Assembly: GCA_020137815.1 (NCBI GenBank) | Contig: CM035352.1 | Location: 8,866,001 to 8,930,000, forward strand | Length of the DNA stretch: 64,000 nucleotides | Direction: 5' to 3' | Source: Hormiphora californensis | Lineage: Eukaryota > Animalia > Ctenophora | Shown here: positions 1 to 64,000 of the stretch, in pieces | Numbering within the stretch: position 1 is the first letter of the stretch | How the letters are laid out: every line of letters begins with the position of its first letter | Notes under the pieces: model-generated | What the model saw: the letters and a program-made list of their open reading frames with translations, nothing else | What the model was told of the DNA's origin: nothing | The model's database searches: none | Position numbers and translations under genes: made by a program

Positions 1-3000
1 ATACAATGATACAGTACCTCCCTCTCCTCCGACTCCTCCTCCTTCTCCTCCATCACCCCCACTAGGTAGGACTGTAGGACCTCAGGGGGCTCAGGACAAC
101 TCGCTGCCCCTTTCCAACGAGTGAGATAATCTAGGGGGTTTTAGACTTTGATTTTCTACGTTGGTCGGTCGAAATATTGTGTAATAGCTACCTAGTTCAT
201 AGCACAGTTTTACTGCTCAGTTAAACCAAGCTGACCAGGTGGCTGGTAGACACATAAATCAAACAGTCAAACCTCGATATACCGGACCTCGATAACAGAT
301 TTACGACGAGTCCGGTAAATCGAGGTTTTATACCCCAGTTTAACCTGGAACTACCATGCCATTTTAAGGGTAACAGTTTACCTTCAACTAGCTTGATGTC
401 CTGAGGAAAGTCTTTAGAAACTGAGAAGAAGTTTGCCACATTGAAGACCCTATTTCCCACCACAGCCCAACTACCATCCTCCTTATGCTCGTGTATCTGT
501 TGTATTGTTAGGGCGGGAGGACAGCCCGGGCCGGAGGTGTCCACCGCCTGGACGAGGTCGCACAAATCAGCCATTCCAGGGAGTGAGGCTGAGAAGTTGT
601 TGAGCGCCAGGAGGAGAGTTCGTAGTAGCTCTGTGTTACCTGTGGGAGAGAGGGAGGGAGGGAGAGAGGGAGAGAGGGAGGGAGAAAGTGAGAGAGAGAA
701 AGTGAGAGAGACAGAGACAGAGAGAGACAGACAGACAGACAGAGAGTGAGAGACCTACATGTCAGTGTGTTCACGGCGGTCCTCTTCAGGTGCAACAGGA
801 CAAGGTTATTGAGGAAATCAGGTAGAAGGACACCCACCGCGGAGGAGTGGAGAACAGGCATGAGGACGGGAAACAGATCAGGTTTACTTTGAATGATGTC
901 CGTGAATACTGTCAACACTCGCATGCTCTGAAACGGGGAGGGGGTTTTGGAGCCAAATTGTAGGGGCTTAGAGGGGTTTGAGAGGGGTTTTGGAGAGGAG
1001 TTGAAAGCCGAGAGGGGTTTTGGAGGGGGATGAAAGGGTGTTGTGGAGAGGGTGTTTGATAGAATCAGGCCCTGATTATCAGGGTAAGCTGCTTTTATAG
1101 AAGGCTATGGAGCTCTCGGTTTATAGTGTCTAGTGGGGGGTTCGGTGTACACATTTCCGGGAGAACAACCCCATAGTAGTATAGTGTGGACCGCTCGCAC
1201 CTGATTCTGTGACGTGGCGGGGCACCAAGTCACGTGACCAACACGTGACGTCACATGGTATCACGTACCTAATACTCTGCTGCTATTGGACGGTTGGTTG
1301 TCACGTGAACACATCACATGACCAAATCATGTGCATCACGTGATTTATCATGTGCCAAGTCACGTGACCAACACGTGATGTGACATGGTATCACGTGACT
1401 GTAGGCACTGATGATCATGTGACCCATGTTATAACCATGTATGGTGAGTCAAGTTATGACCATATATGGTCAATTTGTCTGTACCATGTATGACCATATA
1501 TGTCAATTTGGGATGGATGATCATTTGAAAATATCCAATATATCATTCGTGATTATCAATGATCATTCATGATTATGAGTGATCATTCGATAGTCATTTT
1601 TATAAGACGCAAAAGGGAGACTATTGTTACAAAGTAGGGGAAGTGAAATATTACAAAACATGGCATTACACATCGGCCTCACTTCTTGTTCATCACACCA
1701 CCTCATCCTCAGATGTCTCACTATCGAATTCCTGATCAGTCACATTTTCAACCCTATTTTGATTTTCTCGGATGTTAAAAACCAAACTTGGAAATCTCTT
1801 TTTCGTAAACTTAACAATTAGTTTTTGCTGATTCCAAGGTTTTGTCGTAATCGGTGAGCTTCGCTTCATTGTAGACTATCTCTCTTATACTATCTCTTGC
1901 TGGAAGAAGTTTCTTCTTTTCTTCTAGAGTTAAAATTATCTCTCCATCAAGAACTGCCTTCATCATCAACTTTATTAACCCTTCGTTGTTAGCAAAATCT
2001 GATTTGTAATCAGAGCGGTGAAAGCGACTTTTATGCGTAGCTAAGTTATGCTTAGAAGAAAATGTTCGATCACAATGAAAGCACTCCATGGTTCATGATT
2101 GTGAGTGATCATCATGCCTATATATATAGAGAGATAGAGAGATTCATTAAATCTCACAATAGCAAATATTATATCATGCGTGTCAGTTATACAGAAGCTA
2201 CACCCGACCCTGAAGTTTATCGTCAAGCATTAGGAAGGGATCTTGGAGTTTATTCGAATCAAACGGGTTGCGGGATTGGGCGGATTTTTAAAGAAAATTT
2301 TTAATTGGTGATACCAATTGGAAAAACGATACTGAAACAAGGTTTTGAGTTAGCGAAACCTGGTCTCCAAGATGCTGGAAATCAACTTGTTGGTGCTGCA
2401 AGCAACTATGCAGTAAACAAAATTGAATCTGGAGCCAAAAGAATATTGACAATGTTGGTAAAAGGAAGTTGACCAACTCTCCTAAAACCTATCTCCTATA
2501 AAGGGATATGTTTACCTCTCTAGCTAACCATGTCAAAGTAACTCAAGTCGGCCGAAGGGTTTCCTTCCCAACTTCACCTTTGGGATCCTCAGCCAACACA
2601 AGCAGTAATGTGGAAACGAAATGGGTGGACATTTTATCCTACTAACTCCCTTGAGAACTCTGATGAGATTTCGTTTACCATTCCATCTATGGAGCGGTAT
2701 ATGCTAGAAAATGTTGAATATTTACAGAACTGCGAGTGCTTACAGAGAGTAGAGCTAATCCACCGGCCAAACAAAATGTTTCAACATCACCTCATCTTGC
2801 AGCCAGCTTGTGGAAATGTTGAGGTTTATGCTGGAGGGTTTCTTTGACCCAATCTTATGATAACTCTTACTCCATGTTCAAGTTTTGGGATGATGTAATT
2901 CATAATAATCATGATTCCCGAGCACTACTAAAGCGTCTGGAGGGATTAGATCTTGATTCTGTGGGTGTAAGACAGATAGTGAAACTTGGAGTTTTATCCA

Positions 3001-4849
3001 GCTACAGGAGTCCTAAAAATTTAAATGGTCAAGAAAGGGCCAAAGTTATTGAAGAAGGTAAAACTGTCTATTTGAGGTCAGATCTAAACATTCCTCTATT
3101 CAAACAAGGAAAGCTTCTTCCTACTGAAGTAAAATTTCAAATTAAGCTGACGAAAAACTACTCCGGGTTTATCCTTCTACTGCAGACACTAATACCGATG
3201 AAGTTTATTTTGACAAGGTATTCTTAGATGTACTTTCCAAAGACCTCGGGATACTGTGCTTAGTTTATTGAAGAGCGACTTGCAAAAGAAAATGCCATCT
3301 ATCATGCTGACAAAAGTTATGACTATTTTTCCAGTGACGGATCGTTCCACCACAATACAGCTTAAACCTTATCAATGGCCTCTACCATACTTCTTCCTTG
3401 TATGTGTACAAGACAGAAGCGCCCTAGGAAGAAAGAGGAGTAAAAACCCGTTTCACTGAATCTGGTTAAAACAGCTCAGCTGTATGTAAAGGAAAAGAAC
3501 ATTTCCCACGAGCTTTAGAAATTACAGATCATCTTGAGACAAACATGATGGCAGAGTTTGTAAACGGAACTGGTAGTAAGGGAGACTCTATGGTTATGCA
3601 CCATTACAGGGTGTATCCAGCCTTGGCATTTGATCTCACGCAAGATAAAACACAAAATCAACATGGCCTCAACTTGATGCAAAGTGGATTGTTAGATTGT
3701 CCATGGAAATGCTGCGACAACCAACTGAGGATCTAGTAGTTGATGGTACTCGCTTGGTACGAACAAGTTATTGAAGTGAATAAAAATAGACAATTTTTCA
3801 TCGTTTTGAAAGTTTAGCGTGTTCTTATTTTTACCACATAAACCTGGTGTTTACCTTCGTTCTTTTGTCACCCTAAAATGATCACCCACGATCATTTTCC
3901 TATAAAAACAATGCTCTCACTGGTAGTTTTAACCATGTACCTTATCGCTACTAGCCATAAACAAAACCCCAGTCAATTTGTCTTTCGTTCGGAGAATGCT
4001 TAGACTTGAATGGCACTATGAGGTGGCTGTAAAAAGTGTTAGTCACGCTCTCTTCATCTACATTTAATGTAACCGAGGTAACAATCATTTTTTGGTATCC
4101 GAAAAGGGACATGATTATGAATCCAGAGATTCTACCAATTCCACCTGGTGTTTATCGAAACGGAGCACAGTTGCTGCTAGCAATGCAACAGGCTATAAGC
4201 TCCAAAGAAACGAAAATCTGGCGAATGGTTCTGATCATTGGCCTATCCCAGAGTACTTTGCAGATGAAACAACCATGTATGTACGCTGGCGTATCATCAT
4301 TCCAGTAAAGGATTTGCAACCAGTGAAAATAGTGTACTGAGGTTTTTTAAGATTTACATGGAAAACGGTCCATTGCACCTTTTACCATCGAAAATTGCAG
4401 CTAAAAAGAAGACTTTCCGACATGCAAAACTGGATATATCTATTCAAACATTGCACCACACACACACACGGACTATAGACAAAGAAATGAACATAACTCG
4501 AGATTTTTCGCTATGTTCCCATTCGAGCAAAAATGGGATACAATCATTATGAATTTGTAAACCCTTCTTATTTCAAAGTGAGATTTGTCTCCTTTACTGA
4601 AATACGTTGTAATTTGTGACAATATGGGCAAGCTTTTTGAGTTTTCAGAAGATGATGCGAGAGATTTCCCTACGTCGATGGTTTTGCATTTTCGAAGTTA
4701 GATGAACAGTTAATTCATAATTTTTGTTTCTTTTGGAATACATAAATTGATTTTTATCCTTATGACTGTGTAGTGAAAACACCTGGTACACCTTAAACGC
4801 ATTTAAAGCCTCTCTTGTCTAGTGTATATCTCCTCTCTCTCTCTCCCTC

Positions 4850-4900
<51 letters not shown>

Positions 4901-7900
4901 ATGAATAACTGAACAAGAAAGTGAGGCCGATGTGTAATGCCATTGTTGTAATATTTCACTTCCCCTACTGTTGTAACAATAGTCTCCCTTTTGCGTCTAT
5001 AAAAATGACTATCGAATGATCACTCATAATCATGAATGAACATTGATAATCACGAATGATATATTGGATATTTTCAAATGATCATCCATCACAAATTGAC
5101 CATAGTTTAAGTTTAAGTTTAAGTTTAAGTTTAAAATAAATGGAACGAGAAACAGTGAGAATTAATAAATAATTGTACCACCTCGTTCGGATTAAAAAAA
5201 AGGAAGAAAAGAATATACACACGCACTCGCACACACACGCACTCACACGCACACACATACACACACACACCCACTCACACACCTCACACACACTCACACA
5301 CCCCACGCACACACACACAAAAAAAACTGACACACAACACACACGCATACAATCACCCACCGCGTACACGCACACACACACGCCCACTCGGACTCACATC
5401 ACCCGAAAACACCAAAAAACGCTCCCATTAAACTCTAACGAGACTGCAATAATCACAAAAAAAAAATCACCAACTAACACAGTACATACCGGTTAAGCCC
5501 ACACACGTACACACACACACACACACACGTAACACAACACCAAACACTCACACGCACACCCAAGCATGCAGGTAGAGTTAGATAAACGTGGGCTGCAACT
5601 CTTCACCGGACATGAAGATTTATCAGTGGAACCGGTTCTTCGCCCTGAGGCAGTTCGCGGGCCCAGGACTTTCAGATCTATGTGTGCGACATGCGGCCAG
5701 AAATTTGTTGAGTGGTGTGATCAGTTCGGATTGAAGATGTTGTGATTGTCTTTTGATTTGAGTATTTGGAGAAGTTTGGCGTGTTCTTTCTCAGTTCCTC
5801 GTTACTCGGGACAGTCAAATAGAGCGTGTGTTTCATCCTCAAAGATAGGGTCCGCCATAGGTAGCTGGTTGAAGAACGGCGTTTGATCTGTCAACACAGT
5901 AACCATGTGCGCAGGTCACCCGTGTAACGACCTGTTTCGATAAGGAGGTCGTGAGCACTGAGTCTCAGTTTGGCGACGTGTGTTCTGTCTTGTCTTTGTA
6001 GATCCAGGTATTGGGAGTATCCATACTCTTGTTTAATCGTGTTGAAGAAACTGAGTTTGGATTGGGTGCTGCGCAGTGCGTCCCAGTGGTAAACATGTTG
6101 ATGTTCAAGTTGTCTCTGCCGCCTTCCTTAGGGTGGAGTCCCAAAAGTCAAACCACTCCAGGTTGAGAGTGCGTTGTTCACGGACGGCAAGGGCGAGTAG
6201 AGATGAGTCTTGGTCGTCTGATGCTTTAGACAGGGCTCTAATGAAATATTTCGAGCACTGCTGATGGACCGAGATTGATAGGGGTGCTCTTCCCGTTTCT
6301 CCGTACACTGCCGTGTTGGTTGTTTTGCTGTGCACACCCTACCACTTGAGAAATCCAGGTGTACTCGTTCAAAATGATCGGTAGATAGTCTCTTGAAGAT
6401 CCTTTATGGTCTAGATGATCTCCTCTGGTTCTCGTTCTTGCCGCTTGAGTGGGGTAGCCACACCTGTACTCCGTAAGTTAGGATGGAGCAATTAGGTGGT
6501 CGAATAGCTTCATCAGACTCCAGCCCGAGAGAGCCTGTGAGTTTATTGTACGTTTGAGAACTAGACATGCACGTTTCCTTTGGTTGATAGGTTTTCAATT
6601 GCTGGTTGAGGGAACCTTTTGCGGAGAAGATCAGGCCCAGATAGCAATGTGCTTGGTTGGTTGAAGGGATTTGTTATTTAGCTTGAATCCATAGCTTTCC
6701 GGTAGAAGTCTGCCCTGTTTGTTAAAAACTAACACCTGGGTTTTGTCAATATTAACTTCAAGTTCCCACGTCCTAGTGTAGTGACCCAGGGTGTCTAGAA
6801 GAGACTGTAAAGAAGTCTTGTTGAGAGCCAGGACCACAATGTCGTCCGCCCACATCAGGTTATTGGTTGGCTTGTTGTCAAGTTGGGGAAAGTTCCTGTG
6901 TTTCGTTGAGAAGATGGGATAGCTCGTGAACAAACATTTTAAATAGTTCGGGGGATAAGGGGTGCCCCTGTTCGGTGCCGATTGGACGCAAACGACTCAG
7001 ACAGTTTGTCCGCCAGCCTTATGCACGTAGTTGATCCCTCGTAATATTCTGGAGACAGGAAAAGAAGTTACCGCCGACCCCCATGTCCGCTAGCTTTTTT
7101 AAGAGGCCTTGCCTGCAAACGCGGTCAAAGGCTTTTCGCATGTCGATAAAGCATGAGTACACCTGACCTTCTTTTTCTTGAGATATTTGTCCAAAATGGT
7201 CTTCAGAACTAGGAGATGATCTGAAGTTTGTCCTCCTTTGCAAAAGCCTAGCTGGTTAATAGTATCTGGACAAACTTTCGCCCTGAATGATATGAGGCGG
7301 CTAAGCAATATTGATGAGATAGCTTACCAAGACAGCTACCGAGGTTTATGGCACGGTAATTGTCTGGATCCTCTTGTCACTTTTTTGTGTAGAACGGTTG
7401 TAACTGAGGCATTCCATGGGTAGCAACCTGTTCTGAGACAGCCGTTTAGATGCTTAAGAGTGAGAGCGTTCATATCACTAGATAGATTTTTAAGCATTTC
7501 GTTCCTTATTAGATCAAGGGATGCACTTTTGTTAGATTTCAGAGAAGAGATAGCTTCTTTGAGTTCCTCTTGAGTAATAGATCTGTTGAGGATCTCCAGT
7601 TCAGCTGGTGTTGGTGCATTGCTAGAGATCAACTTGTCCGGGTGATCTTCAGATTGCTTGAGACATTTACTTGAGTACAAGTTCTTAAGAAGACAAAGAA
7701 ATTATGTAGATCCAGTAGATCGAATTGATCGGTTTGGCTATTTTCTCTTTTGAGTCTCTTGAAGGCCGTCCAGTCGATGGTTTTACAGTTCTCCACTTTG
7801 GCATTGAGTTCGAATAGAAAACTATACTTTTTTGACCGTATTGTTCTCTATACTCCCTCTTGGCATTGTAAAACTCGGTACGAAGTTGAGGGTTACTGGG

Positions 7901-10900
7901 ATGTCTGGAAAGGCGCCGGAGGCGTTCCGGAGTTCGTCCTGAGAAGCCAGCAGTCATCGTCAAACCATTTGGATTTCCCGGGAAGTGATTTGGATCTCGC
8001 CAGCGCTTGTATTGGCCGCTTCAGTAAGAATATGCGTCACTTGGTGGTTTAGATCCGCTGCATCGCCCTTGGTGTTAATCGGCTTCTCCAGGAGTAACTT
8101 TACTTTGCTGATGTTTCCTTGCTATTTAGCGCTGTGAGAAATGCTGTTCCAGAGGTTTGGTCTTTAGCTTGCCATTTGAACCCCTTGGGTGCTGTTTTGG
8201 CTGGTTTGTCTGAGTCAAACAGGTTTTTTTATTTGACTAGGAGTCCTCAGTTTAAGATGTAGTGGGCGGTGGTCAGATATGGGGTTGACTGGGCCGACTA
8301 TTAGAGAGTCAACCATGTCAAAAACGGTGCTCGTAGTGCAGAAGTAATCAACTGTGCTGGAACCGTTAGGACGAATGGCATGTTGTTGCACCGTATATAT
8401 CGCCAACTACTCTGCCGTTCAGGATCGCCAATCCTGAGCTCTGGATAAAGTCAAGGAAGCTCTTGTTTCTGTTGTTAGTTTTCATATCTTCTGACGATCG
8501 GGGAGGGAGGAATGCAAGGTGGTCTGATTCAAGAAGGTCGGAGCTTGCTTCGGGTAGACCATGGAGAGGGGACAGGAGTTCGGCGTGCTCGTTCGGTAGG
8601 TTGTTACCAAGTCGAGCATTGAAGTCACCGCAAACTATGAACTCAGTTAAAGGATCTGACCGACCGATTAGTTCTTGAATACAATCGGTGACTGATTCCA
8701 GTTCGTTAGTTTTGTTCCGTTTCTTGTATGAGCTTTCACTAGGTGAGTCGTAGGCGGAAACAAGAATGACATGGTACCCTAGTAGAGTACTTCGTATCTT
8801 TATGGCTACTACGTCGGGGTGGGTGGTCGGCACTGAGCTCACCAAAGTTGAGAGGCCGTTGGTAACAGCGATGCATACGCCACCCGATCTTGAGTCTTTC
8901 CTGTTGGAGTTGAAACACCGATATCCTTTGATTTTGATGGGTTGTTTAGTCTCTTGGAGACAGACAAGTTAGCCCCTTTCGCCACTGTTAGGTAGTCTGA
9001 CATGTTTGTTTTAACACCTTCGTCACGTGTTTGAATGTCGTGTATATTCCAGGATACGAGCTTCAGCGTGTTGTTGCGAACAGGGGAGAGTTCAGGAGTT
9101 GAATTGTTTTTATTCATGGCTGGTGTTGTTAGTTTGGGAACGTTGATTTGGGTTTGGGTGAAGGCGCAGAGCTTTCAGATCTGCTTCTAAGTCGAAGCCA
9201 GTTCCGCTTCTCTCCATATTCGTTCGGGGTAGGTTGTGACGTGTTGTCGGGACTTGATACGCACAGATTAGGGAGTTTTCCGCTGTGGTATGAGAAAACA
9301 CGTTTGGAAAAGGAGGAGCTTTGTTGTCTATAGGAGGAAACGAATGTTCAATGAACTTGATGTGTTGGATGAGGTTCTCGATTTTGGAGCCCTTTGGTCC
9401 ACACAACAGGTTCCATGAGCAGTGTTGGCTTTTTTGTTCGCATTTGTTAGTATGTTGGATTTATCTTGGAGCACCATTCAGTAATTTCATTCGTGGTGGC
9501 ACCACTTTGGATGTCAAACCAGCCAACGTTGATGCAAATGCAGTCGGGGTTTGTTTTAGCTACCAGTTCGTTTATGCGGCTGGAGTCGTTGGATGCAAGA
9601 CCCTTTAGTGTCTTGCACGGAATCAATTTTACCTTGAGGTGGCTTGCAAAAGCACTTTCATCAAATTTAGACAGTGAGCCATCATCTATTACTAGAGCGT
9701 ACTGTTTTCTGTAGGATCGACCAGTACTGGACCTCGAGTCACGTCTGGAGCGGTCTGAGGAGGTGATTCGATGATTGCCGCTGAGTATGATTGTTGTCTT
9801 CTTGGTCTGAGGTACTGTGGATTCGATTCTAGGTTTTTGAGTTGGTACAGGTAGCAGGGGCTTCCTTTTGTTTGTTGCCAATGTCCAGGGAAGTTCTTGG
9901 CCGCCATTGTTGTCTGATGATTCAGAGATAGCATGTCCTTGGAATGACTGTTGGGCAGTGGTAACCGGTGTTTCAGAGGAAACAGATGCTGGTGCTGGAG
10001 GTACTGCATTGTTGGGCGGCTGTTGAGCTGTGGTAGCCGGTGTTTCAGAGGAAACAGATGCTGGAGCTGCATTTCTGGACGGCTGTTGAGCTGTGGTAAC
10101 CGGTGTTTCGGAGGAAGCAGGTACTAGCTCTGGGGGTGCTGTATTGCTGGAAAGCTGTTGAGCTTTGGTAACCGGTCTTTCGGAGGAAGCAGGTACTAGG
10201 TCTGGGGGTGCTGAATTGCTGGACAGCTGTTGGGCCGTGGTATCCGATGTTTCAGAGGAAGCAGGTGCTGGCTCTGAGGGTGCTGGGTTGCTTAACGGCT
10301 GTTGAGTCGTGGAGATAGTATTGGTATGGGTGCCGTTTGAACTTGCTCTGGTGTTTACCTGGGGTTTGTTTTGGCGGATGATGGATTTGAGAGCCTCGTT
10401 TTCCGTCTTTAGTTTGACTATCTCTAGAAGGTTGCATCTTGCATTTCAGTGGTCCGAGTTCTGGTTTCCGAGAGTGTCCACTTTTTCCATTAGTTGTGAG
10501 AGCATATCCATAAGCTGATTGTAGTTGTGGTTATGGTTTTGGGGCTGCACTTCTTTTCCTGAAGAGGTTTTTCGAGCTTTACCCGTAGATTGGGCAGTCT
10601 TACCTACTAGAGAGTCGATCTTTTGACTGTTTTCCTCAACAACCTCTTTGAGACTGAGTATTCCATTTTCCAGGGCTTTCAGGGGTCTCAAGGCCTGCTC
10701 CGAGGCCTGCTCCGAGCATGTACATATCTGAATGTTACCAGTACTTGCTGGGATGTGTGAAGATGCGGGCTTGGAGGTTTGGTGGTTTTCCTCGTTTGTT
10801 GAAGGTGTAGTCAGTGACTCAATGGTGTTTGTTGGTTTTTCTACTTGCGGTGACTTGGTACTCGTTGAGGGGTCTTCTGTTTCTTCCGGGTTGGGTGGTT

Positions 10901-13900
10901 TGTGTTGGATGGGGCTTCGGTTAGAGTAGATTGGGAGAGGATCTTTTTCATCCGTCTGCGTTGTCTCTTTTTCAAGTGGGATGAGTTAAGAGAGCTTGTT
11001 ATGTCGGAGACAAGGATCCATCCATGTTGATCTTGTTTTCACCCAACATTAGATCAATTAGTTGTTGTTCCTCGAGTGGCGGTTGTTAGCCGGTGAAATG
11101 TTCATATTATTGAGTTCTTTCTTCACTGCAGGATTCTTAGTTTTAGGATAAGAAAACTCAGTCGGCAAGCGGGGGGACAGGGCTCGGTGGAGCACTTTTC
11201 AGTCAGAATTTGTTTGAGGAGCGCCTTATTGTCATCCAGGTTAGGTGAGGGATTAATATTGCATTTTTTCAGAATTTTACTTAGCGGCTTGGCTTGCCTA
11301 TTGGTAAACGAGTCAATCGCCCTGAGGAGTAGGTCGAGGTGTCTGTTAGCTGTGTTTTTCTCCTTCGTGGTCTTATCGACTACGGACAAGGAAGTTGTAT
11401 ACTCCTGACTAGTTGAAGCTGGTGACTTCTGGATGATTGAGTCCTCTTTCGCTGGAGTTGAAGGTCCGTGAGGTAGCTGGGTGGGCTCTTCTTTCGGAGA
11501 TTGGGATTGACTGGTTCGGTATTTGGTAGCCCTGTCAAGATTGGTATTGTTTGCATCTAGGGGACAACCCTGGTGCGCTGGATCCATGAGGGCGGGCAAT
11601 TCGTTCGCTATACTGGACCTATCAATTGTGGGAGTTTTAACCGGACTAGGTTGCTTTGGGTGACCTAGTCTTGGTGTCTTGAGACAGTAGTTATCCTCTA
11701 TTTTTAGGTTGTGTTTCGGTCGGGAGTCACAGCTATGTTGCTAGGTCCCGTGGTAGCGATGTCATCAAGACCGGTATCATTTTGATTGTGTAGATCATCA
11801 GGGATGATGGTTTCAGGGGTTTTGTTAGTAGGGATAACGATAAGCAAGGAATCGTGTGTCGTGGCCGACCTGGAGGTGATGCTAGAGTCATTATCTGTTG
11901 AGCTGTGAATGCTAACATCATTAATCTTTGGTTTGCCCAGTTCTGTGGGCAGAGGAGTTTTTCATCACTAGATGAAATACTGGCGATATCCAGAATGACG
12001 GCTATCTCTTACGGAGCCTGGTATGGCGTCGCATCTCACGTAGAGAGAAATGCTAGATGCTATTTCACGTGGGATTATTATAACATTACCTGGGCACACG
12101 TTAATTTCGGTGAGCGGAATGTCTGTTCCTTGGTGAGGGCGGAGTTGTAGAACATGATTTTTAGTGCCAACTAGTAGAATGGTTAGTGGATAGTTGGAAT
12201 TCTGGCCTGGTGGTTCGAGCGCATGGGATGTTGTTTTTGGAGGTATTGAGGTAACGCTGATATCTACACAACAGAGTTTGAGAGATTCGAACCTCTGGGT
12301 GGTGGCTGACGTCAGCTCATGATTCAGCTGCTTGTAGGTTAGCTTATCCTTGTCAAGTGATATTGTGCTGGTGACCCACTTGGCCATGTCTCCACACACG
12401 GCGCTGAACTCGTTCTCAAGATCCTCGTTGATGTTTAGTTGACCAGGGTTGGTTGGTGTCTCTTCGTGGGGAAGTTGGTCGAGGAGATAAACCTTGGCAG
12501 AGAGATCTTCTGACACAACAGCAGAACCAGGGAGGCTCATTCTTTGGAAACCCTGATGCAATCCGCGGCATGGCTCTGAGTTTGAGCGACTCCTTGTTGA
12601 GTGTACCGAGAGTTTCTTTTCTATCCGAGACTTTATCTTTCTTCTGATCGATTCGATGGGGGATTGGGAGCTGTATGGGGTAGATCTGTAAACTCCGCCT
12701 GACCCAGGTGGTCTCCGTTTCAGTGGGGGAGACCTCAGCTTCAATGTTCCAAGTTGGTTCCGAGAGATGGGGGGCCGCGGAGGAGGCCGATCAGGAGTTT
12801 TTAGGTCAATGCTAAGCTCAGTGTTATCTAGGTAGGCACTGATCTCGAACAGTGAACTGCCTCCGCTGCCAGAGATGGAGTAGTCCTTGGCCCCTACCAG
12901 TGACTGTGTGATTCGTTGTTGAGAGGTGGTTAACGAATCAAGAATGGTCGTTACTGGGCTGAGCCAGAAGGGTCCTGTGATTGAACCTTTAACAGGGGAC
13001 TTCTTTGGGGTTGGCTCGTCCAGTAGTTTGACAGGGTTAGCGATACTGTTGGAAAGATCGGTATCGCTGGGGTTCGGAGTCTTCTCATCACCTGGTGCTT
13101 GTCCTATGATCATGAATAGTAGTGAGAATAGGAACAGCCATCTTGCAGAGAGTGCGAGGGGGTGTGCACTGCTGGTAGGTGGGGCGGTTGGGCGAGTAAC
13201 CCAGTCGAGGCTACAACAGGAGAAGTAGATCTCGACAGGTTGAGTGTAGTTGAAGATTCCGAGAGCCGGCGTGCATGGTATTGGATCATATTGTTGGGAC
13301 CGCGATGCGCCTTCAAATTGGTTTTTATACAATACTGCGGTATCACCAGCTGCACTAGTTATTGGTAAGCCGGTGAGTGCTAGTACTGTGAATGCAAGCA
13401 GCCAAGTTAGTCGAGATGGTGAGCGAGCTGTTGCTGTACTAGTTCTGTTTGATGGGTGAGTTGTAGACTTGTTTGATTGGAAGTCACAGTGAATTTCAGC
13501 TGCTGGGTCATTGGTACTTATTCCAGTGAATTCCCACTGTATAGAGCGGCTCGGTGGCGCAGATGGAAGTGACGCCGGGAACCATGCTTGTGTGAAGCGA
13601 GATGTTAATGGTTCTGATCTCTGTGACTTTTGTGCATTTTTGCAATGGAATGGGGGGCTTGGTATTTTGGTGCCAATTGGGTGTTCACGTGGTTCTGGTG
13701 GTTGGGCGATCTGGTAGTTGAGGAATTGGGAGAAGTGAGCTGGCACGGATTCATGTGCTCGTGCTTATTCACCCGGGCCCTGAGAGATTGTTTGGATGTG
13801 TCAGAGTGGTGGCTAGAATGAGAGATTGTTGGAGTGTGCAGGTTAGAGGGGGTGTGAGGAGTGTGCTTGATGCTGTGATAGATGACCATTGGGAGTTGGA

Positions 13901-16900
13901 TTTAATTTCCTTGTTTGATTGGAAGTCACCGTGGAGTTCAGCTGCTGGGTCATTAGTACTTATCCCGGTGAATTGCTTGAACACAGAGCGGCCCAGTGGC
14001 TCGGATGGTAGTGACGCCGGTGAGCCCTCCCGTGTGAAGCGAGAGGCCGGTGGTTCGAGCCTGGGTGACTTTTTGTGCAGTTTTTTGATGGAGTGAGAGG
14101 CTTGTTGTTTTGGTGCCGAGTGGGTGATCCGGTATCTTGGGATTGGGGATTTAGGAGAAGTGAGCTGGCACAGATGCATGTGCATGTGCTTATTCACCCG
14201 GGCCCAGCTAATAAAGTACCAGAAAAGTCCTATAATAAATGTTAAGAGACCTAACACTTGCTCACAGACTACACTCGCTCAGAGCACGTATAACTAAACA
14301 GTTTGATATATGGTCATAACATGGTACAGACAAATTGACCATATATGGTCATAACTTGACTCACCATACATGGTTATAACATGGGTCACATGATCATCAC
14401 GTGCCTACAGTCACGTGATACCATGTCACATCACGTGTTGGTCACGTGACTTGGCACATGATAAATCACGTGATGCACATGATTGGTCATGTGATGTGTC
14501 ACGTGACAACCAACCGTCCAATAGCAGCAGAGTATTCAGGTCACGTGATACCATGTGACGTCACGTGTTGGTCACGTGACTTGGTGCCCCGCCACGTCAC
14601 AGAATCAGGTGCGAGCGGTCCACACTATCTACTCCCCATTACCCCCTGCTACCAATTACCATACATCTTTACTCCTAGCAACAGCGAAAAATAAGAAAAA
14701 AACCGTAAAAACCAAAAGACCACTTCGAAGCTCCCCAGTCACACCTGCTAACTCTCCAGTTACCTCCTTAGTTACCCTAGTTACCTCCTAGTTACCTCCT
14801 AGTTACCTCCTAGTTACCTCCTAGTTACCTCATTGCACAGTAGTGTAGTGTATTTCTGCAGCAGCATCTCGGCCCCAAAACTCATCCCTTTCTCATCCTC
14901 ACCGGCCTTACTGCGCCCTGAGTTCCGGGTATGACGGGGTAGTGATATGAACATACTGATGAGCCGCCACTGGAAACCAAACAGTAGCTTGATGACCGGG
15001 CTAGCGTCCTCTGAGTCTTCAACCTCGCTATGGCTACCTGGAGGAATAGAGCTCAGATAAGTGAACCATGATGATGGTGTGAATTGTGATATGAAGAAAA
15101 AAACAGAAATATAAAATGTGGTATCACATATTACAGAAGGATGGAAAACTGATACGCCGATAACGTTCCCAGGGATTGTAATGACTGCACTTACCCTTGG
15201 AAGCTAGGTGAAGGGCAGTAATGCACTCAGTGGAGTTGGTTGATATTAGACTCTGTAGGAGGTTCAACAAGGGGTTACCACACAACTGATCTTTATCTTC
15301 GTCATCACCCGAACTTGCTGAAATGAAGAGAGGTGTTTTATGAAGGAGTCACCATGACATGCCCGCTCAGATCCCTATCATAGTTTTGAAATGGACGTCG
15401 AAGTCGTCTCTCGAGAAATTTGCTAGGCAACAGTGCTCCTTCATAAAATCTCCTTTATTTGGAGCTATTTTCTCACCATGTTTGGGGCTATTTTATTTTC
15501 TTACCATGTTTCTTATTCTTATCATCTATCTTCTCAAAGTGTAGCTCGCTGTTGATAGCAGCCTGGATAGAATGCTGGATCTCCCACGGTGACAGTAAAC
15601 TCTCAATGAGCAGTCTAAACATGAACCGCTGGCCTGGTGTCCCTACCTCGTCAGATACTATGGGGACCATCTTGGCACGCTCATTTACCTCTGGCAGCAA
15701 TATCATCCAACCTAGGGGGTTTGTGGGGTATTAATATTATCGTCTTTACAAAATTTGGGCTGTTGTATATCAAGATTCAAGAATGGATATTAGTGCGATT
15801 GAGGTTGATATTAGAGAGCATCACTCACCACACTGCAGAGTGTTTTGTGCACACGCCTGTATGTCAGTGTTCACACACGTATCGGTAGCTAGGAACACCA
15901 CTCTATCCTTCAAGGCAGTTAGAAGTCTGGAGGGCAGCACCAGACCCGAATCAGGTCCCTCTAGGACGGCAGCATGAAGCTGGAGAGTGAGGAGTTGAAC
16001 ACACGACATTATCAAACATATCTCCTCTTTAGTCGGATTCAACCACCCCTCGCTCGTTATGTTATCACACACCAGACTCAGCAATCCGGCCAACTTCTCC
16101 ACTGTCTCTACAGAGACGTTTAGGCAGAAGGGTAGACGTGTTCCTATGGATGGATTCTGGGCAGCTGACCAAGCGATGGTGTGGTGGGGTCCACATGTAA
16201 CACCCTTTATATCCCGGCTAACAAGGCTTGATACGGGGGATGCCTGGATAGTGCTGTTGATAACTGTCGTTCCATTACCTGAGACGAGAGGAAAGACTTA
16301 ACAATATATACAACTAAAAGTAGGAGTGATAAAACAAGAATGAATATGGTATAGTTGATTGAACTGCCCGTACTGTCCTTACGATCCCGATTACAAAACA
16401 GGATGAACAGTTCAAAAGTCGAGGGAGATAGTAATAAACAAATATAATACACATACCAAGTTGTCCCTTGTCATTGTGTCCCCAGGTTAAAATAACACCC
16501 TCCCCTGTCAACATGGCAACATGATTCGTACCCCCGCTGACACTGACCACCTTGTGGGTACCAGTGGGCAGTACAGCCGGTTCTTGGACATCCTCCTCTG
16601 CGTCTGGAGTGAGACACCTCCCCCACCAGTACACCCTGCCATCCCGAGTTACGGCCAGGGAGAATTGGAAACCTGCCAACACGTCCACACACACGGGAGG
16701 GATGCCTTCTACGGGCATCAGATGGCAGAAGCTGTTACATGCACCTGTTGTTGCTGAATAATGGGAGATATTTGTATTAAACAGTGTGCTGTTGTTAACA
16801 CCCTCTCTTTCTCGCTGTAACCGAGGTGGGGTTGGTAATACTCGATCAGAAAGTAAAAGGTAGATACAGTCGGACCCCGATTTAACGGCCCCGATTTAGC

Positions 16901-18036
16901 GGCACCCCGATTTAACGGCAGCATAATCTTCCCCCGATATAGAAAATCAACCATATTTGACCCCGATTTAGCGGACACCCCGATTTAACGGACAAAACCC
17001 TTTCCCCCGAGGGTGCCGTTAAATCGGGGTCCGACTGTACTACCAAGGGTGAGAGGGGGTTATAACATTACAAATATATGACACCACCTCGACCAAGCTG
17101 TCCATAATCACCATCACCACAGCTCCACACTCGACCATCACGAGATACAGCCAGGGTGTGAGCATCTCCACTACCACAAGCAACCTTGGTAAACTCTACC
17201 CTCTCTCCATCCTGTGTGAGAGAGAGAGGTAATTAGCAATAATTAGCTGTAATTATCGACAGATGTTGCATTGTTGTGTTTGGCAGGCAGCTTGGAGCTT
17301 TGGACCTGCGCGCGCGCAACATCAGTCCCCATAAACGGGTGATTTTGTGCGCGGAGGTGGTTGCAAGAGATGTCTCGCGCGTACCGTTAATGTGACTTTA
17401 CTCGGCACCAGTCTATCCACACAGTCACCGTGTCCAAGGCGTCCATATTTTCCTTTTCCCCAAGTGTACAGTGTGCCATCTTCGCTGATACATGCACTGT
17501 GCAGACTACCACAGGCTATCTCAGCTATCTGAAAATGTGGCGGTTTCGAGCTGCTGTTCAGATTGCAGTCATGTAGGAAAACAACGAAAATAGCGCTTAG
17601 TCATGAAGGACAGCACTGTGGGTAATTATACACAGTACCTTGGCAGATCCTAACGAGTTGATTCTGGTTGGTGTTTTACAATAACTGTTATCTCTATTCC
17701 CCAGGACTCCCCCATCCCCAAATCCCCAACTATACACCTCTCCCTGAGAGGTCATCGCCAGGAAATGTTTTCCCTCCGGGTGGGCAGCTATCTTCTTTAT
17801 TGTCACATCATCCTGGAGGAGGAGGGGAAGGAGGGAAGGGAGGGGGGGGGGGGTTGATAGTTTGAAAATCATGTTCATATTGTAAATATTGTTAATACTA
17901 GTTTTAGGATAAAATTGTAACTTTCATGCTGGTTCTGTCTGTTTATGTTTACGGGGGATAGAGAAAGGTATTGTTTTTATAGGTTTATGTCCTATCAATA
18001 TTGACTTACATTAGGAGAGACGCATGTAAATAAGAA

Positions 18037-18071
<35 letters not shown>

Positions 18072-20486
18072 AATAGAGAGGGTGAGAGAGATTCGAGAGA
18101 GAAAATAAAAGATAAATCTCTCGAACATATAACAGGGTGTAACCTAGTTTTACCTGTACAAAAGCATCCTGCAGTATAAACCGGTTCTTGAGTCGAGGCC
18201 CGTTTGTTCCGTGTGTCTGTTGGTATACCTGTCCATTCTGTGTCAGTACTATCACCCCTATCTCACAACAAGCTACCTCCTTCACCCCTGCAAACAGTCA
18301 GTGATTCAGTAGTATACAGTAGTATACAGTAGTATACAGTAGTATACAGTCGGACGCCTATTTACCGGGTTGGTTGAGGACAAGCGTTTTGCCCGGTTAA
18401 TCGGGGTTCGACTGTATGAATTGGTTCATTGATCTCCTGGAAAACTGAGCAACTCAGATACCTCAACAACTCTCTTACCAAGCTCAATGAGGGTCTCGCA
18501 CAAGATGGGTGACAACTCCATGCCAGTCCTCTCCTCATTACTCAGTTGGCCCCAACCGAACACTTCCTGTTCGGGCACAGAGGGTCCAGGACGGGACGGC
18601 AGGTGGGCTGCCCCGATCCGTGTCACGTGACTTAGCACCAGGAGGGCACCCTAGAAAAGAGAGATACCACATTAAAATGTGTTTTATAGTTTCTCCTTTT
18701 TTGTTTCAAGTAAATGTTTGAGTCGACTGACAATGTGTCCGCACATGTGAACAATTCAATCTATGCTATTATATATGTTTCCCTCCTCCCCATGTAACCC
18801 ACCGTTTTGAGTGCTACAGGTGTCATGGCGTTGTTGGGTAGCTGATTCTCCTGTATAAACTCTGCAGGAGGTCCACTAAAAGAAGGGGGTCCCTCAACAT
18901 TGGCTAGTTTTGTTAGACCCGGTACAAGGAGGGCATCATGAACGGTCTTGTCCGCTGTGATTCGGTTACTCTCCGCAGCTTGATCTCGACTTAGCTGTAA
19001 CACGATTAGATATACATATTAAATGATGGCGAAGACATATTTCATTGGATGTTTGCTTACACCTAATTCAAATGAAGATATATCATTGCCCGACAGATGT
19101 AAACCTATCTGATAGTAATAGTAGAGTGAACTAATTAATTTAATCCTAATCTCACTCATAAACTTACTCTTAGTGATATAAAAGCAAAGTCGAGCAGTGC
19201 AATTATATCGCCCCTTTGAACAGCCAACTCTAACAACAGTGCCACACATAACTGCCTATCGGCAGATGGGACAGAGCACTGCATAGTACTGGTCACAACC
19301 CCCGCCAGAAACCGGACTGTTTTGTTGACGATATCAGACCAGACAGGACTGTGGCTATCAAATAGAAGGGCTGGAGGAAGGGATTCCAGAGCCCAGAGGG
19401 TATCCTGTAGGACATCTGTACACAACTCCATATCGTCACCTGTAATATGTTGTTTGTAGTTATTTAGGGAGTAGTTAGTTGGAGATAGTTGGGGAGTAGT
19501 TTGGGGAGTTGGAAGTAGTTAGTTGCAGATAGCCGGGGAGAAAAATAGGGGCGTTGGGAGTAGTAGTTTGTAATAAGTAATTATTTGGGGAGTAGCTTGG
19601 GGAGTTGGGAGTAGGGGGCGCAATTCTTACTAACCAGATCTCCAAGTTTTCTTGAGAAATGCAAAGGCAAAGGACAGGCCAGCCCGTGCACCTAGCTTCG
19701 CAAAGTTATCGACCGGATTAGCCACTGTAGAAATAACTCCCCCACTATTATCCTCTTCCCCACTCCGGGAGTTACATATCGTCTTCTTCCGCAGTCTTGG
19801 GCTGTCAAAATTACACCTCGACAAGGCATCAAAGATCCGCTCAGCGATTAGGAGGCGCTTCTGTAGTCTCATTGAGGCGACGGTGTTTTGGGCGGAGTGC
19901 AGTGTTACAAACTGTTGCTCTGTATACAGCGACTGAAATGAGGGGGTGTCACTACTAATAATGGATGGAATATGTATCATGTTTTCCCTTCAACTATTGA
20001 TCGGTAGGGCGTGTTGTGTGAGAGATAGCAGCTAGAGAAGATATTAAAAAAGAGTTATCTAAAATACCCCAAATACCTTGAGAATTTGTTTGCAGTCATC
20101 ATTGGATGGTTCCTTTTGCCAGGTCCACCAGTCAAGGAGTACCGAGGAAGGGGTGTGGTCGACCGGGGCTCTCAGTGGACATCTCTCTATCTCTCCATCA
20201 GCAACTAGTTTGTCCCATAAGGCATGCCACCCAGATGGGTTAGAGAATACCTGTAAAAAAAGGGGGGTTCGGATTAGTCACCCCAACCCTCTAATGAAAA
20301 GTGATAGCTCAAATTGCAACAAATGGCAATCAATTTCCCCGGCGATTTATCATAAATTTATACAATTGACATAATGAATTCCCTGCGAGTTAACTACTTA
20401 TATCATTTTAATACCTTATAATCGATGGGCAGCCATTTTGAATCAAACTGCGGTTTGGATCGTAGGTTGTAGATCTGAGATATCAT
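1..20486 (-). CDS. HERC2: HERC2 E3 ubiquitin ligase, multi-exon 5' portion (continues beyond position 1)
   Basis: Exon 1 from ATG 20486 reads [24 protein letters not shown], like the HERC2 N-terminal LDSKWL. Later exons read [56 protein letters not shown] and [13 protein letters not shown]1-like repeats follow ([26 protein letters not shown]; [31 protein letters not shown]), then a cytochrome b5-like segment ([18 protein letters not shown], ~430-520). Introns are GT-AG. Confidence 0.9.
1811..2089 (-). CDS. Small C2H2 zinc-finger protein inside the Polinton-like element
   Basis: [24 protein letters not shown] matches C-x2-C-x3-F-x5-L-x2-H-x4-H. Confidence 0.6.
   Translation of the reverse strand: MECFHCDRTFSSKHNLATHKSRFHRSDYKSDFANNEGLIKLMMKAVLDGEIILTLEEKKKLLPARDSIREIVYNEAKLTDYDKTLESAKTNC
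2190..2523 (+). pseudogene. Putative Polinton/adintovirus core-protein-like (pVII-like) small gene, frameshifted
   Basis: [13 protein letters not shown] resembles the QxGxGxG protease-cleavage motif of Maverick/adintovirus core proteins; lies immediately upstream of the capsid gene. Confidence 0.4.
2531..3808 (+). pseudogene. Polinton/adintovirus-type major capsid protein (double jelly-roll), frameshifted
   Basis: Motifs across frames: [81 protein letters not shown]. Order and spacing are typical of Maverick/adintovirus MCP (~420 aa). Confidence 0.7.
3935..4701 (+). pseudogene. Polinton minor capsid (penton)-like gene, frameshifted
   Basis: Starts [15 protein letters not shown]...LDLNGHYEVAV, contains IPPGVYRNG, ends SMVLHFRS*. 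These terminal and internal patterns are typical of Maverick penton proteins; directly follows the MCP. Confidence 0.55.
9447..9881 (-). CDS. LINE ORF1 C-terminal SGNH/GDSL esterase-like domain (fragment)
   Basis: [10 protein letters not shown]...[16 protein letters not shown] resembles SGNH blocks I and III (GDS, GxND), here degenerate. Esterase domains are known in ORF1p of RTEX/CR1/L2 elements. Confidence 0.5.
   Translation of the reverse strand: MATNKRKPLLPVPTQKPRIESTVPQTKKTTIILSGNHRITSSDRSRRDSRSSTGRSYRKQYALVIDDGSLSKFDESAFASHLKVKLIPCKTLKGLASNDSSRINELVAKTNPDCICINVGWFDIQSGATTNEITEWCSKINPTY
11968..13746 (-). CDS. LINE ORF1 N-terminal region, 592-aa open stretch with hydrophobic segments
   Basis: Long ORF in the 5' part of the element; hydrophobic stretches [22 protein letters not shown] and [14 protein letters not shown]. 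Confidence 0.5.
   Translation of the reverse strand: MPAHFSQFLNYQIAQPPEPREHPIGTKIPSPPFHCKNAQKSQRSEPLTSRFTQAWFPASLPSAPPSRSIQWEFTGISTNDPAAEIHCDFQSNKSTTHPSNRTSTATARSPSRLTWLLAFTVLALTGLPITSAAGDTAVLYKNQFEGASRSQQYDPIPCTPALGIFNYTQPVEIYFSCCSLDWVTRPTAPPTSSAHPLALSARWLFLFSLLFMIIGQAPGDEKTPNPSDTDLSNSIANPVKLLDEPTPKKSPVKGSITGPFWLSPVTTILDSLTTSQQRITQSLVGAKDYSISGSGGSSLFEISAYLDNTELSIDLKTPDRPPPRPPISRNQLGTLKLRSPPLKRRPPGSGGVYRSTPYSSQSPIESIRRKIKSRIEKKLSVHSTRSRSNSEPCRGLHQGFQRMSLPGSAVVSEDLSAKVYLLDQLPHEETPTNPGQLNINEDLENEFSAVCGDMAKWVTSTISLDKDKLTYKQLNHELTSATTQRFESLKLCCVDISVTSIPPKTTSHALEPPGQNSNYPLTILLVGTKNHVLQLRPHQGTDIPLTEINVCPGNVIIIPREIASSISLYVRCDAIPGSVRDSRHSGYRQYFI
16867..17037. mobile_element. Tc1/pogo-type MITE in a HERC2 intron (related copies ~18347-18414, ~26785-26870, ~35833-35894)
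   Basis: TIR CAGTCGGACCCCGATTTAACGG...CCGTTAAATCGGGGTCCGACTG flanked by TA; internal CCCCGATTTA repeats. Confidence 0.75.
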
Positions 20487-20783
20487 CGGTACCGTGATTC
20501 ATGGTCAACCATGGCCTTCATATTTCTAAAATTGAAAGTGTTAACTGGAATTCTACTAAAACTGCACAATGAACTGTGGACCGGCCCTGGTCTCAGACAC
20601 CCAAGGACTCGTCACTCGCTGGGAGGAAGAAGTCTCTAGTCTCTGGCATCTGCTGCCGATACGAGGAGGTTAGCAAGCACTAACCAGCGAAAACCCAAAA
20701 GTGGAAACAAAATGGCTCACATAACCGTTACACTGTACAGAGCAAATGCAAAGCTGGTTGTTATCAGACTTCTTCCTCCCAGC

Positions 20784-20827
20784 GAGTTTCAAACTTTTCA
20801 ACACTACTTTAAACAAATTAATTTGAG
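20784..20827 (+). other. Genomic copy of the ctenophore spliced-leader exon (relic), upstream of the ORF1-only element
   Basis: GAGTTTCAAACTTTTCAACACTACTTTAAACAAATTAATTTGAG; 42 nt identical to the reverse complement of 56173-56214; not followed by GT. SL identity is from recall of published ctenophore SL sequences. Confidence 0.8.
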
Positions 20828-20873
20828 TTTTAGGATAAAGCTGATGTAACAGCCCACGAGGGGCAGAAAGAAA

Positions 20874-21893
20874 ATGGTAAATACGGATAATGAAGAAGAA
20901 GCAACTCCTCGGATTTACCTGGTAGCTCATCCTGGGAAACCGGCTACTGATATTGATAGGAGGAATGTCAACGACTGCCAACATGATACAGTATATTGGG
21001 TAAAAGACTTGTTGTCGGAGTGTTCAGGGTTTGGATACAGTAACCCAGAGGCAGTGAGATATGGAACTGGTCCTCCACCAAGGTCTACCTGGGATGATTT
21101 GGAGGTTCCGTCTGCGAGCAAGCTTAATACGCTGACGAAGAAAAAGCTGTTAGATTTTACTAAGAGGGCGTGTGGTATTTTGCTTGAACAGACATTCCCA
21201 CTAATTCAAAAGTTGCGTGACAAAGGTTGTGAAAGTATGATGGTTAGAGAGTGCAAAGAGGAGCTCAGACAGCACGGAAAGGAGCTAATTAAAGCTCAAC
21301 GAGACCTAGTAGCGGCACAAGAGGAACTACTCAATATCCAGAGGCAGTTGCTTGAAAAGAGGGAGGTTGAGATTACAGCTGTGCAGTCAACGGCACAGCA
21401 AGAAATGAAGAGCTTCTCCTCCGTTTTGAAGGAAGAATGTGCCTCGGCGCTGGCGCCAAAGAAAATTCAATCAGCTATTGTGGCAGCCTCTGAGGACCGT
21501 GGGTGCAACATCATCATCCATGGCCTGGAAGAGTCAATAAATAGTAGCGTGGAGCTTGAAACTCAAGTAGAGTCTCTTCTTGTTGAGCTAGGAGAGACTC
21601 AGAACGTGAAATCAGTGGAGCGCTTGGGAAGGCAGTCTTTAACTGTCAGACCAGTGAAAGTCGTACTGAAGAGCAGAGACGCTCAGATGTCGATCCTGTC
21701 GAAAAAATCCCGACTAAAAAGGACCGGCAAGTTCGATAAGGTCTTCATTTCGCCTGACAGGACTTTGGAGGAACGAAATGAGAGAAGACAGCTTGTTGAT
21801 CGACTGAAGGAAATGGTTCAAAGGTATCCTGGAAAACACTACTTCATTCGTGGGAAAGAGGTGGTGGAAGCACCAGGGACCACTGAGAATTGA
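20874..21893 (+). CDS. LINE ORF1p-like protein (coiled coil + RRM-like + CTD), intronless, 339 aa
   Basis: Heptad coiled coil, then NIIIHGLEES, VERLGR, RPVKVVL and KVFISPDRTLEERNERRQLV: the L1/CR1-type ORF1p pattern. Confidence 0.8.
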   Translation: MVNTDNEEEATPRIYLVAHPGKPATDIDRRNVNDCQHDTVYWVKDLLSECSGFGYSNPEAVRYGTGPPPRSTWDDLEVPSASKLNTLTKKKLLDFTKRACGILLEQTFPLIQKLRDKGCESMMVRECKEELRQHGKELIKAQRDLVAAQEELLNIQRQLLEKREVEITAVQSTAQQEMKSFSSVLKEECASALAPKKIQSAIVAASEDRGCNIIIHGLEESINSSVELETQVESLLVELGETQNVKSVERLGRQSLTVRPVKVVLKSRDAQMSILSKKSRLKRTGKFDKVFISPDRTLEERNERRQLVDRLKEMVQRYPGKHYFIRGKEVVEAPGTTEN

Positions 21894-22039
21894 AATTAAA
21901 TTTGTTGAGTTTAGAAGTGATGAGCGAGGAAAGGACAGTTGAGTTGAAAGGTGGTCATTTGTTTGATAGCCTCAATTATTTTTCAAGTTTCAAGTTTCAA
22001 GTTTCAAGTTTATGTGTGCAGGTCGGCGGAAGTTGGGCC

Positions 22040-22720
22040 CGAGGGAATTTGGATATAATTTTGACTAACAAATGCCCAAAAATTTAGTTCTTTTGCTGTT
22101 TGTTGCACTGCAGCCCCTCGACGCAAGATTTTCTACCGCCTTCCGAGTTCCAAGGCAGCCGAAAATTAAATTTAAGGATTAAAAAAATTGAAAAAGTCAA
22201 CTTTTTAAAAATGTGATTTTTCAAACTCGCGTCGTTTTTTAATTTCGTGAATTTAAAAAACGACGCGAGTTGAAATTTAAAGCGATGCATTTAACGTACG
22301 GCGCGAGAAATTAAAGCGCAAACTCTGCCGCGCCGTACGTCGGGAGTCGCGTCGAACCAAATAATAAAATTGCATTCCCGATTTTTGTTTTTATAAACAA
22401 CTTTTTGACTTTTTAGTTTTTGTTCGATTTCAGTTTTTGTTTGCATCAGGGGCGGCTCGTGGCCTTCGGTCATGAGCTGCCCTAACCGTCCGGGGCCTGG
22501 GGTAACAGCCCCGGTGAAGGGATTTGGGGATGAACCCCCCCCCCATCAACAGGGTCCAGGGGCATAGCGCCGGCGGGCTGCGGGGGTTTTGGGGCAGAGC
22601 CCACAAGCAGGATCCAGGGTTAGGCGGGTACCAAATCCGCCCCTGGTTGGCATGACGCTTGTGCATTGTGCCTCATGAGCAAACCCCTGCAACCAATTAG
22701 TTTTTTTTTTCGAAAAAGCT
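22040..22720. repeat. Interspersed repeat / DNA-transposon remnant upstream of MITD1
   Basis: Local palindrome aaactcgcgtcgtttttt...aaaaaacgacgcgagtt (~22222-22271) and GC-rich GGGGTCCAGGGGC/AGAGCCC-type motifs at 22490-22650. Confidence 0.35.
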
Positions 22721-22912
22721 TTCCCTTCCGAGTTCCGTTTTCTAATTTGAATACAGTTTTTGGTGTGCTTGAAAGTGTTATACCCGTTTTATCACCTCGA
22801 GGCTCCATTTCATGCCTTCCTTATATCCAGGTACAGTTTTACCATGAACAGAAAGTAGCTGCAAACATCAACAGAGAAGAAGAGCACTCTGCACTGAGGT
22901 CGAGCCCCCGTT

Positions 22913-23699
22913 ATGGAGGAAGCAGAACAAGTCCTCTACCGTGGTAAGGTGAAGGATGAAGAAGGAAGATTCGAGGAAGCACTTGAGTTGTACCAACAGG
23001 GACTTGAGAAGTTACTGGAAAAACTGAAACGTAAGTTAATCATAATTGTTAAAAAACTGTGTTTGTCATGGTCTGAGTTACTCTGTAGAGACTAGATAGT
23101 CTATGTCATGTTAGTTTCATTAACAATGATTAACTCCAGAGCCAATGTCTGAATCGACTCGGCTAAAGAAGCGGGAGATAATTGCCACATATATGACCAG
23201 AGCTGAAGCCCTGAAGCGTAAAAAGAACAAAGGTGAGAACAATGTTATTTCTTTAGTTGGTAATGAAATTACCCCTCCACGTGAGCGCCCCCAGTTTACA
23301 ACGTGACTTCGTAACCGATGCAGTTAGACTTCCATCCTGTGTGGTTTTACCCTCACTTCCCGATCAATTACCCCTGTTCTACTAATATTGCTAAATCCTA
23401 TGTGGTGCATTTCAGCGACAGTTCCACACGTGCAGGAGATTCGTATACAGAATGATGAGAGTGGATGGACGTACAGTCGGTTATTTGAGAAACCCCTCCA
23501 TGACTCTCCTTCGCATATCAGAATTCAGGATCCATACCTACACGCCCGGCATCAGGTTGGTGATACTTCGTGGGCTTTGTTTGCCGTGCTGGGCGCGGCT
23601 GGTAGTGTAGGGGTGACTGCGTAACCAAGGCATCAGGTTTAAAATTCTTCTAGCTGAATTCACGTCATAGCTTCATATACCTGTAATTAAATAGCAACA

Positions 23700-23774
<75 letters not shown>

Positions 23775-24707
23775 AACATGAAAATATCCCTCCTCCTTGC
23801 TGTCTGTTATCTCACTAATATTCATGTTTCAGCTGGCGAATTTGGTGTCTGTTTGCGAAGTATTTGCGTCACGGGCCTCCGTCTCCCATATTCGCGTTAT
23901 TACCCGGCAAGCACCTCAGGTATGTGTCATATTTCGAAAGAAAGGAAAGCTTTCCTTGAGTCCGGACTCGCCTGACACTGTGTTCGTGCTCCGCATGAAC
24001 AATTCAAAGCTTTCCTGTATTTTGTCTTTTCTTCATCCATTTAAATCCTCTCCTTCTTTCTCTACTTTCTCTTTTTCATGTCCCTCTCTCGCACTCATTA
24101 TCCTGTTTACGTCTTTGTCTCCATTGAATATAACATGTAACTTGATTTGAACGGGATTTAAACTTACATTCTAAGAACATATTATATCTTCTATATCTTT
24201 CTCCTAATCTCTTGTTTGTCCGTCCGTTTCCCTGACTTGTTATGATCTCTGTGTCTCTGTCTTGGAAGAGGAAGAATAGCGTGCAACTGTTTAACTTCTC
24301 ATCTAGTTTCGACTGCGAAATCAGGCAGCTGCATGTTTTAAACTTAGAGCGCTCAGAACTGCATGTTTCATTGTTCTCTCCATCTCTATCCTCATTCCTC
24401 TCCTACTGGCTACTGTTTTAATTCCTCCTCCTCTCCTCAGGGAGACCAGAGGGGCCAACAACAAAAGTGTATGTCAGATCTGGGGAACAGTTTAGCAGCA
24501 CGAAACATCACCTTCGTCACCAACTATTCAGAGACATTACACGATCGAGAGATAAGGTTTAAGAATGAAAACAATGTGGTATGGGTTGCAATTCTGGGTC
24601 GTGGGTTGGACATGTTTAAAAAAGTCAACAGTTGGTTCTCCTTGGGTGCAACTGATTACTCGTATCGGCTGTGTCATGAAGTTACTGTTACACTGACACG
24701 AGGGTAA
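22913..24707 (+). CDS. MITD1: MIT domain-containing protein 1 (5 exons)
   Basis: MIT domain (KDEEGRFEEALELYQQGLEKLL; IATYMTRAEALK), then IRIQNDESGWTYSRLF, IRIQDPYLHARHQ, LANLVSVCE and the PLD-like LHDREIRF...ILGRGLDMFKK; GT-AG introns. Confidence 0.9.
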
Positions 24708-25821
24708 TGTAGTGTGACATATTCAGTCATATGATGTTATGACTAATTTACTGAGCAGCAGTGTCGAGTTTACAGAATACAGATTTACACCTTCAGTACT
24801 TTTTTCGTAGTACATATCATGGGAGATATTATAGCAGAAAGTACATTTATAACGATTTGTAACATTCCTGACATTTATATTACATTTCTATATCTGGGTA
24901 TAACGAATATATTTAATTCCTACTAATAACGTTGCGGCAGTGTTGGTACTGGCTGGTTTCCAACACTGTACAGTAATTACAAGAGACAACACACGCTACC
25001 AATGTGTGCTGTAGTAGTTGAAGTGTTTTGTTATGTTTTGTATTGTGTTGTTGGCTAACTGTAAATATACACCGCCCACTTTCAGACCTTATATTAGTGT
25101 ATTTTGTTGTTACCTACCACGGTTTTACCAATTACTTTACACTCAGTAGAGTATCCTTTAGAGAATTTAGCTTGATCTGCTGAACCCTCATAGAACGCTT
25201 TATGTGAGATACACAAACTTTAGCTACTCATAGAAAATAGCCCCCCTCCCCCCCCCCCCCCCTCCAGCTCCCCCGTATACAATCGTTTAGAGAGTTTATC
25301 TACATTCACCACCCTCTAAACGGTATTACATATATATATACCCTGCTAACTTAAATAATGCGCCAGTGGCGAGAAGTCCCACTAGCGCGCTCTCAGTAAA
25401 CAGCCAGTCCAGCGGCAGATTATTTCCCACTGGCAGGTTATTTATTTTTAACTCCTACGTAACATTCAAAGTGTGTGTAAATGATCAGTTCTTACTAAAA
25501 TACAGAGGGAACACTATGTGCAACACTTACACACTACATTGGAGAGAAAGAAAGGACACATTCCGTCAATTACTCTCTCTTTATCTCCCCTTTTGTCTCA
25601 CTATCTCTTTCTCTGTGTTATGTGTGACATGCCCCTTATCAGGCTATTTCTTTCACTCTCTTTCCTTAGCAACTGCTTAGTAACTGTTACCAAACAGTGT
25701 ACACTCAATTGTGACGTGTTTTTAACTATTTCTCAGTTCTCTTTGTGTGTTTTGATTAGTGTTCTCTCTCTTGTTGGTGTGTAATACTTGAAATAAACAA
25801 CTAAAGCAGGGTATATAACCC

Positions 25822-26006
25822 ATAAACTCTGACCACTGGCACGTTATAGGTTTAAACCCCTCCGCCTCTCCCTCGGCTCCGCCTCGGGATCGTCGTCGTG
25901 ATTTAAACCAGTTTATCCGCCAGCGGCGGATAAACTCCAGCTAACTTCTCCCAGCGGCGCGCTGGGAGAAAGTTATCTGAAATAACGCGCCAGTGGCCAG
26001 AGTTTA
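25822..26006. mobile_element. Small MITE-like inverted-repeat element
   Basis: ataaactctgaccactggcacgtta ... taacgcgccagtggccagagtttat are near-perfect terminal inverted repeats; related motif at ~25358. Confidence 0.45.
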
Positions 26007-26091
26007 TGCCTCATGTAGATTGACGATTCTACACCCCAATCTTATATTGTGATTTGTGTGTGATATCTGACACCAACACCATATGTTTCTA

Positions 26092-27063
26092 GCCGGGTAG
26101 GCATGACAGTATCCCGAGAGGAAAGTCCCGTATTGGTGGGTAGTGTTAGAGAAGAGAGTCCAGTCCTAGTACCCAGTACCTCATCAGACAGCCCTGTCAT
26201 GGTATCCTATGGAAGCAGGGAGGGAACCCCAGTTGCGACCACTCGCTGGGAACGATTGGACAACATTGGACATGAGCTGCAAGAACTGCAGGAGACGCTG
26301 TCTGTTATTGGTTAGTTGCAGGAGACACTGTCTGTTATTGGTTAGTTGCAGGAGACACTGTCTGTTATTGGTTAGTTGCAGGAGACACTGTCTGTTATTG
26401 GTTAGTTGCAGGAGACACTGTCTGTTATTGGTTAGTTGCAGGAGACACTGTCTGTTATTGGTTAGTTGCAGGAGACGCTGTCTGTTATTGGTTAGTTACA
26501 GGAGACGCTGTCTGTTATTGGTTAGTTACAGGAGACGCTGTCTGTTATTGGTTAGTTACCCCCGATCCTTTTTACCAATACTGTTCTACCTTGTTGGGTA
26601 ATTAGTGGCGCCGTCACCTCTCTTACAACTCAGCCAGCTTGCGGGCTTTGTTTTGGCGCGCTACGTGCGCGAGTTGTAAGGGTGACTGCGTCACCAAGTT
26701 GGGTAACCCCTTACAAATTCTACCCGCATTTGACGTCACGCAGTATTTCACCATACACCACTATTTCCCCATTACCAGTCTCTATACATTGGGACCCCAA
26801 TTTACCGGGATGCTTGGGAAAAGGCTTTTGACCCGTAAATCGGGGTTCTCAGTAAAACAGGGTCTGACTGAACTTTGTCATTACACGACCTCCCTCTGTC
26901 TCTTTCTCAAGCACATGTTTCCTGCAATCCACACTATATCCCACACTATATTCCAGGTGTTGTAGCCCCGGATGAGGAGTGGGACACGGTGTACAGTGTC
27001 GAGGTACTGGATACTACACAACTGAGAGACGAAATTGATCTGTTTTTAGAACTCTGCCAATAA
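26092..27063 (+). CDS. Possible exons of an uncharacterised gene (26092-26310 and 26957-27063)
   Basis: AG/GT-bounded open segments with compatible phase: ...REESPVLV...LQELQETLSVI G VVAPDEEWDTVYSVEVLDTTQLRDEIDLFLELCQ*. No recognisable family. Confidence 0.35.
26287..26559 (+). repeat. 30-bp tandem repeat, ~9 copies
   Basis: Unit GCAGGAGACACTGTCTGTTATTGGTTAGTT, head-to-tail, no spacers. Confidence 0.95.
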
Positions 27064-27073
27064 ATATTAACTA

Positions 27074-27175
27074 CAGGAACCGACCGAAATACTGGTCCCT
27101 GATTGGCTGATAACCAGTCACGTGACCTAAATAACGAGTTCTGATTGGTTGTTTACTTGTGTCGGTCGGTTCCTG
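27074..27175. mobile_element. hAT-type MITE (~105 bp family), copy 1
   Basis: CAGGAACCGACCGA...TCGGTCGGTTCCTG termini; same family as 32550 and 62750. Confidence 0.75.
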
Positions 27176-27478
27176 ACATTATTAACTAACTAACACTAAC
27201 AAAAACTAAAATTACCTAAAATAATGCATGGGCAAAAGTAATAAAAGTACATAGAAAGGTTTTTATTTTGTGTGTGTTTTGTTGATTGAATCATAATGAC
27301 ATCTAATGACATTATTAACGTGACTTTTGCGTGACTTGACTGTAACCTGTATATTATTTGGAATTTTTGGACCAGTTTGAGATACGCAATTTTCAACCGA
27401 CTACTCCCACAAAAACCTAACACGGAATAAAAACATGCCAGCTGCTCCAAAGAAGAACATGAAAAATCTTTAAAAAAA

Positions 27479-29410
27479 TTAATTTCGAGCCCCATTTCGA
27501 GTGAACTTTGTGGTTCTGCTTCCACTTTTCAACAATTCAGTACACGCAGTCCTGCTACCCCGTAGTTTCATGGCAACATTCCCCTGTATAACTTGACCCG
27601 AGGGCCTCCTTGTCCTGCAGCTGGCAAAGCGCCAAATCGTCTTACTTCGAGTCATGAAAATCAGGGGGTTGAAGATGGCATCAGCAATAACCATTCCACT
27701 CGTTAAAACATAGACAATCCGTGCCCCTTGCCCTGGGAATGCCTCCAGAATCCGGTCAACTATTGTGGTATCATCGACCAGGAAACTCACCGCAAACACG
27801 GTACTAGGCAGCACGGAGAGAAGGGTTGTAATAGAGAGAAGGAGGACGGTGAGACTGCTGTCCCGTTTTTCTTGTACAAACCGGGGATCACAAACACGGG
27901 CACGGGTTCCAAGAGACAGTTCATAACCCGTTAGGAGACTACTGATAAAGGTTGGTAGGATGGGAAGGAACACCGTCATGACGTCATATGCCAGGACGAT
28001 CAGGATACTTCTCCAGCCCATTAGGGAGATGTGCTGAACTTGGTCCTGCATGTCTATTTTACCTGGGGGATATTAGCGGGTGAACCAAAGTGGGTGAACT
28101 GTGAAGTATGGCTTACTATAATATGGGACACACTGCCCACTAGAATTTGTTTTAAGCAAAGGAGGGAATTAAAAGAGCCCTTTTCTTACTATAATAGAAG
28201 ATTTGGTTGTTTTGCCCGCGAATAACAGTCTAACTTGGCAAAGATTTGGAGCATCTTTTGGGTGTTTGCAATATCTGGGCAACAGGCTTTTATAATTTTC
28301 CTGTCCCTAAACTCATCACACATATTGGTTACGAAGTTACCCCTCCCTTGCCAGCGCAAGAAGGTCGCGAGATGTTATTTCGTAACCAATCACACATACC
28401 AGTTCGTTGGACGGGGTTGAGTTTATATGCGATGTAGGAGGTACATCCGAACAGTGGAGTTACAAACATGACCACAAGAATACACAGATATACAAGGAGG
28501 GGTATCACGATGGATCGTAGTGGGTATATCCTGTTGAAGGGCCTTCGCAGATGTATATATCGGCTGATACTCATTACCGCGAACAGAAACAACCGAAATC
28601 GGATCTGGGGGATGGGGAAGTGGTTGTTATGTTATGGGATTTGAGGAGGGAGGGTCGAGCAATACAAGGCAAGAAAGTGGGTGGTATTTTTTTACGGTTA
28701 GAGGGGGGGGGGTAAAAATTCACTTTTGGCATCTGGTAAGTGTCGCCATAAAACAAGAGTTCCTCGTTTCTTTAATTCACAATAGTCACCTCAAGGTTGT
28801 AAAGGAAGGAAATCCCTTGAAAGAGCGGGAAGGCTCCTCTCAATAAATCCTTGATAGAGATGATACCCATACTGATGCACGACTGGAAGGTACCCAGCAC
28901 AAGACATGTCATCAGGTCCATGACACTCAGAATGATGAACATGAGCGTTGGAGGGAAGGTGAGTTTCCGAAATTTTATAAGAAACAGGATGATGGTCGCG
29001 TTACAGGCAATGCCACCCAGGGACAGAGTGACTGTTACCAGGGAGAGAACTATCTGAAAATGGAAGGTTGTACTACTAGCAAATATATAATAAACCTGTT
29101 TAGAAACCTGTCAGAGCATTGGCCTAACCATATAGTTCTAATTTCTTTCAAACAACCGCGATCAGAGCATTGACCTAGCAGGTTGAGAGAGGAGTTACTC
29201 GTCTGCATTACTAACGAAGGACTATATTTTGTGACGTTCTTTCCCGGAAGAGCGGACAATTCTTTACGACTGGGGTGCTTTTGCAAAGTGGTAATCCAAA
29301 TTCTTTACCTCCCAAGGGTTTTTAAGGCTTTCATCAAAAGCTAACAGTACATAACGTTCATCCTCATCAAGAAGTGTTGCGTAGTACTTGCATGAATGGT
29401 TCCTGATCAT
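27479..29410 (-). CDS. Rhodopsin-class (class A) GPCR, 4 exons
   Basis: ATG 29410. TM1 LGGIACNATIILFL, TM2 IILSVMDLMTCL, TM3 LFAVMSISRYIHLRRPF, TM7 ADAIFNPLIFMTRS (NPxxY-like). Confidence 0.8.
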
Positions 29411-29477
29411 CTACCTAACTTTATCGGGGCAGATTGTTACTCAGTCAACCTACGTTACCTACGATATACAACTACTA

Positions 29478-30114
29478 CTGGGTGTTCATTTTGGATCTTT
29501 ACAAGCGTTGGCCTTAACCCAGAAAAAAGTTGACAAAATCAGGTCATGAAACTTCATACTTGGACCATTCTATACCCTCATTCAAGGTTCCTAGGGGTTT
29601 TGGAGCTCTAGCACCCCGGGAAGTGTGTTTTTGGCATCAAAACTACCAGAAGGAATTTTTTGCTGGTGCTGAGACTTTGCTAAAATGTTTTTTGAGTATT
29701 TTCTATGTCAATCCTAAAGTTTCATAGAGATTGGATGTGTTTTTCGGACTCAAAATTTCGATAAAAGTGGCTGGAAAGGCTCGAAAACAGCTCAAAAGCG
29801 GCTAAAATTGAGTCTTTCCAGCCACTTTTTACGAAATTTTGAGTCTGAAAAACACATCCAATCTCTATGAAACTTTAGGATTGACATAGAAAATACCCAA
29901 AAAACATTTTAGCAAAGTCTCAGCACCAGCAAAAAATTCCTTCTGGTAGTTTTGATGCCAAAAACACACTTCCCGGGGTGCTAGAGCTCCAAAACACCCA
30001 GGAACCTTGAATGAGGGTATAGAATGGTCCAAGTATGAAGTTTCATGACCTGATCTTGTCAAACTTTTTCTGGGTGAAGCCCAACGCTTGTAAAGATCCA
30101 AAATGAACACCCTG
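29478..30114. mobile_element. Tc1/mariner-type foldback MITE, nearly fully palindromic
   Basis: C(A/T)GGGTGTTCATTTTGGATC termini with flanking TA (29476-77, 30115-16); arms of ~300 bp. Confidence 0.8.
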
Positions 30115-30121
30115 TATATAG

Positions 30122-31098
30122 TAAGGTGATAAGCCAGGAATACCACAAAAAAATTTGTTACAAAGGATTTCCACCTCAAATGTACTCCTAAGGGTCCCCT
30201 CTATCGATTCCAACCAATGTTCATATTTGTTCAGGGGCACGCTAAGGCCTCATTTCCGGGTGGGCGTGGTACCTGTATTTTCAGCCTGAGGCCAAAACCA
30301 TAAGTAGAGAGTAGAGATAAAATCGAGGGCACCAGAGTGATCAGCGTCCTCGCATTAGTGGGGATAGGTGCTGGAATTAAGTCTCTATCTCATCTGGTTA
30401 ATTAGATAATTGGATAATTAGTTTTGCGTATAACCGTTTTTTGGCTATATGGCTATAGCCACTTAGGAATGGTTTAGAGACTTTTCATTGGTGCCATTTT
30501 GTAGGCAAAGCGAATTTATGGGGGGTCGACGTCGGACTTTTAAGCTCTATCTTCAACCGTTTAGCCGTTATTTGGCTTTTAAGATTCTCCAAATGAGCAA
30601 AATACGGTAAAATCCCAGATTTTGAACACCGTTAAACCCAAATAACGGCTAAACGGTTGAAGATAGAGCTTAAAAGTCCGACGTCGACCCCCCATAAATT
30701 CGCTTTGCCTACAAAATGGCACCAATGAAAAGTCTCTAAACCATTCCTAAGTAACTATAGCCATATAGCCAAAAAACGGTTATGCACAAAACTAATTATC
30801 CAATTATCTAATTAACCAGATGAGCTAGAGACTTAATTCCAGCACCTACCCCCACTAATGCGAGGACGCTGATCACTCTGGTGCCCTCGATTTTATCTCT
30901 ACTCCTATTTTAAGGGTACTTATGGTTTTGGCCTCAGGCTGAAAATACAGGTACCACGCCCACCCGGAAATGAGGCCTTAGCACCCCTGAACAAATATGA
31001 ACATTGGTTGGAATCGATAGAGGGGACCCTTAGGAGTACATTTGAGGTGGAAATCCTTTTTTTATGGTTGAGGCTAAAATTTTAGTTAAATCACCTTA
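30122..31098. mobile_element. Long foldback element
   Basis: 30162-~30575 is the inverted copy of ~30635-31059. Outer termini TAAGGTGAT...ATCACCTTA are possibly Kolobok-like (TTAA on the right side only). Confidence 0.7.
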
Positions 31099-32549
31099 AC
31101 TGAGCGAGGGCAATCGTTAAAAGATATCGAAATTGAAATATAACAAGGCAACGCGACTAAATTCTATAGTAAAGCTGTTGCGGTACAATATATTGCTTGA
31201 AAGGAGCAGCATGTTTAGATTAATAGGGGAGGGGAGGGGCAGGGAGCACCTCCTTAAATGGGATTGAGTTCTAAGAAAACGGTCCGTTTTTTAACGAAGG
31301 AAACTGAAAACGATGGCTTTAAAGATTGCGGCTTCAAATAAATTAAAATATCAAGTTTCTGAGTCTCAGTATAAGACAATAGATGGAAGATACCGCCTTG
31401 AACAATGTTAATGGCCGTGTGTTAATCTAAGACGAGATTAGGAATGCTGCACAAATGGAACAGACTTCAACAACAAAGGATGGATATATGAGAATGCTGG
31501 ACTTTCAGTCACGTTCAAGATGAACTTTCTATCTCTTTCAATCTACCTCTCTCTACATCTCTCTATCTCCCAGTCTCTCTTGTTCTTCGTTTTATCTCTC
31601 TATATCCTCTACAAAGACTAATGAACTAGTCAATTATACCAAATAAAACAAAAGGATAGTATCCCAGGTTCAACGTCTTTAACAATCAAACAAAAGGACA
31701 TGGGTATGTTAACGCAAAGTAGAATTAGGTAAGGAGAAAATAACGCCGCCCATCTGGGGCCACTCAGTAGTCACGATCTCCGTAAGTGCCGGCCAAATGG
31801 CTTTACCAATATAGTTCTTTGTGGGATTTATCACATACACCATCTAGAATAAGAAGAATAAGAAGGATAAATTGGGGCGGTGTATTAAAGTGAGGGGTAA
31901 GTGCAAATGCCCGAGTTTTAGCGAATTCATATATGTTACAGTGCTGCTTGTAGTCGTATTACCGTAATGGAAATACAGTAATGAGACGCACACGTTGCAT
32001 AACACGCGGCAAAAAGTGTATGTGTTCAGCACGTACTAGCGCCCTGATTGGCCACGGTTGCGTGACGTCTTACTGTATCTCCGTTTTCCATTACCGTTTT
32101 CCCAATAAAAGCGACCGTATATTACCCATACGTGTATTGAGAGAAAGCACAGTACAAAACAAATGATATGATTTAAAGTAGATTCATGGAGGACGGACGG
32201 ACACTTAGTCAGAGCATCATTACAAACCGATGTTTTTCCAGCTTCATTTTATCGGAGTATGATGAAATCAAGCTGCAAATGTTGTGCAGGATTGGTATAT
32301 TTCATCACGCCGCGTCATTCTTTCTATTGGTATTGCCAATCCTTTTCACAGTCTCAGCTCTAAGACATCAATCAAATTTACATTCTCAGCTGCACAACCC
32401 ATCACGGGTATAGAGCAATCAGACTGATGATATTAGTATTTCAATCGTCCGCCCCCAAGTACTATGATAAGGGTTGAAACATTTTACCAAACCGTTCGAC
32501 AAAAGTGAATATATAAGTGGAATGAATCGCATCGAACATACTCGCAAAC

Positions 32550-32658
32550 CAGGAACCGACCGAATCAGGAAATACTGGTCCCTGATTGGCTGATAACCAG
32601 TCACGCGACCTAAATAACGAGTTCTGATTGGTTGTTTACTTGTTTCGGTCGGTTCCTG
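32550..32658. mobile_element. hAT-type MITE, copy 2
   Basis: CAGG...CCTG TIRs with a perfect 8-bp TSD TCGCAAAC (32542-49 and 32659-66). Confidence 0.85.
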
Positions 32659-33185
32659 TCGCAAACTGAAGGATACACACACATATTATGATGTGTATGG
32701 AATATGGATCCCTTGTCAGCTGCTTACTTCCTTCGTCCGAAGCGTAATTACCGATAAATGGTGTCCTTGTCTCATGTAATTATGAGAACCAGTAAATAAA
32801 ATGAAAATTACAACAGAAACCAAATCAGTAAACCACAAATCCATTATAAAATACATTTAGGTTTTTCAGGTTGATCCCTGCACAAACGCATGAAATGCCG
32901 GCGGATTATTTACACGTAACCATGCATTCATTGTTGCAATCGTTTTTTCCTGTCACTGCAGACTGTTAGGCTCCAGGAGGGAAATCGCCGTCGAAAGGTC
33001 ACACAGGTAGTGGGCTACCTACTTCTACTGTATATTGTCCTTCAATAGCGAATGGCCGTCGACCTAGTATGGTATGTTGTTATTGCATTGTCTCTTTCTT
33101 TTCTCTCATGAATCATGTCTTTATTTTAACCCCTTTAATCTTTATTTATCGTTTTATAGCTCTAACGCCGTCTATTTCTCCCTGT

Positions 33186-33304
<119 letters not shown>

Positions 33305-33522
33305 CTCTCCCTCTCTCTCCCTCTCTTTCCCTCCCTTTCCCTCTATTTCTCTATCTATCCCCCGCACACACGTCTCTCGCACACATTATCTCCATCTCTG
33401 TATATTTATCTATCATTGTGCGGGGAACATTTCATGCGGTTCAGCCAATCTCATTGTCCTCACTCTGAATCCTCCACTCTCCACATAGTACTATAATACC
33501 AGCCCTATCTTATATATTTGTT

Positions 33523-33831
33523 TTGATGCCACGTCTCTCCAGTCTCGGCTCTAGTTCGTCCTACTCCAGTACTGGATCCTCAGCTGAGCCATCACCCAGA
33601 TTCCCTTTTCTCTTGGCCCGGGCCGTTGGTATAACTCTAATAAAGATCACCGGACTGGTTGTCGGTTTGTCGCTGCTGGGAGTATGTTTTATGATGTTAT
33701 CAGTACGATATGAAGCATTCTACAAAGCCTACCAGATCAATGAAATTGATAAGCGATTGGAAACTGTAGACTTCAAACCATTTGAGCAAAGTTATTTCAA
33801 ATTCCAAGACGAGGAAACTGAGTTGAACTGA
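33523..33831 (+). CDS. Possible small single-pass membrane protein
   Basis: 102-aa ORF: Ser-rich N-terminus, hydrophobic ITGLVVGLSLLGVCFMML, charged C-terminus. No recognised family. Confidence 0.3.
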   Translation: MMPRLSSLGSSSSYSSTGSSAEPSPRFPFLLARAVGITLIKITGLVVGLSLLGVCFMMLSVRYEAFYKAYQINEIDKRLETVDFKPFEQSYFKFQDEETELN

Positions 33832-34839
33832 ATTACTTTCGGAAAAATTGTAAGCTATATTTCTGAGAAAAAAGAGCTATTTAACAGAGCAGCAGTAGTA
33901 GTCGGGGAGTAAATGAAAAATAGCGGAATGTGACACTGGATGGCTTCATCAAGGTTTCAGTAATGTCTTGATCGCAAACAGTGCAGTAGCTAAAATGTTC
34001 GGAAGCTATTTAAAAGGAACTTTTATTTCACCCTATCACGTATTGGAAGGGAAGATAAATTAATTTAACAATTTGTATCTTCTTTGAGTGATTTTTATCA
34101 TTTGAATTATTCTTAATTTGTACAAAAGGGGGCAGTTCACCTGCAGCAGCATTCCCGATCACTACCACAGAACTACTGCTGCAACAGTGATAAATTATAT
34201 GTCGACACCCTAGCTGTAGCAATCACATATTGTTGCACCACCAACAGTGTGATACTAGCACTATCACATTTACCGAGTTTGTAATTATGTATGTGTCCAC
34301 GAGAATCATATATAATAAGATGGGATATTAGGTATTAGTAGTATAATATCCAACAGTAACACCATGGAGATTAGGGTATAATCGTCACGTGTTTATGGGA
34401 GAGAAACGAGGGGAAAAGCAAACTATCTGGCGAGACACGCTGTGGTTATGAATGCGTAATGTACGCCTTTAAAATATTCGTCAATCATGCGAGACATGGG
34501 AGTCGGGAAATGGTTTTATTGCTCTTTAGAGCACTTAAATGGTCGTAATAAATAGTAATAAATTTACCGAGCAGCATAGCATGCATTTTAGTGTTGTAGT
34601 AAGACTTTACCAGAGCCTATGGATTACATTTACAGATCGGAAGGAAAGCTGAGAGTGGATTTTAGGGATAATGGAGTGGAATTTTGTTTTATTGAGGAAA
34701 ATGGGAGAGATGTTAGAAATTAACAATTCAGAGGGCAAAGAGAAGGATGTTCAATAGAATATTATTAGATGATAAAAGCTTGGTGCATAGCTTAATTCCA
34801 AGTTGTGCTAGCCACCTCTATCCTATAACTTAACTCTCT

Positions 34840-34904
<65 letters not shown>

Positions 34905-36715
34905 ATTGGAAAAGGGTGCTCAACATGGAAATAATGGCGTAGCGAGGGATATTATACCTGCTGCCCAGGCGGCATAATGCATATACCTAACAGCTCACAT
35001 GTTGAGGAGAACCTACTTACATGTGATGAAAGATGAAGAACGAACCGAACCTAACCTGCTTACCTAACATGCATATACCTATTTTTCAATCCGATGAAAA
35101 ATATGATCAATTTGACAAGTATGATTTCAAGAAAGTAGTTTTATTTACTACAAGGAATACCGCTGTTCAAATTGGAAACATCAAACAACATAAAATATTG
35201 AACAGGGGGTGTTCCCAAAATCCAGATCCCAATTTCATGATAGCTCAGGAGGTCCCAGTGTCCGCCTTCTTCTATGACAGTTCTCTTTACACATTATTAC
35301 TGCAGACAATCATAAAATTAATTCGCACAGTCAACAACCCCACACTAGGCCCAACTAGTAGAGTAGTGTCACTATCATTTTACAACACTATAGAGAACGC
35401 ATATTAATATATTCTTGCCTAGTTAGACCCTCTTTCATAAAATGGGTTTGAACAAAACAAATATATTCAGAGTCTTCTACCGAAGAGACTCTGTCGCAAG
35501 ACACATCTGTCTATCTCAACTTCAAATGAAGGGAAAGCTGTGCTGAACTACTGTCTAGTACATTTTAGAAAATGCAATATATTTTAATGCCAGTCGTCAT
35601 TGTCAGTTGGTATTGAATGATGTTCAAGCATCTTGTGTCTGAAAATGAAATAATGACACTTCAAAGACAGAGGGGCTCACTGAAATACTTTTTGACATTT
35701 GAGACTCAAAATCTCAAATGTCAAATATATGAACAGTGATCGGATCACTGTGATCCCTTCTGGGTATACTGTGATGATTCATCACCTGAATATTTTAAGA
35801 ACATGCTTCTTTCTCTCGATGCATTTAGTGATACAGTCGGACCCCCTATTTAGCAGACACCCCGAGGGTGCCGTTAAATCGGGGTCCGATCGTACTAATA
35901 GGCACAACTTATATTATCTCATCACGTCATTTTGACGTTTTGATTTGTGTGTCACGACGTGATTCGTAGGAATCACGCCGCAAGGCAGCTCCCTGGCCCT
36001 CATACCCTTGATTTGCGATCAGTACGATCGTCCCAGTTCTATACTACTGAATATTATGTTGCTGTGTTGTCCTGGTAATGTCCACACACCCTGCATGCCC
36101 CCTGCACTAAGTTGTTGAGTCCCCTGTATTTAGTGCAGTGTCATGTGGTATTGTGGTCCACTACTTGGAACCAGGAATATGAGAAAGCAACTTTTCTCAG
36201 GACTATATCATTCATACTGGTAACTATTTCGCCACAACCAGTGTTGCCGATATATGCAGTCAGCACTGCAACAACGATATCCGGTCTCCCCCCCCCCCCC
36301 CCTCGTTTCGAAACATCCTGTTTTGTAGACGTAGCGCGCGGTACTAGCATTGTAGGGTTTTTCGCGCTTGGTCTGGGGATGCTGCGCCAAGATGTAAGTT
36401 TGGGGATACCCGCGCGCTACGTACAAAACACCGACATGTGAGATATTGAGGGACGAGATGTCTGTTTACTTATTCAAATTCATATCAAAGGGTAAAGAGA
36501 GGGAATTTTGGTACATAAAAAGTTAAATTATTCACATAGTCAATCTTCGATATAATTTTGGCACTTTTTTTAAAAACACAAGTTACACACACACTGTCTT
36601 TACTCTTTGTCTTATTCAACCCGATTCCTGAAAGCTGAAAACTATACAGAATGAAGATCCAATTATCCCTTCTTTTCTAAGTCAGCATAGTTAGGAGTTT
36701 TAATCTCTTCTTTTC

Positions 36716-37584
36716 TCAGTCAGAATAGTTAGTAGGAGTTTCAACAGGTGGTGGGGTAGAGTTATTATTGGGATTTGGTATTCTCGTACTCGATAGATTT
36801 TCCCTGCTCGTAAACCCAGGTGCTGAAGGTTGAACATCATCGGTTCCGTCTGAAAACATTGCATTATAGTCATTAGTCAGTCTGCAATCTCTCGATCAAT
36901 AGGATATTGTTCAATACCACATGTAATATAAAACACACATATCCACACACGGATTTACCTGACTCAGACTCCTTTGAAAAATTGCCAGTTTTCTTGAAAA
37001 GCCGTGCATTGCTTACAACTATCTTGGGAACTCTCCTCTTCTTTCTATTTCTCTTATGGTAGCACAGGATCGCAGAGAGAATGGTAAACCCTAGGATTAC
37101 TCCACAGCAAATTGCAACAACTCGCCAGAGGGTACCAAAATCTACCGGGGAAGCAGTAATTAATTAACTAATTAATTAAGTATGTCTCCAAACTGCAAAT
37201 AACTCTTTTGAATTGTCTCATTACCTATACCGAATTGATCAGATTCCCCATCCACATTCTTAGTTTCCTCAGTATTACCACCTGTATCTGGATCTGCAAA
37301 CAGGTGTTAACTATAACACGTACAATGACGTACATTTACAAACTACAGCAGAACTACCCAGTTTGGGGAAGCCTTAAAAATTCTCTCAGCCCAGCACAAT
37401 GTGTTTTCACCACAGCCCAAACTACCGCATTTTGCTAACCTGTTGTGCTTGTTGAGCACTGCTTCCCCTTCCACCCCTCCTTACAAATCCTCTCTCCAGT
37501 AGTCTCATTACAGGAGTACCGCACCGTATTAGCAACACAGTTCACCCCGCATTCATCTCCATAGTAACCTGTGCTGCAGGAAGT
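36716..37584 (-). CDS. Delta/DSL-like gene, 3' half (DSL domain, stalk, TM, cytoplasmic tail; 4 exons)
   Basis: Exon 37584-37440 reads TSCSTGYYGDECGVNCVANTVRYSCNETTGERICKEGWKGKQC (DSL cysteine pattern). Next: 37293-37231; 37141-~36959 with TM VVAICCGVILGFTILSAILCY followed by HKRNRKKRR; last exon ends at TGA 36716. All phases are compatible. Confidence 0.75.
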
Positions 37585-37952
37585 CTGCAAAAAGAATTGA
37601 CATCATTGTGTGTAGTACACAGTGTACGAGGGGGAAGCTGCAGACTCTTTGTATGAGTTAGAGAGTGTAGAAGCAGCTGTATTAGTGCAGCATGTACACA
37701 AACATCTAAGTTCATATCATATGCATGACGTAGTGTAGAGAAGGAGGTAGGAAGTGTATATTTGATATAGGAGGAGTTACTACATGAACAACAATTTAAA
37801 AAGACCCGGATTAGAGAAGGTATTTAGGGGTTTGAACAGCAATCCCGCTGAACATGATCACAGCACGCAAAGCAAGTTTCGTAAGACACTAATCTCTCTC
37901 TCTCTCCTCTCTCCTCCTCTCTCTTCTTCTCTCTCGTCTCTCTCTCCTCTCT

Positions 37953-37990
<38 letters not shown>

Positions 37991-38130
37991 CTCTTCTCTC
38001 TCCCGCAGGAAGGTTTTTGATTGAATACGCCAGCATCCAGCACTGTCCCTCACACTCTCACGACACATGCAGCACAGCATCCACAGTTCGCGTTGCTGAT
38101 CCTTGTTTTTTATCTCTGTTTACAACTGAT

Positions 38131-39091
38131 ATGATAGTTGTTATCACTTCCCTTCTTATCAATACAGTAAGTACTGCAGTAGATCCCATTTCGTCGCCAT
38201 GGAAACGTGGAACGGGGCGATTTTTGGAATTTTGGATGAATGGATGGGTTACCATGGTGTTTGAAAACTTGGCTGCCAGCCAATATCTCCTCTCTCCCTT
38301 CTCCAGGTATTTGGTGATGGGGTGCTCTCCCTTCAGATCCTATCGTACAACAACCCCTTGTCCACATCACTAACGGGGGAGGAATGTGCGGGACAGTGCG
38401 TTAATACCTTCACCCTCACTACCACTACCAGGTAACCATGGGGAAATGGAACAGTGGGGACGCCAACACTGTATTGGACTTTTTTTTTGGGAATTTGGGG
38501 CTGTCTGAGATGTCAGGCCAATGGTCTGATCGCGGTTCTCATGCGCTCGAAAGCAATGAGAATAGGCTCAGGCCAATGCTCTGTGCCTACTCCCCATCAT
38601 CCAAATTAGAAATATTAGCCTGTTCTAATGCAGTGTTTCTGTTTCAGAGTGAGAACAGCTGGAATGGTTCTCACAGAGATTTCCCAGCTTGATTCAGATA
38701 ATAATATCGGGGATGTTCACAGCTTCTCAAGCTCTCTAGGCGGGGACTGGCCAAACCCTTTGACCATATACTTTGCAGATGAGGTATACTAATTTTATGC
38801 CTTCTAAATGAGGCCTGTGGAAGCTGAGATAAAAAGAATTACTTGATTAATTTGATTGATTTTGTAGTCTTTCGACCTATGGGACCAACAAACCCAAGCC
38901 GTGCACACAATAACCCCTCCCTATTACAACAGGTCCGGCTGGTATTCTCCCTGTTGGTGATTGGTGTTGAGAAGAACTACCCGAACAATGAATATTCCAT
39001 GGCCACCTTCACTTACAATACAACTGGGGTTCCAGCAGAGGAGAGGGTTGTCCTACTGAGCGGTAGTGCCAGCTTAACTTTCTCTTACACT
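38131..39091 (+). CDS. Delta/DSL-like gene, 5' half (signal peptide + MNNL/C2-like domain; 4 exons)
   Basis: Exons 38131-38166, 38307-38431, 38648-38783 and 38933-39091 splice in frame: MIVVITSLLINTVFG-DGVLSLQILSYNNPLSTSLTGEECAGQCVNTF...GSASLTFSYT. Ends in a phase-0 donor GTGAGT. Confidence 0.7.
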
Positions 39092-39242
39092 GTGAGTACC
39101 ACGACGGGGGTTAATAGAGCTGGCTATCCACGACGGTTAGTGTAGTACGAGACTGCTGGCTTGCTGATTTTGTGTACACAATCGTACTGCAGTATACTGT
39201 CAGGTCAATGCTCTGACAGTCACAGAATTTCTTGTAACTCAC

Positions 39243-42203
39243 CTAATCCAAGACCATCAACAAAACCGGCTGCCACTGCAACGATGTTCTTCAAGGCTCC
39301 ACACAATTCCACAGTTTGGCTGTCTGGTGAAAAATAGATCTGTTGTAAGGGTTAGCAAGGAGTTAAACACAACAGGTGACCCCTGAATGGTTTTTAGTAA
39401 ACACTGTAAAAGTTGTTTCTGGAGTGAGGGTCAGAGTTGTATACTTCAATTCACTAAATTACTATTTATTATTGATTTAGGTGCAAGTCCGAAGCTGATT
39501 CTAATCACCGTGTGGTTTAGTAAACACAGTTTAGTAAACACTGTTTAGTAAACACTGTTTACCTTGGACGGGCGTGGTACGGAAGTAGGATGTATTGAAT
39601 AGACTCTGGTACACGTCACACATATTGGCATCATTGCAACCAATCGTGGCTTCTGAAAACTCCTCCCTGGCAACCTAGACAGGGATATCAAGACTTATTA
39701 ACTAGATCCAAAACCAAATAAGTTTGGTGGACTTTCTCAATAGTAATCTAGCCCTAACAACAGTCGCCTGACACTGTGTCCGTGCTCCGGAACAAAAAGA
39801 AAGTATGAACAACTAGCCCTAAATTCAGTAACAGTATCTCTAACAATCCACTGACCTCATTGGCAATGTTGGCTCCCATTAGCACGGAGCACTCAGTACC
39901 CAGTTCCCCCTGGATTAGACTGGAAATTAGGGCCAACTCTGAGCTATCCTGAAGTCCCTTGATACAGGAGAGAGATACCGCTCCTTGTTTGATACTACCA
40001 TTGATCTTACCACAGATACCCTTCACAAACTGAAAGGGAGATAAAGAGTGTCAAGCTAAAATACATAACGATACAAAAAGAGGAGGACTTTAAATGGTAG
40101 ACAAGATATATTACAAGCAGTATAAATCTTGTAAAACATCGTGCATCAAGTGATTGTGGTGATTTAAAAAAGTATGTGTTACCAAGGTTACCATGGTTAC
40201 TAATTACCATTGTAAAATTTTGAGATATAATATAATTCTTTAGGTAGCACTGCTTGTACAACTTATAACACCCCCCAGTGTTATAAGTTTTCACTTATAA
40301 CACCCCCCAGTGTTATAAGTTTTCACTTATAACACCCCCCAGTGATACATGAAAACTTATAACACTGCTGCACTTCGAACTCCTTACTCCACTATTTCTG
40401 TCACACTTAAAAACCGTTAGAAAGATAAACGTGTACGAATTCCCTCTCTCTCTTTCTTTATGTCACACTCTCACGCCGTTGCAGCACCGATATCAAGATA
40501 ACGGTTACGAACTCCCTGACCCACACATTCTTTATCTCTGATCTCACTCTCACTAATCTCTCACTCTCTTTACCTATCTCAGGCGTTATCTTATCTTATA
40601 CTGATTTCTCTGCCTGCTACCCTATCATGAATTCGTTCTATTGTTACGCCCTAAAGTGTCTCTCACTCTTGTTTTAAAAATTTTACAATGCAATTTTATT
40701 ATGCCTATTTTCGTTGTACCTGAAGTCAACAATAATGTCCCAGATTCTTACACTTTTAGACCTCGCAGGCTCGGTCAAAAAGTAAAACTACATCACTCGC
40801 AGGCTCGTGAGGTAGTTACACTTAGTGGCACTCGCAGGCTCGTGCACTAAAGTACAAGAATCTGCCTCGACCTGTGGTCTCGGATCATTATTGTTGTACT
40901 TATAACACTCGACCTTCGGTCTCGTGTTATAAGTTTTCAGGTACAACTTATAGACATAATAAAATCCTACATGGTTAGTGGTTACTCTATATACCTGATG
41001 AGGTAGTACCCACAGGAGGATATCCGCTCCCTTGACACTCTCCACAACATCAGTAACAGCCACTACATTCTCAGGTAGTTTAACACCCGGTAAATACTTG
41101 ATGTTCTCGTGGGTCGTGTTGATCATTTCAGAGAGTTTCTGACCGTTCACTACCTCCTCAAACACCCACATACGCACCTGGCAACAGCTGTGTTAAATAT
41201 TCAAAATGGAATCACTCGAGAAGGTAGATGTAATTATTCATAACATCTGAGTGGGCCGTGTGTAAATTGAAATCATCCTATTAACGGGTGACAACTAAAA
41301 ATTGTCCCTAATTTAAAACGGCTGTAGAATTTTTCCCTTTTGAGATACAGCTTCGGGCCAGCGATAGAACGATTTTTCAGACAATTTTAAATCGGAGTAA
41401 CATAACGGCGAAGACTAAAAAGTTCATTTTCATTGCGATATCGCATCATTTCCTCTTGCCCCACCAAAGCATGAAGTACGTGAAATCTACACAATCTTCT
41501 AGCACCTCTAGCGCCTGTTCTGTTTGAGATACAGCTTCGGGATAGCGACAGAATGATTTTTCAGACAATTTTGAACGAAATTAACTTTGTTTCAAACTCC
41601 GTTAATCTCAATTTCCTGATCAGAATCTTCTGTAACAAAGCGGTGTTTACAGGTAATTTGAGAAATCGCCATTTCGACAATCTCTTGAAACATTAATGAC
41701 GCGGTAAACCAACTTCCTAATGAGCTGAAATTTTCAAACTTGGCAGTTATGTTGGTTATGGCATGAACGACTAGACTTCCAATTTTGAGAATTCTATTTC
41801 ATCGGGAAGGTCGTTTCTGATAACATTGAAATTTCAAATCTCCGTACTACATGCTTTGGAGGGACAAGAGGAAATGATGCGATATCGCAATGAAAATGAA
41901 ATTTTTAGACTTTGCCGGTATGTTATTCCGATTCAAAATTGTCTGAAAAATCGTTCTATCACTAGCCCGAAGCTGTATCTCAAAAGAAAAAATGTATACA
42001 GCCGTTTTGAATTAGGGACAATTTTTAGTTGTCACCCGTTAGGAAGCTGGAATTGTTTCTATCCACACTCGAGAGAATTCTTTTCTCTATTTTACCTCCT
42101 TGTCAAAAAGGTTGGGGTGTCGGGGGGTGTTGGATCCGACAATTTTAGCAATTGCACATCCCCAGTTTCCACTGCCGATTACGGTTACTTTCCTAGCTGC
42201 CAT
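39243..42203 (-). CDS. GPD1: Glycerol-3-phosphate dehydrogenase [NAD+], first five exons (3' exons not found)
   Basis: [23 protein letters not shown]; VRMWVFEE...[19 protein letters not shown]...VLPHQ; [11 protein letters not shown]; [12 protein letters not shown]; [22 protein letters not shown]. Confidence 0.9.
41284..42039. mobile_element. TA-flanked MITE with ~180-bp TIRs in GPD1 intron 1
   Basis: TA-ACGGGTGACAACTAAAAATTGTCCCTAATT ... AATTAGGGACAATTTTTAGTTGTCACCCGT-TA. Confidence 0.8.
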
Positions 42204-42588
42204 ATTCTGTTTGCTATACTATGAGAAAACAAGGAGTAAGTACCCGGGGTTTAGAACACATTTTAGAATCTTTGAGACATCTATCATAGATGTCATAGAT
42301 GTCATATACTATTAATCCAAGGGTAACCGGGCAAGCAGGAATTTTGACAATTGACAAATCGAATATTGAGGCAAACATAATTAAGATATACCCAAGTCCC
42401 AAACATAATATGTAATAGGTAGAATAACTGATTACAAAACTCTCAATACACAATAAAAAAAATGAAAACTTCTGGCCTCAACACGGAATAAAACCGCCCA
42501 CTCCAGAAATGAGAGATAAAGAGGGTAAGAGAGTGAGGAAAATTGAGAACACGCCACTGCTACCCACGCATGTCCTGTCCCACACAAT

Positions 42589-42673
<85 letters not shown>

Positions 42674-42771
42674 CTCTCCCCTCTCTCTCTCTCACCCTTA
42701 ACAGCTTCCCGCATCCAAAAAGCACATAAACCGTTTGTCTCTCCCAGGGGGCAGCTACCACAACAATGATC

Positions 42772-44659
42772 TCAGAGTGAGGAGAGAATAGCGTCTACCG
42801 CACAACTGAAGTTGTCCACTATCATGGTAGGAGTTACCGTAGCATGGTTCTCATCTTTCTCAGGCCTGCAAGAACCCTCCAATAAGTTTGTAAAAGAGAT
42901 GGTCGAACATCAACAAGGCAACAAGAACCATGTTATTGTGTGAAGAAAACATTTTACAAATAAATAGATGATCACAATCTCTCTCTCATCACCAAATTCG
43001 TTGATCTAAAACCTTATCTAAAACTAACTAATAACTGAATTCGAACCTGAATTTCCCTGTCCTAACAAGAATTCCCTGAAGGCCAGTAGCCATTGAACCA
43101 CCGATATCAGACTCCACATCATCTCCAATCATGACACACTGTGGGTGGTGGTGTGTCAGCACAGTATGGTGGTAATATTATGGGGGAAATACGTCCAATT
43201 ATCATTGTATATTGGTAGTATGCAGAGTGCAGATTGCAGACGTACTGCGACAGAGTAAATTACTTCTTCCATATTCTTCCATATTACTCTTTCTCTCTCA
43301 TTACTCTGAGTGATGAGAGAGAAAAAGGAAAATGGAAAAAAAGTGAACTTTGAACAAAATTTTCCGTTCATTTGTACCTGGTCAGGTGGAATTCCTAAGA
43401 TTTTGGCAGCTTGTGTGAAAAACATGGCGCTTGGTTTCCCAATACACTCCGCCTTGCATTGACTCGAATACTGAAAGTGAGTAAAAAGTAACAAACTTGC
43501 TGTCAGGCAAATGCTCTGACCACAGTTCTCGGGCGCTCCGCGAACTGAGAGAAATGAGAATAGGGTCAGGCCAACGCTCTGACAGCAAACTTGCTACTAT
43601 GTTCATAAACAACCATTTTGTGATAATCTATGGGTTCCATGGAAGGGGATATAAATAGTACTGCTTGTGGTAATATCTGGTTTACAGGGAGGGGATATAG
43701 AGGTTACTGAAACTAGTAAACTGTTACCTCAAGACCAGTCACAAAGCAGCCAACGTCCAGCTTGAGTCCAACCCTCTTATCCTTATAGAATTTACTGAAC
43801 AATGTGTTAGAAACTTTCAACAACAAACGCCATGAAACATGCACGTTGAACTTACCTTTTGCCCAAGCAAAAGAATTTCTTGTCTCCTGAAAATAAGGTT
43901 TTATAGAATCACAATATAATTTGGTTGTTGGTGGGATCAGTCGGTATGTTTTGATTTACTGTACCTTTAACGAGATGTCTGAAAGTGTTGTCCATGGCTT
44001 CGTATGTGAACCCGTCCTCTGCATCTCCGACAATGACTGTATTTGGGTCACTGCTGGATTCCCCAAATTCCTCCTGAACTCGCTTGTGCACCAAGAAGTG
44101 CGGTCTGTATCCCTCGTCTTTTATCAACTGGAAGTGGAGGGGGAGTTTTTGACACTCTTATTAGCTGAGATAGTACAAATCTGTGACCGGTGACGAAAGT
44201 TCCTTTTACAAGAAGGAGAGAACAGTATTCATAGTATCTACAACCATGTAAAGTATTGAAACCTGTTTCATAACCGAGACGGGAGATATTATCATTTCCG
44301 AGGAAACTGGAAATCCAATTCTCTGTAGTTTTTCTGCCATTCGATCAGTCGAATAAGTGCTTTCGTTCGTACAGAGAACTGTTGGTATACCAGATTCCAT
44401 TAACCTGTCAAAATACTTCTAAAAATGACCAGTCGTATTATTAAATTCATTCAAGTTGTTACCTTTTGAAAGCATCAACTGATTGTGAAATAGCGATATC
44501 GTCTCCATCTTCCGTCCCATCTTTCAGCACACCACTAATATCAGTTAGTACTCCTGAGGGGAGTATTTTCTCAATAACCTGTCAATCTGTGGATTTCAAT
44601 CCGCAATCGACACAATCAAAAATTAAAATTATACCTTTCGGTTTAGAGACGAGACTCAT
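42772..44659 (-). CDS. LHPP: Phospholysine phosphohistidine inorganic pyrophosphate phosphatase (HAD class IIA)
   Basis: GVLTDISGVL (motif I), LCTNES, PNTVIVGDAEDGFTYEAMDNTF, LDVGCFVTGLE, IGKPSAMFF, MIGDDVESDIGG, LVRTGKFR, VDNFSCAVDAIL*. Confidence 0.85.
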
Positions 44660-44858
44660 ATCCGCAGTATTTAAATTCCTTATCTATCAAAACAGCGACA
44701 TTAGACAAAAACTACAAGTTTACAAGTTTACAAGTTTACAAGTTTACAAGTTTACAAGTTTACAATTAAAGTTTTATTTATAAAGAAACAGGCCTTCCCT
44801 GAATGGGTCCACCTAAATAAAATTAAGTTGAAAAACTATCCCTTCACACTCACACTCA

Positions 44859-47800
44859 TCAGCACAGCACAGCACATTGAGGCGAAAGGTCATTTGGAAG
44901 TGGCGGGTACCCTCTGACTGGAGGACGATCGTGAAATCCTGTCAAGTAATTGCCCAATGAAGATTTGAACTGATTCAAGCTCACACAAGAATTGACAGCA
45001 GCTGGTAGAGTGTTCCATAAATGAGCTGCTCTTGGACCAAATGAGCAGTGAAATTGATTAGCTCGTTTCGTTTCTGCTCTATAGGGGTAAGGTGGTGGGA
45101 CTATCCGCATACCCAGTCTAGCGTGCTGTTGAAATACTAGGTTGGCAGAGTTAGGTACAAAACCATGAATCGTCTTCCACACATGAATCAGAAAGTAGCG
45201 CTGTCTCCGACGCTGGAGGGACATAAGATTGAGCAATTTCAGTCTATCCCAATAGTCATGACCCTGCATACCATCAAGACGTCTGGTGAAACAACGTTGG
45301 ACATTCTCAATAGCCTTGATATCACCAGCCTTGGAAGGGTTCCAGACTAGGCAACAGTACTCAAGAATAGGCCTGACCAAGGACTTGAAAAGCTGTACCA
45401 TAACCTCCGGAGAACGGTCCCGAAAAACGCTGAATATCCAGCCACTCAAGAGGGAAGCCTTCCGCACTATGATAGAAATGTGCCTCGTCCATGACCCATC
45501 TGAAGACATCTGGACACCCAGATCACGAACATCAGGTTCGGGGGTCAACTGCACACCTGAGCTTGTAGTATATGAAAACACTTCAGCTGCGAAAGGAAAC
45601 TGTCTGAGGATAGCAGACTTATTCAGACTATAGCTCAAGAGCTGAAATTTATCCTCATGTAACTTCATATTGTTCTTCTTTGCCCATTCTGCCACTCTTA
45701 AAAGATCGTTCTGTAGGCACGCCTGGCTAGTCATATCCGAAATAGCTTTCACCAACTTAGTATCGTCAGCAAAAGTTAGACACATGCTACCGTCTAGCAC
45801 TGACTCCAGGTCAAGAATATATATGAGGAAAAGAAGTGGTCCGAGCACACTACCCTGGGCAACCCCACTAAGTACCTCAACCCAGGGTGACCTCACTCCA
45901 TCCACCATTACACACTGATTCCTGCCCAGGATCCACGCACTAATCCACTGAAGGAGTTGACCTCCAATACCATATCGCCTCAATTTAGCTAGCAGAACAT
46001 TGATATCCACTGAATCAAATGCTTTACTAAAATCTAAGTAGATAGCATCGACTTCCTGATCACCGCATAGTTCAGATAGGATGATGTCAACATGGGTTAG
46101 TAGCTGTGTCATGGTACTGCGCCCCTTTCTGAAACCATGCTGTGTGTCACTCTGCAACTCCATCTCGTCCAAGTAGTCACTGATCCGTTTCCTCACCAGC
46201 CGCTCAAACACTTTAGACAGGTGACTTGTTATAGACACTGGGCGATAATTCACAGGTTTCGATTTAGCCCCCTTCTTGAATAACGGTGTTATGAACTGTT
46301 GCTTTAAGCAACTAGGGACAGATCCGTCTTCAAATGACCTGTTCCACAACATCCAAATCGGGTATGCCAGGCTACTGCTGCACTGTTTCAGAACAAAAGA
46401 AGGAATGCAGTCAGGAGGGGATGCTGAAAATGGTTTAAGTTCCTTCAAGCCAGTCTGGATACATTCCTGTGAAAACTCCAAACTTGTCAGGATCTCCCCA
46501 AGGTCCTCCACGTTACCAGCTGCCTCTGCGGGGTCGATAGCGGCAGGATCACTAAAAACGCTGGAAAACTGGTGTTGGAGTAATCCAGCCTTCTCTTGAG
46601 GATCCACAGTTAGTGAACCATCTTCACGCTCAAGGGGTGCAACTGAAGATTTAACCTTTGATTTCCTCTTGACGTGTGAATAAAAGTACTTCGGGTTTTC
46701 TTTAATTACGTCGACAGCCTTCCTCTCTGCCTTCTTGTCCCTTGATATCAAATGGTCCTTTATCCTTCCAATAATCCAGTCCATCTGTGATTTCCATTTG
46801 TTTGAATCGTCCTCTCGTTTAACCAATTTACGTCTCCTGCTGGTTAAGTGTTTCAGTTCTTTGTCCACAAACTCTTTCCTGATTTTCTTCAACCGACAGT
46901 GTGACTTTACAACTTTGAACACTTTGTCACGCATGGCCTCCACAAAAAGGGAACCATCCTCGTCTCCCAGTTCTTCACATTCCGTCAACATTCGATCCCA
47001 ATCAGTAGCCGCTAGTTCCGCATCAATACTAGTGAAGTCAGCCGACTGAAGATCCAATTGACGATAACCCTCAAGTGTACTGGGAAGAAATAAACTTTTA
47101 GGACCGAGAGGGTTGAAAGATAGTTCACATGATACCCAGGAATGATCCGAGATACCCCCATCCGTAATAGAAATATCGCTGAAATATTCTGGACGGTTGG
47201 TAAACACAAGGTCTAGCGTGTTGTTGCCTCTTGTAGGGCCCTCAACAACTTGGGATAGAAAGTTTGCGTCCATGAAATCAGCAACAACATTGTAGTTAGG
47301 CTGATCAACCGGGACAGACGAACCATCAGACCACTGAAAAAGAGGAAAATTAAAATCCCCAGAAATTACGGTACTACCCGCATCCTCCATATCCTTAAAT
47401 CGATAGTGTTTACGCAGTGAATACAGAGCGAATGCAGAGTGAATGCAGAGCGAATGCAGAGTGAATGCAGAGTGAATGCAGAGCGAATGCAGAGTGAATG
47501 CAGAGCGAATGCAGAGTGAATGCAGAGTGAATGCAGAGTGGTTCCAGAGTGAATACGCAGTGAATGCAGAGTGAATACGCAGTGAATACGCAATCATTGG
47601 GGATATCCTACCAGAACTGTTTACGCAGTGAATACAGAGTGAATACGCAGTGAATACAGAGTGAATACGCAGTGAATGCAGAGCGAATACGCAATCATTG
47701 GTAATATCCTACCAGAACTAGAATGTAAATACTAGAATGTAAATACGCAGTGATAAAAAAATTGGATATTGTTGCTACAACCCGAAAAAAAGTGGTTTTG

Positions 47801-50592
47801 TCTCTCTCTCTCTCCCTCTCTATCTCCCTCTCCCTCTCCCTCTCTATCTCTATCTCTATCTCCCTCTCTATCTCTATCTCTATCTCTATCTCTATGTCCC
47901 TCTCTCTATCTCTATCTCCCTCTCCCTCTCTATCTCCCTCTCTATCTCTATCTCCCTCTCTCTATCTCCCTCTCCCTCTCTATCTCCCTCTCTATCTCCC
48001 TCTCTCTCTCCCTCTCTATCTCCCTCTCCCTCTCCCTCTCTATCTCTATCTCTATCTCCCTCTCTATCTCTATCTCTATCTCTATCTCTATGTCCCTCTC
48101 TCTATCTCTATCTCCCTCTCCCTCTCTATCTCCCTCTCTATCTCTATCTCCCTCTCTCTATCTCCCTCTCCCTCTCTATCTCCCTCTCTATCTCCCTCTC
48201 TATCTCCCTCTCTATCTCCCTCTCTATCTCCCTCTCTATATCTATCTCTATCTCTATCTCTATCTCTATCTCTATCTCCCTCTCTCTATCTCTATCTCCC
48301 TCTCTATCGCTATCTCTATCTCTAACTCTCTATCTCTCTATCTCTCTATCTCTCTATCTCTCTATCTCCCTCTCCCTCTCCCTCTCCCTCTCCCTCTCCC
48401 TCTCCCTCTCCCTCTCCCTCTCCCTCTCCCTCTCCCTCTCCCTCTCCCTCTCCCTCTCCCTCTCCCTCTCCCTCTCCCTCTCCCTCTCCCTCTCCCTCTC
48501 CCTCTCCCTCTCCCTCTCCCTCTCCCTCTCCCTCTCCCTCTCCCTCTCCCTCTCCCTCTCCCTCTCCCTCTCCCTCTCCCTCTCCCTCTCCCTCTCCCTC
48601 TCCCTCTCCCTCTCCCTCTCCCTCTCCCTCTCCCTCTCCCTCTCCCTCTCCCTCTCCCTCTCCCTCTCCCTCTCCCTCTCCCTCTCTATCTCTATCTCTA
48701 TCTCTACCTCTATCTCTATCTCTATATCTCTATCTCTATCTCTATCTCTATCTCTATCTCTATCTCTATCTCTATCTCCCTCTCTATCTCCCTCTCTATT
48801 CTTTTCCTGTCTCCAGAATATGTACGAGGGATCAACTACGTGCATAAGGCTGGCGGACAAACTGTCTGAGTCGTTCTGCGTCCTAATCGGCACCGAACAG
48901 GGGCACCCTTTATCCCCCGAACTATTTAAAATGTTTGTTCACGAGCTATCCCATCTTCTCAACGAAACACCAGGAACTTTCCCCCAACTTGACAACAAGC
49001 CAACCAATAACCTGATGTGGGCGGACGACATTGTGGTCCTGGCTCTCAACAAGACTTCTTTACAGTCTCTTCTAGACACCCTGGGTCACTACACAAGGAC
49101 GTGGGAACTTGAAGTTAATATTGACAAAACCCAGGTGTTAGTTTTTAACAAACAGGGCAGACTTCTACCGGAAAGCTATGGATTCAAGCTAAATAACAAA
49201 TCCCTTCAACCAACCAAGCATTATTGCTATCTGGGCCTGATCTTCTCCGCAACAGGTTCCCTCAAACCAGCAATTGAAAACCTATCAACCAAAGGGAAAC
49301 GTGCATGTCTAGTTCTCAAACGTACAATAAACTCACAGGCTCTCTCGGGCTGGAGTCTGATGAAGCTATTCGACCACCTAATTGCTCCCATCCTAACTTA
49401 CGGAGTACCGGTGTGGCTACCCACCACTCAAGCGGCAAGAGCGAGAACCAGAGGAGATCATCTAGACCATAAAGGATACTTCAAGAGACTATCTACCGAT
49501 CATTTTGAACGAGTACACCTTGGATTTCTCAAATGGGTACTGGGTGTGCACAGCAAAACAACCAACACGGCAGTGTACGGAGAAACGGGAAGAGCACCCC
49601 TATCAATCTCGGTCCATCAGCAGTGCTCGAAATATTTCATTAGAGCCCTGTCAAAAGCATCAGATGACCAAGACTCATCTCTACTCGCCCTCGCCGTCCG
49701 TGAACAACGCACTCTCAACCTGGAGTGGTTTGACTTTTGGGACTCCACCCTAAGGATAGGCGGCAGAGACCAACTTGAACATCAACATGTTCACCACTGG
49801 GACGCACTGCGCAGCACCCAATCCAAACTCAATTTCTTCAACACGATTAAACAAGAGTATGGATACTCCCAATACCTGGATCTACGAAGACAAGACAGAA
49901 CACACGTCGCCAAACTGAGACTCAGTGCCCACGACCTCCTTATCGAAACAGGTCGGTACACGGGTGACCTGCGCACATGCCGTTACTGTGTTGACAGATC
50001 AAACGCCGTTACTCTCAACCAGCTACCTATGGTGGACCCTATCTTTGAGGATGAAACACACGCTCTATTTGACTGTCCCGAGTACGAGGAACTGAGAAAG
50101 AACACGCCAGAACTTCTCCAAATATCACTCAAATCCAAAAGCACATCACACATCTTCAATCCCGAACTGATCACACCACTCAACAAATTTCTGGCCGCAT
50201 GTCGCACATATAGATCAGAAAGTCCTGCTAACTGCCTCAGGGCGAAGAACCGGTTCCACTGATAAATCTTCATGTCCGGTGAAGAGTTGCAGCCCACGTT
50301 TATCTAACTCTATCTGCATGCTTGGGTGTGCGTGTGAGTGTGTGTGTGTACGTGTGTGTGTGTGCGTGTGTGGGTTTGACCGGTATGTGCTGTATTAGTT
50401 GGTGATTTTTTTTTGTGCAATATTGCAGTCTCGTTAGAGTTTAGTGGGAGCGTTTTTTGGTGTTTTCGGGTGATTGTGAGTCGGAGTGGGCGTGTGTGCG
50501 TGTACGCGTGTGGGTGATTGTATGCGTGTGTGTTGTGTGTCCGTTTTTTTGTGTGTGTGTGCGTGCGTGAGTGTGTGTGAGCGTGTGTGAGT

Positions 50593-50636
<44 letters not shown>

Positions 50637-53321
50637 GCGTGTGTGTGTGTGTGCGAGTGTGTGTGTATATTCTTTTCTTCCTTTTTTTAGTCCGAACGAG
50701 GTGGTACAATTATTTATTAATTCTCACTGTTTTTCGTTCCATTTATTTTAAACTAAACTAAACTAAACTATCTCCCTCTCTATCTCCCTCTCTATATCTA
50801 TCTCTATCTCTATATCTATCTCTATCTCCCTCTCTCTATCTCCCTCTCCCTCTCTATCTCCCTCTCCCTTTTGTTTGCGTTACCGGCCTCATGCCTGTTT
50901 GCTTGTGACTTACCATAATCGGCCATGTGACCTGCCATAATCGACCATGTGATTCCATAATCGACCTTGTGATCTGTCATAATCGGCGATGTGACCTGTC
51001 ATAATCGGCCATCTGATCTGCTTTAATCGGCCATGCGATCTGCTTTAATCGGCGATATGATCACGACGTGATTATGACCGATCAAGGTCTCGTCTAACAT
51101 TATATGCTATAGCGTGATAGATAGGTTCATGTAACTACCTATCTCTGAAAATAGATAAATGCGAGCAGTGAGATCTTTATTGTATTGTTTTCACTATGAG
51201 TACTACTACTTCTACCTCGTCTACTACTTCTACCTCATCTACCACCATTCAACGAACTCGAACCGCCGCTGCAATGACCCGCCGAGCCAACTTCTCCTCC
51301 AACAATCCTCGTCTACATGAGATTGGATAGAAATAGAGATAGAGAGGGAGAGGGAGAGGGAGATAGAGAGATAGAGAGATAGAGAGATAGAGAGATAGAG
51401 ATAGCGATAGAGAGGGAGAGGGAGATAGAGAGAGGGAGATAGGGATAGAGATAGATATAGAGATAGAGATAGAGATAGAGAGGGAGATAGAGATAGAGAT
51501 AGAGATAGAGATAGAGATAGAGATAGAGAGGGAGAGGGAGAGGGAGATAGAGAGAGGGAGATAGAGATAGATATAGAGATAGATATAGAGATAGAGAGGG
51601 AGATAGAGAGAGGGAGATAGAGATAGATATAGAGAGGGAGATAGAGAGGGAGATAGAGAGGGAGATAGAGAGGGAGAGGGAGATAGAGAGAGGGAGATAG
51701 AGGGAGATAGAGATAGAGATAGAGAGGGAGATAGAGATAGAGATAGAGAGGGAGAGGGAGAGGGAGATAGAGAGGGAGAGAGAGAGAGAGACAAAACCAC
51801 TTTTTTTCGGGTTGTAGCAACAAATATCCAATTTTTTTTTACTACTACTTCTACCTCGTCTACTACTTCTACCTCATCTACCACCATTCAACGAACTCGA
51901 ACCGCCGCTGCAATGACCCGCCGAGCCAACTTCTCCTCCAACAATCCTCGTCTACATGAGATTGGATAGAGATAGAGATAGAGAGGGAGAGGGAGAGGGA
52001 GATAGAGAGATAGAGAGATAGAGAGATAGAGAGATAGAGATAGCGATAGAGAGGGAGAGGGAGATAGAGAGAGGGAGATAGGGATAGAGATAGATATAGA
52101 GATAGAGATAGAGATAGAGAGGGAGATAGAGATAGAGATAGAGATAGAGATAGAGAGGGAGAGGGAGAGGGAGATAGAGAGAGGGAGATAGAGATAGATA
52201 TAGAGATAGATATAGAGATAGAGAGGGAGATAGAGAGAGGGAGATAGAGATAGATATAGAGAGGGAGATAGAGAGGGAGATAGAGAGGGAGATAGAGAGG
52301 GAGAGGGAGATAGAGAGAGGGAGATAGAGGGAGATAGAGATAGAGATAGAGAGGGAGATAGAGATAGAGATAGAGAGGGAGAGGGAGAGGGAGATAGAGA
52401 GGGAGAGAGAGAGAGAGACAAAACCACTTTTTTTCGGGTTGTAGCAACAATATCCAATTTTTTATCACTGCGTATTTACATTCTAGTATTTACATTCTAG
52501 TTCTGGTAGGATATTACCAATGATTGCGTATTCGCTCTGCATTCACTGCGTATTCACTCTGTATTCACTGCGTATTCACTCTGTATTCACTGCGTAAACA
52601 GTTCTGGTAGGATATCCCCAATGATTGCGTATTCACTGCGTATTCACTCTGCATTCACTGCGTATTCACTCTGGAACCACTCTGCATTCACTCTGCATTC
52701 GCTCTGCATTCGCTCTGCATTCACTCTGCATTCACTCTGCATTCGCTCTGCATTCACTCTGCATTCACTCTGCATTCGCTCTGCATTCACTCTGTATTCA
52801 CTGCGTAAACACTATCGATTTAAGGATATGGAGGATGCGGGTAGTACCGAAATTACAACCTCTGATAATCGTCCATCACTGTGTTTATCTATAAAAGTCT
52901 GCAAATTGTCCATCAGCTTTTGAAAGTCTAACACACTTGACTCGGAGCGATACACAGCAGCATAAATAGTGTTTAATTGTTCAACATAGACAGCACACAT
53001 ATTGTTGTTCGCACTCGCAAAATATATACTGTCAGAAACAGCCAGCGAACATTGAACATATAAAGCACAGCCTCCGCCGACTCGGTTTTCTCTATCACTT
53101 CTATATACGTCATACCCTGGTATCTGAACCTGAGCATCAGAATGATAACCCTTAAACCAAGTCTCAGTTACTGCAATGGCTACTATGGGAGTTTTCTCTT
53201 GCGTAACATAGTCTCTTATAAGACCGAGTTTCCAAGCTGTATCACCTGCTGGACTTAAGCTCCTTGCATTAAGCAGTAACAGCTTGCTCGTAGGCGAAAC
53301 AGACCCTAACGTTCCCTCCAC
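44859..53321 (-). CDS. CR1 ORF2 (APE + RT), split by the 47370-52848 insertion
   Basis: Removing the insert and one TSD restores ...[13 protein letters not shown]... in frame between 53321-52849 and 47361-44859. Confidence 0.85.
47370..52848. mobile_element. Merlin-like non-autonomous foldback DNA transposon
   Basis: 8-bp TSD GAAATTAC (47362-69, 52849-56) and GGTAC termini (Merlin GGNRM-type). TIRs of ~0.9 kb are built from a 10-bp GAATGCAGAG-type satellite and TC/TA microsatellite. Internal ~640-bp direct duplication (51201 vs 51841). No transposase. Confidence 0.7.
48799..50769 (+). mobile_element. 5'-truncated copy of the RTEX-like LINE (same family as 5105-14305), with open 480-aa RT C-half at 48820-50262
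   Basis: Near-identical to the reverse complement of ~5130-7065; [24 protein letters not shown]...[10 protein letters not shown]; (AAACT)n tail. Confidence 0.9.
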
Positions 53322-56143
53322 GTTCGTCTCGGCTCTAGTCTCACGTCTAGCATTTCTCTCATTTTCGCGTCCATTCTCGCATCCATCGCCCCCAAGAGTC
53401 TTTCGAAAAAAGCCTGCTCATCAAATGGGGCTGGCTCACGTGCTGCATTGGAGCTCGGCTGCTGGGACCGCGGCATATTAGTGCTACTATCCGTAGTTAT
53501 GAAATGGTTTGGAGTCGAAGGAACACACAGTAGATTTGGGGGCGTTAAAGCACTTTCGATATTAAATCATCATCAGTAACATCCCTACAACGATAAATGT
53601 TAGAAAACACACGATAAAACTAAAACGACGCGAAAAAAAATATAAAGAAAAAATGAAACAGGCCAAAGATAAAAACTCGGGAGACGTCCCAGACCAAAAA
53701 TTAACGAACGACCGCGATACGATTAAGACCCTGCAACCTAGTTCCATACGAGTCAATATAACCCTCTTCCAATCTATCGAGATCGGTTGCGCGACCACTC
53801 TTCACAATACCAACTTTAAAATTGCTAATGGTGAAATCGTCCTTATTAGCGCTACGGTGTTTTAGGAACATGTGGTACGCTAAAGCACTTTGCTCAAATT
53901 CGAGTCCGGTGGTTTTGAATTTCGAGCGGTGTCCGTTTATCCGGATATGGAAGGGTGAGTGGGTCTGTCCAAAGTAACATTCCTCACAAATTGTACATTT
54001 AGCGACATAAATCACCCCCGCTGCTTTGCATGTTAACCTCATGTCCAATCTGGTAGGAGAGCCGTTAACCGTCACTGATTTAGGATCCTCAAACATAAGT
54101 GGGCAAGTCTTACAGCCCTTGCCACCGCACTTTTGGTTCGGAGGAGCTACTGACATTTGGTGCAGAGTGTCCTCACTTACGCTCATAGCCCTATTCCTAA
54201 CTATTTCGCTACCAATAGTAGGGCCTTTTCTGAGTGCTATGATCACCCGGGTTTTAGTACCTGTCACCAGGTCGATACTGGTCTGACAGTCCCTCACCAA
54301 GGCCCGAAGTTCATCTACCTCCTCATAGTAGAGGGTGCTGAATATCAAAGTCTGACCCTCCTCCTTACCATGTTTGTCCATCCTTACCTCACCGGTCGCC
54401 CTCCGTTTCGCCAAGGGCTCCAATTCCTCCAGGAGCACTTCCTCATGACCACTCCTCATCAAGTCCCTCTTAAGTTGGTCTAAATCTCTTTTCAGAGGTG
54501 AGGGTCTAGAATTCCGGTTAACAACTCGAATCATCTGGGACATTACAACAGATCTGAAGACATGTTGGGGATGGAAACTGTCTGTCTTCAGATAGAGGCG
54601 TGCATCAGTCTCCTTCCTAAACAAAGTATAGTCCAAGCCCGTGTTACTGAGATTGAACTTGATGTCCAGGTAGTTAACTTCAGTCCCTATTTGGGAATCT
54701 CCGAAAACGATTCCGAGCGGTGCCGTCATGGAGTTTAAACGGTCAATGTATACACTAAAGGACCTTTCTGTTCCCCTCCAAAAACCCAAAACGTCATCTA
54801 TGAAACGTCTCCAAAATGTAACCTGCTTAGGAATCGCGCCTGGCAGTTTGATGAAAAGAAGGTAATGGAGCGTTATATCTGCAATCTGGCGGGAAATACA
54901 ATTTCCCGTTGGAATTCCTCTCACGCCTTTGTACACTGATCCCTCGAATGTGACAAATGACTCCCTCAGTATCAAAACTGTAAAGTTTCTCACCGTAGTC
55001 GCCACCTTGTGCGGTGTTCTGCACACCCTTAAAGCGTCATCGAGAGCTTCTAGGGCTAGGGAAGGGTCAATACTGGGGTACAATGCAATAACATCAAGTG
55101 TTACTATCCGTAGTTATTGTAGCATAGGATGACATGGTTCTCGGCCTGCCCACGTCAGTTGGCTGGGTGTTATTTCCCTTCACGTTGGCAGGAGCACGAC
55201 GGGTGTTCCTCAGATGTTGAAAACGACAGTCAGTCTTGAGACATTGATGACTGAACTGTGAGGAACGACACAGGGGTGGGTGGAAATAGCGACATTCCTT
55301 ACCCAGCTGACATCCGTACTTCTTCATAGATCCGTGTGAGCAGTACTTCCGGCACAGTGGAGGGTGTGACTTCTGGCAAGCGACTCCGTTGACCATCTTT
55401 GTTCCAGCGCGACCATGCTTGCAGCGATGTTGAAGGTATTGCTGGCACACTGGAATTGGTTTGTCTGCCTCACAATCGATCTGTTTCTCTTTTTCCTTGG
55501 GTAGTACTTTCTCCTTCCTATCACCGGTTGTGGTCACCTCCCCTGGTTTCTCGGCAACCTCAGCTGTCGACAGGAAGCTAAACTTCCTCCTCAAACTGTC
55601 ATCATTTGCCTCGCTAGCTGCACTTTTAGGAGGACTGGCAAACTCCCCGTTTTCGCCAGAGAAAGTTTCCAGTCTGTTCTTTTTCATACAGCCTGAACAA
55701 ATCCAAACAAAACCAGGAATACTACACTTGGGCTGCTGCTGGACTAGCTGGCAGTTGTGGCTACCACCGCCGCAGCTACTGCAGTTAAACCTGGATTTTT
55801 CTCCTCGTTTCAATGAGTAATCCAACTCACAGGCCTCGCAAAACTGAGGGAAGAGACCCTCGATAGCCATGATTAGCCAGTCAATGAGGCTCGATTTGCT
55901 ACGGTACCTTCTGCTGACACCATCGTCGGTCCGGGGCTTACCTCCCAGAAAGACAGCGGCCTCCTCCAGAACGGGAACATCAAACTTGTCCAGGTTGTTC
56001 AGGTTGGTCTGATACTTCTTTGCTGCTGGGTTGTAGGCCTTCAGGACTCGCTTAACCTCATCACCACAATCAGAATCCTTACTTAGCTCTGACAGGATAG
56101 CCTTCTGCTTTCCCAGGATAGCTTTCTCGTTGGCTTCAGACAT
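53306..56143 (-). CDS. CR1 ORF1 (PHD-like + CCCH zinc fingers), split by the Penelope insertion
   Basis: CEAC...CSSCGGGSHNC...WICSGC (PHD-like); CQQYLQHRCKHG...C..SHPPLC and CRYFHPPLC (CCCH). Removing the PLE restores ...TTDSSTNMPRSQ...RTWRER* ending at 53306. Confidence 0.8.
53539..53585 (-). ncRNA. Minimal type I hammerhead ribozyme in the Penelope 3' region
   Basis: Minus strand reads GGGATGTTA-CTGATGA-T-GAT(TTAAT)ATC-GAAA-GTGC-TT-TAACGCCCC: catalytic core boxes, stem I, stem II and a vestigial quasi-palindromic stem III. Confidence 0.7.
53701..55101 (-). CDS. Penelope RT (from the TLDVIALYPSI motif) + GIY-YIG endonuclease
   Basis: TLDVIALYPSI, GIPTGNCIS, WRRFIDDV, NYLDI, YLKTDSFHP, KCGGKGCKTC, GVIYVAKCTICEECYFGQT, RINGH, GLN. 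Confidence 0.9.
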   Translation of the reverse strand, partial: TLDVIALYPSIDPSLALEALDDALRVCRTPHKVATTVRNFTVLILRESFVTFEGSVYKGVRGIPTGNCISRQIADITLHYLLFIKLPGAIPKQVTFWRRFIDDVLGFWRGTERSFSVYIDRLNSMTAPLGIVFGDSQIGTEVNYLDIKFNLSNTGLDYTLFRKETDARLYLKTDSFHPQHVFRSVVMSQMIRVVNRNSRPSPLKRDLDQLKRDLMRSGHEEVLLEELEPLAKRRATGEVRMDKHGKEEGQTLIFSTLYYEEVDELRALVRDCQTSIDLVTGTKTRVIIALRKGPTIGSEIVRNRAMSVSEDTLHQMSVAPPNQKCGGKGCKTCPLMFEDPKSVTVNGSPTRLDMRLTCKAAGVIYVAKCTICEECYFGQTHSPFHIRINGHRSKFKTTGLEFEQSALAYHMFLKHRSANKDDFTISNFKVGIVKSGRATDLDRLEEGYIDSYGTRLQGLNRIAVVR

Positions 56144-56172
56144 AGTTTCCAGGGGTGGTCACTTGTACATGG

Positions 56173-56214
56173 CTCAAATTAATTTGTTTAAAGTAGTGTT
56201 GAAAAGTTTGAAAC
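56173..56214 (-). other. Genomic copy of the spliced-leader exon forming the 5' end of the CR1
   Basis: Minus strand GTTTCAAACTTTTCAACACTACTTTAAACAAATTAATTTGAG, 29 nt before the ORF1 ATG; followed by CC, not GT. Confidence 0.8.
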
Positions 56215-56346
56215 ACTAAAGCTTAAAATGTTAAAATATAAAGCTTAAAATGTTAAAATATGGAGTTTAACTGTCAGCACTCACGGGTTTTTTAATTTTT
56301 TGCCCCCCCCCTTTCGCTCGCAGCTCGCTCGGCGTGATTCAACAAA

Positions 56347-56568
56347 CAGTGGTCATCCGACATAATTGCCACATCTCGACGTGAACTTCGACGTTGAATT
56401 CGACGAGAAATAGCAGGCGTTTGTAGTTATGAACGCCTGCTGTGCGCGGCACATTGGCACGTGCGGCATGGGCAGCAGGCGTTCATAACTACAAACGCCT
56501 GCTATTCCTCGTCGAATTCCACGTCGAAGTTCACGTCGAGATATGGCAATTATGTCGGATGACCACTG
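56347..56568. mobile_element. Palindromic MITE with CAGTGG termini (hAT-like)
   Basis: ~95-bp inverted arms, each with an inner hairpin AGCAGGCGTT...AACGCCTGCT; no clean TSD. Confidence 0.65.
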
Positions 56569-56972
56569 AAAACAAGGTTTTTAGGGTTAGGAGTTATTGT
56601 TAGGGCTTGAGATAATCTATCATTTAATCAAGAGACAAGGGTTTTTGTGGTTACAGGTGCGAGTAGCGACGAAAGCCTGGGTGATGGGTCCGCCGTCCGG
56701 GACCCACTTTTCGGGTGAAACAAGAGCAAAACTGGAAAAACTAGCAAAAAGTGGAAAAATGACACGATTTTTGAATTTTGATGTGCGTGCGCCGCGCTTG
56801 GGGGTCGTCGCGCGCATAAGGGGATTGCAGCGCATGCCAATTTTAACGGCGTCCGCCGTTTCGATTGGAACCCGTTCAAAACCAATTGAAAAATGACTTG
56901 TTTCACCATGCATAAAATTAAATAAAACTTTACAAAAACATGTTAAATGCAACCAGTGAAAACACACAAAAA

Positions 56973-59900
56973 TCACTCATTCAAAAGCTGGCTAATTGAC
57001 TTAAACTGATCCATTTTGTTTTTCTCGCCACCATTCTTCTCCGAAACAGCCGCCTCTAGACTGTTCCTGATAAGATTTATCGTGTTTTTAACCATCCCTG
57101 CAGCAGCGGCCGTGCTAGTTGGTTGTTGAGGTGAAGCCGGTAGTGAGTTATACTGCCGCTCTCTCAGGGGGGAGGTGGGAGGTATACCATACTCACTCCC
57201 AGTCGACCTGAACAGACCAGAGAAGGGTGGAGGGGAGGGTGGTACAGCACTGGCCCCTCTTTCATCTTGGGGGGGCAGGGAAAATGAGGCCAGGAGAGTG
57301 CTCATAAGCCCATCTGTTTGAGTGGTTGAGGTTGAGAGAGGGGCACAGGGAGGTGTGTTGGTTGAGGCTGTTGTAGTTTCTTGGGCTGTACGTTTTGCCA
57401 GATTAGCTATGATATGTCGATACATCGTACTCGTTTCTCGCTCCTGGGGGATAGGAAATACTGTATTCGGAGAAAATATAGTTGTTTTTTGACAATGATA
57501 GTTGGTATTTTATAGTTGACAGAGAAGGGTAGTATTTGATAGTGGAGTGAGAGTTGTTCAGTTACCCGTTTGAGTGCAGCATTGAGTTGTTCAACTTGGC
57601 TTGTCAGGAGTTCTACAGCTGATTGGTATCTGGTGATAGCCATGTTTCCAATTGTAGGCCTATTGTGCCGTCTGGACAACCATCCTCTCCATACCGACTG
57701 TATCCGGACCACACCAGCCAACTCTGAAAAGAGGAGGGGTTATTATGCGGGGGATGGGGAGTATTAGGGGATATGGGGACTGGGGAGTATTAGTAGGGAC
57801 AGGTAAGCCGTAAGGGTCACGGGGGAGTATTAGGGGAATTATGAATTAGGGAAAGGAATAGGTTCGCGCCAAGTAGATTGAATGGGATACTGGATAGTGA
57901 AATGAGCGAGCTTTTATATTTAGGTTGGCATTGTAAATCTAAATAAAGATAAACCTTTTTCTGTCAGGTTAGGTAGTGTATACTGTGTAGTAGAGAGTAG
58001 GGGCGAGGACACCCTACTCAGATCTTCAAAGAGACTCCCCTCCCCAATCTCTGAGGCATCCTCCTCGAAACTGGTTACATCTCCCTCCGTACCACAATAT
58101 TGCTCAAAACACACCCCACTTTCAATGGAGATATGGATACTTTCACTGTCCAGCTCTGGTTCTGAGGGATCATTGTTTTGATTAGAGAGAGCTGGTCCAG
58201 CAAGGCAAGGATATCAGAGAGGGTACATTAGTTGGGGAGGGAGTGAGGGACCCCTCACTCAACAAGCATTAGTGAATAGTGGGAGTTGTCTTGTCCCTAC
58301 ACACTTCTTTTTAGAACAAGCATTAGTGAACTGTGGAGTGGGAGTTGAATAGTGGAACCTAAAAGAGTGCCATAAAAGGTGCCCTTGTTTAGTAAGCACT
58401 GCTGAATAGAAACCAAATACAACTAAGCTAAGATACCTGCGCCCCAATCACTTTTGTGACCCATTATTTACCTGTGGCAACTGTTTCGAGATGATCCTGT
58501 GGAGATTCCTGGATCTCTTCTACAACTGCAGGCCTAGAGGAGTAGTATTAGTAGCACTAGTAGTTCCAAGGGTTAGGACTGCCTTTAATTGGAATTATAG
58601 GAAAAACATCTTAATTACAATTAGTCGTACCGTTGACTATTTATTGGCTCAACTTCTGCTGTCCCTTTATCCGCTGGTACAGGTCTCATTTTAGATGCTA
58701 GCTCTTCCGCTTCTTGCCTAGTGTTATGTTATGTTAAACACGCACGGTATGCATGATTGGAACAGTCTAAATTGCACACATGTCACACACATTTGTCGCG
58801 GCTAGCTGGAGACGGTTGGGGGAACAGGGGACGGAAGGTACGGTCGCGCACTGCTCGCAACATAAGAAGCACCCCGCGCGTTCCTGCAAGTATGGTTACA
58901 GGCGGGAGATTTGTATTTAGATCGATGTCCCACTTTTCAGCCGATATCATGAGATTGGGAAGATTGAAGATGATTGAGAAGGGTTTTGTGGGCCGTGGGG
59001 ACGTTTAATTAACAAAAAACAGATGCTGATATGTTAATTAACAAGCTATTGTAATATCTACCAACCTAAGAGTGTCAGTAACTAATGTTCCATCAATTGT
59101 AGTCACATTTGAACAGCACATAGCCACAAATGTCTGGTAGGTCCCCTTATTAGATCCAGTACAGCATCTGTTACCTTCCAGTGTTATCTCTTCTAGACAC
59201 CTGGGGGTCAAATATTGGATTATTAGTTAATTAATTAAATTATTGATCTGAGTTTGAAATATTTGTTTAGAGCTTTGTTTCGTATGCAACGTCTCTGTGT
59301 GTATAATATATCACTTATTATAGGGCCAGTCATGTTTTGAGTTAGGCCACTCACGTCACTCACACACATACTTGCATCTCTCAACACATAGTTGAATCTA
59401 AACACATAGTTGAATCTAAACACATAGTTCAGTCTAAACACATAGTTGCATCTAAACACATAGTTGAATCTAAACACATCTCAATACATGCTCTAGAGCA
59501 GTGGGCCACACTAAATAGCGCCTCTATTGTTTCCCGGTTCGGAGAGGGCAGCCTTTTGTGAGCCAACTCTACCGATAAATCAACTTGGTTACACCTTTTA
59601 AAATGGGTCACACCAGGGGGGGGGGGGGGGAAAGGGGGTGGTCCCCGTTAACTCACCTTAGTCTGGTCAGGTAGGCAAGTTGTCCGATATCAGTTATCTT
59701 GTTATCATGTAGAGACAACACTTTTATGTTACCTCCTGGGAGACAGTGAGGCACTGATTCAAGTGTGGATATTTCGTTACCTTGAACATGCAGCTCCTGT
59801 TGGGAGAAGGGCGGTATTGGGAGAGGGAGGGGTGGTTATAATAGTGGGGTTAGGAGAGAGACGGGGTGGTTATAGTGGGGACTGGGGTTAGGATAGTTGT

Positions 59901-60706
59901 TAGGGGAGGGGTTATCCGTTTTAGTGGGGTTTTTCAACCCTCCGAAGCAAAGAAGAGTATGTAGGTACAATATTGGGGGGAGGGGGTTGCCATGGTGACC
60001 TCCCCCAGTAATACAGGGGTTGCCATGGTAACCAATCAATACCTTGAGGTTAATTAAAGTTGATATGTCTGCTATCTCTGTAATACTATTGTAGGACAAG
60101 TCCAGTTTGACGAGAGATGTACAGTGGTAGAGACCAGTAAAATTCTGCAGGCAGTTCCGAGATAGATTTAGTTCCATTAGTTCACCACACTCACTCACAC
60201 CTGATACGGGGGAAATTTACTAAATAATACTACGTACAGGGCTGTACCCAGGGTGGTTTTTACACCGGATACCCCTAGCTGAACTGCTGAATTTTACCTG
60301 TGATGCGAGATACAATATTATTGATCAGATGTAAGAGGCGCAGGTTGGGTAGATGGGCTACTGGTGACATATCTGATATCTGGTTGTGACAGGCTGACAA
60401 CTGAAATAAGTGGGGTATTAAAAATCACTATTTAATAAGCTAATTGACTAAATAATTAACTAATTAATCAGCTGACTAATTAGCTAATAACGGGTAAAAA
60501 CAACTAATTACAACTACTTCTTTATATGTATATGTATATGTATGTAGTTTTATCACCTGTAATAGTGTGGTACAGTATTTGACATGCCGTATGTCCAGCA
60601 AATCGTTGCCATCGAGAATTAGAGTTTTTGATCGGAACTTGGTGGGGGGAATGTAGTCTGTTAGCCTCCTGTTGGCAAGGTTACAACACTGCTCCGACAT
60701 TGTCAT
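56973..60706 (-). CDS. LRR + IQ motif protein, CEP97-like
   Basis: N-terminal LRRs (TLILDGNDLL, LRLLHLINNNI, LNLSRNCL, LDLSYNSI, LSLHDNKI, ITLEGNRC), IQ motif VVRIQSVWRGWLSR followed by a coiled coil: CEP97/LRRIQ2 architecture. Confidence 0.7.
59383..59479. repeat. 19-bp tandem repeat, ~5 copies, intronic
   Basis: Unit AAACACATAGTTGAATCTA. Confidence 0.9.
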
Positions 60707-61039
60707 CCTGCCCCTGAATTAGAGAAGTAAAATGAGAAGTTGGCATTGGTTGAATATATTGGTAAAACAGGGAATAACAGGGGGATTTTATAAATCCTCA
60801 GAGAGATGGAGCCTGGAGGCACAACAGGTGATGATCTCATAACTCTGTCACCTGCAACAAGGGTGAAGTGACCTAATCTGTCAAGTTTCACATGCTATTT
60901 GCTAAGCACGTCCACCACGTACAACAGGACTGAAGTCACCCCACATGTGACTCCTGGGGAAATTGAGATAAAACTAGGCGCACACCGTGTCGTATAAAAA
61001 CACAGCTCTGCAGGCCGGTGTGTAGAATTACACAGTATC

Positions 61040-64000
61040 ATGCTTCTGTTGCTTCTCTTTGCTGGCCTCCTATCAGGAGCTGTTGCTGCCAAGGAACAAT
61101 ATCCTCTCCATGGAACTCCTTTACCATTTTCCCAACCATGGGCCAACCCAGGCCTCAACGAGACATCCCTAGTCCTGGTTATGGACCTACTAAAGTCCAT
61201 CAATATGGATATGGTCCTGGAGGGTGCGATAAGATCATCAGATCTCGGGAACTCATCAGCATGTCTCACCAAACTGAATGCCCTTACATCGTTCTCTAAC
61301 CCCACTGAATCTATATCTTATTTTGATACCCTGGGAAAACCAGCCTCGGGACTCACCCGAAACCTCTTCGGGGCTAACTTCATGGGTAGTTATGATGAGT
61401 GTATGACATTGAAAAACAGTAGTTCTGGGTACTATGAGTGGTGTGCTGCTCACCTGACAGTCAACATCTCTCTAGGACCTGCCCTCACATACCCAGTACC
61501 CATCCGGTGGACGCTCTGTCAGCCCTTGGAGTGCAGGGAGGGAGATATTAGCCCGGTGGTGAGCTCTCTCTTCCAGGAGATAACGACACTGACAAAGGGA
61601 GCGGTGAAACTGGGATCTTTCTATCAGATCTGTAATGTAGACGATAGTTACACCGCAGGAGCCTATATTGGTATGATACTGGCGGGATTGTTTGCTGTTT
61701 TGGTTACCATGGCAACCATGTACCGGGCAGTGGCCCCTGTATTGGATAGTGCCCTACAGTCCGATAGTCCTTGGGACAAGACAGTGCTGGTGTCAGAAGA
61801 TGGCCTCCAAAAAGATGAGGTGTCTCCAACAGAAAAACAGAATGTCCCAGATTCAAAACTGGACAAGTTAGTGAGGTGTTTCGCCCTCCAGGACACCATG
61901 TCTGATCTCACTAGCACGGATGTTAAATCTGGGCAGGTGCTGTGTCTAAATGGTATACGGGTTCTCAGTATCAACTGGGTTATCCTGGGCCACTCATTCG
62001 CCTACTTTCTGAATCCCTCCGTGACCGGTGATTTGGGATATATGGGGGAGATTATCAAACGTCATTCCTTTGATACTGTCTCAAACGGCTTCCCATCCGT
62101 CGACTCCTTCTTCGCACTAAGCGGTTTCCTCGTGGCGTATCTGCTCCTGAAGCAGCTCACCAGGAAGGGAAGTCTCACTCCAGTTCAGTGGATCTCCTAC
62201 TACGTCCACCGGTACATCAGACTGACAATACCCTTCTCGATGGTGATACTGATAGAGGGGTTCTGTTATCAAGTGTGGTTTACAGGGCCCCAGCGACCTG
62301 AGATACAGGGAGCCCCAGGTAACTAGGGGTAACTAGGTGGTAGTTAGATAGTTAACTAGGTGGTAACAAGGGGGTAACTAGAGGGTAGTTTAGGAGACAG
62401 GAATCACCACACACCTCAATTATGTGATGATACCAATTGACAACCATACACCCACAGGTTGTCACAAGTCCTGGTGGAATAACCTGCTATACATCCAGAA
62501 CCTCTACCCCTGGAAGGTGGACACGCCCGGTACTTGTGTTGGACAGGCCTGGTACCTGGCTAATGACATGCAGTTTTATATATTCGCACCTCTTTTTATC
62601 CTTCCCCTATTTTACAAGCCTAAACTAGGTAAGTTCCCCAGTTTTATAAGCCTAAACTAGGTAAGTTCCCCTGTTTTATAAACCTAAACTAGGTAAGTTC
62701 CCCTGTTTTATAAGCCTAAACTAGGTAAGTTACACTAGACAGTAGACACCAGGAACCGACCGGACCAAGTAAACAACCAATCAGAGCTCGTTATTTAGGT
62801 CACGTGACTGGTTATCAGCCAATCAGGGACCAGTATTTCCTAATTCGGTCGGTTCCTGGTAGACACTCTCCTTGTATTGTTCAATGTTCATGTATATTTT
62901 TTTAGGGTAACACAACACTCTCCTTATATTTTGTCATTTCTTGTTACCCCTAACCCCCCTTTGACCTTCAAATCCATCTTACATCCAGGTGGTTTCCTTC
63001 TAACTGGAGCGGTGTCCGCTAGTGCAATAGCAGCAGCAGTGATCACATTCCACTACAAGCTGGGAATCTCCCTCATGGGGAACACCAACCCTGACCAGTT
63101 CTGGCTGACCTACGATAAGCCGTGGATACGGTGTACGCCCTATCTTATTGGCATAGCGGGCGGTTGGTTCTACTGGGCATGGGGAGAACATATCGTATCA
63201 ATAGTTCACAATACACCCATGGTTAGTTTAAGTCGCCTGACACTGTTTCCGTGCTCCGAATAAAAAGAAAGTATGAGCAATTCGTTAATATCGTTACGAA
63301 TTCTAACAATCTATCTTTTAAGTCCAATATATTATAGCAGTCTAGATTTCATATATTTAGCGAGAATCCTGACCCATTTCCAATCCTCTCCGGCCTCCTC
63401 AGTACATTAAAGTAGCGCTGTCAGTGCCGGTTTGGTTAATTACCTTTGGTCTACAATACGGTGTTGTGTACGGTCCCCACAGTGATACCCAAAACGAGAT
63501 ATTCCTTCAACGACCTGCCCCAACGGCCGATGCAGTGGCGTATGGGTGTCTAGCACGCATCGCTTGGGCGGTTTCCCTTGTAACACAGGTCAGATTGAAA
63601 TGTACTTTACACGTGTATCAAACATTAAAACTGAATTTGAATTTGAATTTAAACTCCCTGATAGTTGATACCTCATATATACATTACTGTACCACTACTA
63701 ACTTCATTCTTCCCTGACTCGACTCTTTCTCTTTCCGCTCCAGGTGTTGCTATGTCAGTGTTCCCTTGGCGGGTTCATCAACTCTCTTCTATCCTGGAAG
63801 GGATGGCTGGTTCTCTCTCGACTCACCTACTCAGTCTACCTAGTCCACATGGGTCTACTTAGTATCGTCCTGCTTCAGATGAGGGGCTCTTTCTTCCTTC
63901 AACCTGCCTTCCAAATGGTATGTTGTCATCTCACATCTGGTCTTAGGGAATAGATTACAGACTTAAGAGTCCACAAACCCCCCCAACTAAGTTTGTGCAA
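61040..64000 (+). CDS. NRF-6 / O-acyltransferase-like protein (NRF domain + acyltransferase-3), continues beyond the window
   Basis: Signal peptide; DTLGKPASGL...MGSYDEC (NRF); CLNGIRVLSINWVILGH, SVDSFFALSGFL, HRYIRLT, WWNNLLYIQN, WYLANDMQFY, YDKPWIRCTPYLIG, LSRLTYSVYLVH. Confidence 0.9.
62750..62858. mobile_element. hAT-type MITE, copy 3
   Basis: Same TIRs; perfect 8-bp TSD GTAGACAC (62742-49, 62859-66). Confidence 0.85.

Follow-up and report, generated by a model that had tools for sequence, protein, structure and literature searches.

Several families of ctenophore retroelements begin with the host spliced leader (SL), very probably because the RNA from which they were copied had been trans-spliced before reverse transcription. 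Judging from the SL ends of different copies, it is also fairly probable that the SL is renewed in each cycle, and we give an even chance to transcription by host read-through in place of an element's own promoter. Our starting point is a 64,000-nt stretch of Hormiphora californensis DNA (GenBank contig CM035352.1, positions 8,866,001 to 8,930,000; hereafter the window, numbered from its first letter), in which an initial annotation had described a full-length CR1 retrotransposon headed by the SL. Its proposal that the element RNA was trans-spliced before reverse transcription is strongly supported by the results below; its further suggestion of a promoter-less cycle fed by host read-through stays conjectural.

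Both SL copies in the window head retroelements

An exact 42-nt match is shared by positions 56214-56173 (minus strand) and 20786-20827 (plus strand) of the 64-kb window. As first annotated, the former stands 29 nt ahead of an ORF1 start codon at 56143, with no GT after the SL. The annotation of the sequence as the ctenophore SL exon proved correct as well: the 44-nt leader printed for H. californensis has the window 42-mer as its 3′ 42 nt (PMC8527503), and the same sequence heads 23 mRNA-type contigs in our survey (see below). The leader occurs on 56% of long cDNA reads and in 718 genomic copies, whose nature is unstated in the available text of that paper, and long reads are thought there to mis-map onto these genomic leaders (PMC8527503). 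No third SL-like site was seen in the window, the next-best match having 18 mismatches.

Each of the two copies heads a retroelement (2/2). The relic at the start of element 1 (56173..56214, minus strand) comprises the 3′ 42 nt of the published 44-nt leader, and that of element 2 (20784..20827, plus strand) matches over 44 nt. The first four of these bases may be target-derived, because the right arm of a 22-bp inverted repeat (20614-20635 and 20766-20787) covers them. The hallmark of an SL RNA gene, a GT donor followed by a structured intron, is absent at both sites. We rejected the reading of the 20786 copy as an SL gene; it heads a second, ORF1-only retroelement. The view that the CR1 element is not inserted in an SL gene also stands, there being no SL-gene upstream or intron sequence alongside it.

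Element 1 is a CR1-like LINE

On the minus strand, element 1 consists of the SL, a 29-nt 5′ UTR, ORF1, ORF2 (endonuclease and reverse transcriptase, RT), a short 3′ UTR and a repeat tail. The 5′ UTR (56144..56172) contains a 3-codon upstream ORF (56159-56170) and is shorter than usual in family contigs by ~10 nt ending in AG. The 5′ part of ORF1 (55102..56143) is Cys/His-rich, with PHD-like and CCCH-like motifs recognised by eye, and is 46% identical to the ORF1 of metagenome locus L020; Pfam gave no match to element 1 ORF1. There follow, all on the minus strand, a nested 5′-truncated Penelope-like insertion (53485..55101) with a 16-bp target duplication, the end of ORF1 with the start of ORF2, encoding part of the endonuclease (52849..53484), and, beyond a second insertion, the 3′ part of ORF2 with the endonuclease end and the RT (44859..47361) and the 3′ UTR and tail (44717..44858), which has six 8-nt repeats at 44717-44764. 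RT and GIY-YIG motifs were identified by eye in the Penelope-like fragment, to which Pfam gave no match. The second insertion (47370..52848) is a 5.5-kb DNA-transposon-like element whose terminal inverted repeats are ~400 bp long and whose target duplication measures 8 bp; within it lie arrays of microsatellites and a 1.5-kb segment that matches 5560-7066, where a third LINE has its 3′ end, at 96% identity. Without the two insertions, the element measures 4,394 bp, with an ORF1 of 406 codons and an ORF2 frame uninterrupted over 1023 codons. In that sense it is full-length, as had been claimed; as it stands, the copy is dead, because the nested insertions break it.

Pfam recognised an RT in ORF2 (RVT_1, E = 1e-26) and an endonuclease (Exo_endo_phos_2, E = 8e-6, marginally under the curated cut-off). 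The endonuclease domain, at the start of ORF2, is of the APE type rather than restriction-like. Both features of the CR1 group are present, namely an ORF2 with APE endonuclease and RT and a tail of short tandem repeats; for CR1, an octamer tail is named in an abstract. Named homologs of ORF2 come from Mnemiopsis, Bolinopsis and one prokaryote-labelled record, and among the 120 homologs listed none is named as a member of a clade (CR1, L2, Crack or Daphne). We thus call element 1 CR1-like, a label resting on its architecture. A ~22-bp tandem duplication (56215-56265) lies immediately upstream of its 5′ junction. Neither element 1 nor element 2 has a convincing target-site duplication. Long palindromic elements occur elsewhere in the window, at 29476-31059 (two, 640-900 bp) and 56347-56568 (one, 220 bp).

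Element 2 and a third LINE

The body of element 2 (20828..22009, plus strand) is a 1.2-kb unit with a 46-nt UTR, a hairpin, one ORF and no RT. Its UTR holds the hairpin and a 1-codon upstream ORF (20844-20849, plus strand); the main ORF (20874-21893) has 339 codons, and the tail is made of four 7-nt repeats (21982-22009). A structure predicted for the protein (pLDDT 74, pTM only 0.36) gave 10 matches at E ≤ 0.001, all of them human LINE-1 ORF1p, and a sequence search of the PDB using the ORF1-only alignment as query returned nothing relevant. On the predicted model, element 2 is an ORF1-only, non-autonomous retroelement with a LINE ORF1p-like fold.

A decayed LINE at ~5560-14300 (minus strand) is flanked by exons of an RCC1-repeat gene, with which it is in sense. 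It contains a duplicated 5′ segment and a number of long upstream ORFs; the position of its 5′ end is uncertain, and no SL was found there above the shuffled background.

SL heads recur at other loci and in a distant LINE group

Searching metagenome contigs for the exact 3′ 29 nt of the SL, we recovered 34 loci: 23 mRNA-type contigs, one SL-gene/5S array, nine retroelements and one probable retroelement. Decayed relics are missing from these counts, because the pattern required a perfect 3′ end. In the mRNA-type contigs the SL lies at most 6 nt from the contig end and is followed by a continuous ORF; Pfam named a host protein in 20 of the 23 and an RT or endonuclease in none. In the array (L022), SL genes share a 778-bp unit with 5S rRNA, and both of the two copies continue into a GT donor and a folded intron; other animals likewise have SL genes within 5S arrays (PMC2566580). 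In this tandem unit (L022:263-1600) the exon match is 43 nt, so the leading G of the published 44-mer may be cap-derived.

The retroelements comprise a relative of element 1 (L020), two relatives of element 2 (L016, 69% identical, and L032, 28%) and a second LINE group (L003, L007, L008, L015, L021 and L034; LINE group 2), whose distance from element 1 is evident from the 24-28% identity of the element 1 ORF2 to those of L007, L008, L015 and L034. L031 was classed as a probable retroelement by its 5′ motif alone; a high SL score upstream of it was a slicing artefact and was discarded. The SL head is therefore no one-off event, being carried by relatives at other sites and by a distant LINE group. 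Eight loci have at least 17 nt of non-SL upstream flank, and these are seven retroelements, one SL gene and no host-gene retrocopy.

Among viral contigs, the SL pattern found no match and the ORF2 profile no relative. The same profile found 23 loci (L035-L057) of animal-type LINE sequence in prokaryote genome records, likely host contamination; the 17-nt SL end was present in 0 of these 23, a count that is no test of the SL head.

The SL joins the elements at the exon end and its erosion does not build up

In 12 of 12 elements (two in the window and 10 loci, L031 included) the SL match stops where the donor of the SL gene begins, so that comparison with L022 places the join precisely at the exon end, as first supposed. 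All 12 thus have the features of a relic-SL retrocopy, an SL exon at the 5′ end joined at its exon end, and none has SL-gene upstream (300 nt) or intron (110 nt) sequence beside it. An exact copy of the leader at the start of an element was likely copied from leader-spliced RNA. The SL match is 35-44 nt long and reaches at least 41 nt in 9 of the 12; over the first kilobase, six related pairs are 50-81% identical. Most copies lack between 1 and 8 of the first SL bases, and this 5′ erosion does not accumulate across elements, in a sample from which the search pattern excludes decayed relics.

Four sequencing runs aligned on 55880-56190 gave junction contigs with extra nucleotides between the SL and position 56172 (4/4 runs): 10 in X1, X5 and X16, and 9 in X7. 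L020 has the same 10 extra nucleotides, a stretch that ends in AG, and exactly these are missing from the window copy. The simplest reading is that the join in the window copy arose by a later trans-splicing event at this downstream AG, followed by a new insertion, although a deletion at a 2-nt microhomology could also account for the loss. In organism B, one contig passes from ORF1 into the SL without a break. Two contigs diverge from the family into non-SL sequence at 56163 (X1) and 56169 (X5), 9 and 3 nt past the junction, respectively; 5′-truncated copies would look like this, and another 5′ end is possible.

We observed no second SL-like stretch, or stacked relic, within 300 nt downstream of the SL in the 12 elements. 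The ctenophore SL has an AG only at its two ends, so re-splicing would replace the relic and leave no stack. In two RNA-type runs of thin cover (9 and 10 of 30 bins), no listed piece bridged SL and element; at this cover, that is no sign that RNA carrying the junction is lacking.

The region past the SL

Six elements (both window copies, L016, L020, L031 and L032) have an upstream ORF of 1-4 codons past the SL, which is found in only 1 of 23 mRNA-type contigs and in none of the six members of LINE group 2. In four of the six, a GC hairpin (GCCC/GGGC) lies just past the stop of this upstream ORF. The upstream ORF is the only motif conserved past the SL in the six and is common to the CR1-like and ORF1-only families; it looks like a translation or RNA-level signal rather than a promoter. 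Over the first 70 columns past the SL, element 2 and L016 are 98% identical, against 81% over a kilobase, which indicates that the 5′ region is under constraint. An Rfam search returned no ribozyme.

The space ahead of the coding region differs between groups, with less than 50 nt before ORF1 in the element 1 group and 145-215 nt from SL to first ATG in LINE group 2. In four members of the latter (L003, L007, L008 and L034) a conserved pyrimidine-rich AG stands one base before the ORF1 ATG, ~150 nt past the SL, and might act as another acceptor, giving a shorter ORF1 mRNA. The first 351 nt of the L020 record, in element orientation, open with a donor-like GT motif and run into the SL-headed LINE; as its prefix is common to four mRNA-type contigs, the record may stem from a host intron that was transcribed across the element and left unspliced.

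Host transcription and splice acceptors around the elements

Element 1 has a leucine-rich-repeat gene on one side and, on the other, a HAD-family gene (43046..44683, minus strand, exons assigned by hand) with which it is in sense and whose first acceptor follows the element tail by ~30 nt. Element 2 is likewise in sense with a MIT-domain gene (first exon 22831..23029, plus strand), the first acceptor of which comes ~0.8 kb further on. Host precursor RNA should therefore cross the element site in both cases.

Of 23 host acceptors that we identified manually in the window, 20 are CAG and 3 are TAG. The relic, in contrast, ends in GAG, and the join of the window copy used an AAG, bypassing a CAG 4 nt earlier. 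Re-splicing at the relic's own terminal AG may occur, this atypical GAG being a candidate acceptor only. A YAG hexamer is kept directly past the SL in L016, L020, L032 and element 2, which counts against re-splicing, because splicing might be expected to remove it. In Drosophila Sex-lethal, the AG used reportedly lies upstream of the one that defines the site; by analogy, an AG choice of this type might explain the retained YAG.

Explanations of the SL head

How the SL head came about and how it is kept can be explained in several ways. The SL could have been gained once per family by trans-splicing and could now serve as an internal promoter or translation signal, with or without the adjoining motif, its identity being kept by selection. 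In Ascaris the SL exon acts as a promoter element; our literature search on this point found no paper. The terminal GAG of the relic, a poor acceptor, and the constraint seen between the 5′ ends of element 2 and L016 would suit such a captured signal. Without renewal, however, the loss of 1-8 first bases would accumulate, the window join behind a downstream AG is consistent with a later round of splicing, and what is conserved past the SL is an upstream ORF with a hairpin; we consider single capture unlikely. Still less likely, in our estimate, is that the elements are trans-spliced but possess a downstream promoter that starts transcription slightly upstream, in the flank, so that host read-through is unneeded. 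Most characterized LINE 5′ UTRs are active as promoters (PMC2881922), and LINE group 2 would have room for one between SL and first ATG, but the element 1 group has hardly any, and both window copies sit where host transcription should pass.

Two further possibilities have very little probability. Master copies residing in SL RNA genes, as in NeSL and SLACS, might be driven by the SL promoter and seed the dispersed copies: some LINEs do target SL exons specifically (PMC4640811), and our survey covered metagenome contigs rather than a whole genome. Such an origin is difficult to reconcile with the lack of SL-gene promoter or intron flank at the window elements and 10 element loci and with an APE-type endonuclease, and distant groups would all require the same target. 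We give equally small credence to a template switch of the RT onto SL RNA or another mRNA, or to chimeric assembly, a caveat raised for SL-bearing Schistosoma transposons (PMC5832876). These are largely refuted by the exon-end join in all 12 elements, by differing flanks and several record prefixes and by recovery in runs of two organisms.

We postulate instead a cycle built on repeated trans-splicing. A new copy would be transcribed from upstream, most likely within a host precursor RNA, and its SL relic would thereby be part of the discarded outron. The spliceosome would add a fresh capped SL at the terminal AG of the relic, or occasionally at one slightly further downstream. SL and body would then be copied to a new site by target-primed reverse transcription, often with loss of a few 5′ bases, which the next round would restore. 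In its strongest form, to which we give somewhat less than even odds, the LINEs, in two or more distant groups, would have lost their promoters, as would the ORF1-only elements that depend on them. Carried in host precursor RNAs, they would require trans-splicing in every cycle to free, cap and rebuild the 5′ end, and they would make up most of the dispersed copies among the 718 genomic leaders. A point against the postulated cycle is that the sense, upstream placement concerns two elements only.

Implications and comparison with known systems

The SL heads are real, family-wide and present in several LINE groups; a promoter-free cycle dependent on trans-splicing is plausible, if tentative. 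Internal promoters and ribozymes are the known solutions by which LINEs keep their 5′ end, and trans-splicing, if our reading is true, would be a third. SL-bearing animals would then offer LINEs a promoter-free life cycle, tying transposon success to the spread of trans-splicing. The reading also suggests a possible identity for many of the 718 Hormiphora genomic leaders, and the SL head provides a tag for locating full-length LINEs.

In the full-text literature searched, which covers few subscription papers, we found no account of SL-headed LINEs in ctenophores or of SL renewal as a life cycle; the available portions of PMC4558846, PMC8557442 and PMC1925062 hold nothing bearing on the question. 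The idea that SL-headed retrotransposons stem from trans-spliced RNA is already in print in passing, as far as the excerpted sources go, for flatworms and nematodes, precedents that the initial annotation missed. In flatworms, partial leaders next to LTR and LINE sequences at 597 loci were read as integration of trans-spliced RNA (PMC12582326), and six SL-bearing elements of Schistosoma received the same reading (PMC5832876). The flatworm loci likewise have genomic SL sequence adjoining retrotransposons, noted in passing and set aside in the text available, which describes neither the 5′ structure of whole families nor renewal nor a life cycle; the ctenophore relics, on the other hand, are near complete and, in several families of another phylum, stand precisely at the 5′ end.

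In LTR elements the promoter is part of the LTR itself. Among these, PAO retrotransposons of Brugia malayi are flanked by SL1, which was added to the expressed element and integrated (PMC7181701); on the evidence of the passages available, the SL on an expressed and then integrated retrotransposon is the shared feature, while the ctenophore elements are non-LTR and have a very short UTR. In Hydra, ~30% of long reads from transposable elements carry the SL (PMC12220107), so that trans-spliced element transcripts exist at the RNA level, and genomic SL heads are absent from the available part of that account. Relic-SL retrogenes of dinoflagellates (PMC3942190) are similarly traces of trans-splicing followed by reverse transcription. 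From what the source excerpts describe, their cargo is host genes and their relics are stacked; in our ctenophore data none of the eight clearly flanked loci is a host-gene retrocopy and no stack is seen.

ORF1-only elements such as element 2 have known counterparts in those of the HAL1 type. Element 2, L016 and L032 share with HAL1-type elements the presence of an ORF1-like protein only and a repeat tail, and differ in the SL head and in having no identified mobilising partner.

NeSL and SLACS/CRE, which insert into SL genes with a restriction-like endonuclease (PMC4640811), are also LINEs tied to the SL; compared with them as the consulted text describes them, the ctenophore elements have an APE endonuclease and no SL-gene flanks. 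The proposed cycle resembles that of R2 and other co-transcribed non-LTR elements, which are freed by a 5′ ribozyme (PMC2881922, PMC8501958). In the portions of those papers at hand, as in our proposal, a LINE is cut from a host transcript by processing of its 5′ end. The ctenophore elements differ in their dispersed insertion and in giving no ribozyme match in Rfam, and the cutter would be the host spliceosome, which would provide the cap as well.
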